Positions 1 to 64,000 of a stretch of DNA of 64,000 nucleotides are shown here, one piece after another. The stretch lies in IMG/VR virus record IMGVR_UViG_3300025383_000009. One strand, 5' to 3'. Numbering within the stretch: position 1 is the first letter of the stretch; each line of letters opens with the position of its first letter. Under the pieces are notes generated by a model. The model was not told the DNA's origin and ran no database searches. It saw only the letters and a list, made by a program, of their open reading frames with translations. The DNA is from a virus. Its lineage: Duplodnaviria > Caudoviricetes. The position numbers and the translations under genes are program-made.

Positions 1-830
1 TTAATACCTAATGTATTAGTATTATAGCCCTTCCATGCTGCACCGCTGATGTTAGTCCATGTAGTACCACCATCAGTACTTTGTTGCCATTGGTATGTTA
101 AGCTATTATAAGCACCAGTTGCAGCAGAAGTTACTGTGAATAATGCATCAACTCCAGCATTTGCTGCAGCTGTAGCGTTAACCGGTTGTGCAGTAATGAT
201 TGTAGTAGCATCAAGTAATACTGAATCGTCAGCTGTACCTGTTGCACCAGAAGCACCTTTAGCTGGGTTAGCATCACCTGTTACTGATTGTGTTTGTGCT
301 GAGCCCATAGCTATTAAGATCTCTGATTTATGACGTACGTTACCGTTAGAGTCTGTATATGATACATACTCAACCCAACCTGGTGTCTTAAGACCACGAC
401 CACGGTTTTCAGCGTTTGAAGCTTCGTCTACGTCTTCGAAGTATAAACCTCTACCGTTGTAGTTATGGTCATTAACGTTAGCTTCACCAGTACGTTGTAG
501 TGTTTGAACGCCAACACCAGCACCTGTTAAGTTAACTTTACCTGTAGCACCACCCGCGATAGCATTAGCTTGTGTATCATAAAGACTGATAATACCTGAT
601 GTAGCTGTAAGACCTACATAGTAAGTTTTACCGTCTGTTAAGCCACCGATGACTGTACCACCATTGATTGAATATACAACACCGTCGCCCTTAGCGAAGT
701 CAGTGTTTGCACCCGTTAAATCTATTGTTTCTGCTGTAGTATTAACAGTCGTTGCACTGTTAAAGTACGCAATCCTTGCGACATACTTAGGCTTTGAAGC
801 CTGATTGTCGTGATTTCCCCATAAAGCCAT
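1..830 (-). CDS. Virion structural protein, partial (runs off left edge); C-terminal Ig-like segment
   Basis: Not in ORF track. Manual translation from ATG at 830 gives MALWGNHDNQASKPK...TAQPVNATAAA...LTYQWQQSTDGGTTWTNI, open to position 1. Late promoter at 856-863. Confidence 0.75.
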   Translation of the reverse strand, partial: MALWGNHDNQASKPKYVARIAYFNSATTVNTTAETIDLTGANTDFAKGDGVVYSINGGTVIGGLTDGKTYYVGLTATSGIISLYDTQANAIAGGATGKVNLTGAGVGVQTLQRTGEANVNDHNYNGRGLYFEDVDEASNAENRGRGLKTPGWVEYVSYTDSNGNVRHKSEILIAMGSAQTQSVTGDANPAKGASGATGTADDSVLLDATTIITAQPVNATAAANAGVDALFTVTSAATGAYNSLTYQWQQSTDGGTTWTNISGAAWKGYNTNTLGI

Positions 831-855
831 TTTATTACTCCTTAATTAGATTAGT

Positions 856-863
856 TATTTATA
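856..863 (-). promoter_or_regulatory. T4-type late promoter TATAAATA
   Basis: Exact TATAAATA on the minus strand upstream of the structural gene starting at 830. Confidence 0.75.
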
Positions 864-3441
864 CTCTAGCACCTGACTTAGATCCCGCTGGTCTGCCACG
901 TCCGCGTTTCTCTTTTGTTTCATCATCAGGTTTCTCATCAGTCTCATCATCTTTTTGATTAGCACCACCATACGCTGTACCTTTAACTAGATTGATATGC
1001 GGATGGCTTGTATCTGGTTTAAACTTAGGATCATACGCTGATTGACTAGCTTGTCTTAACTTCTGAGCGTCTCTTAAGTCATCGATCTTACCTTCATCCA
1101 TAACTGCTAAAGTACCTTTAACGTATGGAGACATTTCTTGTGAAACTTCTTCTTTAACACCAGAAGCTTTATGAATTTTCTCATGAGCTTTGCTTGATTG
1201 ACGTAATGCAGCATCATCAGATCGAGAAGCTTTTCCATCATCCATATTATCATAATGATATCTTTGTTTAAGATGATGAGCTACTGACTTTTCAACATCC
1301 TTACCAATGCCCTTATCACCTAGCTTTTTAGAAGCTCTTGCTAAACCTGTTAATCTATTTTGAAGTGGTTTATGACCATATTTTCCTTGATTATTTTTTC
1401 CACCTTGAATTTCAAGTTCATGTCTTGTAGGTGTTCCACTATCATATGCATCATGTGCTTTATCTTGAGCATCATCCGTAGCTTTATGAGCATATGAACC
1501 TAAAGTCTTTTTAGATAATTCATCAATCTGTGTTAACTTTTCTTCGATGCGTTCTACTTCTTCTTTAGATAATGATTGCATACCACGTTGAGCTAAAGCT
1601 TTAGCACGATCCATACCTTTACCAGGTTCTACTGGTTTCTTGAAGTGAGTATCTGCTTGTTGTGCAGTCTTATGACCGGCAACAATAGCAAGTTCTTTAC
1701 CTGAGATACCATGTTGTTTACCAACTGTCTCATAATCTGTAGGTGTAAACTGTTTATGACTTGAGTAACCCTTCTTGGTAGCATGATCCATCATGTCAGT
1801 ATAGATGTCTTTCATCTTGCCTTCATCGATCTTACCTTCATCCATAACTTGTAGTGTAGCTTTAAGGTATGGTGATATCTCTTGTGAAACTTCTTCTTTA
1901 ACAGGGTTACCAGTCTTAGGATCTAACTTAGTAACTTTACTAAAGTAATGTGAGTGTTGTTTCATTGCATCTGAAGATTTTACTGGTTTAGCCATTGAAT
2001 CATTTTTAGACCAACCGTCTTTAGGAAAACGCATTTCGTCCTCACACATTTCGCCTTCGTTAACACCAGCTGCTTTCATGAACTTAGCATGATCGAAGCG
2101 TGGGTTTTGTTTAGCGAAGATACCTGCATGATGTGTAGCAAGTTCTTTACGTTTCTCTGCAGATTCGTGACCTTTAATAAGATCAGCAACCATTTGGAAG
2201 TCTTTACGTGTAGTAGCTTCTTCTAATTCTACTTCTTCTTTAGCAATCTTCTTGCCAGCTCTTTCTAAACCTGACATCCTGTTAGAAGCACGACGACCAT
2301 GCTCTGATGCTTCTGGAGCATCATCATTTTCTTCTGCATCACGCTCATTATGGATAGACGATGCTAAATCTGATGAAGCTTTCTTAACGTAGTTACCTAA
2401 AGTCTTATTAGATAACTCATCGATCTGTGTTAACTTCTCTTCGATGCGTTCTACTTCTTCTTTGGATAATGATTGCATGCCGCGTTGAGCTAAAGCTTTA
2501 GCACGATCCATTTCATGGCCTTTTTCTACTGGCTTCTTGAAATTTGTAGGATCGTAATGATGTTTAGGATGACCATAGTGTTTATGGAACTCGTCATGAC
2601 CCATGTTTTGTAAGTCATAAGCAAGTTCTTTCATCTTACCTTCATCTAACTGAACGTCTTCTTTTAATTTGTCAACAGCTTTATCATGGCCTTTCTCACG
2701 CTTCCATGCTTGAGATTGGTATTTGCCAGCAAGACTATCCCATGTTTCTTTCTTTCTTGGGTTTCTTGCATGTGCAGCTTTACTCTTAAAGTCTGCAGCT
2801 ACATGTTGTTTGATACGTGCATCATGTGAAGCTTTCTTAGTATATGATGCTAATGTGTCTTTTGATAACTCATCGATCTGTTCTACTTCTTCTTTTTGTA
2901 CTTTAACAGGGTATGTTTTACCTTGGAACTCAAACTCTTTCTTACCCTCTTTATGAGCTGCATGAGCTGCCATACGGAGACCTGATTCGTCTACGTCTGC
3001 CTCTGACATCTTAGCTTTACCAGCTTGTGCAGACCAAGATTCTTTAACATGCTTTTTCTCTAATCTTTCAGCTTTTAATCTATGATACTCAGATGCTCTT
3101 TCATGACCAAAATATGAACCATGTTCTTCTTGATTAGCTGGACTTAAGTGATGTTCACCGGATTCTGATTCATGATGAAAAATTCGTGCTTCATCATGAT
3201 GAGTCTCCATGTGTTTATGATAAGCATGCATGTCACCTTTTTTCTTTGCAGCTTCAGCTTTTTCTTTATGCTTAGTGATCTCATGAGCCCATTTATTAAT
3301 GTCTTTAGCTTCACCATGTTCAGCACCGCTATCATAATCAGATCTCTTTGTAGATAAAGGTTCATGTTTCCAATGAGAATCTTTAATATTCTCCTCATTG
3401 AGCTGTACATTTTCCTTTAAAAAATCATTGAACTTTAACAT
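859..3441 (-). CDS. Large His/Lys-rich repetitive putative internal head (poly)protein
   Basis: N-terminus MLKFNDFLKE resembles the T4 capsid-targeting sequence; recurrent EEVE(Q/R)I(D/E)E linkers and ELSKxTLxxYxKKA modules. Confidence 0.6.
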   Translation of the reverse strand: MLKFNDFLKENVQLNEENIKDSHWKHEPLSTKRSDYDSGAEHGEAKDINKWAHEITKHKEKAEAAKKKGDMHAYHKHMETHHDEARIFHHESESGEHHLSPANQEEHGSYFGHERASEYHRLKAERLEKKHVKESWSAQAGKAKMSEADVDESGLRMAAHAAHKEGKKEFEFQGKTYPVKVQKEEVEQIDELSKDTLASYTKKASHDARIKQHVAADFKSKAAHARNPRKKETWDSLAGKYQSQAWKREKGHDKAVDKLKEDVQLDEGKMKELAYDLQNMGHDEFHKHYGHPKHHYDPTNFKKPVEKGHEMDRAKALAQRGMQSLSKEEVERIEEKLTQIDELSNKTLGNYVKKASSDLASSIHNERDAEENDDAPEASEHGRRASNRMSGLERAGKKIAKEEVELEEATTRKDFQMVADLIKGHESAEKRKELATHHAGIFAKQNPRFDHAKFMKAAGVNEGEMCEDEMRFPKDGWSKNDSMAKPVKSSDAMKQHSHYFSKVTKLDPKTGNPVKEEVSQEISPYLKATLQVMDEGKIDEGKMKDIYTDMMDHATKKGYSSHKQFTPTDYETVGKQHGISGKELAIVAGHKTAQQADTHFKKPVEPGKGMDRAKALAQRGMQSLSKEEVERIEEKLTQIDELSKKTLGSYAHKATDDAQDKAHDAYDSGTPTRHELEIQGGKNNQGKYGHKPLQNRLTGLARASKKLGDKGIGKDVEKSVAHHLKQRYHYDNMDDGKASRSDDAALRQSSKAHEKIHKASGVKEEVSQEMSPYVKGTLAVMDEGKIDDLRDAQKLRQASQSAYDPKFKPDTSHPHINLVKGTAYGGANQKDDETDEKPDDETKEKRGRGRPAGSKSGARV
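1530..2520 (-). repeat. Internal near-identical DNA duplication within the 860-aa gene (about 1530-1620 vs about 2410-2515)
   Basis: Both copies encode MDRAKALAQRGMQSLSKEEVERIEEKLTQIDELS. Confidence 0.85.
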
Positions 3442-3442
3442 A

Positions 3443-6166
3443 TTAATATCCCTCTCTTCTTAGTTTTTTAGCGGCATCAATGATGCGTTGGTTATGTTTT
3501 GAAATCTTGCCTTTAATGCCAGCTTTTTCTGCAGGATGTTCTGCTGCTGCATGTTGTTTATGAAGCTCATGAGCATGTGTCAATGACTTACCCATATAGT
3601 CTGTCCACTTTTCATCAGTAGGCATGTTTGCTTCTGCGACTCTTTCTATGTCTGCAGTCCTGATACCAAACATCTTACGATGTTGAGATTTATGTTTACC
3701 ATACTTCTTAAAGTATTTGAGGCTATCTAAGTTTTTCATATCGTCCTCAACGTTCTTTGTTAAGAAGCCTTCTTTCATACCCATCATCTTTTTCTTTTGT
3801 TCTGCATCCTTCTTAGGAGTCTCTATGCCTTTATCAGCAGGGTTGTTTTGACCTGTAAAAGCTCTCTGTGCAACTTCTCTATTCTTAAAAAAGTTAGCAA
3901 GTACTTTATGACCTCTTGACTCTTCAACTTCTTCCTTCTTCATGACTTTAGATTGTGTCTTAACTTGCATGGTTTTAGGTTTAACTTGTGATCCTGGAAT
4001 ACCATCATGATGATGGGCTTCTGTTAATGATTTATGCGGTACAGATGTCTTTTGTGTACCATATGAACCACCATGGAAGTGTACTGTATCATTGTCACGT
4101 GTAGCTTTCCATTTACGACCTGTCTCATCTTTAAATGAATGAGATTCACCATGTTTTAACTTAGCGATTGGCTCATGGTGTTCAGGATGTAGTGGGATCG
4201 AGAATGATTTACCGTGGTTAACAGTCTTCATTGTACCCCAATCATACTTACGTGATGACACTGTTGCTTCTTCGATATGTTCTACCTCTTCTTTTTGTGT
4301 GCCAAGCTTCTTAGTAGCACGGTCAATACCAGCGATACGTTTGTTTGCTTTCTTAAAGTCTGCATAAGACTTCTTAGAGTGTTTCTCTGCAGCTTCCCAG
4401 TCACCAGCTCTTGTATAGTGTGATGCCCATTCTCCAGCTTCTTTACCTGCATAAGTATGGGAACCAACATCTCTTGATGCTTTAGGAATGTATCTCATAA
4501 GTGTTGACTTAGATACTTCATCGATCTGTACTGATTCACCAATAGTATGAGCTAACTTATGTCTTTTAGCAAATTTTTGTGCTTGTTCAACATGATCTGC
4601 ATGTCCATGAAATTTACCTGATTTATCAATATTATTTTTAATATGATTTAAATCGCGTGACATCACTTTAACATTAAAATTAGATTTGTTATGATCCAAT
4701 TCTTTATCTACAGCATCATGAAATTTAGCAGGTTCATGAAATGTAATAGATTTTGCTTCATCGATCTGCTCTTCTTTAAGTGATCTCTCTGCACGCTCAT
4801 CACCTTTAACTCTATTTGATAGCTTACGCATATCATCTTTAGCAGTCTTCTTATAAGGGCTTTGATGGATAGCATAAGCACGATTCACGTCCTTAGCAGC
4901 TTTATCTCTGTAAGATTGGTATGTGCTCTTCTTTAACTCGTCAAGGTTAACTACTTCTTCTTTAGTTAATTTTTGTTTAGGTGTAACTGTTTGTCCTGCA
5001 GTTGCAGCATCATAAGCTTGACGTATAGTCTTATACTTAGATGGGCCACCTTCAACTGGAACTCCATTTCGTGTTGCACCACCACCTGCTTGTACTTTAA
5101 TTGGTTTAGTAGCGACCATCTTCTTAGTGATAGGATCGTATACTTTAGATTCGTCTAACTCTACGTCTTCTTTAGCGAGTTTTTGTTTTGCTTTATAAAC
5201 ACCATCTGCACGATTAAGATACTTCTTATCAAGATGTTTCATTTCAGGTGTATCATCAGAGAATTTACCATGTGTTTTGTCTCTAATATCTCTGAGTTTA
5301 GAATAGTTTTGTTGATACTTATCTTCTTCCTTCTCAGCTTTCTTAACATAAGAACCTAAAGTCTTCTTTGAGATCTCGTCGATTTGTTCAACTTCTTCTT
5401 TTAATTTAGCTACTCTATGTTTGTGCATCTTAACTATATCACCGCTAGCAGTTTTAATATGCCACATATCACCAGTACGTTCTTTTGATGAACCAACAAC
5501 TGTGCCGTGTTTACCAGAATCAAGACCAGAACCAGCTAATACAGCAGCTTTATGACCAACTGCTACTTTAGCATCACGATCGATAGGGCCATGTTCATAT
5601 CCTTCTTTAAAATCTTTAACTTCTTTTTTCTTTTGTGTTAAAGGGATAGGAGGATTTAAAACCTTTTTCTTGTCAACTACATCTGTACCGATACCTTTAT
5701 ACTCAATAGCTTCTGAAAGGTGTGCATCACATGATTTATGTGGACACTTATTAACATGATGCATGAAGTTTTGTGCATGTTCTTTTGATGGGAATTTAAA
5801 GAATACACCTTTATCAGATCCACCTGCATGTTCACCACCATGTTGTTTAACACCAGCCATGACATGCTCTACATCTTTTTCATGTGGTTGTTCATCGTAC
5901 TTAGAACCATCAGATACATGTACTAAATGCTCTTCTTTAGCTTCTCTCATGTCAACTTCTGCTGTAGAATTTTGTGATACTGCAGCTGACTCTTCTCTTT
6001 GTTTAGAATAGTATGCTGCGAGTGCCATTTGTTTACGCTTTGCAGCAGACTTACCTGCAAACTTAGGATTATCTGAGTGTACAAAGTCATCTATCCACTT
6101 ACCAGCTGGTGTGGACTTGGTTAAGATCTCATCTAGTCTTTGTGTTAGGTCTTTGTACGACTTCAT
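3443..6166 (-). CDS. Large His/Lys-rich repetitive putative internal head (poly)protein
   Basis: N-terminus MKSYKDLTQRLDE; repeats EEVEQIDEISKKTLGSYVKKA, NLDELKKSTYQSYRDKA, QIDEVSKSTLMRYIPKA. Confidence 0.6.
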   Translation of the reverse strand: MKSYKDLTQRLDEILTKSTPAGKWIDDFVHSDNPKFAGKSAAKRKQMALAAYYSKQREESAAVSQNSTAEVDMREAKEEHLVHVSDGSKYDEQPHEKDVEHVMAGVKQHGGEHAGGSDKGVFFKFPSKEHAQNFMHHVNKCPHKSCDAHLSEAIEYKGIGTDVVDKKKVLNPPIPLTQKKKEVKDFKEGYEHGPIDRDAKVAVGHKAAVLAGSGLDSGKHGTVVGSSKERTGDMWHIKTASGDIVKMHKHRVAKLKEEVEQIDEISKKTLGSYVKKAEKEEDKYQQNYSKLRDIRDKTHGKFSDDTPEMKHLDKKYLNRADGVYKAKQKLAKEDVELDESKVYDPITKKMVATKPIKVQAGGGATRNGVPVEGGPSKYKTIRQAYDAATAGQTVTPKQKLTKEEVVNLDELKKSTYQSYRDKAAKDVNRAYAIHQSPYKKTAKDDMRKLSNRVKGDERAERSLKEEQIDEAKSITFHEPAKFHDAVDKELDHNKSNFNVKVMSRDLNHIKNNIDKSGKFHGHADHVEQAQKFAKRHKLAHTIGESVQIDEVSKSTLMRYIPKASRDVGSHTYAGKEAGEWASHYTRAGDWEAAEKHSKKSYADFKKANKRIAGIDRATKKLGTQKEEVEHIEEATVSSRKYDWGTMKTVNHGKSFSIPLHPEHHEPIAKLKHGESHSFKDETGRKWKATRDNDTVHFHGGSYGTQKTSVPHKSLTEAHHHDGIPGSQVKPKTMQVKTQSKVMKKEEVEESRGHKVLANFFKNREVAQRAFTGQNNPADKGIETPKKDAEQKKKMMGMKEGFLTKNVEDDMKNLDSLKYFKKYGKHKSQHRKMFGIRTADIERVAEANMPTDEKWTDYMGKSLTHAHELHKQHAAAEHPAEKAGIKGKISKHNQRIIDAAKKLRREGY

Positions 6167-6168
6167 TC

Positions 6169-6627
6169 TTATTCTCCGGGTTTCTTAATTTGTTTTAATG
6201 ATGCGAGGATTTGCCATTCCCACATCTTATGTTTATCCATACGGTCTGCTACAAAGTTAGCAAGGCCTTGTTGTTTTTCTCTTGTAGCATCATCAAATAG
6301 CTCTGTCAATACGTGTAGTATCTCTGTGTTTGCATGTAGTAAGTTAACTAACATCTCACTGATGTTTTCAGGCTTAACTTTATCTTCCTCTATAGTCTTA
6401 TAGCTATGGATCTCTTCAAGGCTGATAGGTGCATACACATCAAGCTTACGCAAGTTCTCTGCAAATGGGTCTACAGCTCCATAGGTGTCTTCATAGATCT
6501 TTTGGAAGAACTTATGGTACTGACTAAAGAACATCCCTTCCACGTTCCAATGGTATGAATGACTCTTGAAGTACATACAAAACGTATTACCCAATGCAAC
6601 CTTCAACGTAGCGATTAGCTTTTCCAT
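6169..6627 (-). CDS. dps: Dps/ferritin-like DNA-binding protein
   Basis: HSYHWNVEG, YHKFF and AVDPFAENL ferroxidase-type residues; start moved to MEKLIATLK at 6627 to avoid overlap. Confidence 0.9.
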   Translation of the reverse strand: MEKLIATLKVALGNTFCMYFKSHSYHWNVEGMFFSQYHKFFQKIYEDTYGAVDPFAENLRKLDVYAPISLEEIHSYKTIEEDKVKPENISEMLVNLLHANTEILHVLTELFDDATREKQQGLANFVADRMDKHKMWEWQILASLKQIKKPGE

Positions 6628-6629
6628 AT

Positions 6630-8402
6630 TTATTTTCTCTCGGTTTGCTGTCTCATCCATGAATCATAATCTAGGAGAGTATTAAGGTTTTCTTTTTTAA
6701 TCTTCTTTTCAAAGAAAGCACTAAAGCCTTTGCCTTTTTGTTTATTTGGTTCATCATCTGCTGGTGGTGCCATATTAGCTGGTAGTGGTACAACCTTAGT
6801 AACCTTTTGGCCTTCTACTTCACCGTCTGCCGACTCCTGTGTATACTCGCCGTCTTTTGTGATGTAGCATTCTTTACCGTACTTCTTACCAGCTGCTCCA
6901 GCTTCTCCTCTTGATTTATGAGGGCCAGATAAGATATCGTTTGACGCTGTACATCTTACGTAGTAACCAGCTTCGTGTTCAGGTTTGATCTGTACACCTG
7001 CTGTCTCGTTCTTTGTCATCACAGACTCAGTAGCATACATGACTTTACGTCTACGTAGGTGACGATCTGTCTCTAGTGTATGACCAACTTCGGTATGTTT
7101 ATGGAACGGGTACTTTTGTAAATCATCGATCTGCTGTGAGATGTTAGGGTCTAAGACTTGCTTGATCTCTTTGTCATCAGGTATGATGCCTTGGTTCATC
7201 TTATGTAGTTTCATGAAGTCAGAGTATCTTAATACGTCTTGAGCTATGTTATAGGTGTTAGATACGCCTTCCTTGATAGTCATCTTATCAAGCTCGGCTT
7301 TATGTTTTTCCCAATGTTCTTTGTGAGAATCAAAGCATCCTAGTTTCTCTAGTGATTCTCTTGACTTCTTATGAGCTTCTTGAGCATCCTTAACATGTTT
7401 AAAGCCATATAGTTCTGGCTTGGACGGGTCGAAGTCATAGATCTTAAGGTATGCATCAGTTGTCTTGATAGCATTTAACATAGCAACTGGATCTGTAGCT
7501 TTGTCCATAGTTAGTTTAAAGGCTTTTGAGCCTTGTGGACAATGATGCATATTAGTTGTCGTGTAGCCTTTGTAGGAGATCTCATGACCTTCGTTGACCT
7601 CTACTTGCTCAGGCACACAGTTAGGGACTGTCTTACCATTTTTCTTTTTAAGGCCGATAGCCTTGTAGCCTTTCCAACATGCTTTAGATAGGGACTTAGC
7701 TTCTACTAATGACACATCCTTCACCCATTTCCTATGTAAGGTGCCAGTGTTATCAACTACGACTAGGTAGTTTGATCCACGGTCCATGATCTCGTACTGA
7801 TGACCAGCAGACTCAACGATGTCACCCACATGGTAGATCTCACCTTTAAAGTACTTCTCTCTAAGTATGTCTACTGAGAACTTGATATCTTCTTTGATTA
7901 GTTCAAGACCTTGGACTTGTCTCATCTCGTTCATGATCCTACGAGCGTCAAGTTCACGTACCATTGATGGCAGTTGTTTCTTAAACGATGTAAAGTCACC
8001 CTTGGTGACCATTGATTTGATCTTTGAGAAGTCAACGTCATTGCCTGTGGTGACAACGTTCATTGACTCGTATAGCTTGGCTTTATCTTCTGAAGCAACT
8101 ACGATGACATCCTTGTACCTCTTCTTAAGAGCTGTTAGTTCAGAAGCAAAGTTTGACTCGTTCAATGCCTTAAAGTTCATTGAACCAAACATCATCTCAA
8201 GGAAGTGTAGCTTACGATCTACTGGTAGGCTATCCTTGTCTTCTGTAACATAGATTATGTGGTCGGCAGAGTTTGACTCAACTAGCTTATGGACTAGCTT
8301 AAGAGTCATCTCAGTGACCGAGGTAGGCGGGTTAAAGCTTCCGACTGTCATGATGACGGTCTTAGAAGGCAATTCCCGTATGAGTTGTCTATAGTTCTTC
8401 AT
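6630..8402 (-). CDS. Cytidylyltransferase-like (HIGH-family) protein with degenerate HxGH motif and appended modules
   Basis: VGSFNPPTSVTE where the paralog has GRMNPPTTGH; later LREKYFKGEIYHVGD and CWKGY...VPNCVP modules; N-terminus MKNYRQLIRE. Confidence 0.7.
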   Translation of the reverse strand: MKNYRQLIRELPSKTVIMTVGSFNPPTSVTEMTLKLVHKLVESNSADHIIYVTEDKDSLPVDRKLHFLEMMFGSMNFKALNESNFASELTALKKRYKDVIVVASEDKAKLYESMNVVTTGNDVDFSKIKSMVTKGDFTSFKKQLPSMVRELDARRIMNEMRQVQGLELIKEDIKFSVDILREKYFKGEIYHVGDIVESAGHQYEIMDRGSNYLVVVDNTGTLHRKWVKDVSLVEAKSLSKACWKGYKAIGLKKKNGKTVPNCVPEQVEVNEGHEISYKGYTTTNMHHCPQGSKAFKLTMDKATDPVAMLNAIKTTDAYLKIYDFDPSKPELYGFKHVKDAQEAHKKSRESLEKLGCFDSHKEHWEKHKAELDKMTIKEGVSNTYNIAQDVLRYSDFMKLHKMNQGIIPDDKEIKQVLDPNISQQIDDLQKYPFHKHTEVGHTLETDRHLRRRKVMYATESVMTKNETAGVQIKPEHEAGYYVRCTASNDILSGPHKSRGEAGAAGKKYGKECYITKDGEYTQESADGEVEGQKVTKVVPLPANMAPPADDEPNKQKGKGFSAFFEKKIKKENLNTLLDYDSWMRQQTERK

Positions 8403-8988
8403 TTTTTGTCGCCAGTTTTTTGCTTAATATTGTTGCTGCTATTTTAGCTTTAGTTTCTTCAGACCTTGGCACTCCTTTAAATGCTGCAGATATTTTAGCT
8501 TTAGTTTCTGCGGAACGTGGAGATCCTTTTACCCAAGGGCATGATTTACCTCTTTTAGCTTCTGACATTTTCTGTTTTGTTTGTTCAGCAATAATTTTGC
8601 CTTTAGCTGAATTAGACATATTTGTTCTTTGTTTTTCAGTATAAATTTTACCTAATTTAGCTTTAGATTGTTTTTCTCTTGTTAACTTAGTAACTATTAT
8701 ACCGCTAGTACCTTCTCCACCATCTGTCATATTATATAATAACCCGGTTCCAAGATCTTTACGACCCCACCAACGGATCATACGACGTTCAAGAGCTAAA
8801 GCTCCAATCTCAGTAAGATTAGTTTCTAGTAGTATTATTTTATTCTTGTCTTTAGGCACTTTAATTCGGCCGTGTGTTTCATACGCACGATCGTTTTTAC
8901 CCTTACCAATATAGTAAGGAATGCCTTTTTTACTTAGATAGGCATATATGTAATATATAGTGCCTAATGGGCTGGGTTTATTCTTCAT
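8389..8988 (-). mobile_element. Free-standing GIY-YIG homing endonuclease with NUMOD3-like repeats
   Basis: YYIYAY...YYIGKG, conserved R and E, YNMTDGGEG, C-terminal RSxETKAKI repeats. Confidence 0.9.
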
Positions 8989-9017
8989 TTAAATCCATCT
9001 ATATAAAAGTATATTAT

Positions 9018-9025
9018 TATTTATA
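9018..9025 (-). promoter_or_regulatory. Late promoter TATAAATA
   Basis: Exact motif upstream of the GIY-YIG gene. Confidence 0.7.
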
Positions 9026-9272
9026 CTACAGAAAGTATCGTTTTTGTAATATTCACGACCCATCTTGCAGTTACCTCATCTTGTGCAAGCTCTGCGTTAG
9101 CTTGGACGTTACCAATCTCGGTAACTAGATCCTTATACTCTACGTCTGTAAGTATGCCATCATTGTATTGCTCTGTGATGTCATGTAACTGTTGAGCTAA
9201 TGCGCCTTTGATTCCCGGCTCTGCCATGGCAGATCTTAATTCGGTTAAAACACTCATGATCTTCCTTTCCAT
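9021..9272 (-). CDS. Hypothetical protein
   Basis: Fits operon packing; no motif recognised. Confidence 0.65.
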   Translation of the reverse strand: MERKIMSVLTELRSAMAEPGIKGALAQQLHDITEQYNDGILTDVEYKDLVTEIGNVQANAELAQDEVTARWVVNITKTILSVV

Positions 9273-9610
9273 GCTGACTCAATCACTTGAAGACGAGTCC
9301 TATTAAGTTTAATGGTGGCTTCACAGTATGCTGGGCTTCCGTCTCTAGCTTTTTGTGCTGCGATGTAGAACTCAGTTACTGCCTTCTGTTGAGGGTCATC
9401 CCTCCATGCTGTATATACATCCAACCAACGGGCATCCTCAATAAGCTTTGCCCAGTCAACTTCTTTCTTATCATTGCAAGATACCTTCTCAATATCTACT
9501 TTAAGGTCTGTAAGCTTGGCTGCTTCTGCAGTATCATGATGCTTGGGTAGTAGGTTAGTTATAGCACACCCATTCAATAGTAGTACACTTACTAATAGTA
9601 GTCTCTTCAT
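9254..9610 (-). CDS. Putative lipoprotein
   Basis: MKRLLLVSVLLLNGC signal peptide with lipobox-like LNGC. Confidence 0.65.
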   Translation of the reverse strand: MKRLLLVSVLLLNGCAITNLLPKHHDTAEAAKLTDLKVDIEKVSCNDKKEVDWAKLIEDARWLDVYTAWRDDPQQKAVTEFYIAAQKARDGSPAYCEATIKLNRTRLQVIESAWKGRS

Positions 9611-10221
9611 TACTTGCTCCCTTGTTGTACGTCATGCATTAGTTCTTTTGCATGTTTATCTGATACATGCTCTGGTACACCCTTACGAAACTCATGGAAG
9701 TTACCTGATTTTGCATGCTCTCTTTGTTTAGTGCCTGATACGCCTGATGTACCCTCAGAATCTGGATCTCTATGACCAGCAGAGTGTACTGTTATCTTCT
9801 TAAAGTTATAATGCCCGTGTCCGGCTTTCTTGTTATTATACCTATTTAACAGCGTCGTCATCTCCTTCTTACGATCTGATCCTACCACAACATGTAGGTG
9901 AGTTACACCTTTCTTATGTAGATCAGCTGCATGGTGTAATATGGTTGGATGCTCGGCAGATGATGCCTTAATGTTTGTCTTAGGTGAGAAGCGTTTAAGG
10001 TGTTTAAGCTTTTGCTCTGGTGATAGTGGGTTCTTTTTCTTATCATGGCTATGTGATGTCACCACTGTATGACCAGCTTCATGTTTATCAGCCACGTCAT
10101 GGACCTTCTTGATAAGTGAAAGATGACCAGTCGTAGGAGGGTTCATACGACCATAAGTCAATACATGATGCTTAGCACCAGTATCCTCTGTGATAAAATC
10201 TTTTAGACTTAGCAATTCCAT
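9610..10221 (-). CDS. Cytidylyltransferase-like (HIGH-family) nucleotidyltransferase
   Basis: TYGRMNPPTTGH, HSHDKKKNPL, VVGSDR and SGTKQR (KMSKS-like) motifs. Confidence 0.85.
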   Translation of the reverse strand: MELLSLKDFITEDTGAKHHVLTYGRMNPPTTGHLSLIKKVHDVADKHEAGHTVVTSHSHDKKKNPLSPEQKLKHLKRFSPKTNIKASSAEHPTILHHAADLHKKGVTHLHVVVGSDRKKEMTTLLNRYNNKKAGHGHYNFKKITVHSAGHRDPDSEGTSGVSGTKQREHAKSGNFHEFRKGVPEHVSDKHAKELMHDVQQGSK

Positions 10222-10484
10222 TTTCTTAAAGCTAATGCCTTCCTTGTTGGTTTGCCATGTTCATCCTTCATAGGACCTTTAACTCCACCCATACGAGCGC
10301 AGAAAGACTTACGTCGTCCTGCAGCCTTACCACCTTTTTTAAGTTTGGATGGTGGTGTTGTTACAGCCATTTTTAAATGATGACCAGGATTCTCTCTGTT
10401 ATACTTATCTACACCAGCACGGGTTAAACCACCGGTCTCTGACTTGTACTTGTCTTCTTTAAGGTACTCTTTAAACGTTAGCAT
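10209..10484 (-). CDS. Conserved basic T4-like phage protein (DUF6321-like)
   Basis: GGLTRAG...RRKSFCARMGG...ALRKWNC; N-terminus MLTFKEYLKE. Confidence 0.7.
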   Translation of the reverse strand: MLTFKEYLKEDKYKSETGGLTRAGVDKYNRENPGHHLKMAVTTPPSKLKKGGKAAGRRKSFCARMGGVKGPMKDEHGKPTRKALALRKWNC

Positions 10485-11661
10485 TTGGTTTACGGTTCCT
10501 CATTAAGTTTGCACGACTAAACTCAGCTCTATCTACAAGCTTTGTTGGTTCGTTCTTATGGTTAACTACATAGCCTTCTGGATGTGTCTCCTTACCTTCA
10601 ATGTGATGGCTTAGAGTTCCAGGATGTTGGTTCAATGTCTTTACCAATACGTTCTTTGCTTTTTGGATATGCTGATGCATCTTCAATAAGTTCTCGTATG
10701 AGCTTGCATGCTTATTGATATGGTTAATTTCTTGCTGTGCACCGCGTTGCTTCTCTTCTGCAGCCTTTGTAGTCTTAAGCCTTGATTGGACGATCTGTGA
10801 TTTGTCCATGACATGTTGCTGTAAGCCTCTTACTGTTGGCTTTGCGTTGTTTCGTACTGTTTGGTTGATGTATGTAGCTAGATGACCAGATGCACCTTGA
10901 TGTGGCTCAGTAGCAGCATACATAGTCTTCTTATGTTCGTCATGGATCTTTTGTGCAGCATCCATATGTTTATGAAACTCTTGTTGAGCTTTGTCTCCAT
11001 AGTTTATGATACGTGTATCATGCTCAGCAGTCTTATGCCATACATCTGGATGCTGTCTGAACTTATGCTCGATCTCAGGGCTTGCCTTCATATCACCTAT
11101 ATCTCGACCATGATACTGCTGATGGACGACTACGCCAACCTTTGCTTTCTTAACTTTATTAGCTTCTTGTCCATGAGCTGAGTAGGTAATGGTATTTGGA
11201 GTAAACGAAGTTGATCCGTTTGGATTATGAACCACATCATGATGACTAAACATCATGTCGCCTTGATAGACACCTTTCTTAGGAGTTACCTTTGGTAGAT
11301 GTGTTAATGCATCTTTAAGTTTTTGCACAAGACCTGGAGCATGACCATGATTTCTTTCAATGTCTTCAGGCGTATGGTTAATCTTAGGGTTCTTATTGAA
11401 TGCAGACTTGGTAGCTACAAAGAACTTACCCGTCTTTGGATGATGACCGAATACGATCGCTGGTGAGCCATCATACTTCATCGTTAGGCTTTTATCCTTC
11501 TTACCAGACTTGATATGCTCAGACGCTTGGTTCAATGCACCCTTTGCATGCTCAAAACCTTTGGCTCCATTGATAAGAGGTCTATCCTCAGGATGGGCTA
11601 TATGTGATACTTTGCCCTCTGTAGATATAGCTTCTGTTAAGTATTGTGAAAATGATATCAT
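10471..11661 (-). CDS. DUF6267-like protein with ATP-dependent ligase-type motifs
   Basis: KYDG (motif I), YQGDMMF (III-like), EGYVV (IV), TKLVD (V); N-terminus MISFSQYLTE. Confidence 0.7.
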   Translation of the reverse strand: MISFSQYLTEAISTEGKVSHIAHPEDRPLINGAKGFEHAKGALNQASEHIKSGKKDKSLTMKYDGSPAIVFGHHPKTGKFFVATKSAFNKNPKINHTPEDIERNHGHAPGLVQKLKDALTHLPKVTPKKGVYQGDMMFSHHDVVHNPNGSTSFTPNTITYSAHGQEANKVKKAKVGVVVHQQYHGRDIGDMKASPEIEHKFRQHPDVWHKTAEHDTRIINYGDKAQQEFHKHMDAAQKIHDEHKKTMYAATEPHQGASGHLATYINQTVRNNAKPTVRGLQQHVMDKSQIVQSRLKTTKAAEEKQRGAQQEINHINKHASSYENLLKMHQHIQKAKNVLVKTLNQHPGTLSHHIEGKETHPEGYVVNHKNEPTKLVDRAEFSRANLMRNRKPNANV

Positions 11662-11662
11662 A

Positions 11663-12754
11663 TTATCTTAATGTAAATGTTCCTGCAGTACCTTTATGCG
11701 GACCTGATGTTGATTTAAAAGTCTGTGTAGCTACAGCTTTAACTTTACCATGATCTTTATGACCAGGATTATGGTATGTACCATGGATCGTAGCGCTGAT
11801 GCCACCATGTTTAACATGTAAGTTCTTAAAGTGTTTAAGGTGTTCGTCAGCTATGTGCTCTGAATCATGGACATGTGATGTAGCGGATCCATCATCATGT
11901 ACATGGCTATGAGCTACAAGGTGCTTGAACTTAGTTGGAGGGGATACTTGATCTCTAATATGCTTCCTAAGTTCTGAATCAGACTTCTTAGATAATCCTT
12001 TTGCGTGCTCCTTAGCCATAGCCGTTCTTACAGCAATAGATGATTGTTCAGCTTCATGGGCGCGCTTAGCATCTTTAGACTTTGGTTTAAATTCACCCGT
12101 ACCTTTATGTGCTTTCTTTTCTGCTTCTAACTTAGCTTTATCCATCTTATAGTGTTCGTGTCTTTGCTGTGTAGTACCGTGATAGCCAATAATTTGCATA
12201 TTGTTTTCATGGGCTTTTTGGAGTTTAGTATAGATCCCATGTTTACCTGAATGCTTTTCAAGTGATGCTAGTCCAGCATTCTTAAAATTAGGTTGAGCGT
12301 TTGAACCATACTTTGCTGATATCGGATGGAAATGTTTCTTACCTTTCTTATCATGAGAAGTTACTATCACGTCTGCGTTTGAGTTAACATCCTTATGACC
12401 TGTGGTCTTTTCATGATCTCCAGCTTTTTTCTCTGTGTCTCTGTTGGAAGTCCAATGAACTGCATGGATAGTATGACCTTTTGGGATATGTTTCTTTATC
12501 TCACCTGCAGTTTGCTTAGCATGTTTGTCTATCTCTTTGTATGCTGCATCACCAATCTTTTTCTTTAGTTTAGTGTGTACTTGTTCAGGTGTTCCAGAGT
12601 GTTCAGGGTTATCTGACACAGCTCTATGGTGTTCAGGGAGTTTACCTTTTGGATGGAGATGCTTAGCTAATAATAATTCATGCATCTTACCTTTATCATC
12701 AGCGGCCACTGAAGAGGTTGCAGATTCTACTAAAAAGTCATTAAAGCTTAACAT
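11663..12754 (-). CDS. Putative PD-(D/E)XK restriction-like nuclease
   Basis: GKMHELL helix, NADVIV...ISAK; N-terminus MLSFNDFLVE. Confidence 0.5.
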   Translation of the reverse strand: MLSFNDFLVESATSSVAADDKGKMHELLLAKHLHPKGKLPEHHRAVSDNPEHSGTPEQVHTKLKKKIGDAAYKEIDKHAKQTAGEIKKHIPKGHTIHAVHWTSNRDTEKKAGDHEKTTGHKDVNSNADVIVTSHDKKGKKHFHPISAKYGSNAQPNFKNAGLASLEKHSGKHGIYTKLQKAHENNMQIIGYHGTTQQRHEHYKMDKAKLEAEKKAHKGTGEFKPKSKDAKRAHEAEQSSIAVRTAMAKEHAKGLSKKSDSELRKHIRDQVSPPTKFKHLVAHSHVHDDGSATSHVHDSEHIADEHLKHFKNLHVKHGGISATIHGTYHNPGHKDHGKVKAVATQTFKSTSGPHKGTAGTFTLR

Positions 12755-12763
12755 ACATCTTCC

Positions 12764-13363
12764 TTATTTTATCGTGGTAACAGAGCCATCTTCCTTGGCC
12801 ATGTATGCCTCAAAAGTTATAGATGGGAACTCTTTCTTTAGTTTTAAAAATTCTTTTAGGTTACTCATACTGTCATCAAATAGTCTTACCCTTGAGAACT
12901 GTCTTGTCTTAAGGTAGTTCCTAATGATAATAGCTTTCTTAAAAGCTGGGATCATTTGCCCTTCGATCCTACCGGCTCTCTCGATCCTAACCTTATTTAT
13001 TGGAAACCCATACTTACTAAAAGTAGCAAGTACTTTGTTCTTATCATCAAAGTTATTCCTAGCTGTGATGATGACTACTTTACTATTAGGTGTATTAGCT
13101 GCGTTCTTAGCGATGGCTCTAGCTTTGTTAAACATCTTAGAGATCGGTGTAGACTCTTTAAGAAACTTCTCGGAGCTAGCAAATTGGGTGAAGTCAAACT
13201 TCTCCCCTGGCTTCAACTTATAATCGTTGAACTGTTGGTTGGTGAGTGTCTTTACTACCTGCCCATTCTTGACCACTCCTACTTGTGCCGTAGTCTTGAA
13301 TAAGGTATCATCTATATCAAATATAGTAAGACCACCATTTAGGTTTTGTAATTCTTCAGCCAT
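12764..13363 (-). CDS. HAD-superfamily phosphatase
   Basis: IFDIDDTL (motif I), IITAR (II), LFDDSMSNL (IV). Confidence 0.85.
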   Translation of the reverse strand: MAEELQNLNGGLTIFDIDDTLFKTTAQVGVVKNGQVVKTLTNQQFNDYKLKPGEKFDFTQFASSEKFLKESTPISKMFNKARAIAKNAANTPNSKVVIITARNNFDDKNKVLATFSKYGFPINKVRIERAGRIEGQMIPAFKKAIIIRNYLKTRQFSRVRLFDDSMSNLKEFLKLKKEFPSITFEAYMAKEDGSVTTIK

Positions 13364-13391
13364 GATCCATCGATAAAAGTAAATTATTAAT

Positions 13392-13399
13392 TATTTATA
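13392..13399 (-). promoter_or_regulatory. Late promoter TATAAATA heading the cargo operon
   Basis: Exact motif just downstream of the gp41 terminator. Confidence 0.75.
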
Positions 13400-13401
13400 A
13401 T

Positions 13402-13425
13402 AAAAAAAGGCTACCGAAGTAGCCC
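13402..13425 (-). terminator. Intrinsic terminator after gp41
   Basis: GGCTAC-TTCG-GTAGCC followed by a T tract on the minus strand. Confidence 0.9.
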
Positions 13426-13429
13426 TTTG

Positions 13430-14824
13430 TTAGAACTTGAATCCCGAGAATTCCTCGGTGGCCACCCGTTTGCCAAAGTCGGACTTATCAAAGACTGGTC
13501 TATCATCTTGACCAGAGTCTGCTATGCCTTTCTGAGCTGTGACCTCTACATCATATAGCTTCATCTTAGACCTATCCACACCAATCACAAAACGTTTATA
13601 ATATGATGGATCATTATATCGATTCTTAAGCTGCTTGACCATGATCTGACCAAGGCCCTCAAGATCCTCTGTGGATATAAGAGCTAACATGAGATCAACA
13701 GTTGCTGGCAAACCAAAGGATTCGGATGTGTCCTCAAGACCTGGGTCGGAGTTCGTAAAACCGGACCGAGTAGTCTGTGTGGCACTCACGATAGGTACAT
13801 TATACTCAACTGCCAAACCCCTTAGTTCCTCAGCAATCGTCTTGACATAGGTATAACTGTTTACGTTAGCCCCATATCGAAGTCGTTGTGAACTACAAAT
13901 ATTTAGATAGTCAATGTAGATAATGTCAGGTTGAAACTCTTGTTTAAGTTTTAACTCTTCAAGTAATGCCCTAAAATGACCAGCATGGGCACCGGCAGTT
14001 GGGTATTCCTTGATGATCAACTTACCTTGAGACTTCTTCCTGACCTTATCTAAACGACTATCAAAGATGGGCTTATCGACCACCTTCAACTCATCCATAG
14101 AGAGGTTAAGTAAGTTTGCATCGACACGTTCTGCGATACGTTCCTCTGCCATCTCCATGGTAATATACAACACGTTCTTATTATCAAGTAGGTTTGCTGC
14201 CGCACAATGACACATGAATAATGACTTACCCACGCCTGTACCTGCTAACACTACGTTCAACGTCTTCTTACTTAGACCACCCTTAGTGATCTTATTAAGC
14301 ATATCCAAGTCAAACTTAATCTTTTCTTCTACATGATGATAAAACTCATACCTTTGATCAGAATCAGCAAGATAGGAATGCCCAACATGACTATCGAAAC
14401 TAACGCCAAGAGCATCTGAAAGGAGGCTAGGGATAGCATCCTCTGACCTATTTTTGTCTTTGCCATCGATGATACCGATCGCGTCGAGGATTGCATTATA
14501 GACTGCTTTCTTTTGGCAAAAGTTTTCTGTTTCATTTAATAACCACTCCTCATTAGTGTCTTGTTGTTTCAGTTCAGAGATCAATTGCTGTTGATCTTTT
14601 AAATCGCTGTCAGAGATGTCCTTACGGTTGTTTACTTCTATCGCAAGGATCTCTGGTGTTATTGGTTTGTTATACGTTTCAAAGAACTTAGATATCTCTT
14701 CGAATACGATTGCTTCTTTACGTTCAGAAAAGTACCTACGTTTTAAGAATGGTATGACCTTACGGCTATACTCTTCATTGAATATAAGGTTACTTAGTAT
14801 GGTTGTTTCAATCCTCATCGACAC
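13430..14824 (-). CDS. gp41: Replicative DNA helicase
   Basis: LAGTGVGKS Walker A, ITMEMAEE, IYIDYLNI, SATQTTRSG, QLKNRY. Confidence 0.97.
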   Translation of the reverse strand: MSMRIETTILSNLIFNEEYSRKVIPFLKRRYFSERKEAIVFEEISKFFETYNKPITPEILAIEVNNRKDISDSDLKDQQQLISELKQQDTNEEWLLNETENFCQKKAVYNAILDAIGIIDGKDKNRSEDAIPSLLSDALGVSFDSHVGHSYLADSDQRYEFYHHVEEKIKFDLDMLNKITKGGLSKKTLNVVLAGTGVGKSLFMCHCAAANLLDNKNVLYITMEMAEERIAERVDANLLNLSMDELKVVDKPIFDSRLDKVRKKSQGKLIIKEYPTAGAHAGHFRALLEELKLKQEFQPDIIYIDYLNICSSQRLRYGANVNSYTYVKTIAEELRGLAVEYNVPIVSATQTTRSGFTNSDPGLEDTSESFGLPATVDLMLALISTEDLEGLGQIMVKQLKNRYNDPSYYKRFVIGVDRSKMKLYDVEVTAQKGIADSGQDDRPVFDKSDFGKRVATEEFSGFKF

Positions 14825-15113
14825 CGCCTGTATAAATTAAATCATTCTTCTTTACACCATCATCAAGCATCTGCATCAATAGATCTCCCACAAACCGTTC
14901 AAACTGGTTTATTTCAGCTTGTGTTTGGAACTCTACTGGATTCTCTATTATATCATAGTGGTACTTTAAAGTACAGTTATCTTGCTCAGGGTTTTCCTTA
15001 AGCTCAACTTTACCCATTAGGAACTTGATACCTTGATATTGGCCCTCAGTGATCTCGATCCCATACTTGTCTACTGAGTATGGGAACTCTTCATATTGGA
15101 TCTTATGCAACAA
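14808..15113 (-). CDS. gp40-like head vertex assembly chaperone
   Basis: Sits between uvsX and gp41 as T4 gp40 does; similar size. Confidence 0.6.
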   Translation of the reverse strand: MLHKIQYEEFPYSVDKYGIEITEGQYQGIKFLMGKVELKENPEQDNCTLKYHYDIIENPVEFQTQAEINQFERFVGDLLMQMLDDGVKKNDLIYTGGVDED

Positions 15114-16185
15114 GGTCTTCGTCCTCTATTGCTGCTAGAGATTCATCGATGTCTATATCCTCATCTCGAATGATAGCACCATGAGCGACTTGATACTTGT
15201 CTTTGACTGCATCTTGGAAAGTTTTATCAGTCAAGATGGGCAACCAAAACTCTTTAGAGTCTGTATCCTTGATTCGATACTTATCACCGATCTCACCAGT
15301 ATCTTTGTTTAAGCGAGCAAACCAACCAACAGATGGCTTAACCACATGACCAGTTTCGAGAGCAATATCAAGAAGGCCAGACCACTTGCTAATACCGCCA
15401 TCAAAACTAACAGTAACAGGTATCTTACTTTTTTCTCTGACATATCTAGATTTCTCCACATTAATAATAAAGTTCCAACCAGTTAACTCTGTACCATCCT
15501 TATCTTGTTGACGACCAAGGATGTAGATGTTATCTGCTGAATAGTATGAGCCTGTACCACCACCAACTACTGGTTTAGAGTACATCTCCATAGTCATGTA
15601 AGTATGGTTAACAACAACCATCGGGATATCTTTAAGTGTAAGGTGCGGTGTAACCATACGGAATAATGACTTGATTTGTTTTGCTCTTGACATATCTGCA
15701 ACAGATTTACCGTCAAGCGTATCTTCAACTTCCTTCTTAGAAGCAAGGTTACCGATTGAGTCGATGATAATCATGATCTTGTCATCACGCTCGATGCCTT
15801 GGATCTGCTTCATGATATCAAACTTAAGCTGCTCTACGTCTGTAACTGGAGTATGTAGCACCCTTGTTTGGTCGATACCAAACGATTCAAAGTACGATTG
15901 AGGTGTACCAAACTCTGAATCATAGAATAATAATACTGAATCTTTGTATTTGTCCATGTAAGACTTAGCCATCAGCAATGAGAAAGCTGTCTTAAAGTGT
16001 TTGGATGGACCTGCCCACATCGTTAGACCGGGTGTTAAACCACCGTCAAGTCTACCACTCAATGCAATGTTGATTGCTGGAATGGATGTAGGTATCATGT
16101 CCTTCTTTGTAAAGAACTTAGACTTGGATAATACTTCCGAGTCCTTGATCGTTGAGTTACTTCTGATCTTATCTAATAATCCCAT
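15103..16185 (-). CDS. uvsX: RecA-like recombinase
   Basis: AGPSKHFKT, FYDSEFG, IIIDSIGNLAS, VVVNHTY. Confidence 0.97.
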   Translation of the reverse strand: MGLLDKIRSNSTIKDSEVLSKSKFFTKKDMIPTSIPAINIALSGRLDGGLTPGLTMWAGPSKHFKTAFSLLMAKSYMDKYKDSVLLFYDSEFGTPQSYFESFGIDQTRVLHTPVTDVEQLKFDIMKQIQGIERDDKIMIIIDSIGNLASKKEVEDTLDGKSVADMSRAKQIKSLFRMVTPHLTLKDIPMVVVNHTYMTMEMYSKPVVGGGTGSYYSADNIYILGRQQDKDGTELTGWNFIINVEKSRYVREKSKIPVTVSFDGGISKWSGLLDIALETGHVVKPSVGWFARLNKDTGEIGDKYRIKDTDSKEFWLPILTDKTFQDAVKDKYQVAHGAIIRDEDIDIDESLAAIEDEDLVA

Positions 16186-16194
16186 GATTTTTCC

Positions 16195-16383
16195 TTATTT
16201 TGTTTTTCTATCAATTTGATTCTGGATCTTACGTTTCTCTTTCTTTGCTGCAGTCTTTTCTAACAACGCTGTTAGTCTTGCTAGGTTATAACCTCTGATA
16301 CGAGGTTTACCGTTCTTATATGTATCAGGATTATTGTGTCTTTTTCCTGGATGAACTTTACCGCCTTTGCCTGGTTGCGCCAT
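16195..16383 (-). CDS. Small basic hypothetical protein
   Basis: Fills the gap between cd and uvsX with an upstream GAGGAG RBS. Confidence 0.65.
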   Translation of the reverse strand: MAQPGKGGKVHPGKRHNNPDTYKNGKPRIRGYNLARLTALLEKTAAKKEKRKIQNQIDRKTK

Positions 16384-16385
16384 GA

Positions 16386-16871
16386 TTACTCCTCATTGAT
16401 TACAAATACTGCAACACCAGCTTCAGCAAACATTGCTATGGACTTTTTCCATGAATCGTTCCAATGTGGCCTAGCTTCGATGCACTGTTTTGATACTACT
16501 ACTTTCTTAATCCCTACTTGGATGATACCCTTTGCACACTCTGAGCATGCTGGTAAACCATGAATGAATATGGTTGAACCGTCTAATGATACGCCTGAGT
16601 ATGTAGCATTATATATTGCATTCATCTCAGCATGTACAATTAATGATAGCTTTAGTTCTCTATCACTTAATCTTTTATTTGAATCAGCTATACCTCTTGG
16701 AAAACCATTATAGCCTTGAGATAAGATCTGACCCTTTGATCCAACTACCACTGCACCAACTTGTGTGTTAGGGTCTTTTGACCATGTAGCTACTTCTTTT
16801 GCAAGCTTGAGGTATCGCTTATACCATTTATTGATCGCCATCGATGAACTTAAAATGCCTTTCATAAACAT
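16386..16871 (-). CDS. cd: dCMP deaminase
   Basis: WSKDPNTQVGA, GYNGFPRG, HAEMNA, PACSEC zinc motif. Confidence 0.95.
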   Translation of the reverse strand: MFMKGILSSSMAINKWYKRYLKLAKEVATWSKDPNTQVGAVVVGSKGQILSQGYNGFPRGIADSNKRLSDRELKLSLIVHAEMNAIYNATYSGVSLDGSTIFIHGLPACSECAKGIIQVGIKKVVVSKQCIEARPHWNDSWKKSIAMFAEAGVAVFVINEE

Positions 16872-17511
16872 GAAGAGATGCTACGTTCCAATAGATATCA
16901 CCAATTTCAAGTGTTTCTAACCATTCGTTTCTTAAGTCTATTACTAGCTGTTCCAATACATGTTTTTGCCATGCATAATCGTTCTTATAACCAAACACGG
17001 CATCATTTGATCTCATATAGACCAATGCGTTTACTTTATTGTTCCTGATAAGATACTGCACTGCATTAGTACACATAAAGTCTGACATACCACCTTTGTT
17101 ATAATCATCATGCATAGTAGGACGATTATAGATCATTGTAGCTCTACGAGATAGTGGGTTCTTTATGAGTTCATTAAGTACGTTCTCATATTGATCTCCA
17201 TTCTGTTGCGAATAGATGCACCACCCATAGTTTGAGTTGATATATCCATTAGGGTTTGCAACCATTTTCCAGATTTCTGGTGGTCCACCTGGGATGTCAT
17301 TAACGTTAAGTGACATTGACTTATACCATTCTAATTCTCTTTCTACATAGTCATGATTGACTGTACCAAAGATTGATGGTTCATTAGCAAAGAATGCTGC
17401 GTTTATGATCTCAACTGTCTTGACACCAGTCTTATCAGTAACGAAGTCGCCCATCTTTAACTTCTCTTTAAAGATGTTTCTGATATTACTTACACCATAG
17501 ACTGTACTCAT
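16828..17511 (-). CDS. gp42: dCMP hydroxymethylase (T4 gp42-like)
   Basis: Long blocks match T4 gp42: DKTGVKT, RELEWYKS, INSNYGW, GMSDFMCTN.VQYLIR, MRSND.VFG.KNDYAWQK, SLHVY. Asp of NDY marks dCMP specificity. Confidence 0.93.
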   Translation of the reverse strand: MSTVYGVSNIRNIFKEKLKMGDFVTDKTGVKTVEIINAAFFANEPSIFGTVNHDYVERELEWYKSMSLNVNDIPGGPPEIWKMVANPNGYINSNYGWCIYSQQNGDQYENVLNELIKNPLSRRATMIYNRPTMHDDYNKGGMSDFMCTNAVQYLIRNNKVNALVYMRSNDAVFGYKNDYAWQKHVLEQLVIDLRNEWLETLEIGDIYWNVASLHVYERHFKFIDGDQ

Positions 17512-17849
17512 TTTGTCACCTTCTTATTAAAGATGTCTCGATCTTTGGTTTGACCAGGAACTTGATGTCTAAGGTATGCTACCACAAAGGATGCATAGTT
17601 GATCATGTCAAGAGCAGAGTCTTCAACTGATTCATAGTTAGGTTTACCACCGGCTTCTTGTGCTTCTAATACAGATACCATTCGAAGGTATTTTGCTTTG
17701 ATGATGTCAAGCAATGTCCATACACCATGCTCATAGTAGTCGGCTTGTTGCACACGACTTGAGGCATTGTTATAGTCATTGCCTTTCTTTTCTTGGATAT
17801 CAGCAGCTTCTAATAAGATGTTTGCTGACGGTCTTGAATACTGTTTCAT
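17508..17849 (-). CDS. Nucleotide-modification-associated domain protein (DUF1599/Nmad1-like)
   Basis: IQEKKGNDY...KAKYLR...SVEDSALDMINYASF; adjacent to gp42. Confidence 0.75.
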   Translation of the reverse strand: MKQYSRPSANILLEAADIQEKKGNDYNNASSRVQQADYYEHGVWTLLDIIKAKYLRMVSVLEAQEAGGKPNYESVEDSALDMINYASFVVAYLRHQVPGQTKDRDIFNKKVTK

Positions 17850-17874
17850 AATATAACTCCCATGTTATAGATAC

Positions 17875-17903
17875 ATAATACCACAATTAATATATAAAGT
17901 AAA
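17875..17903 (-). promoter_or_regulatory. Early sigma70-type promoter TTTACT-N17-TATTAT
   Basis: 17-bp spacer, upstream of the Nmad1-gp42-cd genes. Confidence 0.6.
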
Positions 17904-17904
17904 A

Positions 17905-18312
17905 TTATTTTTTAACCCAACCTCTACCATTCCAATCATAGATCCCATTCAATTCATAGTCATCTGATTCTTTGTCATTGATCCATATATAGACACGAGT
18001 AGGATGCGTCCTCCATGACTCTTGTATACGTTCTGCACACCTATCTAATATGTATGGTACATTGCCTATATGTTGTGTAACTTTAACCTCAATAGGCGTA
18101 TCATCGGGTTCAAATAGATCTTTATATGGTCTAGTATCATCGATGTATCCTATCGATAGTAGGTATACCTCTGCTGCTTGACCGTATAAGCATGCTTCAA
18201 GGATCTGTTGGTAGTTTCTACCAGTCTTGTCTTTAACAACTATCTTACTAGCCTCTGCCTCAGCTCGAGCTAATAATAATTGCTGGTCTAGTTTTGATCT
18301 ATTAAATTTCAA
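17905..18312 (-). CDS. Hypothetical protein, possible PD-(D/E)XK nuclease
   Basis: GQAAE...KDLFEPDDTPIEVK pattern. Confidence 0.5.
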   Translation of the reverse strand: MKFNRSKLDQQLLLARAEAEASKIVVKDKTGRNYQQILEACLYGQAAEVYLLSIGYIDDTRPYKDLFEPDDTPIEVKVTQHIGNVPYILDRCAERIQESWRTHPTRVYIWINDKESDDYELNGIYDWNGRGWVKK

Positions 18313-18710
18313 TCGTAGATCTTTTCAAATAATCCGATGTTACCAACATGAGTAGGTGCAACCCAGCCTTCAGGCTTAATAAGATCCGGTAAACCTAGTG
18401 GGTTTGGTCTTGATGCTTTAATACCGACCTCCTTAGTAATATTTGCTGTATACACTTTATCCCATGCCATATTAGCATGTACATCAAATAAATCCAATGT
18501 GCCTATAGCAAACACAGATAAGTCGATCAATGCATCCACCGCATCATCACCGTTCTTTGCTGCTTTAAGTTCATCAAGTTCTTCTTGTAAACACTTGATG
18601 CGGAACTCAAGGAACTCTGCTAACTTATTAGCATCCATCTTTTGCACTACTTCTTTTACACCAAACTTATGGTGCATCTCACTCATATCTTTTGCCCAGT
18701 TGTAACTCAT
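18309..18710 (-). CDS. MazG-like/all-alpha NTP pyrophosphohydrolase (candidate dCTPase/dUTPase)
   Basis: LQEELDEL...DAVDALIDL acidic motif; DLIKPEGW. Confidence 0.85.
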   Translation of the reverse strand: MSYNWAKDMSEMHHKFGVKEVVQKMDANKLAEFLEFRIKCLQEELDELKAAKNGDDAVDALIDLSVFAIGTLDLFDVHANMAWDKVYTANITKEVGIKASRPNPLGLPDLIKPEGWVAPTHVGNIGLFEKIYD

Positions 18711-19049
18711 TTACTTGCCTTTCTTTTCTTTAAGTGAATTAATAATTTGCACGGCTTCCACTGACAATTCTTGTCTACTTCTTTTTTGCATATTTCGCAC
18801 TTCATATTTTACCTTTACTCTACAAAAATTCTTATGTTGAAACATGTGAAACGTACTACAATCTTTATCTACTATCTTACTTATTGCATGGTCAGTCAAT
18901 GTCTTACCTGTAGACACTGATGATAATCCATCACCCACTGTCTTTACTTCAGATGCTACCTTAATAGCTTCAATTGTACCAGGATTTAAAGCTATACATC
19001 CATTGATACTAACCAAAGAAAGACTCAAGAGAAGCTTTCTCTTCAGCAT
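18711..19049 (-). CDS. Putative lipoprotein
   Basis: MLKRKLLLSLSLVSINGC lipobox-like start; overlaps the polymerase 3' end. Confidence 0.55.
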   Translation of the reverse strand: MLKRKLLLSLSLVSINGCIALNPGTIEAIKVASEVKTVGDGLSSVSTGKTLTDHAISKIVDKDCSTFHMFQHKNFCRVKVKYEVRNMQKRSRQELSVEAVQIINSLKEKKGK

Positions 19050-21492
19050 GCCATCCTAACGGATCAATAACAATGTTTAGTGCATCGAGGAATACCTTCT
19101 CGAACTGTAGATCATAATCTATATAGTCATCAAGACCAAACTCAGATGGTAATACACTATTAAACGAGATGACGTTCTCATTGATAGGGTTTGGTGTACG
19201 TAGGTACACAAACTTGATCTTGTTTCCATTAGTGATAGGCTCATACTTACGTGTTAAGCCTTTCATCTTGAGGTAGTGGTTAAACAGTAGTGCACCCCGA
19301 ACTTGGATAGGTGTACCTTTCTTGTATATCGGTGTGCCGCTGTATTCTTTTAAGGAAGATACCGATCTAGGAAAAGACACATCAGGGATAGAGAGTTTCT
19401 GGAAATCCTTCTTGAATTCTTTGACGAACGTCTGAAGTGCACTTTGGTCCTTATGCAAGATGACCTCAAGTGCATCCTTGAGTTTCTTGCGTACGACAGC
19501 AGGTGTCGACGATTTGACCATTTCAAGGCCCATAACTTTAATCTTAGGTTTCGCATATTGTACTCCTTCGGAATTATGTACGTTTAACACATATCGTTTC
19601 TTGGCAACCCATATTGCCTTATCAGCCAACACTTCGCGTTTCATCGACATCTTTTGTGCATAGGCATTCATGTACTCTGCGAGTTCTTGATACCCACCAT
19701 CAATGAATGGTTGGATAACCTGTTCACATGTCTTATCCATAAACTTAATCTTATCTTCAGGTGTTTTACCTGCACACACCTTCTCAACTAGATCTTCGAG
19801 TGATAGATAGATCGAATCGGTGTCGATAGCGATCACATAGTCTTTGTCATCAGTCTTGAGTGTCTTGTTCATAAACTGATTAAGCTTGTTAGCCATCCAT
19901 CGAATACTTAGTTGACCTGACAGTGTGATGCCTTCTGCGATACGTAGATCATAGTATCTAAAGTACTTATTACCGATCGCACCGTAAGCTGAGTTCAATG
20001 CGATCTTCATGGCCATCTGTAGGTTCTTGAGACGTGAGATGTCTTTGACCAACTGTGGATCTTTGTTATGTTCGTACTCTTGTTCAGCTTTTAACATCTG
20101 CTTCTTAAACTTAGAACGGTTGTTGTACATCTCTTCCATCAGTGCTGGTAAGAAACCTTTCTTATCTTTTGTGTAGCACCAACCATTACCTGATGTTGAT
20201 AGACCGACTGGTACATTCATCGGCGTTTTAGCTAATAGTTTATCCACGTTTATATCGATACGAGTATCAGTTAATGTTTCAGGTGACATGTTATACTGCA
20301 TGATAAGGTGTGGATACAGTGAGTTCAAGTCGAATGATGCAACCCATTTATGAGGACCAACGAGTGGATCCTTAACATAAGCACCTTCAAATACCTCTGA
20401 CTTGCCATTATCCTCTTTGAGAGGGATCGTGATGTTACGTTCATACAGGTAATTGAATATGATGCAGTCCCACATCCGTACAGGAGAGAATACATCCTCA
20501 TAGTTGATCTTAGAGCTATAAGCTAGAGTATAGACAAGTTCAATGAGCTTCATCTTATCTTCGAGTTCATCTACGAGTTCAGTATCGTGGATGTTATAAT
20601 CTACGAATGTTTTCCAATGATCAGTGTAGAAGTCTTTGAAGTTATCCTCAGGATTCTCAAGCTTCTTCTTGCCGAGTTCTACGCTTGCGATATAGTCAAG
20701 CTTATATGATTCTTGGTTTGTATAGGTAAACTTCTTATATAGGTCGAGGTAATCTAAGACTGATATACCTACAAAGTTATATGATTGGATCGATGTACCA
20801 CCACCCACATAAGCTTTCTTATCGTTAACTATACCCCATGGAGACATACGTTTGACATATTCATCACCTAGTACAAGACGGATCCGGTTGACAAGGTATG
20901 GTATATCGAATGCATTGATGTTCCAACCAGTGACCACATCAGGATAGTTGTTAGACCAAAATACGACGAACATCTTGAGTAAGTCTGATTCATCTTTACA
21001 GTGCATATACTTTACATCCTTACGATCAGTCATGTATGGACGAGAACCAAAAGTTACGATCTGTTTGTGATGGTTATCTTTAATAGTGATAAGCAATACT
21101 TCTTCGTTTGCTTCAGATACGTTTGGAAAACCATTCTCAGTTGCAGTCTCGATGTCGATTGAGAATAGCTTGATCATATCCTTATCCCAGTTTATGGTCT
21201 TAGGATAAGTCTCTGTGATGTATTGGTATTGGAATTGCGTTTGACCATGGAATGTAAAGCCTTCCACGTCTTTATAGCGTTCTACATATTCCATGCCTTC
21301 TTTGATGGATTCGAACTTAACAGGAGACACTGGTGTGCCTTCCAATGTATGCCAATCAGAATCACCATCTTTTTTAGGTACGAATAATGTGGGACGGTAA
21401 GGCACTTTACTCTTGAATGCTTGACCGTTATTGACATAACGGAGCAATAGAGAATTACCGTACTTGACTACGTTTGTATAGAATCTACTCAT
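19009..21492 (-). CDS. gp43: Family B DNA polymerase
   Basis: DIETA exonuclease, SFDLNSLYP, KIALNSAYG, IDTDS. Confidence 0.98.
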   Translation of the reverse strand: MSRFYTNVVKYGNSLLLRYVNNGQAFKSKVPYRPTLFVPKKDGDSDWHTLEGTPVSPVKFESIKEGMEYVERYKDVEGFTFHGQTQFQYQYITETYPKTINWDKDMIKLFSIDIETATENGFPNVSEANEEVLLITIKDNHHKQIVTFGSRPYMTDRKDVKYMHCKDESDLLKMFVVFWSNNYPDVVTGWNINAFDIPYLVNRIRLVLGDEYVKRMSPWGIVNDKKAYVGGGTSIQSYNFVGISVLDYLDLYKKFTYTNQESYKLDYIASVELGKKKLENPEDNFKDFYTDHWKTFVDYNIHDTELVDELEDKMKLIELVYTLAYSSKINYEDVFSPVRMWDCIIFNYLYERNITIPLKEDNGKSEVFEGAYVKDPLVGPHKWVASFDLNSLYPHLIMQYNMSPETLTDTRIDINVDKLLAKTPMNVPVGLSTSGNGWCYTKDKKGFLPALMEEMYNNRSKFKKQMLKAEQEYEHNKDPQLVKDISRLKNLQMAMKIALNSAYGAIGNKYFRYYDLRIAEGITLSGQLSIRWMANKLNQFMNKTLKTDDKDYVIAIDTDSIYLSLEDLVEKVCAGKTPEDKIKFMDKTCEQVIQPFIDGGYQELAEYMNAYAQKMSMKREVLADKAIWVAKKRYVLNVHNSEGVQYAKPKIKVMGLEMVKSSTPAVVRKKLKDALEVILHKDQSALQTFVKEFKKDFQKLSIPDVSFPRSVSSLKEYSGTPIYKKGTPIQVRGALLFNHYLKMKGLTRKYEPITNGNKIKFVYLRTPNPINENVISFNSVLPSEFGLDDYIDYDLQFEKVFLDALNIVIDPLGWHAEEKASLESFFG

Positions 21493-21498
21493 GATATA

Positions 21499-21527
21499 AT
21501 TATACCACCAAAGTTATTTAATGTACA
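21499..21527 (-). promoter_or_regulatory. Early promoter TGTACA-N17-TATAAT
   Basis: Upstream of gp43; matches the repeated consensus. Confidence 0.7.
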
Positions 21528-21528
21528 C

Positions 21529-21816
21529 TTATTCCTTGACGGGATAGAAGTTTGTGGCAGGGAATGTAGATGAATCTCCACCAATCCATTGGATCTTGAT
21601 GTTACCCTTGATGGTTTGGTCATTAATCCAGCATCCTTTAAGATAATGCTTGTCAATCCTTTGTGCTGCAGCTCTCTTACCACCATATTGTTTAGGACAC
21701 TCATTATTTGATAAGACGATTCGTACATTCTCATTGTATTGATAGACCAAATATTCATCAGGCGCCTCAGCTGCATATACAACCAAAGGCAATAGTAAAA
21801 GCGTCAGATATTTCAT
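21529..21816 (-). CDS. Hypothetical secreted protein
   Basis: N-terminal signal peptide ending VYA; GGAG RBS. Confidence 0.6.
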   Translation of the reverse strand: MKYLTLLLLPLVVYAAEAPDEYLVYQYNENVRIVLSNNECPKQYGGKRAAAQRIDKHYLKGCWINDQTIKGNIKIQWIGGDSSTFPATNFYPVKE

Positions 21817-21851
21817 GATCGCTCCTTATTGAAGTAGGTTTTATATTTATG

Positions 21852-22049
21852 CTACCAATGCCTCAATATACCTGCTATGATGAATATACATGTGATAAGA
21901 TTAATGACTGCTATGATAGTCCTAAATAACGCCACACTATCTGCTTCATCATCACACTCAGATGCTTTCTCACCTAATGCTTTTGCCCATAACCTCCAAA
22001 GTGTTTTATGTTTTGGTGGTTGGTCTAAAAAATCATGTTCTAAAATCAT
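21852..22049 (-). CDS. Small membrane protein
   Basis: WRLWAKALGEKA followed by a C-terminal hydrophobic helix. Confidence 0.65.
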   Translation of the reverse strand: MILEHDFLDQPPKHKTLWRLWAKALGEKASECDDEADSVALFRTIIAVINLITCIFIIAGILRHW

Positions 22050-23332
22050 TTTATACCCCCAGACGAATCTGCTTTATCTTTGTCCTCACGGATCTCCACA
22101 AAGATTGGGAGGAATAAACTCTCATCTTCGTGTTTACTCCTAATACGAGCGTTGTACTTGATAGCCACCACCTTACCGAGGACATCTTGCTTTTTAATCT
22201 TCTTGCGATCTTCATCGTTAAATCCACTCCCTACTTTAACTTTAATAATGCCATCCTCTGATTCACAGACGAGGGCTCCTAACATACCTTCATACTTTCC
22301 TGTGCCGTCTTCAACATCGACGATCTTTAAATCACATTCTAATTCACCTTTGAACTTAATCAAAGACTTAGATCTTTTATTTTCCCAAAATGCTTTTGGA
22401 TCCTTGAGGATAATACCTTCCTCACCGATATCGTAGTACTCTTTAAACTTAGCTTGTGCTTCCTCAATGTTATTGACTATGAAGTTAGGCACTATTGATA
22501 TCTTTTCAGATGGTGGATATAACTCATCCATCCTATATTCATATTCTACAGGACATTCACCATCTATGAAGTATGCATAAGGAATATAATCCCACACCGT
22601 GGCTCTAACCATAGCTGCTTCAGCTGCTGATATCGTACCCTTTAACGCTTTGTTAAGGATACCATTTCCTGTTTGTCTGTTTAATGGAAAGCCACTATCG
22701 TCGTATACGAGTAACTCACCATCAAATACACAATCACGTCCATTTGACTTATCTATAAACTCTTGTTCAAGGTTACCTAACAAGTCGATCGTCTTACCGT
22801 TGCGAGACTTGAATTCACATTGACCATCGCGAACGACGGCATTAAACCTCATGCCGTCGAGTTTTAACTGTACGTATGCTGGCCATTTCATCTTATCAAC
22901 CAGCTTCTGTTCATATTGGGATGCTAACATACATGGATAGTCAACGACTAATCCAAGCCAAACATCATTGGCTGTAGCAGTAGATACACCGCATCGCAGG
23001 TCCTTAGCTATGATACGTTCAAGTACCATGGCATTTTTCGGAGAGAGTGAAGTAAGGACCTGTGTGAGGTGTTCTATTGCAGCATGACCAGTTACGGCCC
23101 TACTGCTTAACTCAAACAGTTGATCCATTGCTTGCATAAGGCATCCACTCCCAGTCGCCTCATACTTTGGAATCTTTCTAATGTAGAACTGTGTAAACGG
23201 ATCTAATGCTAATCGAACCACTTCGCGTAGGACTTGATTGTCCTTATGCTCTTCAAGCTTTGCGATCTTATAGTTACGCGAAGCGTTAGCAGCAAGATCC
23301 TCTAATATATCAAATACTTCCATTAAATCCAC
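22046..23332 (-). CDS. gp30: ATP-dependent DNA ligase
   Basis: QLKLDGMR, VFDGELL, EEGIILK, GTGKYEGMLG OB domain. Confidence 0.96.
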   Translation of the reverse strand: MDLMEVFDILEDLAANASRNYKIAKLEEHKDNQVLREVVRLALDPFTQFYIRKIPKYEATGSGCLMQAMDQLFELSSRAVTGHAAIEHLTQVLTSLSPKNAMVLERIIAKDLRCGVSTATANDVWLGLVVDYPCMLASQYEQKLVDKMKWPAYVQLKLDGMRFNAVVRDGQCEFKSRNGKTIDLLGNLEQEFIDKSNGRDCVFDGELLVYDDSGFPLNRQTGNGILNKALKGTISAAEAAMVRATVWDYIPYAYFIDGECPVEYEYRMDELYPPSEKISIVPNFIVNNIEEAQAKFKEYYDIGEEGIILKDPKAFWENKRSKSLIKFKGELECDLKIVDVEDGTGKYEGMLGALVCESEDGIIKVKVGSGFNDEDRKKIKKQDVLGKVVAIKYNARIRSKHEDESLFLPIFVEIREDKDKADSSGGIK

Positions 23333-23571
23333 TCTTCAGGTGTAAGTTGTAAATTTTGACCAATACGTTTCATAAGTGCATCGGCTATCTCTACTTGAAC
23401 GTCATAGTCACTGATGCCTTCATCGTTGAATATTTCAGTGAGTCTTTCGTTTATCATATCTATGACATCATCAGTGAAAAAGCCTGAGTGATCGTCTACG
23501 AATTCTGTGATTACTTTTGCGTTGTTTACTTGTGTGACTGACATGTTATCTCCTATAGATGTAGACATCAA
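23323..23571 (-). CDS. Hypothetical early protein
   Basis: Acidic ORF in early operon. Confidence 0.55.
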   Translation of the reverse strand: MMSTSIGDNMSVTQVNNAKVITEFVDDHSGFFTDDVIDMINERLTEIFNDEGISDYDVQVEIADALMKRIGQNLQLTPEEWI

Positions 23572-23845
23572 GTTTAGTTGCGTTCTTGATACCGCCCACG
23601 ATGTTACCAGCCCAATCGTATGAAACTGGATTGAATGAACCGCGATGGTAATAACCAGATGGTGTAGGCATCTTAACTAGTGGTTTACGACCACGAAGCA
23701 CAACGCGTTTCTTATTAGTACGATTTTCGTTTGTGATTGCTACAGCTTGCTTGATGATGTTTAGCTTTTCCATATCAGCAACTGAATTGACATCGACTGT
23801 CATTACATAGCTTTTAGATGTTCTCATCTTAACACCTCCGCACAA
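23546..23845 (-). CDS. Hypothetical early protein
   Basis: Operon packing; likely start MRTSKSY. Confidence 0.6.
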   Translation of the reverse strand: MCGGVKMRTSKSYVMTVDVNSVADMEKLNIIKQAVAITNENRTNKKRVVLRGRKPLVKMPTPSGYYHRGSFNPVSYDWAGNIVGGIKNATKLDVYIYRR

Positions 23846-24054
23846 CCAGCAGGGATCCTACGATTAAGACGACGGATTTGTTCCATCGTTTCTCTTAGGA
23901 CTTTTTTGAGGTTTGAAGGTTCTTGAACTGAAGCGATGGCCTTTTCGATATCCATTGCAAAGATTACAAGTTCTGTTCTACGGTTGAACTTAGCAGCATG
24001 TTCTGCTGGGACTAAGTACTTTTCACCAAATTGACTTACTATTACTTTTTGCAT
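23824..24054 (-). CDS. Hypothetical early protein
   Basis: AAGGAG RBS, first gene after the promoter at 24083-24111. Confidence 0.65.
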   Translation of the reverse strand: MQKVIVSQFGEKYLVPAEHAAKFNRRTELVIFAMDIEKAIASVQEPSNLKKVLRETMEQIRRLNRRIPAGCAEVLR

Positions 24055-24082
24055 TAATCTCTCTCCTTATTAATATAGAACC

Positions 24083-24111
24083 ATTATACCAAACTGATGA
24101 ATTAATGTACA
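24083..24111 (-). promoter_or_regulatory. Early promoter TGTACA-N17-TATAAT
   Basis: Exact consensus preceded by GGCCTA. Confidence 0.75.
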
Positions 24112-24141
24112 TAGGCCAGCTAAAATTAAATTGTCTATATG

Positions 24142-24176
24142 GATCAATAACTTGCATAATATATAAGTCTTTGATT
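24142..24176. promoter_or_regulatory. Two oppositely oriented IHF-consensus boxes (WATCAANNNNTTR)
   Basis: gATCAATAACTTG at 24142-24154 (+); AATCAAAGACTTA at 24164-24176 (-). Confidence 0.55.
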
Positions 24177-24197
24177 ACATTGGGCTTTTATTTGGGT

Positions 24198-24221
24198 GTG
24201 CCCGGGAGCGCCCAGGACAGC
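24198..24221 (+). repeat. 24-bp GC-rich element, inverted copy at 43706-43729
   Basis: gtgcccgggagcgcccaggacagc vs reverse complement gtgcccggcagctcccaggacagc (2 mismatches). Confidence 0.85.
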
Positions 24222-24246
24222 GATTACTATAGGTTATATCGTACTA

Positions 24247-24453
24247 TTAAGCGCAGTCTGAAAGTGATTCCAGCCAGCGTTTGCTACATACTGCGTCTTT
24301 GGGACCACATGGATAGTCATTCACTGTTTCAGTCTTGACTTGTTTTGCCTCAAATACTGTGGTGATCTTTTCATCGACGACGATCACTTCGTCTTTTTGT
24401 TTGAATTCCATTGCTTTTCCTTGTGGGAGTTTATTGAGTTGGATTTTGTCCAT
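24247..24453 (-). CDS. Hypothetical protein
   Basis: Operon packing. Confidence 0.55.
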   Translation of the reverse strand: MDKIQLNKLPQGKAMEFKQKDEVIVVDEKITTVFEAKQVKTETVNDYPCGPKDAVCSKRWLESLSDCA

Positions 24454-24637
24454 TATTATTTATCTTTTTTACGTGTTTAAAAATCTTAAGCTGCCAAGCA
24501 AATCTGCGTGGCTCTACATCAGGGTGTGCTAGTCGTTCTCCATAGAATTCATAGAGTTGACTCCATAATTCTTCTAATCCCATAATGCGGTATAGTATTT
24601 TCCAAAAAGGTTTAATCCATTTTGAATACGAGCCCAA
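24431..24637 (-). CDS. Hypothetical protein
   Basis: Operon packing; true start probably MGLEELW. Confidence 0.5.
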   Translation of the reverse strand: MGSYSKWIKPFWKILYRIMGLEELWSQLYEFYGERLAHPDVEPRRFAWQLKIFKHVKKINNNGQNPTQ

Positions 24638-25206
24638 TGTTTATCATGAGCCTTCTTATCGAACTTCAATGTGTGCTTAGGACCCTTTTTTATTTCAACG
24701 TTACCGTTAGGTAATTTAACCCATTTTTGATCTACTTTACCTGTCCAGAATGGTGCAGCCCAATCTTCTTTACTTAACTCTGTAAATGACCATATCATCT
24801 GATCCATCACATAGTCCCAGCGTTTAAAATAATTCTTGTCCGTCTCACCATTCTTTGATTGTACTTTACGTTTATCTCTTAAGTTTGTAGGAACATCTTT
24901 GTTATCAACATGTGGTGCACCATGCTTGTCCTTCTTAAGTTGCTTAAGCATAGGCAAGATAATAGGTGTAAGAGTGCTATCCATCGACCATGTATCCCAT
25001 TTGTCTATTTTAATATACTGAATATCTCGTTCAAAGATACGTCTAATATCAAATAAGACTGAGCAGAACCAACCAAGTTTTGTGTACTTGATTATGTTTT
25101 CAACTAATGGTTCGTCATAGTCAATCTCACGCCAAAAGATTACCTTCTCAACAATTTCATATGGAGAGATCCAACTATCTTTTGGTTTATTCATATAAAT
25201 TTTCAT
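24574..25206 (-). CDS. Conserved hypothetical phage protein
   Basis: KIDKWDTWSMD...RWDYVMDQMIWSF...GLNLFGKYY..LWD pattern. Confidence 0.75.
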   Translation of the reverse strand: MKIYMNKPKDSWISPYEIVEKVIFWREIDYDEPLVENIIKYTKLGWFCSVLFDIRRIFERDIQYIKIDKWDTWSMDSTLTPIILPMLKQLKKDKHGAPHVDNKDVPTNLRDKRKVQSKNGETDKNYFKRWDYVMDQMIWSFTELSKEDWAAPFWTGKVDQKWVKLPNGNVEIKKGPKHTLKFDKKAHDKHWARIQNGLNLFGKYYTALWD

Positions 25207-25439
25207 AGCATGCTCCTTACCTTTTTAAATACTTCTCGTCTATCACTAAATTTAACTTTGCCCTGTATTTCAACAGGACTAAAAAATGCAGTCCAGCCAT
25301 GATCAGCATGAAATGTTCCTGTAACTTTTTTACCATTAATTGTATCAAAATAAATCCAAGGGTAATTGGCCGCAAAGGTTACATCTATACCTAATTTATT
25401 AAGTCTCGACTTAAATGTTTTTATTCGATATTCATTCAT
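25203..25439 (-). CDS. Hypothetical protein
   Basis: ATGA-coupled to neighbours. Confidence 0.6.
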   Translation of the reverse strand: MNEYRIKTFKSRLNKLGIDVTFAANYPWIYFDTINGKKVTGTFHADHGWTAFFSPVEIQGKVKFSDRREVFKKVRSML

Positions 25440-25630
25440 TTGCTTCTCCTAAAATAATGTCTCCACAGCGCAGACCTAATGATGCTGACCGCTGTGAATA
25501 TCAACGTGATGCCCATACTGTCCCAAATAGTTGGGTGTAATCCGAACCATGGGAATATGATTATCTGTATGAGCAGTGACAAAAGGAAACCACTACCAAC
25601 ATCTATGAAGCTTTCAATGAAGTGGTTCAT
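25436..25630 (-). CDS. Small two-helix membrane protein
   Basis: Two hydrophobic segments; coupled stop/start. Confidence 0.65.
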   Translation of the reverse strand: MNHFIESFIDVGSGFLLSLLIQIIIFPWFGLHPTIWDSMGITLIFTAVSIIRSALWRHYFRRSK

Positions 25631-25803
25631 TTCATCTCACGTCTACATTCGATGATAACATTATATATGCCTTTGGATCCGTAATCATGCTCGATCTCAT
25701 CAGCTCTTACATTACAAGCATGTAGATCGTAACATGGCTCTCTACCTATCTCTTTCGGTGTTCCATGAACCAGCATACTTATGACTAAGATGTAGGAATA
25801 CAT
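25627..25803 (-). CDS. Hypothetical protein
   Basis: Start revised to MYSYIL at 25803, overlapping the upstream stop. Confidence 0.55.
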   Translation of the reverse strand: MYSYILVISMLVHGTPKEIGREPCYDLHACNVRADEIEHDYGSKGIYNVIIECRREMK

Positions 25804-25967
25804 TAATGCACCGTTGGAATTAATAATTCCGCAGTTAAATTCCAATCCTCGACCTTAGCTCCTCGCGGTACATCAATACCTTCAATGATTGCCTTCTTAA
25901 CAAACTCCATAAGAAGAGCGTTATAAACTTCGTCAGGTATCTCTTTAATATCTAATTTAATCTTCAC
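25803..25967 (-). CDS. 54-aa hypothetical protein missing from ORF track
   Basis: GTG start directly after the phosphoesterase stop: MKIKLDIKEIPDEVYNALLMEFVKKAII...PTVH*. Confidence 0.6.
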   Translation of the reverse strand: MKIKLDIKEIPDEVYNALLMEFVKKAIIEGIDVPRGAKVEDWNLTAELLIPTVH

Positions 25968-26738
25968 TTATACCTCCACATATTTTAATTTAAAAGAACC
26001 GTGCTGATTTTCTCGTGGATATCCACGAGGGTTACACACAACACGGGTTATTCCAATTGTATAATCAAACTCATCATGTGTATGACCATGTACCCATAGT
26101 TTAATATTATCGCTAAGCTCCATCATGTAATCAAGCTTATTATGAAATGCGCCATTCATAAGAGTTTCATGCTTATACTTAGGATGACAACTATTTTCAG
26201 ATGGACTATGATGCGTTATCACTACACAATCTTTAGAGTTGCTCAATGCGTGTTTAATATACTCGAGACTCTTTTTGTTTTCTTTTGTGGATTGCTCAGG
26301 TGTATACTTATAATAGTTTACACCATCAAAGTACTTGACAATCCTAAAATCAGGCATTGAAAATAAAGCAGCGTTCATCGTCATAGGATCTTCATTATTC
26401 ATGTCTGTCCATAGAGTAGAGCCAATAAATGTCTTGTCTTCTAACTCAAACGTTTCATTATCTAATACATGGATGTTCTCCCATGTTGATAATGTTTCCT
26501 TTAGATCGTTTACTGTATCATTAAACATATAGTTATAATGCTCATGGTTACCCACCACATACAGCACATGTTTAAACTGCTCAGAGCAATTCTTAAAAAA
26601 ATCTAAGTATTGATATTTTTGAAGATGCTTAACTACGCATATATCACCTGCAAGGATAAGCACATCAGCGTTCTCAGTATTATTTAATGTAATAGCTTCA
26701 AACTCCAAGTGTAGATCTGATGCGATTGCTAGTTTCAT
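25968..26738 (-). CDS. Calcineurin-like metallophosphoesterase
   Basis: SDLHLE, LAGDI, VGNHE, ITHHSP, HGHTH. Confidence 0.93.
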   Translation of the reverse strand: MKLAIASDLHLEFEAITLNNTENADVLILAGDICVVKHLQKYQYLDFFKNCSEQFKHVLYVVGNHEHYNYMFNDTVNDLKETLSTWENIHVLDNETFELEDKTFIGSTLWTDMNNEDPMTMNAALFSMPDFRIVKYFDGVNYYKYTPEQSTKENKKSLEYIKHALSNSKDCVVITHHSPSENSCHPKYKHETLMNGAFHNKLDYMMELSDNIKLWVHGHTHDEFDYTIGITRVVCNPRGYPRENQHGSFKLKYVEV

Positions 26739-26757
26739 TCTTTGCTCTTTTTACCTA

Positions 26758-26979
26758 TTATAAAATTCCAATGTTATGTAGTAGTAAGAATAGTAGCACA
26801 AAGAAACCTATAATCCACCAATTAATCTTTTCGCTTGGACTTTTGATACCTTTGAACTGAGATTGATATTCACCCCATCCGATTTCCTTAGTGCTGTGCG
26901 GGAAATGATACTGTCTTGGATCACGGTTGTAATCCCAGTACCCACCCCAATTATCTGTGCGTCTATCTTTTTCAGGCAT
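26758..26979 (-). CDS. Small membrane-anchored protein
   Basis: C-terminal hydrophobic helix. Confidence 0.55.
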   Translation of the reverse strand: MPEKDRRTDNWGGYWDYNRDPRQYHFPHSTKEIGWGEYQSQFKGIKSPSEKINWWIIGFFVLLFLLLHNIGIL

Positions 26980-27338
26980 TACCCTCTCCTCATCTTTGAA
27001 ATATCGACTGCGTCTTCTGCTTTAAAAATTGGCACTGCGTTTGATTTGTGCAACTGACCGATACCTAACATAGCATCACCAGTATACTGCATCACGGCTT
27101 TTTTACCAGTCCCACCTGCTCCAGTGTCCAGACTAGGGATATGGCTAGTGCTACGACTAGGATCCACGATAACACGAGGATGATCCAAGCTAATAATACG
27201 GGATGGTTTTTGTACCACTTTTTTAGTAGGTTTAACATCGTACTTCTCCAATAGTTTTTGCCATGAAGCCCTTTGTGCACGTTGCTTGGCGTTTGGCTTA
27301 CGAGGTTTACGTTTAGGTATGTGTGTATGAATAATCAT
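26979..27338 (-). CDS. Conserved hypothetical T4-like protein
   Basis: GIGQLHKSNAVPIF...DISKMRR. Confidence 0.7.
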   Translation of the reverse strand: MIIHTHIPKRKPRKPNAKQRAQRASWQKLLEKYDVKPTKKVVQKPSRIISLDHPRVIVDPSRSTSHIPSLDTGAGGTGKKAVMQYTGDAMLGIGQLHKSNAVPIFKAEDAVDISKMRRG

Positions 27339-27673
27339 TAAGCAGATTCCAATTCGTTTTGTTTTTCACGGTAATACTCGAGAAGATCATAAACACGAGT
27401 TGACTCGCTTGAATAGATAACCCAGTTACCATACTCTTGACGAGAAAAGTCGTTGACATACTCGAATCCACCATAATACTTAACACTACGATCGTCAACT
27501 TTGTTGATGATGATATAATCAAAGCCATCAGTGTAAGCGTAGCCAAAAGATCTACGGTCCATACCAAAAGCTTCGGGTTCTACTTTAGTATAGTCTGATC
27601 CATTGAGCATTATCTCAAAGTCTTGATCAAATTTATTTAATAAGTTATACATAATTAATCTCTTCGTTATCAA
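27338..27673 (-). CDS. Hypothetical early protein
   Basis: First gene after the promoter at 27685-27713. Confidence 0.6.
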   Translation of the reverse strand: MITKRLIMYNLLNKFDQDFEIMLNGSDYTKVEPEAFGMDRRSFGYAYTDGFDYIIINKVDDRSVKYYGGFEYVNDFSRQEYGNWVIYSSESTRVYDLLEYYREKQNELESA

Positions 27674-27684
27674 TTTATATAACT

Positions 27685-27744
27685 ATTATACCAAATTAGC
27701 TAATTAATGTACATAATTAAATATGTATATAAATCAATAACTTA
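27685..27744 (-). promoter_or_regulatory. Early promoter TGTACA-N17-TATAAT plus upstream IHF-consensus box
   Basis: -10 at 27685-27690, -35 at 27708-27713; AATCAATAACTTA at 27732-27744. Confidence 0.7.
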
Positions 27745-28797
27745 TGAAAAGAATGATTCTAGGCCTCCGGGGGCGGACTTGGGTGTGTTCCAATACGAAC
27801 CAGTCCAATATGGGTATGATGCCCGTGATAGATGGACTGACTTTGGCTTCTCCATGTATTCGAAGTCAAGCTCACCCTTAGAGTTAATCATGTTGTCTAC
27901 CCATAAGTATACCGGGAACTTGTCTTGAGACATGATCTCTTCTTTGAATATCTGACGAAGGTTGTCACGTTCCTTCTGTGTTCCGGTAAATGGTACACCT
28001 TTATAGTAACCAGTCTTTGGTAATACTCGTGACTCGTTCTCAATAGGTAATAGTTCCCACATAGTCACCTCCGCATCATACATATCTGAGATACGTTGAC
28101 ACTCTTGGATATACTTTGCTGCGAGTTCTTTAGTTGACTGAACCGGATCCGGAAACCTCATGAGATGGTGGCGGATATCGATGTTACCAAAGTAAACTTC
28201 TATTTCGTTATATTTTCCTTCTGGTATGAATGTGTCAAAGCCTTGCTTGATTGCACCATGTAGTGTCTTAAATGGTGTAGACACGTTCATCCATTCTGGT
28301 CGATACATACAAATAGCATGAGAATCCCCAATAGCAATCTTTGGATATCTCTTAGCAAGGTTAGGATCATAAGTGATAGCACGATCTTGTAGATCTTTGA
28401 GGTTGCCCCAATTTACATCATGCCATAAACGATTTATCTTCTTACCATCTTTGATTGCTTTCTCTACACGCGGATACAACATACCATAGTAATCAGGCAT
28501 ATCGATCACTAATGACCATACTGCACCTCTAAAGTTTGATAGCGCGATGATGTACTCGATGTTCGAATAGTTCTCCAACCCACCGAATAAGTTGAGTGAT
28601 CCACCCCAGTCGTTACCATGATAGAGAGCAACCGTATCATATGCATTGTAATCATGTATCTGGTTACCTGTCATGTGTACAGTTACATCCATACCTGCAG
28701 TCATTAGTTGATCTGCATAGATGATACCTTGCGCAGCTTTGTGTGAATGGATCTTGTTAGAAACCGGCGAGAGTGGCTGTGTTAGTAGTAACTTCAT
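27742..28797 (-). CDS. Two-domain protein: beta-glucosyltransferase-like N-terminus plus SGNH/GDSL-like C-terminus
   Basis: YDTVALYHG...SLNLFGG resembles T4 Bgt YDRLIVVNSSINFFGG; IGDSH, FGNID and SVHL resemble SGNH blocks. Start revised to MKLLLTQ. Confidence 0.5.
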   Translation of the reverse strand: MKLLLTQPLSPVSNKIHSHKAAQGIIYADQLMTAGMDVTVHMTGNQIHDYNAYDTVALYHGNDWGGSLNLFGGLENYSNIEYIIALSNFRGAVWSLVIDMPDYYGMLYPRVEKAIKDGKKINRLWHDVNWGNLKDLQDRAITYDPNLAKRYPKIAIGDSHAICMYRPEWMNVSTPFKTLHGAIKQGFDTFIPEGKYNEIEVYFGNIDIRHHLMRFPDPVQSTKELAAKYIQECQRISDMYDAEVTMWELLPIENESRVLPKTGYYKGVPFTGTQKERDNLRQIFKEEIMSQDKFPVYLWVDNMINSKGELDFEYMEKPKSVHLSRASYPYWTGSYWNTPKSAPGGLESFFS

Positions 28798-29656
28798 CTT
28801 TTTTCCATTTTCTATATGAATTTGTTGTGTCAATAATACTATGATCTTTTAATATTGGGTCTGTGCCAACGTTCCACATCAATATATCTCTACCCGTATT
28901 TTTAGGTATGTACTTCCAAACCTTTGCATCGTATGTACGTACTGTTGGGAATGGTGGTAAGTTCTCGTATTTTTCTGGTGTTGCAAACTCTGCAGGTTCT
29001 GATATAAACTCTGCGCGACCTAACTCACCTTCTTGTAAGTTACGGGCTACTGCAACTGAATGGAACTTGGCATTTGGCCATGCTATCTGTAATGCTCGTG
29101 ATAGTACACCAGTACTTATAGCTACATAAACTTCTTCAGGTTCTTTGATCTTACTTGCAGCGTATACGATACCTGCTGTTGCTAGTTCATGCTTCAAACC
29201 AAGTGGGATGAATGCATAACCGTTTTCTTCCGCGTATTTTTTAGCAGCGAGGTTTAGGTTAGGCATCGCTGCTATCCGTTCAAAGTGTACCTCTGCTCCA
29301 CGTTCAATACAACATGCCTGATGATGTGATATCTGCTTGGATGATGGCATGAATAGTACAATCTTTTTACCATGTATCTTTGCTACATCACATAGAGACA
29401 CACCAGCAAGCCCGACTCTTGGCTGTACATAAACTAATGTATCGTTTGGGATCTTGGCTGCAAGCAGATCACCAGCTCTTGTCTTTGTACCAACGATGAG
29501 ATCATCTCGAACAACTCGTACACCTTCATGCATCACTGTAACAGGATCCGGATTGTACGGTGTCCATCCTTCACATAGAGATAGGTAATACTCTTTGGCT
29601 TGTGGCCATGTCATCATACCTACTTCTTTGTTTATACCCTCAACGAACGTTCTCAT
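28757..29656 (-). CDS. PLP-dependent enzyme, fold type II (ACC deaminase/Trp synthase beta-like)
   Basis: VVRDDL..GTKTR (PLP lysine), VAISTGVLS phosphate loop, YDAK, WNVG. Confidence 0.8.
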   Translation of the reverse strand: MRTFVEGINKEVGMMTWPQAKEYYLSLCEGWTPYNPDPVTVMHEGVRVVRDDLIVGTKTRAGDLLAAKIPNDTLVYVQPRVGLAGVSLCDVAKIHGKKIVLFMPSSKQISHHQACCIERGAEVHFERIAAMPNLNLAAKKYAEENGYAFIPLGLKHELATAGIVYAASKIKEPEEVYVAISTGVLSRALQIAWPNAKFHSVAVARNLQEGELGRAEFISEPAEFATPEKYENLPPFPTVRTYDAKVWKYIPKNTGRDILMWNVGTDPILKDHSIIDTTNSYRKWKKDEVTTNTATLAGF

Positions 29657-29763
29657 ACTTTCCTCAATTTACAATTATCAAAATGCCATCTTTTCATAGC
29701 AGGTAAACTACCATTTAAACCACAATGGGGGCATACTATGGTTTGTTGAGCTCCTGTAGGCAT
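29653..29763 (-). pseudogene. 36-aa mini-ORF equal to a homing-endonuclease C-terminal motif
   Basis: MPTGAQQTIVCPHCGLNGSLPAMKRWHFDNCKLRKV*; its TGA overlaps the PLP gene ATG. Confidence 0.7.
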
Positions 29764-29767
29764 CCAT

Positions 29768-30784
29768 TCATGCTGGGAAGACTTTTTTTCCGTCTGGTCG
29801 TTTGGCCAAATCAAAACTATTAGGAAATATCCAATTATATGGTATACGCTTGGTAGGAGATTTTACTCCATGATTGATAGCAATGTGTTTCCAAAATAGA
29901 CATGACTTGTCTTCTATGTTCAACCATTTTTGCTCTCTCATAGGATTGCGAGGATCATTTACTAATATATTCATTTGCTCAAGCCACATGTGTGCATGCT
30001 TGTTCTTAGGTACGAACTGACCATCTGGATCTATCTCATATTGTACCTTACCATTGAGGTTTACACCAAAGATCTGATGCATGCCATCAAAGTGTCCTGT
30101 ACCACCAAACAATACTGACTCAGGATCTACGATATCAGGATATGCCATAGCCATGTATCGTGCAGTGTTCTTGCATGGATACAGTGGACTTCTAAAGTTT
30201 TGTTTCTCTTTGAAATACTTCTCAAGTAGTTTAGCATACTCCATCATGGTGAATGGTCGTCCTAACCTATTACGATGTTTATCTAAAAACTCCCACATCT
30301 CCTCAGCTGCCTTCTTAGGACCATCGATCAGCCAATCTTTAACTAACGTGTTCTTAGGATAGTAGATTTGGAATAGATCATTACGTGCATGTCGGTGTTC
30401 TTTAAAGTGTTCTCTTAGATTCTCTGGACCTTGATACATCAACCGTGTTAGTGTACCCCAATGTTCGTTACTAAATGAGAACGTTAGTGTATACCACAAT
30501 CTTAACTTAGGATCTGTGACCTTCTTCATGATATCACAGAACGGATGTTCATGCCAATGGAGTCTATGCGAAAAGATCTGGTAATCTTCTGCTAACAACT
30601 GATCTCGACGTAGATCAAACTCTTGGCAAAACTCAAAAAACTTATCAAGACGTTTTTCAAGTGGCCAATCTTTCATCCATGATTCAGTAGGTTTGCCATC
30701 TTTTAATACTACAGGACTTGTACCCTTATAGGTAATATTCTTATACTCGATACCAGATATGAATTGAGCTAGAGTGTTTTGCAT
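29768..30784 (-). CDS. Amino acid:DNA transferase / aGPT-Pplase-like protein, paralog 2
   Basis: GGTGHFDGM and NIEDKSCLFWKH parallel the GPGAxxGL and ExxLCExxKY family motifs. Confidence 0.6.
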   Translation of the reverse strand: MQNTLAQFISGIEYKNITYKGTSPVVLKDGKPTESWMKDWPLEKRLDKFFEFCQEFDLRRDQLLAEDYQIFSHRLHWHEHPFCDIMKKVTDPKLRLWYTLTFSFSNEHWGTLTRLMYQGPENLREHFKEHRHARNDLFQIYYPKNTLVKDWLIDGPKKAAEEMWEFLDKHRNRLGRPFTMMEYAKLLEKYFKEKQNFRSPLYPCKNTARYMAMAYPDIVDPESVLFGGTGHFDGMHQIFGVNLNGKVQYEIDPDGQFVPKNKHAHMWLEQMNILVNDPRNPMREQKWLNIEDKSCLFWKHIAINHGVKSPTKRIPYNWIFPNSFDLAKRPDGKKVFPA

Positions 30785-31935
30785 AGTTCCTTATATTGAT
30801 CCACTGTCATATTATGTATCTTCAAGACATAATCGTCTGAAGGATGAGATGTTAATCTATTGAATGAATCTATTAGTTTAAGATCAAGCATTGCTTTCTG
30901 TCTACCGAATGGATGATCTAAGATCTTACATGATGAGAATATAACATCACGATCTATATGGTTATAGTCTGATCCAGGTCGTACATAGTTTTCTACCCAA
31001 CGGATGAAGTCACAGCACACGTCTTCTGCATTATATGGGTATGCACCAGTCTCTACATAGATCCGTTCCATAACTTGATCGAGGAACTCTTCTTGCTTCA
31101 TCTTAGTTAATGGTTTTGCAAGATATGAGATACACTCTACTGCATTTGTACCGTAGTAGAACGGTGATGTCTTATCAACGTACTGTGGGTACCAATCAGC
31201 CACGTCTGCAACTACTGCAGCATACTGGAAGTGGTACTGTCTTAAGTTATTCTTAACGTTCCAATCTAACATGAACGAACCGATCTCTCTTAGTGATCTC
31301 TGTCCACCAGATTCTAAAAACTCTGCTAGTTCTCTTGCTAATCGTGGTGCATACTCTGATAGGTAATAATCTCCACCACGTTTATATCTTGATCCTGCAG
31401 GTGGTTTAGGAAATGCTGGGAATTGGTATCCAACAGAAGTGTAGAAGGAGTATGGATAGTTGTTCACCATCTCGACCATGTCCTCAATAGTCTTACAGTT
31501 ATGTAGCGAGAACAATAAGGTATTGTGGTATCCACTAGGTTTCGTACTGTAATTAATTGCAGAACCACATACACGATGGAGGATGAATATGTACAGCCAT
31601 TCGGGCAGTTTAAAGTCGGAATGTTTTCCTGTCCAGTTATGTGCTACAGTATCTCGTTGATGTGTGATCTTACCTGCTTCCATCTTTTTCCAATATGGAT
31701 GCTGATCCGTCCAACCATAAAAGCAATCATTAACGATCTGAGAGAAACCTGCATACTTACGTTCGACCACATCATACAATTCTACATGATGCAGTAGATC
31801 ATCATTCATGTTTGACTCTACATGTGATATCATGCCATAAGGTGGTGTAAGAGATACATTACACTTCTCTTGCTGATCCTTTGCAAGGTTAAAGTATCTT
31901 ATGTACTCATCATAGTATTGTGTTGTTTCAATCAA
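30769..31935 (-). CDS. Amino acid:DNA transferase / aGPT-Pplase-like protein, paralog 1
   Basis: FQYAAVVAD, YYGTNAVEC, NAEDVCCDFIRW; FILHR. Confidence 0.65.
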   Translation of the reverse strand: MIETTQYYDEYIRYFNLAKDQQEKCNVSLTPPYGMISHVESNMNDDLLHHVELYDVVERKYAGFSQIVNDCFYGWTDQHPYWKKMEAGKITHQRDTVAHNWTGKHSDFKLPEWLYIFILHRVCGSAINYSTKPSGYHNTLLFSLHNCKTIEDMVEMVNNYPYSFYTSVGYQFPAFPKPPAGSRYKRGGDYYLSEYAPRLARELAEFLESGGQRSLREIGSFMLDWNVKNNLRQYHFQYAAVVADVADWYPQYVDKTSPFYYGTNAVECISYLAKPLTKMKQEEFLDQVMERIYVETGAYPYNAEDVCCDFIRWVENYVRPGSDYNHIDRDVIFSSCKILDHPFGRQKAMLDLKLIDSFNRLTSHPSDDYVLKIHNMTVDQYKELCKTL

Positions 31936-32345
31936 TATAAACCAACCTCAGTTAAAAATGTTTGTAGTCTAAGCAGCATACCAACTTCATAGGCTTTACT
32001 ATTTAGGTTCCTATTTCGTGGAGACGGATGATCAATCTTATAATGTGGTATGTCATACTTATCACATACTTTTGATACAAATCCACCAAGTGCAATCACT
32101 ACTTTACCTTGTGTCTCTGTTAGTAATGCATCCACGTCTACATCAGACATCTTATAAGAGTTTATCTTATTAGGTATCACATTATGAAACGACCATTCAT
32201 ATAGACCTACTGTGTCCATCCAATCCTTCAGACGTGCAAATGTCCCATTCTTAAACGGTGTAGTTTTAGATGAGGGACATTGGCCTAAGACTATAACTTC
32301 GTCAGAAGGCCTATGATATGGAAGAAAATCCGTCACTGATTTCAT
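31932..32345 (-). CDS. Minimal uracil-DNA glycosylase-superfamily protein
   Basis: VLGQCPS, SFHNVI, VIALG, DHPSPRNR. Start revised to MKSVTDF, downstream of the promoter. Confidence 0.75.
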   Translation of the reverse strand: MKSVTDFLPYHRPSDEVIVLGQCPSSKTTPFKNGTFARLKDWMDTVGLYEWSFHNVIPNKINSYKMSDVDVDALLTETQGKVVIALGGFVSKVCDKYDIPHYKIDHPSPRNRNLNSKAYEVGMLLRLQTFLTEVGLY

Positions 32346-32351
32346 AATATA

Positions 32352-32380
32352 ATTATACCCCAAAGGGTATTAAAAGTACA
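32352..32380 (-). promoter_or_regulatory. Early promoter TGTACT-N17-TATAAT heading the modification cluster
   Basis: 17-bp spacer variant of the consensus. Confidence 0.65.
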
Positions 32381-32381
32381 A

Positions 32382-32696
32382 TTAAGCTTTAAATTGGGCG
32401 TCGTTTGCACCAGCTAATACGATACCAGAACCGTAGATCCTGTTATATTCGTTTAGTAGTTCTTTCTTAACGTCAGTAATTGCTGCGATAGATGTATGAT
32501 ACACTGCAATAGTGCCATCATGGTAAGGCATAAAAGGAGAGAATCCGACGGATACTGTACCTTCTTTTGTTTGGTGATATACTAATGTGACACCATTTTC
32601 AATGACCATTGCACCTTCTCCTGAAGATATAAGGCCACAAATGATCTCTTCACCACTAGTAAATTTAATTAGTTTAATATCTGCCATCTTGCTCAT
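32382..32696 (-). CDS. Sm-like conserved T4-like protein
   Basis: IKLIKFTSGEEII...GFSPFMPY. Confidence 0.65.
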   Translation of the reverse strand: MSKMADIKLIKFTSGEEIICGLISSGEGAMVIENGVTLVYHQTKEGTVSVGFSPFMPYHDGTIAVYHTSIAAITDVKKELLNEYNRIYGSGIVLAGANDAQFKA

Positions 32697-32898
32697 CCTT
32701 TAAAATTATAAATTCAATAAAATTTGCTGCTTCTTCTAAATTGCTAAAGTGTTTTACAAAGAACTTATCCACATCCATCATGTGATTACCTACAACCATG
32801 ACAGACATATGCTTAAGAACGGAAACCTTTAGTTGATAGTTGCCTCTCCGCAAGAACGGATAAGAAACTAAATCTTTTGTCAATTCACTCTTCATCAT
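32674..32898 (-). CDS. Hypothetical protein
   Basis: Operon packing. Confidence 0.6.
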   Translation of the reverse strand: MMKSELTKDLVSYPFLRRGNYQLKVSVLKHMSVMVVGNHMMDVDKFFVKHFSNLEEAANFIEFIILKDEQDGRY

Positions 32899-32910
32899 AT
32901 ATTTATGAGA

Positions 32911-32928
32911 GGGGAGATTGCTCTCCCC
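32911..32928 (-). terminator. GNRA-loop hairpin after hsp20
   Basis: GGGGAGA-GCAA-TCTCCCC; no clear U tract. Confidence 0.5.
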
Positions 32929-32934
32929 ATCCCT

Positions 32935-33486
32935 TTAACTATCCATATCGTACTGTTGACCAGAGGCGTAATTAGCATCTTTAGCGTAGTCAGTTGGGTT
33001 ATCTCTTTCATTTAAGAGTTCTCTAACACGGTCGATACCAGTAGACGGCGTTAAGTTGTCCGTGATCTCGATTTGACGAGGTTTCTTAGATTCAGGGATA
33101 ACATTCTCAAGAGCGATACGTAAGATGCCATCTTTAAATTCAGCACCACGCACTTCGACCGTATCAGCCAACTTGATTGACTTAGTGAACGAACGCGTTC
33201 CGATACCTTTGTGGAGGTATTGTACATTGCCATCATCAGGATTCTTTTGTCCTTTGATGATCAATAAGCCTTCTTCTAAAGTGATAGTTACCTCTTGCTT
33301 ATTGAAACCAGCGATAGCCAATTCAACGATATATTCGTAATCGTCTAGCTTAATAATGTTGTGAGGTGGGAATGCTTGGTTGTTGTTTAGTGGTGCTGCG
33401 AGCATCTCATCAATCTCTCTTAGCATACTTTCAAAACCAATAGTTTGTGGCCAGATAGGGCCGAATGATACATTTGTAGTTCGCAT
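32935..33486 (-). CDS. hsp20: Small heat-shock protein (IbpA/Hsp20)
   Basis: FPPHNII, VELAIAGF, YLHKGIGTRSF, AEFKDGIL. Confidence 0.95.
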   Translation of the reverse strand: MRTTNVSFGPIWPQTIGFESMLREIDEMLAAPLNNNQAFPPHNIIKLDDYEYIVELAIAGFNKQEVTITLEEGLLIIKGQKNPDDGNVQYLHKGIGTRSFTKSIKLADTVEVRGAEFKDGILRIALENVIPESKKPRQIEITDNLTPSTGIDRVRELLNERDNPTDYAKDANYASGQQYDMDS

Positions 33487-33565
33487 ATTTTTCTCCTTAG
33501 TTAAGCGAGTTTAACAAAATCCTGCCCCCGAAGGCTGCAGGTTTAGGCAGTTTCCTACCTAAATT
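33487..33565 (-). ncRNA. ROSE-like RNA thermometer in the hsp20 leader
   Basis: CUCGCUU-aacu-AAGGAG hairpin with bulged G opposite the SD (33493-33509); upstream cUUCGg hairpin. Confidence 0.65.
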
Positions 33566-33573
33566 TATTTATA
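33566..33573 (-). promoter_or_regulatory. Late promoter TATAAATA
   Basis: Exact motif upstream of the hsp20 leader. Confidence 0.7.
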
Positions 33574-33669
33574 ATACGAAGGAATACTTTTTTAAGTTTT
33601 TGTTTACGAGTTAATGGTGCAGGAGGACTACCGATACAGCATACTCTGTCCCATTCTCGTTGAGTATAA

Positions 33670-33906
33670 TTAGGCTGCATCATCTATGATGTCTTGTAGT
33701 GCTTGGTTGATTGGCTTATAGCCATAGTAGTGGAGCTTCTCTGACTTGCGGTCTAGAAAGTCTCGACGTTTTTCAATATCTCTTGCTCTATAGGCAGCTT
33801 CAAGGATCATCGTATAACGGTTACCTTCACGAGTCTTTTCATGTGCTGCAAGTACTGCTGCTACGTCTACTCTTGGTAAATCAGCCTTCTTTTTGACTTG
33901 TTGCAT
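33670..33906 (-). CDS. rpoZ: RNA polymerase omega subunit-like protein
   Basis: PRVDV...GNRYTMILEAAYRARDI...KPINQALQDI vs RpoZ ARVTV...GNRFDLVLVAARRARQM...KTTVIALREI; GGAGG RBS before MQQVKK. Confidence 0.75.
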   Translation of the reverse strand: MQQVKKKADLPRVDVAAVLAAHEKTREGNRYTMILEAAYRARDIEKRRDFLDRKSEKLHYYGYKPINQALQDIIDDAA

Positions 33907-34081
33907 TCCACTGTCCTCCATAATAACGTTCAAGTTGACCTACATTATTTAATCTTTGATCACCGTCTTGTGGTGTGTCAAGCTTAACTGACCAGTCAAT
34001 CGCATCAAAGTTCTTATCAAATTCTTTGGTGGCAGTCTTAGATAAGATGCTGTCACCGGTGATATCATTCTTTGCTGCCAT
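33881..34081 (-). CDS. Small conserved phage protein
   Basis: MAAKNDITGDSILSK...FDKNFDAI. Confidence 0.65.
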   Translation of the reverse strand: MAAKNDITGDSILSKTATKEFDKNFDAIDWSVKLDTPQDGDQRLNNVGQLERYYGGQWNATSQKEG

Positions 34082-34146
34082 TATTTTGGCAACTTATCTT
34101 TTTTTGGACGACCTTTGCTTTCTTTTTTCTTATCACGGTTTCCCAT
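34081..34146 (-). CDS. 21-aa highly basic peptide missing from ORF track
   Basis: AAGGAG RBS; MGNRDKKKESKGRPKKDKLPK*; stop abuts the next start. Confidence 0.65.
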   Translation of the reverse strand: MGNRDKKKESKGRPKKDKLPK

Positions 34147-34156
34147 AATTTTCTCC

Positions 34157-34426
34157 TTAATATAATTTTTTAGGTGGTTGACTTGATGCTACTTTTTTCA
34201 ACCAACGTTTCTTCGCCTGACTCTTTGCTTTCTTACGAGCTACACATGGCTTTTCATACTCCATACGTTCTCTTATTTCAATCAGAAGCCCTGAGTCTTC
34301 TACTTTGTTTCTAAACTTACGAAAAGCTTTTTCAAATTGGCCTTCTTGTACGTCTACAAATAACCCTTGTTTAGAGTCACTTTGTTTTGGCCTAGGTTTA
34401 CGATTAAATTCAGCCATTAGTAACAA
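34157..34426 (-). CDS. rpsU: 30S ribosomal protein bS21
   Basis: FEKAFRKFRNKVEDSGLL.EIRERMEYEKP..ARKK. Confidence 0.9.
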   Translation of the reverse strand: MLLMAEFNRKPRPKQSDSKQGLFVDVQEGQFEKAFRKFRNKVEDSGLLIEIRERMEYEKPCVARKKAKSQAKKRWLKKVASSQPPKKLY

Positions 34427-34725
34427 GTTCTCGTTCTAGTCACGTTACCATATTGATCTACTGACTCAACCCATGCTGTACAGTTTTGATATACAGTTGG
34501 AGCTTGTTGATAGATCACTGTAGGTGCTGGTTGTACATAACGTGGTTGCGCTAGTTCGTAACCGATAACTCCACCAATTAAAGCTGGAGCAACCCAATTT
34601 ACACCACCTCCATGATAATACCCACCATGGTAACCACCATAATAGCCGCCATATCCGCCATGATAACCTGCGAATGCTGAGGTTGATGCTGTCGCTAATG
34701 CTAATACTGCTATAAGTTTTTTCAT
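34417..34725 (-). CDS. Secreted Gly/Tyr-rich protein
   Basis: Signal peptide MKKLIAVLALATASTSAFA; GGYY repeats; ALIGGVIG helix. Confidence 0.65.
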   Translation of the reverse strand: MKKLIAVLALATASTSAFAGYHGGYGGYYGGYHGGYYHGGGVNWVAPALIGGVIGYELAQPRYVQPAPTVIYQQAPTVYQNCTAWVESVDQYGNVTRTRTCY

Positions 34726-34748
34726 TGTACTTCTCCTATTCTGAGACC

Positions 34749-34777
34749 ATTGTACCATATTTATTAATTATTGTACA
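34749..34777 (-). promoter_or_regulatory. Early promoter TGTACA-N17-TACAAT
   Basis: Preceded by GGGCCTA like other copies; upstream of the secreted protein and rpsU. Confidence 0.65.
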
Positions 34778-35159
34778 TAGGCCCAATTGTAACAATTTGT
34801 AACCACTTTTTAGATCTATTCTTATGCCATGCCTTAATAGATTCAGACATTTTTCTTTTTTGTTCATCTGACATTACAAATGACTTTTTACCTTTAGTTG
34901 CTAAACTCATTTTGCGCTTAGTTTCTTCAGATCTAGGAACTCCTGCTAAACCGCCTTTAGTTCCTTTTTTGCTTCTACTTATCTTTTTCTTAGATTCTTC
35001 AGTATGTTTTTTACCATACCAGTGGCTTTCTTCTTTTGGAAGACCTTTATTCCATGAATCTTCTATTATAATTTCAGAGTTAGCTTCTAGTTCTTCTTTA
35101 GTTATAATCATAGTTTTAAGGGAATTAAACTCTTCTGGAACCGGGGATAAATATGACAT
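34764..35159 (-). mobile_element. NUMOD3-repeat protein lacking a recognisable nuclease domain (homing-endonuclease derivative)
   Basis: YGKKHTEESKKKIS and RSEETKRKMS repeats; AGGAG RBS supports start MSYLSP at 35159. Confidence 0.7.
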
Positions 35160-35226
35160 GCTGGCACTCCTTTTAGTGTTAGAGTCCTTGGAGATTGCCG
35201 TCTCGCGAAGGACATTTTTCATATTA

Positions 35227-35234
35227 TATTTATA
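35227..35234 (-). promoter_or_regulatory. Late promoter TATAAATA
   Basis: Exact motif upstream of the structured leader of the NUMOD3 gene. Confidence 0.65.
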
Positions 35235-35260
35235 AAAAAGGGACCTCTAGGATCCCTTTT
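35234..35260. terminator. Probable bidirectional intrinsic terminator after pqqA
   Basis: A tract, GGGACC-TCTA-GGATCCC imperfect stem, T tract. Confidence 0.65.
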
Positions 35261-35280
35261 ATTCTTTAAGAATGATCGAA

Positions 35281-35352
35281 TTAACGATTCATTACATAAA
35301 GGGTAACTTCAAAGCCAAAGCGCATTTCAGTTGCTTGAGGTTTCGTCCACAT
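35281..35352 (-). CDS. pqqA: PQQ precursor peptide PqqA (missing from ORF track)
   Basis: MWTKPQATEMRFGFEVTLYVMNR*: 23 aa, MW..P start, invariant E-x-x-x-Y, AAGGAG RBS. Confidence 0.95.
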   Translation of the reverse strand: MWTKPQATEMRFGFEVTLYVMNR

Positions 35353-35535
35353 AGTATTTCTCCTTTGTTTATAAAAATTTATAAACTCAGATCGTTAGAG
35401 AGAACGGCTTTTAACTCAGACATTCAAGGTCTAACTTGAGGCTCATATTCCTGTAGAGTTTCCCCTACATTACTATCTATACAATACTCTTAAAAAGAGA
35501 CTAGTTAAAAGTATTAATACTTAGTAATCCTGTGC

Positions 35536-35979
35536 TTAATATTCTGTATCAGATTTAGGCATCCTTTTGATGCCACCAATGTTATATTTTGGTACGAGTT
35601 CCCACTCACCCTTCTCTTTAAAGGACACTACCTTTATCTGAGATAAGCTAGCTTTTGGTTCTGCCTTAGACTTATCAAGGATCTTCAGCAGACCCCAGTC
35701 TTGAAGGAGTTCAGCAATGATATTGCGTCTCTCAATGTCAGACATGGAGATATCCGATTCCTTGCCATCTAGGGCAAATAATTCTTTGAAATGTACAATG
35801 AAGTACTTTCCTTGTTTATGTAGTATGTGGCATGATTGGAATAGCTTTTTGTCTTTTCGACTTGCTATACCTATGCGAGTTAGAGTCTCTCTGACTTTGA
35901 GGAAGTTATCCGGTTCGATCAAGTCAACTTCTAACATTGCATCTGGTGTCCAATCATAATATATCATGATACTTGTCAT
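35536..35979 (-). CDS. regA: Translational repressor RegA
   Basis: PDNFLKVRETLTRIGIAS..K.L.QSCHILHKQGKYFIVHFKELFALDG. Confidence 0.97.
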   Translation of the reverse strand: MTSIMIYYDWTPDAMLEVDLIEPDNFLKVRETLTRIGIASRKDKKLFQSCHILHKQGKYFIVHFKELFALDGKESDISMSDIERRNIIAELLQDWGLLKILDKSKAEPKASLSQIKVVSFKEKGEWELVPKYNIGGIKRMPKSDTEY

Positions 35980-36009
35980 TATAAATCTTTCTTTATTGAT
36001 TACATTATA

Positions 36010-36017
36010 TATTTATA
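36010..36017 (-). promoter_or_regulatory. Late promoter TATAAATA
   Basis: Exact motif upstream of regA. Confidence 0.65.
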
Positions 36018-36023
36018 AGACTA

Positions 36024-36404
36024 TTAGTTTCTACCACCCTTATCATAGGCTTGCCTGATCTCCTCCATCTGCATTGTGGATAGGATACTGAGGACTTCAT
36101 GTGCTCTCTTCTCAGAGTAGTTATAGTGCTTCATGATAAGCTTGACCTGATCTGTGGTTGCATCCCTCTTATGCCACTTGGAGAACCTCTTCTTTTTAGG
36201 GATAGAGTTCTTGAGGAATTCAAACTGCCACTGTGTAGGGATCTGGGCGTGCATGTTCATCTCGTTGGCATACATCACTGTATCCGGGAAGAACGATAAC
36301 CCACGGTTGATCATGAAGGGAGCATAGTCCTTGGATGCCTGTGGATCCTGGAATAAGTCCTTCTTGTTCTCGTTTATGGCATTAAGGAAATCAAATGGTG
36401 TCAT
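36024..36404 (-). CDS. gp62: Clamp loader small subunit
   Basis: PFDFLNAIN, FMINRGLS, ANEMN, YNYSEKRA. Confidence 0.92.
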   Translation of the reverse strand: MTPFDFLNAINENKKDLFQDPQASKDYAPFMINRGLSFFPDTVMYANEMNMHAQIPTQWQFEFLKNSIPKKKRFSKWHKRDATTDQVKLIMKHYNYSEKRAHEVLSILSTMQMEEIRQAYDKGGRN

Positions 36405-36585
36405 TTACCCATTCCTCTGCTGCAGCTTCTGCGATATCTTCATCTAACTGAGAATCTCTACTGATTAACTTACCGTCTTGGTATAGTTCTGCTATAAACC
36501 ATCTACCCCACTTATTAACCTTTGCTGTCTTGCCATTATCTTGGCCAAAGTATTCACTTAAAAATACTGTCTCAATATTACTCAT
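36391..36585 (-). CDS. Hypothetical protein
   Basis: Coupled between neighbours. Confidence 0.6.
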   Translation of the reverse strand: MSNIETVFLSEYFGQDNGKTAKVNKWGRWFIAELYQDGKLISRDSQLDEDIAEAAAEEWVNDTI

Positions 36586-36887
36586 TTTAAACCTACCTCT
36601 TCAAGATTTTGTTTGTTTGCCATGAAATTTGTATCGGGAAACCGTTTTTGTAGTAATGCGGTTATCTCGCCTCTTGTATTACCTTGTGCTAAGAACTGTT
36701 GGGTGTCTCTATTATATGCTAGTATGGCATGTTCCATCTTAACAAAGTTTATATTAACTATCTTTTTTTGAGGTAATGGAGCATCAGCAATATTACCTAA
36801 GATCTTTTGCACTTTATAATATATAAGGATCTTAAGTGCTATCCAACCTAAAAAGAATCCTGAGACAAACGTAAGAAAATAGTTCAT
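36582..36887 (-). CDS. Membrane-anchored hypothetical protein
   Basis: N-terminal hydrophobic helix; FLAQG motif. Confidence 0.6.
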   Translation of the reverse strand: MNYFLTFVSGFFLGWIALKILIYYKVQKILGNIADAPLPQKKIVNINFVKMEHAILAYNRDTQQFLAQGNTRGEITALLQKRFPDTNFMANKQNLEEVGLK

Positions 36888-37093
36888 GCCTTCCCTTCGA
36901 ATGGTGGAGTCCCACCGTTTTTAATATACTCGTCATAGCTACGCATCTTAACATTATGGATAGCTATCGCTGTTTCACGGATATTCTCCATCTTGTCTCC
37001 AGCTGGGTTTGACTGTACAAAACCTCGTTCGATTAGGTATGATGCTTTGTCCCAATCGTCTGAGTCGTATTCTCTTTTTACTTCATCTTGCAT
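36884..37093 (-). CDS. Hypothetical protein
   Basis: Coupled between neighbours. Confidence 0.55.
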   Translation of the reverse strand: MQDEVKREYDSDDWDKASYLIERGFVQSNPAGDKMENIRETAIAIHNVKMRSYDEYIKNGGTPPFEGKA

Positions 37094-38010
37094 GATGACA
37101 TAACCTCCGTAAGTGCAGCCATGAGGTTTAGTTCATGATCTGCAACGAACGCAGCCTTATACTGATAGTCAGCAAGTATCAATACTAATTGTGGGATACT
37201 AGCTGGCTCCATGTTTACTGAAGCTGTGTCGTATAGTTGTCTAAAGATATTTATAGTCTCTGAGTCTCCGTTCTTAGCTACCCACTTCCTAACTTCTGTG
37301 AAGTTCTTTTCCTTCATGTTGTTGATGAGTTGCTTGAATGAGTCTTCAGTCATGTTTACAAGGATGCCAGCATCGATCTTACCTGACACTGAATATCTCT
37401 GTAATTCGTTTAGTACACGTCTCCAATCAGGAAAGTGTTTAGTGACCAACTCTGCTACCACCTTCTGGTCTGCTTCAACGTTCTCTTGCTTTAAGATGTT
37501 CATGGTACGTTTGAAGAAGGACGCTGCGATCTCTTGCTTCTCTGTATTCTCGATCTTAAAGTCAATGACTGAACATCTACTATGTAACGGCTCGATGATA
37601 CGGTTCTTATAGTTACATGTAAAGATGAAACGACAGTTGTTAGAGAACTCTTCGATGAATGCTCTAAGCGCTGGTTGTGTAGAATTTGGGTTTAGATAGT
37701 CTGCTTCGTCTAGTATGATGACCTTCTTAGCGTCAGTCAACGATACTGTTGAGGCAAAGGATTTGATCTTGGTTCGAAGGACATCGATACCAGATTCTTC
37801 GGATCCGTTTATGAGAAGATACTCGGCTCCGATCTCGTTACATAATGCTTTGGCAACGGTGGTCTTACCCACACCTGCCGTACCACAAAATAAGAAGTTA
37901 GGCAGTTCACCGGTTTGGACGAACTGCTTGAATGTTTCTTTTAAGTTCTTTGGTAAAATACAATCTTCGATCGTCTGAGGTCTGTAGCGTTCAACCCATA
38001 AATATTCCAT
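37078..38010 (-). CDS. gp44: Clamp loader large subunit
   Basis: LWVERYRP, GTAGVGKT, ILDEAD, PLHSRC. Confidence 0.97.
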   Translation of the reverse strand: MEYLWVERYRPQTIEDCILPKNLKETFKQFVQTGELPNFLFCGTAGVGKTTVAKALCNEIGAEYLLINGSEESGIDVLRTKIKSFASTVSLTDAKKVIILDEADYLNPNSTQPALRAFIEEFSNNCRFIFTCNYKNRIIEPLHSRCSVIDFKIENTEKQEIAASFFKRTMNILKQENVEADQKVVAELVTKHFPDWRRVLNELQRYSVSGKIDAGILVNMTEDSFKQLINNMKEKNFTEVRKWVAKNGDSETINIFRQLYDTASVNMEPASIPQLVLILADYQYKAAFVADHELNLMAALTEVMSSCKMK

Positions 38011-38034
38011 AATATCTCCATAATATAAATTAGC

Positions 38035-38712
38035 TTACGCTTCAAATGTTGAATCAGCTTCAACTGCTACATAATACACTAGATCACCTGCGCCTTTAAA
38101 GCGTGAGATCTTTTTAGATGAGATAGAAACATCATAGTCACCTGGTACCATCTTAAGGTTCTCGATCTTGAGGTTCACCTTAAACACCGATGTTGTCGTA
38201 CCTAAGGTATATGTATATGCATTTGATGTTGCATTCTTCTTATCACCCACGACCACTTGGATGGTTGATCCATCACCCAACAGTGCAACATCTGTAGACT
38301 TGAGGATTGGTGCGGTCTTGAGGATCATAGCTAATACGTTTGCTTCAAGCTTGAAGTTGATCTCTGCATCGGGGAATACGATCTCTTTCTTAGGTACAAC
38401 GATAGAGTTAGGTGCTGCAGCAAAGTACTTGATACTGCTGTTACCTTGTTTCACTGTCACTGTCTTTTCAGAGAACTCAAGATCTGGATCCTCAAATAAT
38501 GATAGCACAGCAAGGAACTCGTTCACATCATAGATACCGAACTCATTAGGGAATGTTTCAGTAACTGTACATGATGACATGATGGTGTTACTTACTGCAA
38601 TTGTAGATAGTACATTGCCTGGTTTAAATAACAAGTTGTTATTGATTGAGGCATAGTTTTTAATCAGTGCCAATGTTTCTTTACTTAGTTTCATTATATT
38701 TTCCTTCATCAA
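38035..38712 (-). CDS. gp45: Sliding clamp
   Basis: MKLSKETL..IKNYASIN, FGIYDVNEFL, YDVSIS. Confidence 0.95.
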   Translation of the reverse strand: MMKENIMKLSKETLALIKNYASINNNLLFKPGNVLSTIAVSNTIMSSCTVTETFPNEFGIYDVNEFLAVLSLFEDPDLEFSEKTVTVKQGNSSIKYFAAAPNSIVVPKKEIVFPDAEINFKLEANVLAMILKTAPILKSTDVALLGDGSTIQVVVGDKKNATSNAYTYTLGTTTSVFKVNLKIENLKMVPGDYDVSISSKKISRFKGAGDLVYYVAVEADSTFEA

Positions 38713-39019
38713 GATCTAACATAAACATTAAACAACAAATCGCATGAGCTATATGATTGACTCCTGTTTCAGGATCATACATCTCACCTTCTTTATATGC
38801 CCACAGGTGTCTCTGTGCTGCATCAAAATACCTACGATTGCCATCTGGTACTCTACGCCAATTATCAGGCTCATACTTCTCTGCGCCAAATGTCAATACT
38901 TTAACAGTCTCGCGTAAAGCGAGAGGTGGAATAAGTCCATATTGCAACTTACCACCATCGAATTTGCGTCCACCTTTGTGGTCTTTACTCTGCGAAATCT
39001 TTAATTCGTCTTTAGTCAT
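38681..39019 (-). CDS. DUF5664-like dATP/dGTP diphosphohydrolase domain protein
   Basis: KFDGGKLQYGLIP...VLTFGAEKY..DNWR...HIAHAICCL. Confidence 0.85.
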   Translation of the reverse strand: MTKDELKISQSKDHKGGRKFDGGKLQYGLIPPLALRETVKVLTFGAEKYEPDNWRRVPDGNRRYFDAAQRHLWAYKEGEMYDPETGVNHIAHAICCLMFMLDLDEGKYNETK

Positions 39020-39109
39020 CGTGTCTCCTCTGTTTAGAACTCTCAGTTAAGAACTCTAAAGAGAGGAGGCATTGCGCCTCCTCGAACTGACTTACTAGAG
39101 AATTGACTC

Positions 39110-39361
39110 TTAGAATGCTGAACCACCTAATACAGCATAAGCTGCAGCAATCATTTTACGGCTTGGTGTACCTAATCTGTAACGAGTAGTTGATTCACCA
39201 TTCCAAAGTGTAGAATTGTTTGCATAAACTGCATAACCCTTCATACGTAATTGACGAACTGCTTCATGCGGGTTAGCAAGACCAAATCGTGCAGTGATTT
39301 GTTTAGCAGTTACTGTTTTACCTGATTTAAGGTAATTGATTAATGATGTTGTTGCTGACAT
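39110..39361 (-). CDS. Small winged-HTH DNA-binding protein
   Basis: VTAKQITARFGLANP...VRQLRMKGYAVY; AAGGAG RBS supports start MSATTSL. Confidence 0.7.
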   Translation of the reverse strand: MSATTSLINYLKSGKTVTAKQITARFGLANPHEAVRQLRMKGYAVYANNSTLWNGESTTRYRLGTPSRKMIAAAYAVLGGSAF

Positions 39362-39490
39362 ACTATTACTCCTTGAAATTGCGACGTTACGGGAAATGCT
39401 GATAAGATTGTCGCTTGTCTTACCGAATACTGTACCATTATACACTGGTTTTGAATTAAAGTTAAATAATTTTTTTAAGTTCATAATATA

Positions 39491-39826
39491 TTATGGCTTT
39501 AGGCCATACTCCTTGATCACGTTATTTAATAATGGTGAGAACTTAGATAAGTCAATCACCGCTTCTACATTTCCACTGAGGTAATCCTCCATCTCCGATT
39601 CAGTGGGGACCGGAAATCCATAAACACTTTTCAACTTCTTATTCTCTGCTACTATAAGCCAATTAGGATAGCCTAACTTGGGACATCCATCTTCTCTGGC
39701 ATCGACCATAATCTTATGATAGTCTTTTATCTGAGTAAGATCTATAGTCTCATCAGAGTGATTGAAGCGATTCATCACCTCAATCACGTACATCTTTTGT
39801 GTTGGCTTTAGTTCTTTAAATTGCAT
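39491..39826 (-). CDS. Hypothetical protein
   Basis: Coupled to the AAA gene. Confidence 0.6.
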   Translation of the reverse strand: MQFKELKPTQKMYVIEVMNRFNHSDETIDLTQIKDYHKIMVDAREDGCPKLGYPNWLIVAENKKLKSVYGFPVPTESEMEDYLSGNVEAVIDLSKFSPLLNNVIKEYGLKP

Positions 39827-41042
39827 CGTTTGTAACCGTAGTTGTTACTGTTTGGCTAGCTGTAGCTGCATTATAAGCATCTGATATAGTTGCATAAGCT
39901 GCAGCATCACTACTATTCACTGGATCATGTAACACTTCTGGTGCTGGGTTTGATATCTTATCAAATACATCCATGAATGCAGCTTTAGTTTGTGGATCGA
40001 AACGGTTACAACATAACTCGATCGCTTTCTCTTTCTTTTTGAAGATTGAGAATGCTCGTACGATATGAGTCATACGACGGGTTGTGATGGTCTCGTCTAC
40101 ACCACCGTCTTCGAATGTGCGACGGATAGCATCAGCCCATTTAATCAATGTGTCTGCAAAGTCTTGGTCCTCACAGTTATAATGCTTCATAAGGTTCTTA
40201 ACGATCTTCATCTCGACTGATGCATTAGGATACTCTTGTTCGAATGTCACTGCGAAACGCTCGAGGAATGCTTCGTTAAGTACGTTTGTGCCGATGTATC
40301 GGCCATCGTCTGAACCTTTACCCTTTGTGTTAGCTGTAGCAATGATGTTAAAGCCAGCAGCTGGAACTATAACCTCGTTCTTAAGCTTGAAGTAGTAAGG
40401 CTTGCCTTCGAGGATAGGCTGTAAACACAATAGTGTGTTAGCTGAACCAGCATCCACTTCGTCAAGCAATAATGTATAACCGTTACGTAGAGCAATCAAT
40501 ACTGGGCCTTCCACGATCTCCACGTTACCATTAATAAGTGTCTTAGCACCAATAAGTTGCTCTTCGTCAGACATCATGTTAAGGTTAACACGAATAAGTG
40601 GCTTACCAAATTTAGCGCAGATCTGCTCGATCATGGTTGACTTACCGTTACCCGTAGGGCCGGAAATATAAGATGGATAGAAAAGTCCAGCTTTGATGAT
40701 CATCTCGAGATCTGAATAGTTGCCAAATGGTACATAGTTTGGGTCCTTGGCTGGGATTAATGTCTCAGGTCTATCGAAGTTTACGATGGCTTGGCTTTCA
40801 ATTTTTACTGGGGTTTGAACCACTGAAAGCACTGGCTTTGGAATTACTGAAGGCACCTTCACGTTATAAACACCACGTGACACCTGACCAGCAATCATGA
40901 ACCAAGGCATAGTATCATAACCTAATGAATTTACCACTGTCATAAGATCGGTCTTACTGATCTCAGGGGTTTTAACTAGACCTGGATAGGTCTCGAATAG
41001 TTTAGCTTGAACTTCAAGCTTTTGTTCACTTTTATATCTCAT
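39816..41042 (-). CDS. CobS/MoxR-like AAA+ ATPase
   Basis: GPTGNGKS, LLLDEVD, ATANTKG.G, NEAFLERF. Confidence 0.92.
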   Translation of the reverse strand: MRYKSEQKLEVQAKLFETYPGLVKTPEISKTDLMTVVNSLGYDTMPWFMIAGQVSRGVYNVKVPSVIPKPVLSVVQTPVKIESQAIVNFDRPETLIPAKDPNYVPFGNYSDLEMIIKAGLFYPSYISGPTGNGKSTMIEQICAKFGKPLIRVNLNMMSDEEQLIGAKTLINGNVEIVEGPVLIALRNGYTLLLDEVDAGSANTLLCLQPILEGKPYYFKLKNEVIVPAAGFNIIATANTKGKGSDDGRYIGTNVLNEAFLERFAVTFEQEYPNASVEMKIVKNLMKHYNCEDQDFADTLIKWADAIRRTFEDGGVDETITTRRMTHIVRAFSIFKKKEKAIELCCNRFDPQTKAAFMDVFDKISNPAPEVLHDPVNSSDAAAYATISDAYNAATASQTVTTTVTNDAI

Positions 41043-41075
41043 AATGTAGTCTCTCCGTTATCAATTAACAAAACC

Positions 41076-41153
41076 ATTATATACTGAATATGAATTAATG
41101 TACATAGGCCCTAAATATATGATTCCAATAGTCTTTTTCATAAGTTATTGATT
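41076..41153 (-). promoter_or_regulatory. Early promoter plus IHF-consensus box
   Basis: -10 at 41076-41081, TGTACA at 41099-41104; AATCAATAACTTA at 41141-41153. Confidence 0.7.
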
Positions 41154-41162
41154 TCATTAGCT

Positions 41163-43274
41163 TTATGCCACCAGCCCTATAAACTGATTAAGCAATATGC
41201 GACTGGTCTTCTTATTTGAGAGCATCTTGGTGAGCTCCCGGGCGATCCTGGATGCGCTTTCCTTTTTACCTATAGAAAGCTCTTTGTCATCCTCAATCTT
41301 AGCTCTGGATTCAGCCACTATGAAGAGCTCGTCCCGACCTGTATCCTTCATTGATGCAAAGCCATTCTTACGAAGATCTCTCTTCATGTCTTCGATACCC
41401 ATAGCTGAGATGTGTGAGCCATGACCATAATGAGCTACGAATGCATTGTGTAGATATCTGAACGTTGGTCGTGTGATGTAAAATCCTACAGTAGTGATAG
41501 CATGTCTATCCTTAATCATCTGTAAGAGTGACTTAGTTTGCTCTGCGTTCTCTGACATTGGATAGTTCTTACGAGTTACTGTATCAGATAAGAACGGCTT
41601 GACAGTAACATAGTCTTTGCCATTATAGTTTCGTTTCATCCTGATCTGATCAAATCCAGTTCTTAAGTACTCGCCTTCACCGTCAGTCAATGTGATGAGC
41701 GTCATCTTTTCTGTACCGTTCTTACTCTTAAATTCTGGGATGTAGTTGTATAACCATGCTAACGCAGAATTCAATGGAGTACCAGATGTTTTAAAGTTGT
41801 GAAGGTTATAGAATAACCTTGATAAAGTGATGGTGATCATCTTATTAAATTCTGATTGAGTCATCTTAGATGAGAATAACTCCATCATAGTAAGACCAAA
41901 CGTGTCAACTTCAGATTCACCTGCTGTCATCATACGGGTACCATCAGCGTTTCTGTACTTAGTATCAGACCAACCGTTTGTGAATGCAAATACTTGGAAT
42001 GGGATCTGAGCACCTCTACAAAACATTGCTAATGATACGACTTGCTCGATCGTTGGTCTTAACACATGATCCATTGAAGCTGACCAATCCAATAAGAATA
42101 TCATACCATGACTTTTACCGTTAGGGATAGACATCACTTGTTTGAATATGTCATCGTTTAGTTTATAAGCATAAAGCTTTTTACCATCCAATGAACCAGT
42201 CTTTGCGACCTTAGCACGTTTATAGTTTTGTGCTGACTTACGCATCTCGAATTCTTTTACTAAGTAGCTAACTACGTTCTTAGATGATGCTTTAAACTTC
42301 TCAGCGCGTTCTACGTCATCATCATTAATTACTGAAGCACCGCTAGCATTCCATTCTGCTTCATATTCTGCATGCTCTGCAAATACTTCTTTATAGGTAA
42401 CCATTGGATTGACCTTAAATTGTTTAGGGATAGTGATGTACTTGTATTCGATTGAAGTATCAGCTAATTCTTGAAGCTTCTTATCTAAGTTCTTTTCAGT
42501 TTGTGACTCTAACTGATCTTCGAGTGAGTCTTCAAGGTCTTGAAGCGGATCCGTTTTGGTTGATGGTGATGATTGCTCGTCTTCGATCTGATCAGTCTCT
42601 TCCTCATCTGCATCAAAGTCTTGCATCTGTGAATTACCTTGCTCTTCAGACTCTTCTTCTTCAAATTCTTCGTGATCGTCTGACAATGCTTTCATCTGTT
42701 CGATCTTGTCTTCCATAGCTTTCTTAGAATAGTCATAGATCTCTTTAGCTAACGCGATCACATCTTTACATGTCTCAGTCTCTTCAGCACGTCTTACGAA
42801 TGCTTTCTCTTCAGCATTAAAAGTAACACCGCATGAATAACCAGCTTTGAAATATAGGTTGATCTTATCGATGAGTAACATATCTTTGAAACCGTTAGCT
42901 ACACCAAAGAAGTCTCGATTATTAAGTTCTTTATAACCTAAGTTGAATGACTTACGAAGACCAGGATATCTGCGCTTCATAAGCTTCTCGATACGTACAT
43001 CCTCAAGCACGTTCATATAGCCTGAGAAGTGAGGGGTATCTTTATAAGGGTTTTTAGTTGAATACTCTTCAAGAGTAGTGTAAAGCGCGTGACCTACTTC
43101 ATGACCAACTAACATATCAATAAGATCGTTAGTCATGTCCTTCCATTGTGGAAGTCTTAGGACACGATTTTTGATGTCAAACGATGCTGTAGATACAGGT
43201 GCCTGTATAACAGTAAGGTTTTCGTTTGCTAATAATTTTGCTACTAAGTCAGTTTTTGTCATCAATCTCTCCAA
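41163..43274 (-). CDS. CobT-like protein: HExxH peptidase-like N-terminus and VWA domain
   Basis: HEVGH, NVLEDVRIE, LDWSASM MIDAS motif, GTPL, LTDGE. Confidence 0.85.
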   Translation of the reverse strand: MERLMTKTDLVAKLLANENLTVIQAPVSTASFDIKNRVLRLPQWKDMTNDLIDMLVGHEVGHALYTTLEEYSTKNPYKDTPHFSGYMNVLEDVRIEKLMKRRYPGLRKSFNLGYKELNNRDFFGVANGFKDMLLIDKINLYFKAGYSCGVTFNAEEKAFVRRAEETETCKDVIALAKEIYDYSKKAMEDKIEQMKALSDDHEEFEEEESEEQGNSQMQDFDADEEETDQIEDEQSSPSTKTDPLQDLEDSLEDQLESQTEKNLDKKLQELADTSIEYKYITIPKQFKVNPMVTYKEVFAEHAEYEAEWNASGASVINDDDVERAEKFKASSKNVVSYLVKEFEMRKSAQNYKRAKVAKTGSLDGKKLYAYKLNDDIFKQVMSIPNGKSHGMIFLLDWSASMDHVLRPTIEQVVSLAMFCRGAQIPFQVFAFTNGWSDTKYRNADGTRMMTAGESEVDTFGLTMMELFSSKMTQSEFNKMITITLSRLFYNLHNFKTSGTPLNSALAWLYNYIPEFKSKNGTEKMTLITLTDGEGEYLRTGFDQIRMKRNYNGKDYVTVKPFLSDTVTRKNYPMSENAEQTKSLLQMIKDRHAITTVGFYITRPTFRYLHNAFVAHYGHGSHISAMGIEDMKRDLRKNGFASMKDTGRDELFIVAESRAKIEDDKELSIGKKESASRIARELTKMLSNKKTSRILLNQFIGLVA

Positions 43275-43285
43275 TTAATATAACC

Positions 43286-43363
43286 ATTATACTATAAGGG
43301 CTATTTAATGTACATAGCCCTTAAGTTATTGATTTATATAGATAATTATGTAAGTTATTGATT
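43286..43363 (-). promoter_or_regulatory. Early promoter plus two IHF-consensus boxes
   Basis: -10 at 43286-43291, TGTACA at 43309-43314; boxes at 43322-43334 and 43351-43363. Confidence 0.7.
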
Positions 43364-43519
43364 TTATTGAGGATTTAATTCATGAAGAGTAATTTGTTTT
43401 TGCTCAATTTGGGGGTTATTTTGTAAGAATTTTTTTAAGTTTTGCTCAGTAGTGAATAATTCGATAAATGTATGATTTGAATAGATGTCACGGGCATGTA
43501 AAATAAAAATGTTTGTCAT
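43364..43519 (-). CDS. 51-aa early protein missing from ORF track
   Basis: AAGGAGA RBS; MTNIFILHARDIYSNHTFIELFTTEQNLKKFLQNNPQIEQKQITLHELNPQ*. Confidence 0.65.
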   Translation of the reverse strand: MTNIFILHARDIYSNHTFIELFTTEQNLKKFLQNNPQIEQKQITLHELNPQ

Positions 43520-43546
43520 ATTTAGATCTCCTTAATTAATAGAACC

Positions 43547-43655
43547 ATTATACCTAAAATGCTATTTAATGTACACATTTATTTTTAACACGCAGGACCA
43601 GGGATCCGGGATACCAGCATACACCCATTATCTCACAAATATGATTTAATGTACA
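43547..43655 (-). promoter_or_regulatory. Two tandem early promoters
   Basis: TGTACA-N17-TATAAT at 43547-43575 and TGTACA-N17-GATAAT at 43627-43655. Confidence 0.7.
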
Positions 43656-43705
43656 TAGGCCCTCCCTCCATGTAAGGTACATTAACCTATCTAGTCAAAA
43701 AATGG

Positions 43706-43753
43706 GCTGTCCTGGGAGCTGCCGGGCACTTGTCTATATAAATCAATAACTTA
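43706..43753. repeat. Inverted copy of the GC-rich element plus IHF-consensus box
   Basis: Element at 43706-43729; AATCAATAACTTA at 43741-43753; TTGTCTATAT-nn-ATCAATAACTT shared with the 24131-24153 region. Confidence 0.8.
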
Positions 43754-45469
43754 GGAGTTTGTGACTACGGAACTGAAATCGTTGGTCTTTTCAAAGCGGA
43801 TGTTATTCTTAAACTTATCAAGAAGCACATCACCTTTATGGGATATAACGAACACATTGGTGTTTTCACCCAACGTATCCATCACAGATAGGAAGTAATC
43901 AGTACCAGCCACATCAAGACTAGAATCAAATATCTCATCTAGTAATAGTAAGTTGGTGTTCACTGAGTTTTTCATCTTAGCGATCTGACGCCAAGTGAAT
44001 AAGATTGCGAGATCTATACGCATCTTTTCTCCTTCAGAGAACGAAGCATAAGTGAACTCGTCTCTAAACCTAGATTTAATCGATTCATTGAACGATTCAT
44101 CTAGTTCAAACTTAACAAAGAAGTCCATTGCGGACAGATACATGTTAATTAGTTTGTTCATTGCTGGTAGGTATTCACGTATGATAGTGGTCTTGATACC
44201 AGTATCCTTAAGCAGTACGCTGGAGATCTCTTGTAGTTGTTTCTCTTTCATGAGGTCTATCTTTACTTCATTCTTTGCTAATGCATCGTTAGCGAGTAAC
44301 TTGATCTTATCTTTCTCAGAATCAATATCACCTTGTACAGATAACTCGTTGATCTCTTTCTCGAGTTGTTGGTTTGCTTTGATAAGCATGTTCATACCAT
44401 TGATCTCTGTAGAGATAGAGATGTTTTTATCTTGTATTTGATTTAAGACGTCTTGTTTCTCTTGTAGGTCTACACTCAACTTAGTATAAGCTGAGTTCAG
44501 CGTATCCATGTTGGATGTGATCTGTTGTTTACTTTCAGTTATCTTACTAATGATCTTATCTTTATGTTCGTGCTGTATACCTTGCTCACACGATGGACAC
44601 GTCTCATTACTTGTAAAGAACTCGATATGCTCATCAACTTGTGTAAGCTTTTGTGATAGCTTATTCATGTTTGATTTACACATATCAATATTTTTATCTA
44701 CATCAGCTTTATCATGTAGTTTAGCATTCAACTGTTCGATGTCTTTGTTCATGAGATCTACTAGCTGAGTCTTATCATTTATCTCGTTGATGTTGGCATC
44801 GATCTTATTTCGTAGTATCTGTACGTTTTGATCTTTAGAGTTTTGTAATGAATCAATCAAGCTCTTCTGTGCTTTAGCTTGTTCGGTGATGATACGGATC
44901 TCAGTCTCTACGGCAGATAGCTCTTCTTTATTCTCTGCTATCTTTTCTTTGAGGATAGTATTCATCGTTGAGAATACCTTGATGTCAAGGATATCTTCGA
45001 TGACTTCACGTCTTTGCCATACAGGTAACTGCATGAACGGTACAAAGGAAGCAGATCCTAATATCACTACCTGGGTGAAGGTTTTATAATTAAGTTTTAG
45101 GATCTGCTGTTCGAGGACTTTTTGATAATCTTTTACGGCTGCATCTTGGTTGATGATCGTTCCGTTCTGATATATCTCAAAGATATTAGGTTTGATACCG
45201 CGTACTACTCTATATTGGATAGGACCAATGTCAAACTCAATCTCAACTACGCAGTTCTTTTGATTGATAGAGTTAACAAGTTGGTTCTTATTGATATCAC
45301 GAAATGGTTTATTGAACAGTGAGAAGGTAAGTGCATCAAGGATAGTGGACTTACCTTCACCGTTTTTCCCAACGATTAAGGTTGTTGAGTGACCGTTTAG
45401 TTCTACTTTGTTTGGGGAATTACCTGTTGAAAGAAAGTTTTTCCAATTCACTGACTTAAATATTATCAA
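43751..45469 (-). CDS. gp46: Recombination endonuclease ATPase subunit (Rad50/SbcC-like)
   Basis: GKNGEGKS, CPSC hook, FSEGEK, LLDEIFD. Confidence 0.97.
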   Translation of the reverse strand: MIIFKSVNWKNFLSTGNSPNKVELNGHSTTLIVGKNGEGKSTILDALTFSLFNKPFRDINKNQLVNSINQKNCVVEIEFDIGPIQYRVVRGIKPNIFEIYQNGTIINQDAAVKDYQKVLEQQILKLNYKTFTQVVILGSASFVPFMQLPVWQRREVIEDILDIKVFSTMNTILKEKIAENKEELSAVETEIRIITEQAKAQKSLIDSLQNSKDQNVQILRNKIDANINEINDKTQLVDLMNKDIEQLNAKLHDKADVDKNIDMCKSNMNKLSQKLTQVDEHIEFFTSNETCPSCEQGIQHEHKDKIISKITESKQQITSNMDTLNSAYTKLSVDLQEKQDVLNQIQDKNISISTEINGMNMLIKANQQLEKEINELSVQGDIDSEKDKIKLLANDALAKNEVKIDLMKEKQLQEISSVLLKDTGIKTTIIREYLPAMNKLINMYLSAMDFFVKFELDESFNESIKSRFRDEFTYASFSEGEKMRIDLAILFTWRQIAKMKNSVNTNLLLLDEIFDSSLDVAGTDYFLSVMDTLGENTNVFVISHKGDVLLDKFKNNIRFEKTNDFSSVVTNS

Positions 45470-46539
45470 ACAACCTCCTGATTGATTGCTTCAATGTATA
45501 AGGATTTTACAAAGGTTTTAATAGCTTCCTTATCTCCCTCCGTTTGGATGGAATCAATGTAATTACCAAGAATACTAACAGTATCTTCCAAATTAATTTC
45601 AGCGTCGATGGTGCCTTCATTGAACTCAGAAAGGTCTTCGATGATTTTGACTTCATATGGTTGTTGTTCGTATAGTGTGTTAACAAACCTATCAAACTTA
45701 TAGAGATCGGTTTTATTTATAACCACTAACTTAATGTATTTGTCCTTTATATCTATGGTTGTAAGATCGATTGGCTCTACATCCTTATCATTATACTCGA
45801 TCTTTTCATGTATAGTGAAAGGGTTTTGATGAAACTCTAACTGTCTTGTCTCTGTGTCGAATACTGAGAATCCTTTTGGATCACTAGCATCTTGCCATGT
45901 CATCTCGTATGGAGTGCCAACATACTCGATGTTTTCTTGCTTTGATCTTGTATGGTAGTGACCAGATAATACACGTTCATACTTTGCAAACATCTCATGA
46001 GATAGACCTTCTTCTGAGTGCATACCTCGGTACATCGGGAATCCTGCTATCTCAAAATGACCCAAGCAGAGATCAGATTTACTGCTATCAATAAACTCAA
46101 ATACATCATTCTCATTCTCCTTACAAATCCATGGTATAAGATCGATAGAAGCATTATCTTCGTGCATACGTGTAGGTTTATCGATCACTGTAATATTATC
46201 ATACTCACCAAGTATCAATGATTGTGCATTGACAGCTAGTGATTCTTTCCAAAATATATCGTGGTTACCTAATAGAGTTATTAGTTGGATGCCTCTTGTC
46301 TTTAGTTCATCAAAGAAGTATCGTTTACATTCAGCGAGTGTATTGAAGTTAACAAACTTACGACGGTCGAATAGATCACCTAATTGATAGATGACTTTGA
46401 TTTGATTTTGCTCCATGTATGGGAATAGGAAGTCTCTATAGAACTTCTCCATGTATGTATGGAACTTTAATGAATCACCTCTAACACCGAAGTGTGTATC
46501 GCCTAATACAACAAATTTACTCACCAAATTCATCCTCAA
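45466..46539 (-). CDS. gp47: Recombination endonuclease nuclease subunit (Mre11/SbcD-like)
   Basis: GDTHFG, LGDLFD, GNHD, SGHYH. Confidence 0.96.
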   Translation of the reverse strand: MRMNLVSKFVVLGDTHFGVRGDSLKFHTYMEKFYRDFLFPYMEQNQIKVIYQLGDLFDRRKFVNFNTLAECKRYFFDELKTRGIQLITLLGNHDIFWKESLAVNAQSLILGEYDNITVIDKPTRMHEDNASIDLIPWICKENENDVFEFIDSSKSDLCLGHFEIAGFPMYRGMHSEEGLSHEMFAKYERVLSGHYHTRSKQENIEYVGTPYEMTWQDASDPKGFSVFDTETRQLEFHQNPFTIHEKIEYNDKDVEPIDLTTIDIKDKYIKLVVINKTDLYKFDRFVNTLYEQQPYEVKIIEDLSEFNEGTIDAEINLEDTVSILGNYIDSIQTEGDKEAIKTFVKSLYIEAINQEVV

Positions 46540-47092
46540 TAAAAGTGTCTAATGTAATAGTGTCGTCTTTTTTCTTTTTCTTCTTTTTCTTCATACGCTC
46601 TTCAAACCCTTCATCGAACGTACCATGTTGTTGCATAAACCCGATGTAGGAGTTTTGAAAATCTTCATCGTTATCTGAACCTTGTGTTTCAAAGGATTCT
46701 ACTGTTACGTCTCTAATTAGTTTACCACGGATATATGATTGTTTCTTTTCTTTTTCTATACGTCTAAGGAATGCATAGTAGATTATCTGTGTAAAGTAAC
46801 TGAAAGGATTAGATGATTTTTCAGGATCAAAGTTATCAAAGTACATGATACAGTTCTCGATGCCGTCTAGGATCATGTCATCTTTATAGGAATAGTTGAT
46901 GAAGTTTGGTCTATTAGCAAGCTTGGTAGCTATCTTAAGTATACACTCACCAAGGTAGTTTGATATCTGGGGTTTTGGATCTCCACATGCCTCTGCTTCA
47001 GCAACCTGCTTCTTATACTTCTTAACTGCTTCAAGGAAGTCTGGATTGTTTACGTAGTGGACTGGTTTTTTCTCAGCCATGATGTGTTTCAC
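46517..47092 (-). CDS. gp55: Late-transcription sigma factor
   Basis: HYVNN..FL, NFINYSYKDDMILDG.ENC, NPFSYFTQIIYYAFLRRI.KEK. Confidence 0.97.
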   Translation of the reverse strand: MKHIMAEKKPVHYVNNPDFLEAVKKYKKQVAEAEACGDPKPQISNYLGECILKIATKLANRPNFINYSYKDDMILDGIENCIMYFDNFDPEKSSNPFSYFTQIIYYAFLRRIEKEKKQSYIRGKLIRDVTVESFETQGSDNDEDFQNSYIGFMQQHGTFDEGFEERMKKKKKKKKDDTITLDTFIEDEFGE

Positions 47093-47112
47093 CTTTATTA
47101 ATAATTAAGACC

Positions 47113-47141
47113 ATTGTACTACATAGTTAGTATAAAGTAAA
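47113..47141 (-). promoter_or_regulatory. Early promoter TTTACT-N17-TACAAT for gp55
   Basis: 17-bp spacer. Confidence 0.6.
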
Positions 47142-47147
47142 ATTATT

Positions 47148-47477
47148 TTATGCAGAGAATGATGAACCACACCCGCATTTAGATGTTGCGTTTGGATTTT
47201 TTATTGTGAATTGGGATGCGGCTAAAGTTGTTTCATATGCTATTTCAGATCCAGCTAAATACTGCATGCTCATAGCATCTACTAGTAACTTAACTTCATG
47301 CTGTTCTATGACAAAGTCGTCTTCATTTTGATTATCGTCAAATGTGAATCCATATTGAAATCCAGAACATCCTCCTCCTGATACGAATATACGTAGCATA
47401 AGGTTTGGAACATCCTCTTCTTTTAATAGGGCTTTGATCTTATCCGCTGCTGTTTGATCTATTGTTATTTGATCCAT
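47148..47477 (-). CDS. erpA: A-type Fe-S cluster carrier (ErpA/IscA)
   Basis: [42 protein letters not shown]. Confidence 0.93.
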
Positions 47478-47486
47478 AAAAATAAT

Positions 47487-47515
47487 TGTACATTAAATTG
47501 GCAAAGCTGTATTAT
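47487..47515 (+). promoter_or_regulatory. Plus-strand (antisense) early-type promoter TGTACA-N17-TATTAT
   Basis: Same TGTACATTAA consensus as the minus-strand promoters but pointing right. Confidence 0.5.
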
Positions 47516-47539
47516 AACTGTATGGGGTTTTTCAAGTGG

Positions 47540-47971
47540 TTAATGAATAGTTTTAGATGATTCTACTTGAATAGAGGGAAACTCTTCAAATTCTTCCATC
47601 CTATCTTTAAACATCGCCTGTAGTTTATCAGCTAGTTCTTGCATCTCGTTCGGGTTGTATGGTTCCGGAACTTGGGCGTTCATCGCGATGAAGTCATCGA
47701 TCGCACGGTTATACTCGGCTTCATATTTTGGATCAAGGTTCTTAATGAATATTATCTGGTTCTTTTGAAATGTATACTCATCATCTCCGGCAAAGTAAGT
47801 ATACGGAGACAATACAACGGATTCTGCAGGTCCATGGGACGTCATCCGTGGGACATGCTTTACTATCATAGGAAATAATACGCTTATCTCATAATCATCT
47901 TCTTTTATGAGATGAGTTACGAGTTCTTCGCCTGTAACCAACTTCATTACGATGTAACGATCGCCGATCAT
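47540..47971 (-). CDS. Sm-like conserved T4-like protein
   Basis: VMKLVTGEELV; usual position after uvsW. Confidence 0.65.
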   Translation of the reverse strand: MIGDRYIVMKLVTGEELVTHLIKEDDYEISVLFPMIVKHVPRMTSHGPAESVVLSPYTYFAGDDEYTFQKNQIIFIKNLDPKYEAEYNRAIDDFIAMNAQVPEPYNPNEMQELADKLQAMFKDRMEEFEEFPSIQVESSKTIH

Positions 47972-49488
47972 ATGTTTACCTCGTGGACTTTGTATTCGAA
48001 CCGTTCATCTGAATAGATCTTGATTCGCTCTTCAAAGTGGTTAAATGTATGGTTCTTTCTTGTCTTATATTGTAAATCATCAGCTACATCATATAGTTTA
48101 AGGTGTGTCTTACCGTCTTTAAGCCTTAACCCACGACCGATAGATTGGAGGTTTCGGATCTTAGACTTAGTAGGAGAAGCAAAGATAATGTTCTCTATAC
48201 TAGGTATATTTATACCCGTGGAGAATGTGGCGTATGAGGCAACTATGATTGTATTATCATCAAGTTCGGTATTCTTACGGATGTCTTCACGATCTAATGT
48301 ATCCACTCCGCCATGCACGAAGTATACCGTCTTGTCAGGGGCTTTAGTCTTTATCATATCATATAAGACAGCTCCATGTTTCTCTACGTATTGGAATAGG
48401 ACAAGAGTGTTACCCTTACAGTTGATAGCAAGGTTCCTAATAAACTTATTGCGGGCCTCATTTGATATGAGGAAGTCCATCTCTTCTTGGTACATATGTT
48501 CTTTACATGCTTTCCTTACCTCTTCCTTATACTTAAGTAAGATGCAGTTGATGTCTATGTTTACTACCTTACCAGAATCCATCAGTTCTTTTGTTGTCGT
48601 TACTCTATGAACTGGTCCAAATAAACCTTCGAGCGTGAGTTGGTTTAACTTTTTATTATCAATCGTACCCGTGGTACCTATACGATACTTAACATGCTTC
48701 ATCTTTTCCATTATGGATATCAAGGATGTGGCTTTGAATTGGTGCGCCTCGTCTCCAACTATGACGTCAAACTGCTCGAACCATTGTTTTGGTTGGGTGT
48801 AGATGGACTGCCAAGTGGTGATAAGGACGTTAGATGTTATGTCGCGCGTAAAACCTGAATATAGTTTTTGGCAGTTAGACTTAACTGACCATCCATTATG
48901 CGATGAGTAGTCTTCAAAATCCGAATACATCTGCTCGACTAATGATGTGGTAGGCACAACGATGATGATCTTACGATCCTCTTCAAGGTGCCATCTCATC
49001 AGACAATAGATCATGAATGATTTACCAGATGCAGTAGGTGATAGTAACACTGTACGGTTAAGGTTTAATGCTGTGCGTACTGCTTCTATTTGATAATCTC
49101 GTGGTGTTATTGGTTGACCACGACCGTACAAGTCAAGGTCATAGATGAACTTAGATATTTGGTCTAACGTGTAGTTATGTAGATCAAGTGGTTTTGGATA
49201 ATCATCTGTTGGGTTGAACGTTAGCTCGTAGTTATTACGTTGTGCAAACTCTAAGACATATTGATATAGACCAGCGTATAATGTCTTCTTGATTAATGAG
49301 TACAGTCGAACCTTACCATCCCATAACCTAGCTTTAAACTTAGGTGTAAACCTTGCACCAGGAACTTCGTAAGTAAAGAACGCTTCGAGTTCTTGCTCAC
49401 AACCTAGATCGCCGTAAACACGGATGTTTACTTCATTAATCTTTTCAATAGTTAATTTCATTACATTCCAGCTAGGAACTTCTTCCAT
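47968..49488 (-). CDS. uvsW: SF2 DNA helicase
   Basis: PRDYQ, SPTASGKS, DEAH, QSIGRGLR. Confidence 0.96.
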   Translation of the reverse strand: MEEVPSWNVMKLTIEKINEVNIRVYGDLGCEQELEAFFTYEVPGARFTPKFKARLWDGKVRLYSLIKKTLYAGLYQYVLEFAQRNNYELTFNPTDDYPKPLDLHNYTLDQISKFIYDLDLYGRGQPITPRDYQIEAVRTALNLNRTVLLSPTASGKSFMIYCLMRWHLEEDRKIIIVVPTTSLVEQMYSDFEDYSSHNGWSVKSNCQKLYSGFTRDITSNVLITTWQSIYTQPKQWFEQFDVIVGDEAHQFKATSLISIMEKMKHVKYRIGTTGTIDNKKLNQLTLEGLFGPVHRVTTTKELMDSGKVVNIDINCILLKYKEEVRKACKEHMYQEEMDFLISNEARNKFIRNLAINCKGNTLVLFQYVEKHGAVLYDMIKTKAPDKTVYFVHGGVDTLDREDIRKNTELDDNTIIVASYATFSTGINIPSIENIIFASPTKSKIRNLQSIGRGLRLKDGKTHLKLYDVADDLQYKTRKNHTFNHFEERIKIYSDERFEYKVHEVNI

Positions 49489-49898
49489 TCGATACCGTTT
49501 TTAAGTTGCCAATCTCTTGCTTTGATTTGCCCTAAGATACCTTCGAGTAGGTAACCCATAGTCTCGAGGTATTCGATCTTTGTATTTAGTGTAATTAAAT
49601 CTTGATCGCCTTGAAGGAACTCGTCCATCTCGTTCTTAAGTGGCTTGATTAGTTGATATGGTTGCCAACCTAAAGCTGCTAACTCTTCACGTGATAGTTC
49701 ACCACGATAGTAGCGAAACTTATTCTTACGTAGCAGGTTGTATTCGGCTCTAGACTTAGTAAGGCGTAGCTTTACCTGAACCATTAGTTTGATGTACTTA
49801 GCATGGACCTTTGCTGTCTCAGTCGATGCTTCACCCAAATGGTTGTCATCGATAAGACTGTCCTGCTCCCACATCGTTTGAATCTCTTCAATATTCAT
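49461..49898 (-). CDS. uvsY: Recombination mediator
   Basis: MWEQDSLIDDNHL, HAKYI, RDWQLKNGIEWKKF.AG. Confidence 0.93.
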   Translation of the reverse strand: MNIEEIQTMWEQDSLIDDNHLGEASTETAKVHAKYIKLMVQVKLRLTKSRAEYNLLRKNKFRYYRGELSREELAALGWQPYQLIKPLKNEMDEFLQGDQDLITLNTKIEYLETMGYLLEGILGQIKARDWQLKNGIEWKKFLAGM

Positions 49899-49923
49899 AA
49901 TTAAATCCGCTTATCAAAACTAC

Positions 49924-49952
49924 ATTATACCATAATAATTAATTAATGTACA
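49924..49952 (-). promoter_or_regulatory. Early promoter TGTACA-N17-TATAAT
   Basis: Upstream of uvsY. Confidence 0.7.
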
Positions 49953-49955
49953 TAG

Positions 49956-50522
49956 TTAAATTATAGTAAAGAAAGTGTATCCAAAGGTTGCAGTCCCCGT
50001 CAGATATTGGATGTCGTCCACGTTTGATTGGAACTCAAGTGAGCCCAAGCTAATTGGGTGTAGATCTATAAAGTGAATAGATCTAACTGGAACATTATTA
50101 CTGCCTAGGATCTGTAAGATACCATCAGAGTAGTTACCTACTTGGGTGCCAAAGTTTGGAGTAAGGCTGTTTGATTGTGCTACACCAGAAGTACTATTTT
50201 GTGAACCATTAATCAAAGCTTGGTATTGTGCCCAATCTTGTGGGAAACCTAAACCTATTAACCAATTCCATATAGCGGAGTAGTTAGTCATCTTCTCATC
50301 TACCACAAAGTTGATGGTTAAATCGCCAAACCTAAGTAGTTCACCAGGAACTTTATTGATAGACAACGGTGTTGCCATGGCAACGTTTTCTAGTGTAACT
50401 TCAGGTAGCGTAGCTATCTGACAGAAGTATGTCACTTCTGGGATCTTAGTGATTGATAGTTGAAACCCGGTAGGTGATAATGGATTAATGCTACCTGGTA
50501 CTGGACATAATGCGTTTGCCAT
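49956..50522 (-). CDS. gp3: Tail tube terminator / sheath stabiliser
   Basis: LSPTGF, YFCQ..TLP, FVVDEKMTNY..IWNW; position after gp23. Confidence 0.85.
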   Translation of the reverse strand: MANALCPVPGSINPLSPTGFQLSITKIPEVTYFCQIATLPEVTLENVAMATPLSINKVPGELLRFGDLTINFVVDEKMTNYSAIWNWLIGLGFPQDWAQYQALINGSQNSTSGVAQSNSLTPNFGTQVGNYSDGILQILGSNNVPVRSIHFIDLHPISLGSLEFQSNVDDIQYLTGTATFGYTFFTII

Positions 50523-50546
50523 AATAATTTCCTTAACGTTATATAC

Positions 50547-50554
50547 TATTTATA
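50547..50554 (-). promoter_or_regulatory. Late promoter TATAAATA
   Basis: Upstream of gp3. Confidence 0.75.
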
Positions 50555-50559
50555 TGCAA

Positions 50560-50581
50560 TAAAAAGGGCTCTTTCGAGCCC
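50560..50581 (-). terminator. Intrinsic terminator after gp23
   Basis: GGGCTC-GAAA-GAGCCC followed by a T tract. Confidence 0.9.
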
Positions 50582-50613
50582 TCTTTATCAATGTAGTGTC
50601 CTTGCGGATCTTA

Positions 50614-51945
50614 TTACATGAGATTTGTGACGGCAACTTTCCTGTAGTAGTAGTTCTTGTTAGCAACGATAACGTTGTTATCAGAATTACCATCATCTAA
50701 GTTAACAAATGGGTTAGCTACGATACCGTAACGTGTCTTGAAACCAATTTTTGGTTGGAAGCTATTAGGATCAACAGCTCTAACTAATTGGAGAGGAACG
50801 TATGGGCAATAGAATAAACCAGCATCAAATGCTGATGTACCTTTGTAACCAACTACAAAGAATTGTGAACCATTTGCTGATGGGTTGTTACCGCCAGAAT
50901 ATGGATCAATGTATACTTTGTATTTGCCATTTAAAACACCAGCGAATGTTGTTGAAGCTTCATCAACGTTCAATGATGTTGAAAGAGCTGGAGCGTAATC
51001 TAATACACCTGCCATAGCTAGAGCTGAAGCTGTATCTGATGAGCAGATTAAGAAATTACCACGACCTCTACGAGTTTGTTGAGCAATCGCATTAGCTTCA
51101 CGTTCGATTTGAAACAAGAGGCCTTTGAATTTTTCAACAGACCAACGACCGTTTGAGTCAACATCAAGGTCAAATGTACCAGCAGTAGCTGTACCGTATT
51201 GAGCACCAACTTTAGCACCGTAGTAAACTGTACGGATAACTTCACGGTTGATTTCAGCAAGGATTTCAGTTGAAAGGATGTTGCTTAATTCACCTTCAGC
51301 ATCTAAACCATGAACTGATTTCAAGTCTTGTGCTAACTCGATTGAGTACTCAGCTTTAAGAGCACGAGTCTTAGCAGTTACGCTAGTTTTTTCAATTGAG
51401 AAAGCCATTTGAGCGAAGTCAGCAGCAGGTGAACCTGTACCTAATGCTTCAGCATCAGCTGTAGTAATACCACGGCCAGTGTTTGTGAAGTCATCAGTGA
51501 ATGGGTTACCACCAGCATTTGGTGAAGTACCATCACCACCGAAACCTGTATCAGCTTCGTTGAATAATGCTTCAGTGCCGTTTTGTTGTGTGTAACGTGA
51601 TTTCATCGCGAAGATGAGACCAGTAGGTTGTGTCATTGGTTGAACGCCTGCGATATCGTAAGCGATCATTTGTGGCATAGCACGACGTACTAAAGCGATA
51701 AGTACTGGGTCGAAACCAGATACTGTACCAGTAGAAGCACCAGCACCACCTAAACCAATACCAGAACCACCAGAGTTGCTAGGAGCAGCTTCGAAAAGAG
51801 CTTCAGCGCCTTTTTGCATTTCACGTTCTTGGTTTTCTAAAAGAATCGCAGTAACTTCCTTACGGTAGTTATCTTTGATTTCTGGGAGTGAGCTATGCTC
51901 TAAAATCGGCTCCCATTTTTTTACTAAGTCTTGACGAATTGTCAT
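50614..51945 (-). CDS. gp23: Major capsid protein
   Basis: DPVLIALVRRAMP, GVQPMTQPTGLIFAM, RALKAEYS.ELAQDLK..HGLDAE, FYCPYVPL. Confidence 0.99.
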   Translation of the reverse strand: MTIRQDLVKKWEPILEHSSLPEIKDNYRKEVTAILLENQEREMQKGAEALFEAAPSNSGGSGIGLGGAGASTGTVSGFDPVLIALVRRAMPQMIAYDIAGVQPMTQPTGLIFAMKSRYTQQNGTEALFNEADTGFGGDGTSPNAGGNPFTDDFTNTGRGITTADAEALGTGSPAADFAQMAFSIEKTSVTAKTRALKAEYSIELAQDLKSVHGLDAEGELSNILSTEILAEINREVIRTVYYGAKVGAQYGTATAGTFDLDVDSNGRWSVEKFKGLLFQIEREANAIAQQTRRGRGNFLICSSDTASALAMAGVLDYAPALSTSLNVDEASTTFAGVLNGKYKVYIDPYSGGNNPSANGSQFFVVGYKGTSAFDAGLFYCPYVPLQLVRAVDPNSFQPKIGFKTRYGIVANPFVNLDDGNSDNNVIVANKNYYYRKVAVTNLM

Positions 51946-51955
51946 TTTGTTTTCC

Positions 51956-53002
51956 TTATTTAATGTTATTGAGTACGGACATATATCTCTTAATTGAAGG
52001 ATTAACAGCTTTTTCTTCTGTTAATGGTTCAACTGGAGTATCTGTCACAACTGACTCAACTAATGTTGATGTTGCCTTGTTTGTGAAATAATTTTCACGA
52101 ATTACCTGAACTTTCTTAGAGAATGATTCAGCATCTTCAAAAGCTAATTCTTCAGCTAAGCCAACGAATTTTTCTTTATCAGTTTCTGTTAAACCATCTA
52201 AAGCATCAGCAACGATTTCGTTTTTAGCGGATTCGTTAAGGGCTTTAGCCATCTCAACGTTAGCTGCAACTTGTTCGTCTAGCTTAGCTTGTAATTCAGC
52301 GATAGTTTCTTCTTGTGCACCTAACACATCGAATTTTTCCTCTGGAACATCGATATAGTGCTCTTCGAATAAACCTTTCATACCGCTTACAAAGCTTTCT
52401 AAGATTTCAGACTTCATACCACTTTCAAGGGCGATTTCATTTTGTTTAACCCACTGCTCAACTACGTAGTTGAGGTATCCATCAACTTTTTCAACAAGAC
52501 CCTCTTGATTCTTTGCTGCTTCCTCTTGGAGGCGAGCTTCGAATTCTTCTTCAATAGTAGTCATGGCTTCGTTAATACGAGTCATAACTGCTGCTTCGAA
52601 GATAGTAGTTGCTTTGTCTTTAAACTCTTCAGTAAGTTCTTCACCGTTGAATAAAGCATCCATATCTTCTTTAAAATTAACTGCATGGCCAGGTGCGTGA
52701 GCTGGGATAGAATCCTTAGCTGTACGGATAACTGCTTGATCACCTGCTTCAGCCTTAGCTGTAACAACGTTAGGTTTCTTAGAAGTAGCTTCTGCAGCTG
52801 GATCTTCGTCTTCTACATTGTTTTTAGCGTTAGCTTCGTTAGGTGTTTCACCACCATTTGGCACTGAACCATGTGGACGAATAACTGCTTGGTCACCCGC
52901 TGCAGCATGTTTCGTCACAACATTGTCCTCATTTAACTCTTCTGCATTATCTGTAGCTCTTGATTCAGCTAAGATTTGTGCAATTTTTTGTTCGATTGAC
53001 AT
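51956..53002 (-). CDS. gp22: Prohead core scaffold protein
   Basis: EEFKDKATTIFEAAV, VDGYLNYVVEQW, LFEEHYIDVPEEK. Confidence 0.95.
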   Translation of the reverse strand: MSIEQKIAQILAESRATDNAEELNEDNVVTKHAAAGDQAVIRPHGSVPNGGETPNEANAKNNVEDEDPAAEATSKKPNVVTAKAEAGDQAVIRTAKDSIPAHAPGHAVNFKEDMDALFNGEELTEEFKDKATTIFEAAVMTRINEAMTTIEEEFEARLQEEAAKNQEGLVEKVDGYLNYVVEQWVKQNEIALESGMKSEILESFVSGMKGLFEEHYIDVPEEKFDVLGAQEETIAELQAKLDEQVAANVEMAKALNESAKNEIVADALDGLTETDKEKFVGLAEELAFEDAESFSKKVQVIRENYFTNKATSTLVESVVTDTPVEPLTEEKAVNPSIKRYMSVLNNIK

Positions 53003-53043
53003 CTTAATCTCCTAAATTTGTGTATCTTTTTAAGATATACTAT

Positions 53044-53051
53044 TATTTATA
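53044..53051 (-). promoter_or_regulatory. Late promoter TATAAATA
   Basis: Upstream of gp22. Confidence 0.75.
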
Positions 53052-53052
53052 G

Positions 53053-53703
53053 TTATTTAATTTTCGCAAGGAATGATTGGAATGCTCTAATCTTTGCCTC
53101 TTGTAAATTTTTGCTTGAAGCTTTTCTAATAAATGCTTGTGCTTCTCGCAAGTCTTTCTCCACAAATTTTCCATCGACCATAACCCATTCTTTAGACTCC
53201 ATGACACCCTCTACGAAAGCATTAGGGGCGGACGGGTCAGCAACTATATCAGCTGCTGTCGCTAAAGTAAAATCTTTACCTACATAAGAAACATCACCTT
53301 TACGATCTAGTGATCCCATACCTCTGGAACTAACGCCAAGTCTAGCTCCTTCATCGATAAGTGACTTCACTATCTTACCATATGGTGTATCCATGATCTT
53401 AGCTTTACCAATGAAGTTATCACCTTCTCGATGAAGCTTTTTAATCATATGAGACACCCTGTCAAGGTTGATCGTAGGGGAATCAGGATGACCTAACTCA
53501 CCAAAGGCACGATTCTTATTGACATACTCATCGTTATATCGTTTTACCTCACCATCAAGTATCTCTACTGGATAGATACGGCCGTTACGATTCTTTAAGT
53601 TCGATTGAAGGAATACACCTTCAATGAAGTATTCTTTACCTTTACCTAGTTTCTCTTCAACTAAGTACTTAACCTCTTCGGTATGTTCTTTAATTAGCTT
53701 AAT
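53053..53703 (-). CDS. gp21: Prohead core protease, apparent ATT start
   Basis: Frame extends past the track's start through (M)KLIKE...IEGVFLQ...NRNGRIYP...GELGHP; later GVSSRGMG, DIVADPSAP. Confidence 0.95.
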   Translation of the reverse strand: MKLIKEHTEEVKYLVEEKLGKGKEYFIEGVFLQSNLKNRNGRIYPVEILDGEVKRYNDEYVNKNRAFGELGHPDSPTINLDRVSHMIKKLHREGDNFIGKAKIMDTPYGKIVKSLIDEGARLGVSSRGMGSLDRKGDVSYVGKDFTLATAADIVADPSAPNAFVEGVMESKEWVMVDGKFVEKDLREAQAFIRKASSKNLQEAKIRAFQSFLAKIK

Positions 53704-53771
53704 TTTAATTCTCCTTTATGCTTGCAGTTATTAAAATGCCAACGATGCATAGCAACTATGTTGTTACCACT
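53694..53771 (-). pseudogene. Relic of a homing-endonuclease C-terminus
   Basis: Reads SGNNIVAMHRWHFNNCKHKGELKLS*, matching the 29653-29763 motif; contains the gp21 RBS. Confidence 0.55.
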
Positions 53772-53772
53772 C

Positions 53773-54252
53773 TTAAGCTCCAGGACTTCCAGAAATGTTT
53801 TGAGCACCGACTTTAGTTTCATCATCGTACTCACCATATTTTTCGTACTCAACTTTAGAGTAGAAGCCTTCTTGTTTATGAAGCACTAAGTAACCAGTGA
53901 CTGGAACACCAGATGCACCTTCTTTGATGATAACGATATCCTTGTTATTGTTTCGATTTTCAGTAATACCGTTGCCTGTTAAATCTAAAAATGGAGCATT
54001 TTCTGGAGCACATGCAAGGATGTTCTCGCCATTTCTAGTAATCCTAATAGCAGATCCAAGTTCTCCAGTAAAAATCATCTTAGCTATATTAACTACAGGA
54101 CCAGTTGCACCAGTAGCACCAGTTGCACCTAATACTTGGTCTGCAGAAGCTAAGCTTGTAAGAGCAAGTACTCCAGTAGCACCATCGACAGTATCTACTT
54201 TAACAACTACTTCTTTGTTTGTGTTCTTGATTATGTAGGTATATACAGCCAT
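53773..54252 (-). CDS. Hypothetical head-region structural protein
   Basis: Position in the head operon; GATGATG repeat. Confidence 0.6.
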   Translation of the reverse strand: MAVYTYIIKNTNKEVVVKVDTVDGATGVLALTSLASADQVLGATGATGATGPVVNIAKMIFTGELGSAIRITRNGENILACAPENAPFLDLTGNGITENRNNNKDIVIIKEGASGVPVTGYLVLHKQEGFYSKVEYEKYGEYDDETKVGAQNISGSPGA

Positions 54253-54254
54253 TC

Positions 54255-54794
54255 TTATTCTCCGATTTGTTTAAGCACATCGATAAAGTTTTCTTTGCTT
54301 TCTCTCATGTGCTCAATGATTTCTTGTTCATCATGAAACAACTCAGCCAACTTATCTTGAGTAGTCTCATTGATAGCAATAATTGTGCCATCTTCCAATT
54401 TGTAGTCGATCTTACCTTCTACGATCTTATCAAACTTATTAAGATTCCTAATATCTCTTACGACAGGGTCTACAGTAAATTGTTTAGAGGAAGCAAAATC
54501 TACGTATGACTCTATTAAAGTATCTGTTACTTTTACATCGTAATATTCTTTAATAATGTTTGCTATCTTGTTATCTGATATGTCTTCGTATAGTTCTGTC
54601 TTAATTTGCTCTTCTATGTTTCTTGTCGTATGTTTTGTCTTAATGTATTGTCTTGCTTCCTCTAAATCTGTAAAAGAAGTCTTCTCACCATCGATAAGGA
54701 TCTTACCGTTGGATGCCTGCTCAATAAGGTGTCCGTATGAGTGGACTCTAGCTGTAGTGCCAGTTAAGGCCTTAAGAAAGCTTCCGTATTGCAT
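54255..54794 (-). CDS. Putative prohead core protein (gp68-position)
   Basis: LEDGTIIAI...ESKENF pattern; lies between portal and protease. Confidence 0.5.
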   Translation of the reverse strand: MQYGSFLKALTGTTARVHSYGHLIEQASNGKILIDGEKTSFTDLEEARQYIKTKHTTRNIEEQIKTELYEDISDNKIANIIKEYYDVKVTDTLIESYVDFASSKQFTVDPVVRDIRNLNKFDKIVEGKIDYKLEDGTIIAINETTQDKLAELFHDEQEIIEHMRESKENFIDVLKQIGE

Positions 54795-55258
54795 TATTTT
54801 GTTCTATCTGAACGTAAAAAGTTGCTGCACGTAACCATATAGTCTTCAGCTAACGTGATCTTTGTTTCTACCCATTCGGGCAATAGATCATCAGGCTTGA
54901 TCATAGCAAGCAACTCAGTGGTGTTATGTAGTACACTCTTTAACTGGTTGATTGACATACGAGCATCCTTCTTAGCATCGAATGACTTTTCTGTCTCTTC
55001 TTTATGATACTGAGCTGGACCACCAGGATTAACTTCCTGATCTCCAAACACACCTTCCTTCTTCATCTTTTTCTTCTTGCTTTCATAGGCAATGTTTAAA
55101 GACGTAGATGGCATCGCATCTCCCTTAGAGCCGCTTGGTTCTGCTTGTAAGTCGTTCATAGAGCATGTAGGGTTATATGCTGACTCTTTACTGCAAGCAC
55201 ATTTCCTAGCAGCTTCTAGTAAGCTAGGATCGAACTGTGATGCGTCTAGTTTACTCAT
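54794..55258 (-). CDS. Putative prohead core/internal protein
   Basis: MSINQL...ELL...LPEWVETKIT.AEDY domain. Confidence 0.55.
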   Translation of the reverse strand: MSKLDASQFDPSLLEAARKCACSKESAYNPTCSMNDLQAEPSGSKGDAMPSTSLNIAYESKKKKMKKEGVFGDQEVNPGGPAQYHKEETEKSFDAKKDARMSINQLKSVLHNTTELLAMIKPDDLLPEWVETKITLAEDYMVTCSNFLRSDRTK

Positions 55259-55709
55259 GACCCATCTTCTTGCCAGCCGCGGCAGCTTTTTGGAACTTTT
55301 CTTTACCGTATTTTTTACGGCCGATTGCTGCTGCTAAAGCACCAGGATTCTTAACACCAGCTTTATGAGCTAGTTCACCTTTAAGCTTTGCAAAGCCTTC
55401 GTATTTTTCTTCTAGTTCAAGAGTATTCTCTTCATCAAGACCTTCGAAGTCTTCGTCTGTTAAAGACTCGATGATAGATGCTAATTCATCTGTATCGATC
55501 TCTTCTGCAAAGAGTTCTACTTCCTCTTCAACAACTTCTGCTTCTTGTTCTGATTGTTCTGTTGCAAACATACCCTTAGCAACGTTAACTCTCATATCTT
55601 CTAGTCTTGTAGAGATACGTGTAGCCATTTCTGCTTGAAACGCTGCATCGATAGCTTGTGAATCACCAGAATCGATAGCTTGAATTAAGTCTTGTACGCC
55701 TTGTGACAT
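55251..55709 (-). CDS. gp67-like prohead core protein with basic C-terminal extension
   Basis: DLIQAIDSGD...F...M...RLEDMR..VA..MF directly after portal. Confidence 0.65.
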   Translation of the reverse strand: MSQGVQDLIQAIDSGDSQAIDAAFQAEMATRISTRLEDMRVNVAKGMFATEQSEQEAEVVEEEVELFAEEIDTDELASIIESLTDEDFEGLDEENTLELEEKYEGFAKLKGELAHKAGVKNPGALAAAIGRKKYGKEKFQKAAAAGKKMGHE

Positions 55710-57289
55710 TATACTTCTCCTTTAGTTTTATTTGGTGGTGGTAGTGATGGTGCGGTTGGACCTGCGCCCATTCCACTATCAACTGGAACACCGTTTTGCA
55801 TAGCCATCATGGCCTGAATCTCTTCTTGTTCTGCGTTAATCTGTTTCTCTATCTCTTCAATCTCTTCTTCAGACTGCTTGAGTACATGACGTTTTACAAA
55901 CTCCATGCTGTAGAACGTACCAATATATGGCTGTATCTGGCTTAACGTACTGATCCTATTAGACAACACCTCGGCTTCTTTTAACTCTGCAAAGTGGTTG
56001 TCTTCTTGGAAGTCAAACCGTATATCTTGTACGATCAATGGCCATTCATCTGGTCTAATGATCTGTTTTGCAATCAATTGTACCCTAAGAGCTTCAGCAA
56101 ACAACACAGAGAACTTACGTCTAACGCGTTCAATGAACTTATTGAACTTGATCTCATCTCTTGTTACTTCTGTAGTTCTACCAAGACTAAAACCTTCTTG
56201 TGATTGTAACCTTCCAATAGGTACATTCAAGCATTGATATAGTTTATTTTGGAAATATTGTATGTCTTCGATCTGACCGAGGTTTTGACCGCCGGAAAGG
56301 GTAGTGATTTCAGTACCTTTTCCACCTTCTCTTCGAGGCATCCAAAAGTCTTCCATCATAGAGAGGTGTTTACGGTCGTCTCGTATCTCGCCAGTGGCTG
56401 CATCGTAGACAACTTTATTTCTATACTTGTTCATGATATCATTGACGTACTGCTCAGCTTTAAGCTTTGGCAAGTTACCTACGTCAATGTAAAATATACG
56501 TCTTTCAGGTGCTCGCGATACCCTGTAAATAACTAGAGCATCTTCGATCATCTTTAATTGGTTTACAGGTTTGATCGCTTTATGTAGGTAACCTAACATT
56601 GAGTTAGAGTTAGCATCGATCAGTCCTGAAGGACAGTAGATTACCGAATCAATCGATAACTTAACGCCTTGACTTGTATTCTCGTTGATACCCTTATCGT
56701 TATAGATATAGAACTCTTCTATGCCTACTACGACGTCGATACCCTTATCGTTCTTACCTTTCTTGATATTCTTGATACGTCTGATCTTGCGTGGATCAAT
56801 GAAACGTAGTTCTTGAATACCGTTCTTAAGGTTCTCTTCATCTAATAGTATGTGATAGTAAAGTCTACCATCCACATACCAAGACCTAAATATATCGTGA
56901 CCTTTTGTACCAAACTTATAAAGCTTAAGTATCTCATCAAACTCTGCCTGTATCATCTTCTTTACAGAACTAGATAAGTTTACATCATCTAGTACTACCT
57001 CTACAGGAGCTTCGTCTGAATTAGCTACGATAGCTTCATTAACAATGTCTTCCACGGCATTATCACAGTCGCCGTATTGGGAGATCTCCCTATAACGACG
57101 GATTAAGTCGTTCTCATTTTTGATAACACCTTCAAGGTCTACAGTCATGCCGTAGTAGGCAGCTGCAGCTCCTAGTGTAGATATTACCGTGGAACCATCA
57201 TCAGGAGCCGGGGTAACAACCTCAGCTCCAGGTCTTATCTTTCTCTTGTCTTTCTCAGCACGATTTATTTCAAATCCAAATATTTGCAT
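55709..57289 (-). CDS. gp20: Portal protein
   Basis: WYVDGRL, EDALVIYR..RAPERRIFYIDVGNLP, EDFWMPRREGGKGTEITTL.GG. Confidence 0.99.
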   Translation of the reverse strand: MQIFGFEINRAEKDKRKIRPGAEVVTPAPDDGSTVISTLGAAAAYYGMTVDLEGVIKNENDLIRRYREISQYGDCDNAVEDIVNEAIVANSDEAPVEVVLDDVNLSSSVKKMIQAEFDEILKLYKFGTKGHDIFRSWYVDGRLYYHILLDEENLKNGIQELRFIDPRKIRRIKNIKKGKNDKGIDVVVGIEEFYIYNDKGINENTSQGVKLSIDSVIYCPSGLIDANSNSMLGYLHKAIKPVNQLKMIEDALVIYRVSRAPERRIFYIDVGNLPKLKAEQYVNDIMNKYRNKVVYDAATGEIRDDRKHLSMMEDFWMPRREGGKGTEITTLSGGQNLGQIEDIQYFQNKLYQCLNVPIGRLQSQEGFSLGRTTEVTRDEIKFNKFIERVRRKFSVLFAEALRVQLIAKQIIRPDEWPLIVQDIRFDFQEDNHFAELKEAEVLSNRISTLSQIQPYIGTFYSMEFVKRHVLKQSEEEIEEIEKQINAEQEEIQAMMAMQNGVPVDSGMGAGPTAPSLPPPNKTKGEV

Positions 57290-57322
57290 TATATAACCTT
57301 TATAATATTAATTTCCCGCCAA

Positions 57323-57919
57323 TTAGATTGGTAATGGGAATGTACCTACTGGTGTAGTTACAGAAGCATTAACGCCGAAAGCGCTGGTACCGACTGTAGT
57401 ATTAGAAGTCCAGTAGTTGTAGTTAAACTCAACGTCGAACATTTCAATTTGATTGTTGGCATCATAGTCAAGTGTAATTTGGCCCACTGATGTAGGATAC
57501 GCATCATGGAACTTATATGACTTGATTGTTGCGCCGTTACGATCTAATTGATTAACTATTAAGTCAACTTGATAAGCTCGTGGGTTTGTAAGGCCGTTTG
57601 TTTGTGCGTTGTTCATGATACCATCTGACCATTTTTCCATAGCATCCCTGATCAAGAACGTTGTATCGTTATAGATCGTTACTGTCCATGGAGCAAATGC
57701 TCTTTCACCTGCAAAGTTAACTTGACGGCCTCTGTATAAGATCTGCATGTTCTCTACTGTAGAAGCTGGTAATGTAGTAGCTTTACATAAGAACTGTGAA
57801 CTTAAACCTACAGCCGCACCAGTTTGTACGAATGCTGGGAATGTTAATTGAACATTAAACTGGTTGGGACGAGCTCCGCCACCAATCAGTTGTGCTTTAA
57901 AATCGCTAATGTTTGCCAT
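57323..57919 (-). CDS. gp19: Tail tube protein
   Basis: GGGARPNQF, AGERAFAPWTVT.YND, YP..VG.I.L.YD. Confidence 0.95.
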   Translation of the reverse strand: MANISDFKAQLIGGGARPNQFNVQLTFPAFVQTGAAVGLSSQFLCKATTLPASTVENMQILYRGRQVNFAGERAFAPWTVTIYNDTTFLIRDAMEKWSDGIMNNAQTNGLTNPRAYQVDLIVNQLDRNGATIKSYKFHDAYPTSVGQITLDYDANNQIEMFDVEFNYNYWTSNTTVGTSAFGVNASVTTPVGTFPLPI

Positions 57920-57945
57920 ATTTTATCCTTTATTTTTCCTATTAT

Positions 57946-57953
57946 TATTTATA
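57946..57953 (-). promoter_or_regulatory. Late promoter TATAAATA
   Basis: Upstream of gp19. Confidence 0.75.
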
Positions 57954-57955
57954 TG

Positions 57956-59665
57956 TTATGCACCGATTTCAGAGAAACTTACTGAAGATCTTGCTGCAAT
58001 AAAGTTCAATGTAATGAAGTTGATTGAACGGTTAGGTTTAATATAGATATCGGCAACAAATTGGTTAGCGTCGATAACTTGACCTGTATTATTTGTATCG
58101 TCACAAACAACTGCAAAGTCAGTAACACCACGTCTACCTTGAACGTCTCTTAAGTAAGGAGTGATCAAGTTAACGAACTGAGCTCTTGTAAAGCTGTCAT
58201 TAAACTCAAATAATTGGTACTTAGCTGCAACTGCAATAGCTTTTTCAAGTACGATGAATAACCTACGTACGTTGATACGATCAAATGCGCTTGGTTTAGC
58301 AAGCAATGTCTTATCACCGTAGAGGATTGTACCTTGACCAGGGAATGTTACTACTGGGTTTACACCAGCTGCATATAACATGTCTCTGTCTGTTTGCATT
58401 GGGTTAACTGCAAGCTTAACAACGTTCTTAATTTGACCTCTGTTGAAGCCACCTGGTGACCACCATGGATCATTTGTATGATCTGTACGGGCGCATAGAC
58501 CAGCAACGTCACCGTTTAATGGAACCCATCTGTATACGTCGTTGTATCTATCGTATTGGTATTTGTAACCAGAATCTAACACTGCATAAGAAGTGCTTGA
58601 TAATGAGTTTCTAAACGTTACGATGTTATCGATAGCATTAGCAGCTCCTGGAGTAATGATGTCATTACTTGGATCTAATGGAGAGATGAACACAACGCAG
58701 TCAAGTCTTGTCTCTGCTACGTTACTGATAACGTATTGAGCGACAGTTGAAGAAACTTTACCTGTTGGGATCAACGCGATGTCGTATTGATCTGCATTAG
58801 CAAATATATCAAAGCCATCTTGTAATTCACCGTCTGTAGCAGCAAAGTCATCTACACCGCCTAAGAGCGTCTTAGTAACGACAGCTGAAAGGTCTTTAAA
58901 GCCATTGTTAAGAGCTACAGAGCCCCAAGCCACGCCGCTTGTACCAACTCCATTGACTGAAGTAGATACTGATGTTGTATGATCCATCCACCAGATGTAT
59001 TGTGATTGGCTGTTGATTACGTTCTTATAGTAGTTGTTTGTACCATTTGTTTGTACTGCGTCTGATGCTTTAGATACGTATGAGTATTTTTCTAAGATAG
59101 CACCGATAGTACCAGTCCATAGACCATGTGCATCTACTACAACGATATGGAGTTCGTCATTTGAACCACCAACTGATGCTGCGTATGTAGATGTAGAAGG
59201 AGCCAATGGGAACTCTGACTCATATTCCCAACCTGAGAAGGTTGTTGCATCAGCCATTGAAACTGTGATTGAGTTACCTAATGCACCTGGGTACTTAGCA
59301 GCCCATTCACCTACAGAAGCTTCGCCAGCAGCAAAGTTTTCTAGGTAATGATCTTGGTTTTTAATCTTAATAGCTGTTCCAGAAGCTACTGCATTTTTAG
59401 CATTAGTAGTGTCTACTCGAACGGTTAATAGGTTATTTGTGTAAGCAAGGAAATTTGCTGCAGTGAAAAATGATTGCGCTGTCGCATCTGTTGGTCCACC
59501 AAAACGTTGGACTAAAATTGTTTCAGATGAGATTGTAACAGGATCTAATACGGGACCCCAAGCAAACACACCAGCGAAAGCACCTGTAGATGTTGAAACT
59601 GCAGGAACGATCTCTGAAAAATCTTTTTCTACTACCGCAACTCCTGGAGATAATTGGAACGGCAT
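57956..59665 (-). CDS. gp18: Tail sheath protein
   Basis: LSPGVAVVEKD, WWSPGG.NRG, FDRINVRRLF, YIKPNRSINFITLNF. Confidence 0.98.
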   Translation of the reverse strand: MPFQLSPGVAVVEKDFSEIVPAVSTSTGAFAGVFAWGPVLDPVTISSETILVQRFGGPTDATAQSFFTAANFLAYTNNLLTVRVDTTNAKNAVASGTAIKIKNQDHYLENFAAGEASVGEWAAKYPGALGNSITVSMADATTFSGWEYESEFPLAPSTSTYAASVGGSNDELHIVVVDAHGLWTGTIGAILEKYSYVSKASDAVQTNGTNNYYKNVINSQSQYIWWMDHTTSVSTSVNGVGTSGVAWGSVALNNGFKDLSAVVTKTLLGGVDDFAATDGELQDGFDIFANADQYDIALIPTGKVSSTVAQYVISNVAETRLDCVVFISPLDPSNDIITPGAANAIDNIVTFRNSLSSTSYAVLDSGYKYQYDRYNDVYRWVPLNGDVAGLCARTDHTNDPWWSPGGFNRGQIKNVVKLAVNPMQTDRDMLYAAGVNPVVTFPGQGTILYGDKTLLAKPSAFDRINVRRLFIVLEKAIAVAAKYQLFEFNDSFTRAQFVNLITPYLRDVQGRRGVTDFAVVCDDTNNTGQVIDANQFVADIYIKPNRSINFITLNFIAARSSVSFSEIGA

Positions 59666-59725
59666 TTTTTTGTTTCTCCTTAAATTATGATTTTTATGAT
59701 ATAGTTAGAGTCACCTCTACACATA

Positions 59726-59733
59726 TATTTATA
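59726..59733 (-). promoter_or_regulatory. Late promoter TATAAATA
   Basis: Upstream of gp18. Confidence 0.75.
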
Positions 59734-59737
59734 AGTC

Positions 59738-61327
59738 TTAAAAATTCAATAGGACCTGTTCGTCCTGACCGCCCCTACCATCATCCATGAATCCGAATGG
59801 GGTCAGCTCATCCTCTATCTGTTTGATACGATTCTCATACATTATCTCTCTCAAGTTAACGTTGTTGAGCTCTTTAAAGTATGGGTTGGTGGTCAGCCAA
59901 CTAAATAGTACTAAAGTCATGACCAAATCATCATGATACCCTTCATCCGCCTCGTAAGAGCCTTTGTTGTTCTCGATGAAGGTCGAGATCTCAGCTATGG
60001 TGTCCATGTCCTGTATAAGCAGCTTGTTCTCTTCCACCAAAGACTTGAAATTCATACAACCAATACGTTTTACTTTCTTATCAGTGTTGACACCTAGTTG
60101 AGTCTTACCTCCACCAAAGCCACCTGACACTACTTGACCGTCTACGCCTCTATTGACAAACAATAGGTTATCATACTCCATCTCACCGTATAGGATCTGC
60201 GCTACTTGTTCTGAGGAGTTAACCTCAAGCAATACGTATGCTTTATTATACTCTGTCGCTACTTTGTATATGACTGAAGGGAATAGCATAGGGCTAATCT
60301 GGTTGTCCCTATACTTTGCCACTTGCTTGTATGGTGCTGCTGTCACGTCTATGATTGAGAATGATGAGAAGTCACCTCCCACACCCTTTGCAGTATCAGC
60401 CACTAAGCAATAGCTATGATCCTTGATAGGCTTTTCATATACATCAAGGCCATCCTTACTATGTATAATGAAGCCAGCAGATAGCCTCCCGATCACATCG
60501 GCACGCACCAGAGTGAGTGCAGAACCAAGGAAGTTACACATAACCTCTTGGTTATATTTTAGTTCACCAAGCTGTCTCCTTTGCTCCTCTGCCCACTTCT
60601 CATCCCTACCTGGGATTCGTGTGTACGGGATATATAATGGAACAAAGTCATTGCGCTTATTTTCTGCATCGTTCCAAAACTTCCAGAAGTGGTTGTAACC
60701 TAATGGAGTAGAGCTTAGTAATATCTTTGTCGTTTCACCTGCAGATATCGTTGGGTAGACTGAAGTAAAGAAGTCATCAGCTACGTTGTTAGGTATGATC
60801 GCGGCTTCGTCCACATACAGCATGTTGACAGATTTACCTCGGATACCAGAAGATGTTGTAGCTGCAGTGAACACCTTTGAATTGTTCTCAAGTTCTATAT
60901 CTCCCTTGTTCCATGTAGTAACACCCTGTTGTAACCACATAGGTAAGTTCTCATACATCAGCTGATACCTGTATAAGACCTCACGGGCGGCGGTGGCTTT
61001 GTTTGCCAAGATCGCGACTTGCTTCGATTCCTGAAATAGTGTATACCATAAAATATATGCTGCACTAGTTGTCGTCTTACCTTGTTGACGACCTTCCATA
61101 AGGATAACTTTTCTATTCTCATGTATAACCTTCACCTTTTCCTTTTGGCAATCATATAGTTTAAAATCAATAAGACCATGATCAAGTGATATGATCTTAC
61201 AATAAGTTTCAATAAAGTAGATCGGGTCGGCAGCACACTTCATGTACTCCTTGACTTGATCCTCAGTAAAAGGGATGTTGACACCAGCAGCCTTTAACTG
61301 ACTATTGGCGTTGTAGTTCTTTGACAT
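59738..61327 (-). CDS. gp17: Terminase large subunit
   Basis: RQQGKTT, YVDEAA, LSSTPLG.NHF, DTAKGVGGD, HDDLVM. Confidence 0.98.
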   Translation of the reverse strand: MSKNYNANSQLKAAGVNIPFTEDQVKEYMKCAADPIYFIETYCKIISLDHGLIDFKLYDCQKEKVKVIHENRKVILMEGRQQGKTTTSAAYILWYTLFQESKQVAILANKATAAREVLYRYQLMYENLPMWLQQGVTTWNKGDIELENNSKVFTAATTSSGIRGKSVNMLYVDEAAIIPNNVADDFFTSVYPTISAGETTKILLSSTPLGYNHFWKFWNDAENKRNDFVPLYIPYTRIPGRDEKWAEEQRRQLGELKYNQEVMCNFLGSALTLVRADVIGRLSAGFIIHSKDGLDVYEKPIKDHSYCLVADTAKGVGGDFSSFSIIDVTAAPYKQVAKYRDNQISPMLFPSVIYKVATEYNKAYVLLEVNSSEQVAQILYGEMEYDNLLFVNRGVDGQVVSGGFGGGKTQLGVNTDKKVKRIGCMNFKSLVEENKLLIQDMDTIAEISTFIENNKGSYEADEGYHDDLVMTLVLFSWLTTNPYFKELNNVNLREIMYENRIKQIEDELTPFGFMDDGRGGQDEQVLLNF

Positions 61328-62069
61328 TAGAATTGAGCTTCCCAGTTCTCAGTCACTGGAGCAGTTGGAGAGTCAGCTGTTGCAGTATACTTATTGATAG
61401 GATCTGCACCTTCTTGTTGTGATACGTTCGCCTTAACAGTGGTGATGAGGCTTTGATCTTGTACTGGGCCATACATGCTAGTCTTGATAGTAAACGATAG
61501 TGTATGGACTACGAAGCGTCTCTCAGTAAATTGACCATCATAGTTATCTTCGACAGTTACGCTGTTTAATATGATCGGTATACGTTGTGTGATCTCTACA
61601 CTCGGTAAAGCATTGATTGCTAAAGAGTATTCTGGATTAAACGTAGGTAAGATTTGCTCGATGATCTGCATCGCGTCTTCCTGCGTCTTTGTCAACACAT
61701 ACAGGTTGATGTTTATATTGTATGGCGTTGGAGATAATACAGACTTACGGATAGGGTTTGATGCAGTACTCTCGTCTGTACAATTAATCATCTGCATCTT
61801 ATTGGTCTTACGTGAAGAGTCGTATGTATAACCAGTTATCTCAAATGATAGTCTTGGTAAAGATATGTAGGTATTATTTGTTAAGTTTGGGTCTTGCTCG
61901 ATACGAAGCAGCCACTTCTCCTTAGGAGCATAGGCAAGCGGGACGGCAAGGGTTTGTACCACGTTACCGTTGTTGTCTTCTCGAGCTATCTTGATATCAG
62001 AGAATAAACGACCAAACGCAACGATCGTCTTTCGTATGGTACCATGATAGTATGTTAACCCATTAAGCA

Positions 62070-62070
<1 letters not shown>
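61327..62070 (-). CDS. gp15: Tail sheath stabiliser / terminator
   Basis: YYHGTIRK.IVAFG.LF, VPLAYAPKEK, QIIEQILP.F.P. Confidence 0.95.
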
Positions 62071-63400
<1,330 letters not shown>

Positions 63401-63401
63401 A

Positions 63402-64000
63402 CTATCCTAAAAAGAATTCCAACGGAGCAGCCTTATTCAGCATCTCATCTTCGAGGTCTTTGATCTCCGCTATAGCTTCTGAATATAGAGAAGCCCCATC
63501 AAGGATCACACCGCCTGGTAGTTGGATATTACCAAACTTCTTGATGTTTGTAGCCCATTGGCGTTTGAATAGTGCTGTAACGTAGTGACGGAACCAAGGT
63601 TCATTCCATACTTTACTGAAAGTTGCTGGGTCAAGAGCTCTGTAGCACTCAACAACGATGAAGTCACCGATAGTCAACGCAGAGTCCCAGTTAACATCAA
63701 GGCTTAACCTACCCATCATACGGTTAAACCTATATAGTGGATAGCCGTTTAGTTCTAGGTTAAGTAGAGAGATGTGTGACATAACAGTCTTATAGTAGAT
63801 CAATGACGTTGAAGTCAAGTCATATAAGTCGTTAAGTCTTAGTTGATATTGTAAGTCAAATAAGTTCTTTGAGCTGGATGCTGCATTAAACGGGATGACT
63901 CTTGTGATACCATAGATGTAGTCTGGTAGCGGGAAGTAATGTAGGTCATATGTACCTAATACTGCTCCGTCTGCAGATATAACCGCTGTCGCTCCATTAG
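63402..64000 (-). CDS. gp13: Neck protein, partial (extends past right edge)
   Basis: Frame open to the window edge: FDLQYQLRLNDLYDL...KRQW..N..KF...LPGGV.LDG. Confidence 0.93.
   Translation of the reverse strand, partial: NGATAVISADGAVLGTYDLHYFPLPDYIYGITRVIPFNAASSSKNLFDLQYQLRLNDLYDLTSTSLIYYKTVMSHISLLNLELNGYPLYRFNRMMGRLSLDVNWDSALTIGDFIVVECYRALDPATFSKVWNEPWFRHYVTALFKRQWATNIKKFGNIQLPGGVILDGASLYSEAIAEIKDLEDEMLNKAAPLEFFLG

Follow-up and report, generated by a model that had tools for sequence, protein, structure and literature searches.

The capsid-targeting sequence (CTS) of the phage T4 internal proteins is said to go back to Mullaney and Black in 1996. In T4, the internal proteins IPI, IPII, and IPIII as well as Alt carry such a sequence, which is processed by the gp21 prohead protease (PMC9026906, PMC3012670). 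Mapping in IPIII assigned targeting to positions 4 and 7 and processing to positions 8 and 10, and CTS cargo, large fusions included, reaches the cell (PMC9026906). The idea of CTS loading is not itself new, since T4 reviews have proposed it as a general loading route for diverse proteins in T4-like phages. Many diverse head-loaded proteins are also known from giant phages (phiKZ, 201phi2-1, SPN3US) and among the MuF-fused or polyvalent packaged effectors. Giant-phage propeptides are cut after Glu by a gp21-related protease, at several sites per protein, which is comparable with the locus described here, but they mostly exceed 100 residues and have a different cleavage motif, whereas MuF and polyvalent proteins are fused to a structural domain rather than to a 10-residue tag.

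Here, we describe a block of predicted late genes from an uncultured IMG/VR record of a T4-like aquatic phage (genome of 160 kb, 99% complete, 195 protein N-termini), located in a 64,000-nucleotide stretch of DNA that we call the window. Seven neighbouring genes, all on the minus strand (859-12754), bear an N-terminal leader of 10 to 13 residues. We consider it likely that these leaders are T4-type capsid-targeting sequences, whose cargo would be loaded in the head and probably ejected with the DNA. [quoted passage not shown] Unlike in T4, seven or eight genes stand here in one operon, with ~375 kDa of mature cargo, and the mature parts have no sequence similarity to the T4 internal proteins or Alt. 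Nucleic acids or nucleotides would be the substrates of the enzymes predicted here from sequence and fold (ligase-like and restriction-like proteins and a nucleotidyltransferase), internal linkers recur in two proteins of ~100 kDa, and the leader is present or absent within one protein family.

Results

The block comprises seven genes with the leader and five without it, preceded by a promoter and a terminator:

859-3441, minus strand: 860-aa modular protein, leader MLKFNDFLKE
3443-6166, minus strand: 907-aa modular protein, leader MKSYKDLTQRLDE (13 residues)
6169-6660, minus strand: Dps/ferritin-like protein (PF00210, E 2e-18), no leader
6630-8402, minus strand: 590-aa protein, leader MKNYRQLIRE
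8389-9025, minus strand: GIY-YIG/NUMOD3 homing endonuclease (PF07460) with its own TATAAATA at 9018-9025, no leader
9021-9272, minus strand: 83-aa acidic ORF, no leader
9254-9610, minus strand: 118-aa lipoprotein-like ORF (L-N-G-C lipobox), no leader
9610-10221, minus strand: 203-aa HIGH-motif nucleotidyltransferase, leader MELLSLKDFITE
10209-10484, minus strand: 91-aa DUF6321 protein, leader MLTFKEYLKE
10471-11661, minus strand: 396-aa DUF6267 protein, leader MISFSQYLTE
11663-12754, minus strand: 363-aa nuclease-like protein, leader MLSFNDFLVE
12764-13363, minus strand: HAD-type phosphatase-like protein (DxDxT motif, I-F-D-I-D-D-T), no leader
13392-13399, minus strand: late promoter TATAAATA of the T4 type at the head of the block, 29 nt upstream of the first ORF
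13405-13428, minus strand: intrinsic terminator (10-bp stem, TTCG loop, T run), the best terminator-like site on this strand

The seven leader-bearing ORFs and their N-termini are exactly those of the original prediction, and the TATAAATA copies that it placed at 13392 and 9018 were both found on the minus strand, together with a further one at 856-863. All 13 copies of TATAAATA in the window lie on the coding strand (13/13), and several copies stand just upstream of structural genes, e.g., those for gp22, sheath, and tube; no excess of sigma-70-like sites was found at the block. The terminator adjoins the end of the gp41 helicase gene (13430) and would insulate the block from upstream replication-gene transcription. 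The promoter motif and this preceding terminator suggest that the block is transcribed late from TATAAATA at 13392. Compared by megablast with 50,697 phage records, the block gave no match. Among the leaderless genes, the homing endonuclease is an insertion, missing at the corresponding place in the relative L003, where the pair of 118-aa and 83-aa ORFs is also found. The Dps-like protein stays below the cut-off of the Dps families in NCBIfam, and the HAD-like protein has a weak match to phrog_415 ("polynucleotide kinase").

The N-terminus shared by the seven genes reads M-x-x-[F/Y]-x-x-[F/Y/L]-[L/I]-x-E or a near variant. When all 195 N-termini of the 160-kb genome are compared with the strict pattern ^M..[FY]..[FYL][LI].E, 5 of them fit, against 0.045 expected from the frequency of the same core within proteins (Poisson P ~1e-9; ~100-fold N-terminal enrichment), and a relaxed pattern adds the gene at 9610-10221 and an eighth gene just beyond the window (genome 45462-46178, MKYAQYISE). 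This genome-wide scan returned no match among replication or tail genes, which bears out the earlier remark that replication genes lack the leader, and the motif is restricted to a single block. The register is exact in five of the seven leaders and offset in the 907-aa and 203-aa proteins, the latter being shifted by two residues; where the 907-aa protein has a 13-residue variant, its L003 orthologue has the canonical 10-mer MKSYKQMVNE. All seven leaders terminate in [L/I]-x-E (F-I-T-E and L-D-E for the offset pair), and the residue after the Glu is varied (N, I, L, D, D, A, S); this variety and the two departures in register count against the T4-type reading. That the similarity reflects chance or the residue of recent duplication is scarcely conceivable. 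The 860-aa and 907-aa proteins are paralogues, as are the two transferases, which would suit a duplication, but the other carriers have unrelated folds, and the explanation is refuted by the excess of strict matches and by the retention of the leader in orthologues down to 33-47% identity, where flanking residues vary.

Across 120 DUF6267 and 120 nuclease homologues, leader positions 4 (F, 88-94%), 7 (F/Y, 83-94%), 8 (L/I, 83-93%), and 10 (E, 75-94%) are conserved while positions 2, 3, 5, 6, and 9 are variable. The conserved positions are those mapped experimentally in T4 IPIII, and the window leaders match those that we read from the T4 genome (NC_000866), namely MKTYQEFIAE in IPII and IPIII, MKTFKEF... 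in IPI, and MELITELFDE in Alt. The leader behaves as a detachable, optional module: it is retained in 88 of the 120 homologues of the 363-aa nuclease and on 74 of 150 distant DUF6267 representatives, i.e., about half, most of the other full-length distant DUF6267 proteins starting at or near the domain. Homologues with the leader also occur in the cultured phages Melnitz, HTVC008M, and P-RSM6. The Pfam DUF6267 domain itself begins downstream of the leader (residue 19), both predicted models (DUF6267 and nuclease) show the leader as disorder or as a free helix, and the L003 orthologue of the HAD-like protein (59% identical) starts with MLKFKEYITE where the window copy has none. Leader codons show synonymous differences among genes and the upstream DNA is also unconserved; hence, the signal is the peptide, and an RNA-level element is ruled out.

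The head genes of the window include the machinery that such a leader would require:

50614-51945, minus strand: gp23 major capsid protein (PF07068)
51956-53002, minus strand: gp22-type scaffold (PF25623)
53053-53703, minus strand: gp21-type prohead serine protease (Peptidase_S77; PF03420 at 53053-53457+; start probably ATT 53703)

By analogy with T4, removal of the leaders would fall to the gp21-type protease. The gp23 propeptide ends in A-L-F-E followed by A, its T4 counterpart in F-L-T-E followed by A, and both gp23 and gp22 of the window have L-x-E sites like those of T4. A protein-complex prediction for the gp22 scaffold and the 91-aa leader protein scored 0.01, both folds being poor, and bears on the reading in neither direction.

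Homologues of the leader proteins have been detected in mature CsCl-purified virions of the cyanophages S-SM1 and S-CREM2 (PMC3037559, PMC10665884), whose blocks are syntenic with ours, after gp41/uvsX. In the published virion tables, which list peptide counts, the S-SM1 T4-GC190 cytidylyltransferase has 25 where the portal has 18 (Table S8, PMC3037559); this protein, SSM1_190, is 37% identical to our 203-aa protein and starts with MKKFSAFLNE. In S-CREM2, gp154 (35% identical to the 203-aa protein, N-terminus MKNFSSFLTE) and gp156 (49% identical to the product of the eighth leader gene) are listed as virion proteins (PMC10665884). These detected homologues bear the leader too. The S-CREM2 authors warn that co-purification with virions may occur for late proteins made in abundance (PMC10665884), and the parts of the two reports consulted here give detection with co-purification considered and without a targeting signal (PMC3037559, PMC10665884). 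Unlike in our block, the DUF6267 protein and the transferase are leaderless in the majority of the cyanophage homologues examined, most cyanophage cytidylyltransferases aligning only from residue 21. Moreover, S-SM1 T4-GC1453 and T4-GC1454, block neighbours without the canonical leader, are also virion-detected in the tables consulted. Thus, either association with the virion does not strictly depend on the leader or there are further signals. In the literature searchable outside subscription journals (e.g., those with the Syn9 and S-PM2 proteomes), we found no paper that connects proteins of cyanophages or pelagiphages with a CTS.

The shared N-terminus could conversely be a signal unrelated to the capsid (another assembly or compartment tag, a signal governing stability or degradation, or part of the context of translation initiation) whose likeness to the T4 CTS is coincidental, and the leaderless virion proteins and the many leaderless family members would agree with this. 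We regard it as highly unlikely, because it is at the four CTS positions with a mapped function that the leaders match, the codons and upstream DNA are unconserved, the leaders lack the hydrophobic core typical of secretion signals, the cognate protease and scaffold are encoded, and leader-bearing homologues occur in virions. Altogether, the match to the T4 propeptides at mapped positions, the protease and scaffold in the window, and the leader-bearing homologues in virion proteomes speak for the capsid-targeting reading put forward in the original prediction, and packaging of the leader proteins in the virion is well supported by analogy with T4 and by homologue proteomics.

Both enzyme calls made beforehand from the sequence gained support, that of a restriction-like nuclease from its predicted structure and that of a ligase-like protein from motifs and, more tentatively, from its predicted structure. 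The AlphaFold model of the 363-aa protein (mature ~39 kDa, pI 9.8, 12% His) has a pLDDT of 91.7 and matches HinP1I in Foldseek (E 1.3e-4, probability 1.0; range of 0.98-1.0 for MspI/HinP1I) and both MspI (Z 9.9, 207/262 residues) and HinP1I (Z 9.1, 197/241) in VIA, the next match being at Z 4.9. This supports a predicted fold shared with MspI/HinP1I-type PD-(D/E)XK restriction endonucleases over most of the enzyme. Invariant in the nuclease family are D128, S146, and K148 (17-residue spacing), which may be the counterpart of the catalytic D...(N/Q)-x-K triad of MspI/HinP1I. A classical restriction-modification pair is ruled out, as no C5-cytosine methyltransferase partner (PF00145) was found in the 99%-complete genome and the phage DNA shows no depletion of GCGC (1.05 of expectation) or CCGG (0.96); self-protection, if needed, would therefore come from elsewhere. 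The 396-aa DUF6267 protein (PF19782, E 6e-96, from residue 19; mature ~43 kDa, pI 9.7) gave a model with a pLDDT of 84.5 and residues 1-18 disordered. In VIA, 18 of its 20 top matches are RNA or DNA ligases, including NgrRnl, REL1, Trl1, T4 Rnl1 and Rnl2, and DNA ligases, at Z 6-8.4, the best value of 8.4 being in the middling range; Foldseek E values reach only 0.15-0.7. Invariant in 31 sequences are K62-Y-D64-G65, E362-G363-x-V365, and K374...R378, which we read as ligase motif I (K-x-D-G, whose lysine would be the adenylated one), motif IV (E-G-x-V), and motif V (K-x-x-x-K/R). Resemblance of DUF6267 to RNA/DNA ligases of the ATP/NAD-dependent (covalent nucleotidyltransferase) superfamily is supported by these motifs and suggested by the predicted fold. 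Profile searches with the nuclease family and with DUF6267 against PDB sequences returned nothing meaningful, fold comparison alone being informative, and a full-text literature search on DUF6267 found no papers.

Of the two HIGH-type transferases proposed earlier, the 203-aa protein keeps its signature intact (T-T-G-H; PF01467 at 29.5 bits against a cut-off of 21, with a TIGR00125 match), whereas in the paralogous N-terminal domain of the 590-aa protein S-V-T-E replaces it and the G-H is lost, so that this domain is, judging from its residues, catalytically degenerate. The 203-aa protein corresponds to the "cytidylyltransferase" of cyanophage annotations; a full-text search under the old spelling "cytitidyltransferase" found no papers. 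The 590-aa protein has no match in Pfam; at about residues 239-272 it contains a C-W-x-G-Y...P-N-C-V-P module that matches the virion-detected S-CREM2 gp160 and other block proteins. In other phages, the ligase-type enzyme and the nucleotidyltransferase are fused. The 91-aa DUF6321 protein (PF19846, E 7e-24) is small and basic (mature pI 10.5), and this domain elsewhere forms the C-terminal module of larger phage proteins (PHROG matches to the C-termini of long families). In five of the seven leader proteins, the mature pI is 9.4-10.5, like that of the T4 internal proteins.

The 860-aa and 907-aa proteins (mature pI 9.5 for the latter) contain five and four K-E-E-V-E-x-[I/L]-[D/E]-E linkers, respectively, and since these nine are conserved, a polyprotein organization is plausible from their sequences; the two orthologues in L003 have their modules redistributed between them. 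Neither exceeded the cut-off in Pfam or NCBIfam, PHROGs returned only two function-unknown families, and an ESM Atlas search with the 907-aa protein gave no usable match. The linkers fit the protease motif, like T4 gp22, gp67, and gp68 before chopping, which would also suit the view that the leader targets the prohead core and that the proteins are assembly-phase core or scaffold fillers, or in-head DNA enzymes, degraded and expelled at maturation or left in the empty capsid rather than forming an injected toolkit. The absence of gp67 and gp68 from cyanophage-like phages leaves such a role open (PMC2984593). We nevertheless consider this unlikely: the conserved KxDG, T-x-G-H, and D...S-x-K signatures would argue for working enzymes, the homologues are found in mature CsCl-purified virions, and T4 CTS cargo is delivered to the cell.

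Discussion

Since seven neighbouring late genes bear the T4 head-loading tag, the ligase-like, nuclease, nucleotidyltransferase, and modular proteins are probably inside the particle. We propose a model of capsid targeting in which, by analogy with T4 IPIII, the aromatic residues at leader positions 4 and 7 would dock the late-expressed proteins to the prohead scaffolding core, before a gp21-type protease cuts after [L/I]-x-E at positions 8 to 10. The mostly basic mature proteins would then remain in the head with the DNA, as suggested by the homologues seen in virions. This cargo would consist of the MspI/HinP1I-like nuclease, the DUF6267 ligase-type nucleotidyltransferase, the HIGH-motif nucleotidyltransferase and its degenerate paralogue, the small basic DUF6321 protein, and the two ~100 kDa proteins, probably further cut at their repeated linkers. 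We infer that the proteins are probably ejected alongside the DNA and act before phage gene expression, a step that, like its targets, stands in the model as inference only.

A more tentative extension, possible although we would hold it doubtful, is a pre-made nucleic-acid kit delivered with the DNA in the first seconds of infection, made of the nuclease, a ligase-type enzyme functionally coupled to a nucleotidyltransferase, a HAD phosphatase in relatives, and two polyproteins cut into many modules by the head protease; loading by the tag would then be widespread in abundant marine and freshwater T4-like phages. If so, the kit might serve for cutting host DNA that is unmodified, or for the healing and sealing of phage DNA or RNA after damage.

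Few known viruses are as abundant as the T4-like phages that infect cyanobacteria, SAR11, and other bacteria of aquatic habitats. [quoted passage not shown] The rule would further point to enzymes, such as the ligase-like DUF6267 protein and the MspI-like nuclease, able to act before phage expression, so that early steps of host takeover and counter-defence in aquatic T4-like phages become directly testable. The tag could, moreover, serve as a protein-loading handle in non-coli T4-like phages.

Leader-bearing genes in a late block

The seven ORFs and N-termini on which the original prediction was built were recovered exactly. Gene calling across the whole genome, followed by a scan of the N-termini of 195 proteins, gave five matches to the strict leader pattern M-x-x-[F/Y]-x-x-[F/Y/L]-[L/I]-x-E, against 0.045 expected from the internal frequency of the same core (P ~1e-9). 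A relaxed pattern added the 203-aa transferase, in which the leader is shifted by two residues, and an eighth gene just beyond the window (238 aa, MKYAQYISE; genome 45462-46178, 2.1-2.8 kb ahead of the first window position). The product of this eighth gene shares 49% identity with S-CREM2 gp156, a protein detected in virions. Neither pattern found a further match genome-wide, including among the replication, tail, and baseplate genes. Synonymous codons differ among the seven leaders and their upstream DNA is unrelated; therefore, what is conserved is the peptide. Between the eighth gene and the window lie homologues of cyanophage virion proteins, including an M-A-L-W-G "S-layer domain" protein.

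The source phage is a T4-like myovirus (uncultured record of 160,126 bp, 99% complete, of which the window is part), and all window genes, including portal, sheath, terminase, gp41, and UvsX, are on the minus strand. The head genes and the upstream edge of the block are as follows:

50614-51945, minus: gp23
51956-53002, minus: T4-type scaffold
from 53053, minus: S77 prohead protease
13428-13405, minus: strong intrinsic terminator, directly after gp41
13399-13392, minus: TATAAATA, right after the terminator and 29 nt 5' of the first block ORF

All 13 copies of TATAAATA in the window are on the minus (coding) strand, versus 6.6 expected for both strands combined, and several sit ahead of structural genes. 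The block shows no enrichment of sigma-70-like sites, and its genes abut or overlap one another. Altogether, these features point to a late unit that would be expressed during head building. As with T4 Alt, enzymes whose synthesis is confined to this stage would have to travel in the particle to act early in an infection. A GIY-YIG/NUMOD3 homing endonuclease gene with its own TATAAATA (8389-9025) lies between an 83-aa ORF and the 590-aa gene and is missing at that spot in L003, a 77%-identical relative; a leaderless Dps/ferritin-like gene (6169-6660) lies inside the block and at the same place in L003.

L-x-E sites also occur at T4-like places in gp23 and gp22 of this phage, one example being A-L-F-E followed by A within the gp23 propeptide. 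The gp21-type protease gene (53053-53716) has no ATG, GTG, or TTG ahead of its catalytic region, and AAGGAG (53716-53711) is followed 7 nt on by an in-frame ATT (53703-53701); translation probably starts at this rare codon, giving M-K-L-I-K-E...

The leader as a probable T4-type signal and an optional module

The T4 propeptides in NC_000866 read as follows:

MKTYQEFIAE: IPII and IPIII
MKTFKEFTST...ITE: IPI
MELITELFDE: Alt
MAKINELLRE: gp24

The first is indeed the internal-protein sequence with which the leaders had been compared. Mutagenesis of the IPIII leader in Black's work assigned targeting mainly to residues 4 and 7 and processing to residues 8 and 10 (review PMC9026906). Position frequencies across 120 homologues of the DUF6267 protein and 120 of the 363-aa protein were as follows:

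Position 4: F, 88-94%
Position 7: F/Y, 83-94%
Position 8: L/I, 83-93%
Position 10: E, 75-94%

Positions 2, 3, 5, 6, and 9 vary freely in these homologues, so the four functional positions of T4 IPIII are the same four conserved here. The probable mechanism is that of the T4 capsid-targeting sequence (CTS) system.

The leader is optional and separable from the protein behind it. In Pfam, the DUF6267 model starts at residue 19, and AlphaFold models of the DUF6267 and 363-aa proteins leave the leader disordered or as a free helix. Among the best 150 DUF6267 representatives at 50% identity (33-66% identical to the query across matched stretches), a leader can be recognised in 74, and most leaderless full-length ones start at or near a conserved K-L-K-H-L-E-H segment. 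The HAD-like gene heading the block has no leader in the window; an orthologue with 59% identity, on a related contig of 165 kb, begins with MLKFKEYITE. Melnitz, DLP6, HTVC008M, P-RSM6, and two metagenomic relatives have several leader genes each, in a syntenic block after gp41. The closest named relatives of the block proteins (~30% identity) belong to cyanomyoviruses, Pelagibacter phage HTVC008M, Methylophilales phage Melnitz, and Stenotrophomonas phage DLP6, and orthologues at 60-99% identity occur on metagenomic contigs of 150-170 kb.

Predicted functions of the cargo

The model of the 363-aa protein (pLDDT 91.7) is closest to MspI (Z 9.9) and HinP1I (Z 9.1), with a wide gap to every other chain (next 4.9, then mostly PD-(D/E)XK nucleases), in keeping with the predicted restriction-like nuclease. 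D128, S146, and K148 are invariant. Neither a C5 methyltransferase partner in the 99%-complete genome nor genomic avoidance of its possible sites was found. Melnitz (L010 1-947 and 7923-9008) encodes an M.HhaI-like (GCGC) cytosine methyltransferase, absent from the present genome, ~7 kb upstream of a leader-bearing gene that occupies the position syntenic to the MspI/HinP1I-like nuclease.

For the DUF6267 protein (pLDDT 84.5), fold scores are middling (best Z 8.4), and RNA or DNA ligases make up 18 of the top 20 matches. K62-Y-D64-G65, E362-G363, and K374 are invariant and would be motifs I, IV, and V of covalent nucleotidyltransferases; both observations favor the proposed ligase-like enzyme. 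The two expected HIGH-family proteins hold in part: the 203-aa protein is a PF01467 transferase retaining T-T-G-H, but the paralogous N-terminal domain of the 590-aa protein has lost G-H. DUF6267-transferase fusions occur in either order in PHROG 455 and many metagenomic proteins, many of the latter (P0256, P0242, P0254, and others; 594-1246 aa) joining DUF6267 to a HIGH-motif transferase, which suggests that the two work together in a coupled function.

The 860-aa and 907-aa proteins are paralogous and modular, with nine K-E-E-V-E-x-[I/L]-[D/E]-E linkers between them, versus one in the remaining proteome; the linker recurs in orthologues and in S-SM1 SSM1_191. Since every linker of the two giants ends in the protease motif, the "polyproteins" originally proposed are a fair hypothesis, no more.

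The predicted mature forms of five of the seven leader proteins have a pI of 9.4-10.5. Histidine is unusually high (9-12.6%) in the nuclease, DUF6267 protein, and 203-aa transferase (9610-12754). A Cys module, C-W-x-G-Y...G-K-x-V-P-N-C-V-P (590-aa protein, residues ~239-272; 7590-7690), recurs in many PHROG families and in relatives' other block proteins. DUF6321, the family of the 91-aa leader protein, likewise occurs elsewhere as a module at the C-terminus of longer phage proteins.

Homologues in cyanophage virions

The S-SM1 "citidylyltransferase" T4-GC190 was reported in purified virions (Sullivan et al. 2010, PMC3037559) with 25 peptide counts, versus 18 for portal and 22 for gp22 (Table S8), as were its block neighbours T4-GC1453, 1454, 1455, 425, and 426. 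SSM1_190 starts MKKFSAFLNE and SSM1_192 MLSFKELQE. Mass spectrometry likewise detected S-CREM2 gp154 (cytidylyltransferase; MKNFSSFLTE), gp155, gp156 (MKKLISE), and gp160, in which the C-W-x-G-Y module seen in the 590-aa protein is also present (PMC10665884). The 203-aa transferase shares 37% identity with SSM1_190 and 35% with gp154. In the passages analysed from the two virion papers, a targeting signal is not mentioned, and that on S-CREM2 weighs co-purification. A strict leader rule is weakened by two S-SM1 block proteins that were detected in virions and have no canonical leader, and by the alignment of most cyanophage transferases from residue 21 only.

The CTS as a general loading device was already suggested in T4 reviews; new here are the link to unexplained cyanophage virion enzymes, the type of cargo (ligase-like, restriction-like, transferase), the giants with repeated linkers, and the presence or absence of the leader within families. 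Packaging of the block proteins in the head is well supported by analogy with T4 and by homologue proteomics, and leader removal and delivery into the host are candidate steps.

Follow-up and report, generated by a model that had tools for sequence, protein, structure and literature searches.

Two adjacent genes in a 64,000-nt stretch of DNA (the window) from an uncultured aquatic T4-like phage encode large Lys/Glu/His-rich proteins in which an acidic motif recurs between short modules. The locus raises the question of whether these proteins are polyproteins that the prohead protease of the phage cuts apart, and what the pieces would then do. The reading that we consider moderately probable is that ORF A and ORF B are head-packaged cargo polyproteins that the prohead protease dices. 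Such proteins would be a polyprotein variant of the T4 internal proteins. The cleavage and packaging of A and B are proposed here by sequence analogy with T4.

An acidic linker punctuates ORF A and ORF B

ORF A (860 aa, 97 kDa) and ORF B (907 aa, 102.5 kDa, pI 9.4) are separated by 1 nt (Table 1), and their coordinates and linker punctuation agree with an earlier note on this DNA. Histidine accounts for 6.1-6.4% and lysine for 13.6-15.1% of their residues, compared with 0.5-2.6% histidine in the replication and structural proteins of the phage. A Pfam search of the two ORFs returned no family above the cut-off, and a PHROGs search returned two families only, both listed as function-unknown. 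Megablast and tblastn searches of the region and ORF B against 50,697 phage records gave no match. The only tblastn matches to ORF A were P-TIM68 and one single-cell marine virus fragment, and no paper describing such polyproteins was found in the literature. The DNA duplication that the note had placed at about 1530-1620 and 2410-2515 is present and longer than claimed, with 172 nt repeated at 1480-1651 and 2377-2548 (85% identity). A second pair of 81 nt, at 1079-1159 and 1823-1903, is 89% identical.

The linker follows the pattern K-E-E-V-E-x-(I/L)-(D/E)-E and occurs in 7-8 copies per ORF, with 8 linker positions counted in ORF A and 7 in ORF B. Two of the ORF A linkers are double sites (RIEE and QIDE), and one ends in Asp. 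All four linker sequences quoted in the note were located: KEEVEQIDE at A183-191 and B256-264, KEDVQLDE at A260-267, KEEVELEE at A401-408 and LKEEQIDE at B463-470. A strict form of the motif, [KEQ][ED][EDQ][VI]xx[IL][DE]E, is confined to ORFs A and B among the 548 ORFs of the 160-kb genome. In 250 homologues a linker regular expression gave 447 matches versus 9.2 in shuffled sequences, and the commonest 5-mers are KEEVE and EQIDE. The linker pattern is not a product of chance. A PWM of fixed length failed to detect linker variants of 7 and 8 residues.

T4 gp21 cuts after L/I-X-E (PMC9026906), which agrees with the rule given in the note (cleavage after the Glu of (I/L)-x-E), and the linkers end in L/I-x-E. 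Module starts were anchored on SK.TL..Y alone, independently of the linker, and the residues upstream were read. P1 is Glu and P3 is Ile, Leu, Val or Met in 100% of the 345 starts, and P2 is Asp in 90%. When KE[ED][VAT] served as the anchor (n = 778), [LIVM]-x-E came next in 605 cases and [LIVM]-x-D alone in 4. The junctions between modules fit the specificity expected of a gp21-type protease. Linker 7 of ORF A has Asp at P1, which blocks processing of T4 IPIII (PMC9026906), so this putative site is probably not cut.

The linkers are also alike as DNA. Their Gln codon is CAG in 7 of 8 linkers versus 14% across the ORFs, and they share the core CAGATCGATGA. Linker DNA is conserved beyond codon usage, and the codon bias and common core fit selection for recombination. 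At the protein level conservation spans 9 residues, far exceeding the 3 that the gp21 rule needs, so the linker may be selected by something besides gp21, such as helix formation, recombination or another protease.

Leaders resembling the T4 capsid-targeting sequence

A decapeptide that resembles the T4 capsid-targeting sequence (CTS) in shape opens ORFs A and B as well as five neighbouring genes. The T4 CTS is MKTYQEFIAE (PMC8442874); targeting depends on its residues 4 and 7 and processing on residues 8 and 10 (PMC9026906). The leader of A carries the T4 determinants: residue 4 is aromatic, and Phe, Leu and Glu occupy positions 7, 8 and 10. ORF B carries a 13-residue variant, which its homologues keep as MKS[YFL]K[DE]..(Q)[IL][ND]E/VL(T/K). 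The leader is conserved in hundreds of homologues, ahead of differing first modules. A strict CTS-like pattern was found in 5 of the 548 genome ORFs, all within 859-12754, against a chance expectation of 0.2. Histidine content is 6-12% in A, B, o203, o396 and o363 and 3.3-3.6% in o91 and o590. Virions of cyanophage S-SM1 contain a homologue of the neighbouring cytidylyltransferase (PMC3037559).

A T4-type late promoter box heads the cluster. The window holds 13 such boxes, all on the gene strand, against 6.6 expected; one of them, at 856-863, overlaps the ORF A stop. The same phage encodes a gp21-type prohead serine protease (phrog_207, E = 1e-41; T4 gp21 5JBL, E = 1e-19), in which the catalytic His and Ser are in place. 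Its likely start is an ATT codon 7 nt after AAGGAG, giving MKLIKE/H. A co-fold of this gp21 homologue with B240-290 scored 0.00 and weighs neither way.

Table 1. Positions of the linkers, leaders and associated genes in the window. A slash follows the residue after which a cut is predicted.
Feature	Position	Strand	Remarks
ORF A	859..3441	(-)	Leader and about 8 modules; final module with AT-hook-like tail
C-terminal tail of A	862..912	(-)	EKRGRGRPAGSKSGARV; AT-hook-like RGRP core, judged by eye
A linker 7 (long)	1078..1158	(-)	Ends ...MDEGKIDD, A762-788; P1 = Asp
A linker 6	1519..1566	(-)	Double site KEEVERIEE/KLTQIDE/, A626-641; inside 172-nt repeat copy 1480-1651
A linker 5 (long)	1822..1902	(-)	VKEEVSQEISPYLKATLQVMDEGKIDE/, A514-540; one copy of 81-nt repeat
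A linker 4	2218..2244	(-)	AKEEVELEE/, A400-408
A linker 3	2416..2463	(-)	Double site KEEVERIEE/KLTQIDE/, A327-342; inside 172-nt repeat copy 2377-2548
A linker 2	2641..2667	(-)	LKEDVQLDE/, A259-267
A linker 1	2869..2895	(-)	KEEVEQIDE/, A183-191
Leader of A	3394..3441	(-)	MLKFNDFLKE/NVQLNE/; T4-CTS-like decapeptide, then second L-x-E
ORF B	3443..6166	(-)	Leader and 8 modules
B linker 7	3920..3940	(-)	KKEEVEE/, B743-749; P3 = Val
B linker 6	4268..4294	(-)	KEEVEHIEE/, B625-633
B linker 5	4517..4537	(-)	ESVQIDE/, B544-550
B linker 4	4757..4777	(-)	KEEQIDE/, B464-470
B linker 3	4937..4963	(-)	KEEVVNLDE/, B402-410
B linker 2	5150..5176	(-)	AKEDVELDE/, B331-339
B linker 1	5375..5401	(-)	KEEVEQIDE/, B256-264
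Leader of B	6128..6166	(-)	MKSYKDLTQRLDE/; 13-residue leader form
Ferritin/Dps-like gene	6169-6660		No leader; between o590 and ORF B, just outside the 6630..12754 span
Upstream genes of the putative late cluster with CTS-like leaders	6630..12754	(-)	o590, o203, o91, o396, o363
o590	6630-8402	(-)	Leader MKNYRQLIRE
Homing-endonuclease-like gene	8389-8988		Between tagged genes; no leader
Lipoprotein-like gene	9254-9610		Between tagged genes; no leader
o203, cytidyltransferase-like	9610-10221	(-)	Leader MELLSLKDFITE
o91, DUF6321	10209-10484	(-)	Leader MLTFKEYLKE
o396, DUF6267	10471-11661	(-)	Leader MISFSQYLTE
o363	11663-12754	(-)	Leader MLSFNDFLVE
T4-type late promoter box	13392..13399	(-)	TATAAATA; heads the cluster
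Prohead protease, gp21 homologue	53053..53703	(-)	Presumed cutting enzyme; GELGHP and GVSSRG motifs

Modules are reordered among homologues at the linkers

The homologue family comprises 1,419 clusters at 50% identity, with more than 1,000 matches in a set of 5.8 billion proteins. These metagenomic homologues share modules in many differing orders with the linker as the boundary, and the module shuffling proposed in the note is borne out. Modules occur at relative positions 0-0.9. An [LIVM]-x-E lies at most 2 residues upstream of the module in 915 of 1001 occurrences (91%) versus 9% at random positions, and the common modules are each flanked by 39-68 distinct neighbours on either side. When inter-linker segments were clustered by single linkage, the shared linker and LSK ends merged them into one giant family, and per-module neighbour counts were used instead. 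BLAST HSP end-points also gather near linkers, blurred by long low-complexity extensions, and are not the main evidence. Reordering, a stand-alone copy and AlphaFold2 domains mark the inter-linker units as independent folding or evolutionary units.

The DUF6321 domain is found in two settings. It forms the stand-alone gene o91, where it follows the leader MLTFKEYLKE/DKYKSE, and in the homologue P0092 it is the last module, after EEVQLDE/TWSDSKYK. Leader and linker are interchangeable before this domain, as the two arrangements indicate. ORF boundaries at the locus are fluid: one ORF of 1106 aa in L005 corresponds to ORFs of 996 and 405 aa in L006, and the extra ORF starts MLKFNDYLKE. The domains found in homologues are DUF5824, DUF7443, DUF6321 and weak EF-hand matches only.

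The start (L/I/V)SKxTLxxYxKKA, which the note ascribed to many modules, is present in 6 of about 16 (A192, A343, A642, B265, a degenerate form at B411, and B551). Some modules are basic, but the "small basic peptides" of the note is an overstatement: the predicted products are folded modules of 7-28 kDa, several of them acidic. Modules A1, A3 and A4 have pI values of 5.2-6.4, and the ORF B modules are mostly basic (pI 8-10). Module A8, which carries the RGRP tail, has 84 matches that lie mostly near the C-terminus (relative start 0.6-0.95, one outlier at 0.05), and GRGRP occurs in 90 of the 250 homologues.

Structure models and the fate of the linkers

AlphaFold2 models of ORFs A and B had pTM values of 0.33 and 0.34, with confident small domains and low-confidence stretches between them. 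The models show no domain that spans the whole protein; the note had named a single fold across the linkers as evidence against its polyprotein reading. Helix breaks are predicted exactly at B264/265, B339/340, B550/551, B749/750 and A267/268, and helices are predicted to continue through A191/192, A335-342, A408/409, B410/411, B470/471 and B633/634. The picture of flexible acidic linkers thus holds at some linkers and fails at others. In a rough estimate the coincidence of low pLDDT with linkers was not significant because 40% of ORF B falls below pLDDT 50, and the helix breaks alone are therefore reported. A Foldseek search of the B model against the PDB gave weak generic ferredoxin-like/ACT/PII/NikR-C matches for B80-151 (E 0.07 or worse). 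The A model searched against AFDB clusters gave long-helix noise (TM about 0.1), with the exception of a 56-aa stand-alone look-alike of A413-461. For module B551-633 an ESM Atlas look-up gave a score below 0.8 and no useful information.

Helices passing through several linkers in the models would suit proteins that are packaged and left undiced. The leader alone would then be removed, A and B would stay ~100-kDa flexible multidomain internal proteins, and KEEVEQIDE-LSKKTLGSY would be a conserved helix that opens a repeated hairpin domain and doubles as a recombination joint, with no cut site. A motif far longer than gp21 requires, linker DNA conserved beyond codon usage and the single cut made in T4 internal proteins (PMC8442874) point the same way. 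The linker, however, also precedes the unrelated non-helical modules B340, B634, B750, A268 and A409 and is therefore not part of one domain family. Its invariant P1 Glu and P3 Ile/Leu, with Asp at P1 in 4 of 778 cases, are predicted by the protease rule and not by a helix, and the leader takes the place of the linker before DUF6321. On this balance we consider undiced proteins unlikely.

Discussion

We propose that A and B are synthesised late and that the T4-CTS-like leader would carry them into the scaffolding core of the prohead. The activated gp21-type protease would remove the leader and cut after the Glu of each (I/L/V)-x-E that ends a K-E-E-V-E-x-I-D-E linker, freeing about eight separate modules per protein. 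The freed modules, Lys/His-rich and predicted to be mostly two-helix hairpins with a few small alpha/beta or beta domains, would stay on as internal proteins alongside the packed DNA, and some would probably be ejected with it. Modules would be swapped, duplicated and deleted at linkers, because the joint is standard at both the protein and the DNA level. A DNA-coating or anti-defence role for the modules is speculative.

A different end for the pieces is suggested by T4 gp22, gp67 and gp68, which like A and B are helical with acidic stretches and which gp21 cuts at many L/I-x-E sites. Multiple cutting of this kind characterises those T4 core proteins that are broken down and expelled (PMC9026906, section 2.5), A and B are modelled as largely helical, and several A modules are acidic. 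A and B might accordingly build or fill the prohead core and be cut at every linker, the pieces leaving before DNA packaging with no delivery to the host. We judge this improbable. The phage already has its own gp22 and gp67/68-like proteins, and extreme mosaicism with variable copy number would be unusual for an assembly scaffold. Confidently folded modules, mostly basic in B, and one AT-hook-like tail fit retention on DNA. The T4 proteins are conserved, each has a single role in assembly, and most of their fragments leave the head, whereas A and B are mosaics of largely basic, folded modules.

Still less probable, and in our view very unlikely, is that A and B never enter the capsid and are multidomain proteins made late for the cytoplasm or for secretion. 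The acidic repeats would then be spacers or the targets of a different protease, either one from the host or the 703-aa peptidase of the phage, and the CTS likeness would be a coincidence. In favour of this are the presence of that peptidase gene in the window (41163-43274) and a CTS function tested in T4 alone. Against it, all five strict CTS-like N-termini lie within a single putative late operon of 12 kb (chance expectation 0.2), the leader is kept across hundreds of homologues before differing first modules, and a homologous cytidylyltransferase is a virion protein in cyanophage S-SM1 (PMC3037559).

Read as diced head cargo, A and B can be compared with T4 IPI, IPII, IPIII and Alt, which have a CTS and undergo gp21 processing (Mullaney & Black 1996; reviewed in PMC9026906 and PMC3012670). 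Both sets belong to a genome with a gp21-type protease, both join a leader of ~10 residues (aromatic at 4, hydrophobic at 7, I/L at 8, Glu at 10) to unrelated mature parts, and both have basic, fast-evolving, non-conserved cargo. The T4 genes are late, and A and B are probably late as well. The T4 proteins are single, small and cut once, whereas A and B place about 8 modules in an ORF of ~100 kDa and repeat the cut rule in an internal 9-residue linker. Unlike the T4 proteins, A and B have His-rich modules, and their mature parts are without sequence similarity to those of T4. Against A and B as cargo polyproteins, T4 internal proteins are cut once only (PMC8442874), and multiple cuts typify expelled scaffold proteins.

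The inner-body and ejection proteins of the giant phages phiKZ, 201phi2-1 and SPN3US, which gp175/gp245 process at S/A/G-X-E (PMC5694885, PMC10052503, PMC9026906 section 3.2), resemble what is predicted for A and B in that a protease related to gp21 cuts many of them after Glu, in some cases at several sites, and the cargo is ejected into the host. The giant-phage cuts mainly remove propeptides at redundant sites, and neither a standard repeated linker nor free cassette shuffling has been reported for them. The P3 preference is for small residues in the giant phages versus Ile/Leu in A and B.

Polyvalent proteins of phages and conjugative elements (Iyer, Burroughs, Anand, de Souza, Aravind 2017, PMC5512222) are, like A and B, very large mosaics. 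They combine 2-15 unrelated domains and are predicted to travel in the capsid and enter the host with the DNA. Their domains shuffle rapidly, which has been taken to indicate conflict with the host. Unlike A and B, they have recognisable enzymatic and LPD domains, often together with a zincin peptidase that processes the protein itself, and they are without a CTS-like leader or a repeated prohead-protease linker. None of the polyvalent signature domains (LPD families, MuF, zincin MPTase, ART, etc.) scored above the Pfam cut-off in A or B.

A broader proposal, possible but doubtful, is that the T4 internal-protein system has become a cassette library in aquatic T4-like phages. The joint with its CAGATCGATGA core would be both a prohead-protease cut site and a recombination site, and hundreds of small His/Lys-rich modules would be exchanged between phages. 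Each virion would inject a phage-specific cocktail of at least 12 small proteins that act before phage gene expression. These might, for instance, counter restriction or other defences, serve as DNA counter-ions or carry metals. Should the cuts prove real, dsDNA phages load their capsids with true polyproteins, a strategy known from RNA viruses and, to our knowledge, undescribed for tailed-phage cargo. A large block of "hypothetical" late genes would then be explained. The modules would form a ready catalogue of candidate injected proteins for defence-system screening, and the linker would be a natural, portable means of loading several foreign proteins into T4-type heads.

The carriers are abundant aquatic T4-like phages, related to cyanophages and to pelagiphage and Methylophilales myophages. 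In Prochlorococcus phage P-TIM68 the cytidylyltransferase (AIR93495) has the N-terminus MKSFTSFFTE, and the gene that follows encodes a protein of 1006 aa (AIR93496) containing two linkers of this kind.

ORFs A and B are strings of modules in a T4-like phage

The adjacent ORFs A and B lie head to tail with a 1-nt gap and contain 13.6% and 15.1% Lys, 18% and 15% Glu plus Asp, and 6.4% and 6.1% His, respectively. All acidic linkers quoted in the earlier note were found in them, and mapping located eight junctions in ORF A and seven in ORF B; their consensus is K-E-E-V-E-x-(I/L)-(D/E)-E. Outside A and B, no ORF of this genome carries the strict linker motif. The module start (L/I/V)SKxTLxxYxKKA claimed in that note was seen in six modules, and the DNA duplications are real, with two repeat pairs located within the ORF A span. 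That note's label of small basic peptides is too restrictive, as predicted product masses span 7-28 kDa and pI values span 5.2-9.9.

Features of the polyprotein locus and related genes (window positions; residue numbers where prefixed A or B)
Feature	Position	Strand	Detail
Head-protein gene 3' of ORF A	3-830	minus	begins MALWGNHDNQ
ORF A	859-3441	minus	860 aa; N-terminus MLKFNDFLKE
ORF B	3443-6166	minus	907 aa; N-terminus MKSYKDLTQRLDE
Repeat pair 1	1480-1651 vs 2377-2548		172 nt, 85% identity
Repeat pair 2	1079-1159 vs 1823-1903		81 nt, 89% identity
Linker DNA core (examples)	2869-2895, 5375-5401, 4757-4777		CAGATCGATGA
Helical hairpins, LSK-type modules	B411-470, B551-633, A192-264		AlphaFold2
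Beta-alpha-beta-beta-alpha-beta domain	B80-151		AlphaFold2
Small beta domain	B670-700		AlphaFold2
Small helical bundles	A43-93, A410-460, A540-590		AlphaFold2
Ferritin/Dps-like gene	6169-6660	minus	no leader
o590			leader MKNYRQLIRE
o203, NMNAT/cytidyltransferase-like			leader MELLSLKDFITE
o91, DUF6321			leader MLTFKEYLKE
o396, DUF6267			leader MISFSQYLTE
o363, 363-aa His-rich protein			leader MLSFNDFLVE
Homing-endonuclease-like gene	8389-8988	minus	phrog_314/15526
Its late box	9018-9025		TATAAATA
118-aa ORF	9254-9610	minus	begins MKRLLLVSVLLLNGC
HAD-like gene	12764-13363		heads the cluster
T4-type late box	13392-13399		TATAAATA; heads co-oriented cluster
Prohead protease, gp21 type	53053-53703	minus	phrog_207 and 5JBL matches

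The window corresponds to positions 48262-112261 of a virus contig that is 160,126 bp long and has a completeness rating of 99%. The source is a T4-like myophage. Head, tail and packaging genes (gp23, gp22, a gp21-type protease, gp20 portal, gp18, gp19 and gp17) and replication and recombination genes (UvsX, UvsW, a gp41-like helicase, gp43 and gp46/47) are present, nearly all on the minus strand, and every one of the 13 T4-type late boxes in the window has the orientation of the genes. Methylophilales phage Melnitz, several cyanophages and Pelagibacter phage Mosig have major capsid proteins with 60-63% identity to the one encoded here, so the phage falls within the aquatic T4-superfamily branch. 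In PHROGs, the gene 3' of ORF A hits head or virion structural proteins. A counterpart (5475-6017 in L004) comes after the giant protein in cyanophage P-TIM68, and one is likewise placed in the related contigs L005 and L006; thus, distant aquatic T4-like phages share the gene order of this locus.

AlphaFold2 with fragment alignments was run on both ORFs and gave a mean pLDDT of 69.8 and a pTM of 0.34 for ORF A, and 61 and 0.33 for ORF B. The confident regions are small. The single folded domain across the linkers named in the earlier note as contrary evidence did not appear; no fold spans the protein in these models. A helix breaks exactly at five junctions and continues through the site at six others, so a floppy spacer is too simple a picture of the linker. 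Searches for similar folds with the models named no function.

The linker matches the prohead protease rule across homologues

T4 gp21 cleaves after the Glu of L/I-X-E (PMC9026906). The phage's own protease hits phrog_207, a family of head-maturation proteases (E 1e-41), and solved T4 gp21 (5JBL, E 1e-19) with GELGHP and GVSSRG both present, and a fitting site, ALFE/AAPS (slash, predicted cut), is at the expected place in its gp23. The protease gene has no ATG, GTG or TTG ahead of the catalytic His, and the first canonical start would remove this residue. An AAGGAG sits 7 nt ahead of an ATT codon (53701-53703), and an ATT start would give MKLIKE/HTEE, with an I-x-E site like 'LIE-9' of T4 gp21.

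Relatives were used to ask whether the linker is a cut site or a mere repeat. A word-indexed search with ORF B found 1,082 proteins, and an exhaustive HMMER search with ORF A found 1,419 cluster representatives (E <= 0.001) of 77 to ~1,400 aa. A blind count in 250 fetched homologues returned KEEVE, EQIDE, DELSK and TLGSY as the commonest 5-mers, so no element of the family recurs more often than the linker. The module start SK.TL..Y alone served as an independent anchor (n = 345): the residue two before it is Glu and the residue four before it is I/L/V/M in 100% of cases, and the residue between these is Asp in 90%. The two invariant positions are exactly where the gp21 rule puts P1 and P3. 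Of the KE[ED][VAT] anchors, 605/778 have [LIVM]-x-E within the next six residues and only 4/778 have [LIVM]-x-D alone.

A and B were also split at the linkers and the modules searched individually, with the linker left out of the query. Modules turn up at relative positions 0 to 0.9 in other proteins, with [LIVM]-x-E just upstream in 915/1,001 occurrences compared with 9% at random positions. Common modules have 39-68 distinct upstream and downstream neighbours each. Module B1 is always first, behind the leader, and A8 starts at relative position 0.6-0.95, close to the C-terminal end, in most of its 84 matches, with a single outlier at 0.05. A8 terminates in KRGRGRPAGSKSGARV, whose RGRP core resembles an AT-hook by eye. 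This comparative evidence supports well the core reading of prohead-protease-type linkers in modular polyproteins evolving by shuffling. We infer cleavage of A and B, packaging, and a role for the products.

Capsid-targeting-like leaders mark ORFs A and B and a gene cluster

The T4 capsid-targeting sequence (CTS) is MKTYQEFIAE (PMC8442874), in which residues 4 and 7 direct targeting and residues 8 and 10 processing (PMC9026906). ORFs A and B begin with leaders of this kind, unseen in the earlier note, and the same shape is on five genes directly upstream (6630-12754, minus strand). The strict pattern M-x-x-aromatic-x-x-hydrophobic-[LI]-x-E was scanned over 548 genome ORFs and found in five, all within 859-12754 (chance expectation, 0.2). 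These putative capsid-targeting leaders strengthen the polyprotein and prohead-protease reading beyond what the earlier note had seen. The block resembles a head-cargo operon. His content is 6-12% in ORFs A, B, o203, o396 and o363, 3.3-3.6% in o91 and o590, and 0.5-2.6% in the phage's replication and structural proteins. This richness may reflect metal binding or pH-dependent DNA binding.

The 590-aa protein o590 combines a cytidyltransferase-like N-terminus with a CWxGY...PNCV module also found inside polyproteins. The stop of the ferritin/Dps-like gene is 2 nt from the start of ORF B, an arrangement shared by L005 and L006. The 118-aa ORF, with a lipoprotein-type signal and lipobox, sits mid-cluster and is kept in both contigs. 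The homing-endonuclease-like gene, also inside the cluster, is missing from the same spot in L006 and a NUMOD3 ORF lies elsewhere in L005, identifying it as a mobile insertion. The HAD-like protein has no CTS-like leader here or in L005 (MAEELQ...LTIFDIDD); its L006 orthologue (4791-5402) begins MLKFKEYITE/QKEGYLSIFDIDD. The address tag has thus been acquired or dropped, while the proteins are orthologous in other respects.

Within the literature searched, no paper describes CTS-bearing polyproteins in T4-like phages. Three concepts come nearest: T4 internal proteins, each cut a single time (PMC8442874); phiKZ-like inner-body proteins, with multiple processing (PMC9026906, PMC5694885); and 'polyvalent proteins' (PMC5512222). 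Sullivan et al. 2010 detected a cyanophage cytidylyltransferase (T4-GC190) in S-SM1 virions (PMC3037559), the sole experimental hint that this locus encodes head cargo. In P-TIM68, the cytidylyltransferase gene begins MKSFTSFFTE and is followed by a 1006-aa protein containing KKEEVEKIDE/VSKGTLGNY and KEETNLDE/KCWPGY.

Leader and linker are interchangeable, and ORF borders vary

Leader and linker can replace each other in front of one domain. The stand-alone 91-aa DUF6321 protein o91 starts with MLTFKEYLKE/DKYKSE, and its domain recurs as the final module of polyprotein P0092, after EEVQLDE/TWSDSKYK (E 1.4e-20). In L005 and L006, two complete-size contigs, the polyprotein locus is flanked by the ferritin-like and MALWG head-protein genes and holds one 1106-aa ORF vs 996 + 405 aa; therefore, division of the string into ORFs varies, as expected if the string gets cut up anyway. 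The extra ORF of the split locus begins MLKFNDYLKE.

Across the 15 linkers, the rare codon CAG specifies Gln in 7/8 cases, vs 14% CAG in the two ORFs as a whole, and Ile is nearly always ATC, which yields the core CAGATCGATGA. The linkers also lie at the centre of direct repeats (29-67 nt, 61-90% identity). These data are consistent with shuffling by recombination at the joint, short of proof. The core includes GATC and the palindrome ATCGAT, which might bear on methylation or recombination.

What the first reader, a model, noticed from the sequence alone, without database searches (positions are those of the whole stretch)
27742..32380. Candidate undescribed cytosine hypermodification pathway
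Seen: one early operon encodes a UDG-like protein, two tandem amino-acid:DNA-transferase/aGPT-Pplase-like paralogs, a fold-II PLP enzyme and a Bgt-like/SGNH hybrid. Known: transferase plus PLP-enzyme pairs hypermodify 5hmU-derived thymine in ViI- and M6-like phages and need a 5hmU DNA kinase. Here the base-making enzyme is a dCMP-specific gp42, and I see no such kinase in the window. No arabinose-supply genes are visible either. Inference: a different chemistry on hmC, such as amino-acid, amino-sugar or acylated adducts, possibly two sequential transfers.
Basis: partly seen in the sequence, partly recalled or inferred. Interest (0 to 1): 0.86.

Follow-up and report, generated by a model that had tools for sequence, protein, structure and literature searches.

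The report
Kinase-less hydroxymethylcytosine hypermodification gene cassette
A T4-like phage that makes hydroxymethylcytosine carries five genes related to the enzymes that decorate thymine in other phages, but an unusual glucosyltransferase-half/esterase chimera stands where the DNA kinase would be, so its DNA probably carries a cytosine modification that has not been described.

Summary
Five co-directional, partly overlapping minus-strand genes (27742-32345) encode the following:
- a UDG-superfamily protein;
- two distant paralogs of the HhH-glycosylase-like aGPT-Pplase/AADT superfamily, both with the invariant Glu-x3-Cys catalytic motif;
- a fold-II PLP enzyme homologous to the phage M6 gp52 decarboxylase;
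- a chimera of the T4 beta-glucosyltransferase N-terminal domain with an SGNH domain.

The genome's thymidylate-synthase homolog is a T4-type dCMP hydroxymethylase. No 5-hmU DNA kinase family member was found in the 160-kb genome.

New here:
- In 55 of 80 related viral contigs, gp42 lies in the same fetched locus just upstream of the cassette. At least 585 IMG/VR contigs carry it.
- The Bgt-N/SGNH protein is adjacent to the 388-aa transferase-like protein, or fused to it. This mirrors the kinase plus helical-domain pairs of thymidine systems.
- Cultured Aeromonas T4-like phages carry such a fusion.

Best reading (about 0.5): post-replicative, non-sugar hypermodification of 5hmC by cysteine-dependent group transfer plus PLP tailoring. 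The chimera may activate the hydroxymethyl group in place of a kinase (about 0.3).

The chemistry and product are inferred, not shown. First-stage notes of this scan flagged similar cassettes in two other genomes. I found no paper describing this system.

The parts
31932..32345 (-). P5, a UDG-superfamily protein (137 aa from the ATG; SMUG1-like motifs GQCPS and HPSPRN). Optional member of the cassette.
   Evidence: Pfam UDG E=0.0015. Atlas neighbours carry PF03167, TM 0.79/0.89. The family profile's best PDB hit is SMUG1 1oe4 at E=0.065, with both motifs aligned. It is present in 39 of 80 related loci. The residue at the catalytic Asp/Asn position is Cys, Ser or Asn across the family.
30769..31935 (-). 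P4, a 388-aa member of the HhH-glycosylase-like aGPT-Pplase/AADT superfamily with invariant E304 and C308. Core member of the cassette.
   Evidence: AF2 pLDDT 94.9. Fold hits to HhH-GPD glycosylases and to AADT, Pplase1 and HMUDK helical-domain proteins. E304 and C308 are invariant in 51 of 51 sequences. hhalign against the M6 gp55 family gives E=6e-4 and aligns ExxxC. The search found 928 protein clusters and at least 585 IMG/VR contigs.
29768..30784 (-). P3, a 338-aa distant paralog of P4 with invariant E291 and C295. Optional member of the cassette.
   Evidence: hhalign of A1 against A2 gives probability 90%, E=1.4e-6, with the ED..C motifs aligned. Atlas neighbours carry HMUDK_hel, ADDT and aGPT-Pplase3. 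Present in 60 of 80 loci.
28757..29656 (-). P2, a fold-type II PLP enzyme homologous to the M6 gp52 DNA-adduct decarboxylase. The putative Schiff-base lysine is K58.
   Evidence: phrog_7093 E=3e-37. hhalign against M6 gp52 gives probability 95%, E=2e-8 over 217 columns, and K58 is conserved in at least 95% of 59 sequences. A homolog next to a P1-P4 fusion carries Pfam PALP. Present in 70 of 80 loci.
27742..28797 (-). P1, a 351-aa chimera. Residues 1-113 are homologous to the T4 beta-glucosyltransferase N-terminal domain, and residues 145-332 form an SGNH-fold domain with invariant Ser, Gly, Asn and His. Core member of the cassette.
   Evidence: hhalign of A4 against the Bgt family gives probability 96%, E=4e-9. 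The Bgt profile hits only this gene in the whole genome. AF2 pLDDT 90.9. SGNH fold at Z 13.7. Invariant residues are S159, G181, N205 and H322. It is fused to a P4-like domain in 7 metagenomic proteins and present in 68 of 80 loci.
16828..17511 (-). gp42-type dCMP hydroxymethylase, which supplies the 5hmC substrate.
   Evidence: E=7e-85 to T4 gp42 (PDB 1b49), with the motif RSNDAVFGYKNDYAW. That keeps Asp at both the ThyA-D169 and ThyA-N177 equivalents.
16386..16871 (-). dCMP deaminase, part of the nucleotide-supply block that adjoins the cassette in relatives.
   Evidence: Pfam dCMP_cyt_deam_1 E=2e-21. In relatives it lies between gp42 and the cassette.
18309..18710 (-). MazG/PRA-PH-type pyrophosphohydrolase, a likely dCTPase analog and part of the supply block.
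   Evidence: Pfam PRA-PH E=8e-6. The same family lies upstream of gp42 in 45 related loci.

Best explanation
The cassette is a post-replicative pathway that converts 5-hydroxymethylcytosine in phage DNA into a non-sugar hypermodified base.

Shown:
- The phage encodes a T4-type dCMP hydroxymethylase, a MazG-like pyrophosphatase and a dCMP deaminase.
- The cassette proteins are homologs of DNA-base-flipping or DNA-adduct enzymes: the Bgt N-domain, HhH/aGPT-Pplase, UDG and the M6 gp52 PLP decarboxylase.
- Across many phages the cassette lies just downstream of gp42.

Inferred mechanism:
1. P1 docks on a flipped-out 5hmC with its Bgt-like acceptor domain. Its SGNH Ser-His site esterifies the hydroxymethyl oxygen, turning it into a leaving group. 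In thymidine systems the P-loop 5-hmU DNA kinase does this job.
2. P4 attacks C6 with Cys308, assisted by Glu304. This expels the leaving group and gives an exocyclic methylene, which captures an amine or hydroxyl nucleophile, most likely an amino acid. P3 probably does the same with a second nucleophile or in a second sequence context.
3. P2 (PLP, Lys58) decarboxylates or otherwise tailors the appended amino acid.
4. P5 is an accessory base-flipping protein. It may survey hmU or U in hmC DNA, or assist the transferases.

My odds for the separate steps:
- The cassette acts on hmC in DNA: 0.75.
- AADT-like cysteine chemistry: 0.6.
- P2 acts as a decarboxylase: 0.5.
- P1 activates by acylation: 0.3.
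For: - gp42 identity and diagnostic Asp residues.
- Synteny PRA-PH / DUF1599 / gp42 / dCMP deaminase / [UDG] / P4 / [P3] / P2 and P1 in 80 IMG/VR loci. gp42 is in 55 of them and is Asp/Asp in 51.
- P4 fold and superfamily.
- The Cys is invariant in P4 (51/51), P3 (36/36), the M6 gp51/ADDT family (22/22) and the gp55/HMUDK_hel family (19/19). The Glu four residues upstream is invariant in the first three and present in 15 of 19 in the last.
- In M6 gp51 and ViI gp247, mutating either this Cys or this Glu to alanine abolished activity (PMC8989533).
- P2 is homologous to M6 gp52, which that paper lists as a PLP-dependent decarboxylase acting on DNA-bound glycine or serine adducts.
- P1 N-domain is homologous to the Bgt N-terminal domain, with D99 aligned to Bgt D100. 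That column is Asp in 25 and Glu in 4 of 36 sequences.
- SGNH fold with invariant catalytic residues.
- Rosetta-stone fusions of P1-like plus P4-like domains. Aeromonas phage 44RR2.8t ORF233c combines a P1-like domain with an HMUDK_hel-like domain, PF18723 E=8e-4.
- Minimal cassettes of gp42, deaminase, P4 and P1 exist (L077, L078, L083).
- No kinase, Bgt or carbamoyltransferase in the genome.
Against: - No chemical data exist for any member.
- P3 and P4 fail every Pfam model of the clan. The sequence link to the known families is weak: hhalign probability 28% to the gp55 family and none to the gp51 family.
- SGNH enzymes are usually hydrolases, and no acyl donor is evident.
- M6 gp55, the closest known relative of P4, was dispensable in the published reconstitution and has no known activity.
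- D99 of P1 is not invariant.
- The complex prediction for P1 with P4 gave no verdict.
- In this phage the cassette lies about 10 kb from gp42.
Confidence: 0.5

Rival explanations
1. P1 alone makes the final or first stable modification, an O-acyl or O-aminoacyl ester of 5hmC (for example an acetoxymethyl- or aminoacyl-oxymethyl-cytosine). In this reading it is a functional analog of Bgt or of the hmC carbamoyltransferase. P4, P3 and P2 then tailor or rearrange that adduct rather than substituting it.
For: The Bgt acceptor domain is joined to an intact SGNH Ser-His site. The hydroxymethyl oxygen of hmC is the known target of Bgt and of the carbamoyltransferase described in PMC8670742. The P1 family is the largest of the five, with 1351 clusters.
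Against: In the loci examined, P1 always lies next to P4 or is fused to it. Full-length relatives on short contigs were not checked for context. P4 keeps the Cys and Glu used for substitution chemistry. Esters at this activated position would be labile in virion DNA.
Confidence: 0.15
2. Activation is supplied in trans by an enzyme outside the cassette. Candidates are phosphorylation by an unrecognised kinase, or sulfation by the APS-kinase-like plus sulfotransferase pair 32 kb away. P1 would then be an esterase with an editing or maturation role.
For: An APS-kinase-like P-loop protein (E=1e-13) and a sulfotransferase (E=2e-19) are encoded side by side at G000:112716-114162. SGNH enzymes are typically hydrolases.
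Against: Those genes sit among structural genes beside a GT2 glycosyltransferase, which is typical of surface-glycan genes. None of the ten best-conserved unlabelled plus-strand neighbour families of the 80 loci that I scanned is a kinase or sulfotransferase. The P1-P4 fusions argue that P1 acts on the same substrate as P4.
Confidence: 0.08
3. The cassette is DNA repair or anti-defence rather than modification. The UDG-like and HhH-like proteins would be glycosylases that remove U, hmU or unmodified C from phage or host DNA.
For: The nearest solved folds are base-excision glycosylases: MjOgg 3knt at probability 0.97, MUTYH, and SMUG1.
Against: The Glu-x3-Cys motif that is invariant in P3 and P4 is the one shared with the aGPT-Pplase families, and it aligns with theirs. 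The cassette is obligately linked to a PLP enzyme of the gp52 type and to the Bgt-N/SGNH chimera. It occupies the slot next to gp42 where other hmC phages carry modification transferases.
Confidence: 0.08
4. The product is still a glycosylated hmC. P1 would be a divergent glycosyltransferase whose donor-binding half has been replaced, or would de-O-acetylate an acetylated sugar.
For: P1's N-domain is homologous to Bgt. In Aeromonas phage 44RR2.8t the fused homolog lies next to a gene annotated as a Na+/glucose-symporter-like protein. A GT2 gene exists elsewhere in the genome.
Against: The hhalign match stops at Bgt residue 114. The invariant Bgt residues of the second half (R191, R195, R269, E272) have no counterpart there; that these bind the sugar nucleotide is from my memory of the Bgt structures. 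No full Bgt is present. SGNH domains are not known to bind nucleotide sugars. This reading does not explain the AADT-like and PLP partners.
Confidence: 0.07
5. The enzymes act before replication on hm-dCMP or hm-dCTP in the nucleotide pool, so the modified nucleotide is incorporated by the polymerase.
For: The cassette is contiguous with nucleotide-pool genes in relatives. The hmC carbamoyltransferase also accepts 5hmdCTP.
Against: Four of the five folds belong to families that work on bases flipped out of DNA polymers. The homologous thymidine pathway is post-replicative (PMC8989533).
Confidence: 0.05

Closest known systems
Thymidine hypermodification clusters of phages M6, ViI, phiW-14 and SP10 (5-HMUDK kinase, aGPT-Pplase clades 1 and 2 including AADT, and a PLP decarboxylase; Lee et al., NAR 2022, PMC8989533)
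   Same: Both have a paralogous pair of HhH-like aGPT-Pplase-superfamily proteins with the Glu-x3-Cys motif. Both have a gp52-type fold-II PLP enzyme. Both cluster with a thymidylate-synthase-family hydroxymethylase. In both, a helical aGPT-like domain is paired or fused with the presumed activating enzyme.
   Different: The base supplier here is a dCMP hydroxymethylase, not a dUMP one. No PF18748 or PF18723 kinase is present. A Bgt-N/SGNH chimera takes the kinase's place as the partner of the helical domain. P3 and P4 fall outside all three Pfam models. A UDG-like gene is often included.
T4 beta-glucosyltransferase (Bgt)
   Same: The N-terminal roughly 113 residues of P1 are homologous to Bgt's N-terminal domain, including the NFFGG-like loop and the column of Bgt D100. 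That this domain binds hmC DNA and that D100 is the catalytic base is from my memory of the Bgt structures. Both genes occur in hmC phages.
   Different: The second half of Bgt, where the UDP-glucose site lies, is replaced by an SGNH esterase/acyltransferase-fold domain. Glucosyl transfer is therefore not expected.
5hmC carbamoyltransferase pathway that makes 5-carbamoyloxymethylcytosine (Yang et al., eLife 2021, PMC8670742)
   Same: It is a non-sugar modification of hmC. Its gene occupies the same kind of neighbourhood: thymidylate-synthase homolog, PRA-PH pyrophosphatase and dCMP deaminase.
   Different: It is a single enzyme of the unrelated TobZ-like carbamoyltransferase fold. None is present here.
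TET/C5-methyltransferase phage contigs with a P-loop kinase plus aGPT-Pplase (Burke et al., PNAS 2021, PMC8256090)
   Same: That paper made the earlier prediction that aGPT-Pplase-type enzymes may also work on hmC in DNA.
   Different: There the hmC comes from TET oxidation of 5mC at GpC sites, and a P-loop kinase is present. The prediction was not tested. Here hmC comes from gp42 and no such kinase exists.
Aeromonas T4-like phages 44RR2.8t, 31, Aes012 and phiAS4; Stenotrophomonas phage IME13 (44RR ORF233c and homologs)
   Same: These are cultured phages. In 44RR2.8t I confirmed a T4-type gp42 (59% identical, Asp kept) and no hit to the Bgt profile. Its ORF233c (795 aa) has a P1-like N-terminal half joined to a C-terminal part with a weak HMUDK_hel match.
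   Different: tblastn found no P2-type PLP gene in any of these phage records. The C-terminal domain of ORF233c is not detectably related to the P4 profile. Their DNA modification is unreported in the papers I could search.

Membership tests
AADT / aGPT-Pplase clade 2 (Pfam ADDT PF18724) | Match to the family HMM above its curated cut-off | tested here: not met
   P3 and P4 give no hit even at E<=10. hhalign of either family against an M6 gp51-family alignment finds nothing. The same test also fails to link the known clades 1 and 2 (E=0.028), so its sensitivity is low.
AADT / aGPT-Pplase clade 2 (Pfam ADDT PF18724) | Essential cysteine with a glutamate four residues upstream | tested here: met
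   P4 E304 and C308 are invariant in 51 of 51 sequences. P3 E291 and C295 are invariant in 36 of 36. The same spacing occurs in the M6 gp51 family, 22 of 22. Mutating either residue abolished activity in M6 gp51 and ViI gp247 (PMC8989533).
AADT / aGPT-Pplase clade 2 (Pfam ADDT PF18724) | Helix-hairpin-helix DNA-glycosylase-like fold | tested here: met
   The P4 model (pLDDT 94.9) hits MjOgg 3knt at probability 0.97, and 'Amino acid:DNA transferase' clusters at TM 0.62/0.65. It also hits Pplase1 proteins and the phiW-14, SP10 and phiRSL1 helical domains at probabilities 0.93-0.99. P3 was not modelled. It is linked through hhalign to P4 and through atlas features.
AADT / aGPT-Pplase clade 2 (Pfam ADDT PF18724) | Works with a 5-hmU DNA kinase on 5-phosphomethyl-dU | tested here: not met
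   PF18748 and PF18723 are absent from the 160-kb genome, which is estimated 99% complete. The base supplier is dCMP-specific.
aGPT-Pplase clade 1 / HMUDK_hel (PF18723) | Match to the family HMM | tested here: inconclusive
   There is no hit in the genome, and only 1 of 51 P4 relatives hits, at E=0.01. hhalign against the M6 gp55 family gives E=6e-4 at probability 28% over 157 collinear columns including ExxxC, while controls give E 0.12-0.89.
aGPT-Pplase clade 1 / HMUDK_hel (PF18723) | Encoded beside, or fused to, the enzyme that activates the hydroxymethyl group | tested here: inconclusive
   P4-like domains are fused to P1-like domains or encoded next to them. The arrangement is the same, but the partner is not a P-loop kinase and its activity is unknown.
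T4 beta-glucosyltransferase (Pfam PF09198, GT-B) | N-terminal domain of Bgt | tested here: met
   hhalign of A4 against A5 gives probability 96%, E=4e-9, aligning residues 1-113 with Bgt 1-114. The reverse search with the Bgt profile hits only this gene in the genome, E=1e-4.
T4 beta-glucosyltransferase (Pfam PF09198, GT-B) | C-terminal UDP-glucose-binding Rossmann domain | tested here: not met
   No alignment extends beyond Bgt residue 114. Residues 145-332 of P1 have the SGNH fold instead. The Pfam hit is E=0.046, below the cut-off.
SGNH/GDSL hydrolase superfamily | SGNH fold with the four block residues Ser, Gly, Asn and His | tested here: met
   VIA Z 13.7 and Foldseek E=1.7e-6 to PAF acetylhydrolase, GDSL esterases and PatB. 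S159 (in GDSH), G181, N205 and H322 are invariant in 36 of 36 sequences. No Pfam GDSL hit. The usual Asp three residues before the His is absent; E316 is invariant.
Uracil-DNA glycosylase superfamily (PF03167) | UDG fold with motif A (G-x-[DN]-P-x) and motif B (HPSP) | tested here: inconclusive
   The Pfam score is 19.1 bits against a cut-off of 24.3. Atlas structure neighbours are UDG clusters. Motif B, HPSPRN, is invariant. Motif A has Cys here and Ser or Asn in relatives at the position of the catalytic Asp/Asn, so glycosylase activity is doubtful.
M6 gp52 / ViI gp226-type PLP-dependent DNA-adduct decarboxylase (fold type II) | Full-length homology and a conserved PLP lysine | tested here: met
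   hhalign gives probability 95%, E=2e-8 over 217 columns. K58 is conserved in at least 95% of 59 sequences and aligns with the Lys of gp52's SFSK. phrog_7093 E=3e-37. Decarboxylase activity itself is not testable here.
T4 gp42 dCMP hydroxymethylase | Asp at T4 position 179 (cytosine specificity) and Asp at the ThyA-D169 equivalent (Asn in 5-hydroxy-dCMP synthases) | tested here: met
   The motif is RSNDAVFGYKNDYAW. The D169N criterion is from PMC13326640. 51 of 55 cassette-linked homologs are Asp/Asp.

The most novel reading that the evidence does not exclude
A new way to activate a DNA base. A chimeric enzyme, made of the Bgt hmC-DNA-binding domain plus an SGNH acyl-transfer domain, esterifies 5hmC in duplex DNA. 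A cysteine-dependent aGPT-like transferase then swaps the ester for an amino acid, which a PLP enzyme decarboxylates. The result would be a previously unseen amino-alkyl cytosine that fully replaces C in a large, environmentally widespread clade of T4-like phages, and in simpler form in cultured Aeromonas phages.
Probability: 0.3. Interest if true: 0.9.

Novelty: new variant of a known kind. Interest (0 to 1): 0.8.

Why it matters
All characterised aGPT-Pplase/AADT pathways modify 5hmU and depend on a DNA-base kinase. Known hmC derivatives are sugars or a carbamate. This cassette would extend amino-acid-type hypermodification to cytosine and would do so without the kinase, which implies a new DNA-base-activating enzyme class.

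It is not rare. The three larger families have about 390-1350 protein clusters each in public metagenomes, and at least 585 IMG/VR contigs carry the core gene.

New hypermodified cytosines affect restriction, CRISPR and type IV defence evasion. They also supply enzymes for DNA labelling and epigenetic sequencing.

The question can be tested now. Cultured Aeromonas T4-like phages carry the minimal fused version, and hmC DNA substrates such as T4gt DNA are standard.

Tried and rejected
- Direct Pfam, NCBIfam and PHROG scans of P3 and P4 gave nothing.
- tblastn of P3 and P4 against 50,697 phage records found no match. Megablast of the region also found none.
- Scanning 51 P4 relatives against Pfam gave one HMUDK_hel hit at E=0.01.
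- hhalign of the P4 profile against single sequences was uninformative: M6 gp51, M6 gp55 (E=0.007) and the 44RR ORF233c C-terminus. Family-to-family hhalign worked only for the gp55 type, and weakly.
- The P1 family profile against PDB sequences did not find Bgt. The link needed profile-profile comparison.
- The Walker-A search of the genome mostly found replication and packaging ATPases. Two NUMOD3 homing-endonuclease-like ORFs were false positives.
- ORFs of about 150 aa between gp42 and P4 in loci without a UDG turned out, by their HAE/PCxxC zinc-binding motifs, to be dCMP deaminases and not divergent UDGs.
- The complex prediction of P4 with P1 gave no verdict. It is not evidence for or against binding.
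- The promoter and terminator scan of the cassette was at chance level.
- Literature searches for SGNH plus hmC, for candidate product names, and for modification of Aeromonas T4-like phage DNA returned nothing. The library lacks most subscription journals.

Full report
**Setting.** The window is bases 48262-112261 of a 160,126-bp IMG/VR virus record estimated 99% complete. It is a T4-like myovirus. Its DNA polymerase is about 54% identical to those of cyanomyoviruses. The window also holds:
- gp41, uvsX and DNA ligase;
- gp44 and gp45, gp62 and regA;
- gp46, gp47 and gp55;
- terminase, gp15 and neck genes.

**The five genes.** On the minus strand, in order of transcription, lie five genes:

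| Gene | Coordinates | Length |
|---|---|---|
| P5 | 32345-31932 | 137 aa from the ATG |
| P4 | 31935-30769 | 388 aa |
| P3 | 30784-29768 | 338 aa |
| P2 | 29656-28757 | 299 aa |
| P1 | 28797-27742 | 351 aa from the ATG that its homologs use |

P5/P4, P4/P3 and P2/P1 overlap by 4, 16 and 41 nt. An 111-nt gap separates P3 from P2. Whether this is an 'early' operon could not be tested, because consensus promoter and terminator hits are at chance level.

**The base supplier.**
- The only thymidylate-synthase-family gene in the genome is at window 16828-17511.
- It matches T4 gp42 structures at E=7e-85 and keeps the Asp of T4 D179. A D179N mutant structure in the same hit list marks that position.
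- It also keeps Asp at the equivalent of E. coli ThyA D169. That residue is Asn in the recently described 5-hydroxy-dCMP synthases of RB69-type phages (PMC13326640; motif). The enzyme is therefore predicted to make 5-hydroxymethyl-dCMP, not 5-hydroxy-dCMP or hm-dUMP.
- A dCMP deaminase (16386-16871) and a PRA-PH/MazG-type pyrophosphatase (18309-18710) flank it.

**P4 and P3.**
- Neither protein hits any Pfam, NCBIfam or PHROG model. The three clan models PF18723, PF18724 and PF18746 find nothing in the genome.
- A language-model feature search places both next to viral clusters carrying HMUDK_hel, ADDT and aGPT-Pplase3.
- An AlphaFold2 model of P4, built on 51 diverse homologs, is very confident (pLDDT 94.9, pTM 0.93).
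- Outside its own family, the model's neighbours are consistent:
  - HhH-GPD glycosylases, including MjOgg 3knt at probability 0.97 and MUTYH.
  - AFDB '5-hmdU DNA kinase helical domain', HhH-GPD and aGPT-Pplase clade 3 entries.
  - Atlas clusters named 'Amino acid:DNA transferase', or carrying HMUDK_hel/ADDT, at TM 0.62-0.73.
  - In BFVD, the helical-domain proteins of phiW-14, phiRSL1 and SP10 and 'Pplase1' proteins at probabilities 0.93-0.99. A 66%-identical uncultured-phage protein there is already auto-named 'Amino acid:DNA transferase domain-containing'.
- P3 and P4 are related only at profile level: hhalign probability 90%, E=1.4e-6 over 132 columns.
- Both keep an invariant Glu-x3-Cys: P4 E304/C308 in 51 of 51 sequences and P3 E291/C295 in 36 of 36. 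The same motif with the same spacing is invariant in the M6 gp51 family (the biochemically proven glycine:DNA transferase). In the M6 gp55 family (HMUDK_hel) the Cys is invariant and the Glu is present in 15 of 19.
- Mutating either this Cys or this Glu to alanine abolished activity in M6 gp51 and ViI gp247 (PMC8989533).
- Family-to-family hhalign links P4 to the gp55 type at E=6e-4. The probability is only 28%, but the alignment is collinear and puts both motifs in register. Controls score E 0.12-0.89. The two established clades cannot be linked by this test at all.
- Conclusion: P3 and P4 belong to the aGPT-Pplase superfamily as a new, divergent clade or clades. They are not members of the defined Pfam families.

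**P2.**
- It matches phrog_7093 'threonine dehydratase' at E=3e-37, the label that M6 gp52 carries.
- A 59-sequence family alignment matches M6 gp52 over essentially its whole length: probability 95%, E=2e-8. The conserved K58 aligns with the lysine of gp52's SFSK.
- PMC8989533 lists M6 gp52 and ViI gp226 as PLP-dependent decarboxylases that act on amino acids already attached to DNA.

**P1.**
- The AF2 model has pLDDT 90.9.
- Residues 145-332 form an SGNH-hydrolase fold: Foldseek E=1.7e-6, VIA Z 13.7 to PAF acetylhydrolase, GDSL esterases, carbohydrate esterases and the O-acetyltransferase PatB.
- All four signature residues are invariant: S159 in GDSH, G181, N205 and H322.
- Residues 1-113 are homologous to the N-terminal domain of T4 beta-glucosyltransferase: profile-profile probability 96%, E=4e-9. 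The alignment starts at residue 1 and runs through the NLFGG/NFFGG loop.
- The alignment ends at D99, which pairs with Bgt D100. That column is Asp in 25 and Glu in 4 of 36 sequences. That D100 is Bgt's catalytic base is from my memory of the Bgt structures.
- The reverse search with a Bgt-family profile over all six frames of the genome hits only this stretch.
- Bgt's nucleotide-sugar-binding half has no counterpart in P1.
The Bgt part is the N-terminal half, which as I recall from the Bgt structures is the half that holds the flipped hmC.

**P5.**
- It belongs to the UDG superfamily: Pfam E=0.0015, atlas structural neighbours with PF03167.
- The best PDB hit of the family profile is SMUG1, with both motifs aligned but at E=0.065.
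- Motif B, HPSPRN, is invariant. The motif A position that carries the catalytic Asp or Asn in active families is Cys here and Ser or Asn in relatives. It may not be a hydrolytic glycosylase.

**Context across phages.**
- At least 585 IMG/VR contigs encode P4 relatives. I analysed the 80 best, which are 69-91% identical.
- P2 occurs in 70, P1 in 68, P3 in 60 and P5 in 39 of the 80. Most absences of P1 and P2 are at contig ends.
- gp42 lies in the same fetched locus as the cassette in 55 of the 80, at a median of about 1.4 kb upstream. In 51 of these it has Asp at both diagnostic positions.
- The usual order is PRA-PH pyrophosphatase, DUF1599 ('nucleotide modification associated domain 1'), gp42, dCMP deaminase, [UDG-like], P4, [P3], then P2 and P1 in either order, then uvsX or gp44/45.
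- None of the ten best-conserved unlabelled plus-strand neighbour families that I scanned with Pfam is a kinase.
- Minimal versions consist of gp42, the deaminase, P4 and P1 only (L077, L078, L083). Versions without P3 still keep P2.
- This is the same neighbourhood in which other hmC phages carry the hmC carbamoyltransferase (PMC8670742).

**Fusions.**
- Among the 50%-identity representatives of the P4 family, seven proteins of 640-790 aa have a P1-like N-terminal part (E 1e-23 to 4e-46) joined to a P4-like C-terminal part.
- One of these lies next to a P2-like PALP gene, E=8e-64.
- A distant, 36%-identical P4 homolog has a P1-like gene immediately upstream.
- In the cultured phage collection, P1 homologs occur in 43 records: T4-like Aeromonas phages (38 records, including 44RR2.8t, 31, Aes012 and phiAS4), Stenotrophomonas phage IME13 (2) and Tenacibaculum phages (3).
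- In 44RR2.8t the homolog is the first 345 residues of the 795-aa ORF233c. Its C-terminal part gives a weak PF18723 HMUDK_hel match, E=8e-4.
- 44RR2.8t has a T4-type gp42 that is 59% identical and keeps the Asp. The Bgt profile finds nothing in its genome.
- In thymidine systems the helical aGPT-like domain is encoded beside the P-loop kinase, as in M6 gp54-gp55, or fused to it, as in the SP10 kinase and AAA_28+HMUDK_hel clusters.
- The recurrent P1-P4 pairing therefore puts P1 in the position that the kinase occupies there.

**Mechanism.**
- Shown: the homologies, motif conservation, synteny and fusions above.
- Inferred:
  1. P1 binds flipped-out hmC and esterifies its hydroxymethyl oxygen, which creates a leaving group.
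  2. P4, sometimes with P3, adds its cysteine at C6, expels that group and lets an amine or hydroxyl nucleophile add to the exocyclic methylene.
  3. P2 decarboxylates the appended amino acid.
  4. P5 is accessory.
- Cysteine attack at C6 of cytosine is established chemistry for C5-methyltransferases. The AADT mechanism is described in PMC8989533.
- The acyl donor, the nucleophile and the product are unknown.
- Alternatives are given with odds under the rival explanations: an ester as the end product, activation in trans, a repair role, glycosylation, and nucleotide-level action.

**Novelty.**
- The ten papers in the searchable library that mention aGPT-Pplase describe thymidine systems, or in one case predict kinase-dependent action on TET-made hmC (PMC8256090).
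- Searches for SGNH with hmC, for candidate product names and for Aeromonas phage DNA modification found nothing.
- First-stage notes of this scan flagged look-alike cassettes in two other genomes, one with a TagD-like cytidylyltransferase in the cassette. I did not check those.
- I rate it a new variant of a known kind of system. It has one component, the Bgt-N/SGNH chimera, that would be a new enzyme class if the proposed role holds.

**Limits.**
- P3, P2 and P5 were not modelled by me.
- The N-domain of P1 could not be searched structurally on its own.
- The IMG/VR census used only the 80 closest loci.
- The complex prediction gave no verdict.

Noticed in passing
Just beyond the window's right end: G000:C1:112716-116000 (locus L008:1716-5394, minus strand): A run of accessory genes lies beside the neck and terminase genes. 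It holds an APS-kinase-like P-loop protein (134 aa, E=1e-13), a sulfotransferase (262 aa, E=2e-19), a GT2 glycosyltransferase, a CxxCxxCC protein and a DUF6445 protein. This is probably surface-glycan sulfation, but sulfation of hmC as an activation step cannot be excluded.
   Followed up: partly
window 29653-29814 (-): A 53-aa ORF in the P3-P2 gap, overlapping the end of P3, has a weak C2H2 zinc-finger hit and a weak homing-endonuclease hit (E about 5e-4). It may be a remnant of a mobile endonuclease that split the cassette.
   Followed up: no
window 34764-35222 (-); also G000:12793-13365 (+) and G000:125010-125690 (-): Three NUMOD3-motif ORFs, likely homing endonucleases, are scattered through the genome. 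Two of them carry a fortuitous Walker-A-like string.
   Followed up: partly
window 39816-41042 and 41163-43274 (-): An AAA ATPase matches a PHROG labelled 'porphyrin biosynthesis' (E=2e-100). Next to it is a 703-aa protein matching a PHROG labelled 'peptidase' (E=1e-177). Both lie between gp45 and gp46.
   Followed up: no
window 32935-33486 and 32382-32696 (-): An Hsp20 small heat-shock protein and a 104-aa phrog_527 protein lie directly upstream of the cassette. This pair stays next to P5 in the closest relatives, L019-L030.
   Followed up: partly
L002 (Erythrobacter phage vB_EliS_R6L, KY006853.1, gp1); also Microcystis phage Mae-JY30: A P2-like PLP-fold domain (34% identical, E=3e-32) is embedded in a large protein annotated 'DNA modification methylase'. 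A PAPS-reductase-like gene lies about 1.4 kb away. This suggests gp52-type PLP domains are used in other DNA-modification contexts.
   Followed up: no
L003 (Aeromonas phage 44RR2.8t) 4444-5967: The P1-like/HhH-like fusion gene ORF233c lies next to a gene annotated as a sodium/glucose-cotransporter-like protein, between motA and nrdC.10.
   Followed up: no
window 25968-26738 (-): A calcineurin-like metallophosphoesterase (256 aa, phrog_1649 E=5e-58) lies about 1 kb downstream of the cassette. It is distinct from gp47 at 45466-46539, and it is conserved downstream of the cassette in one close relative, L020.
   Followed up: no
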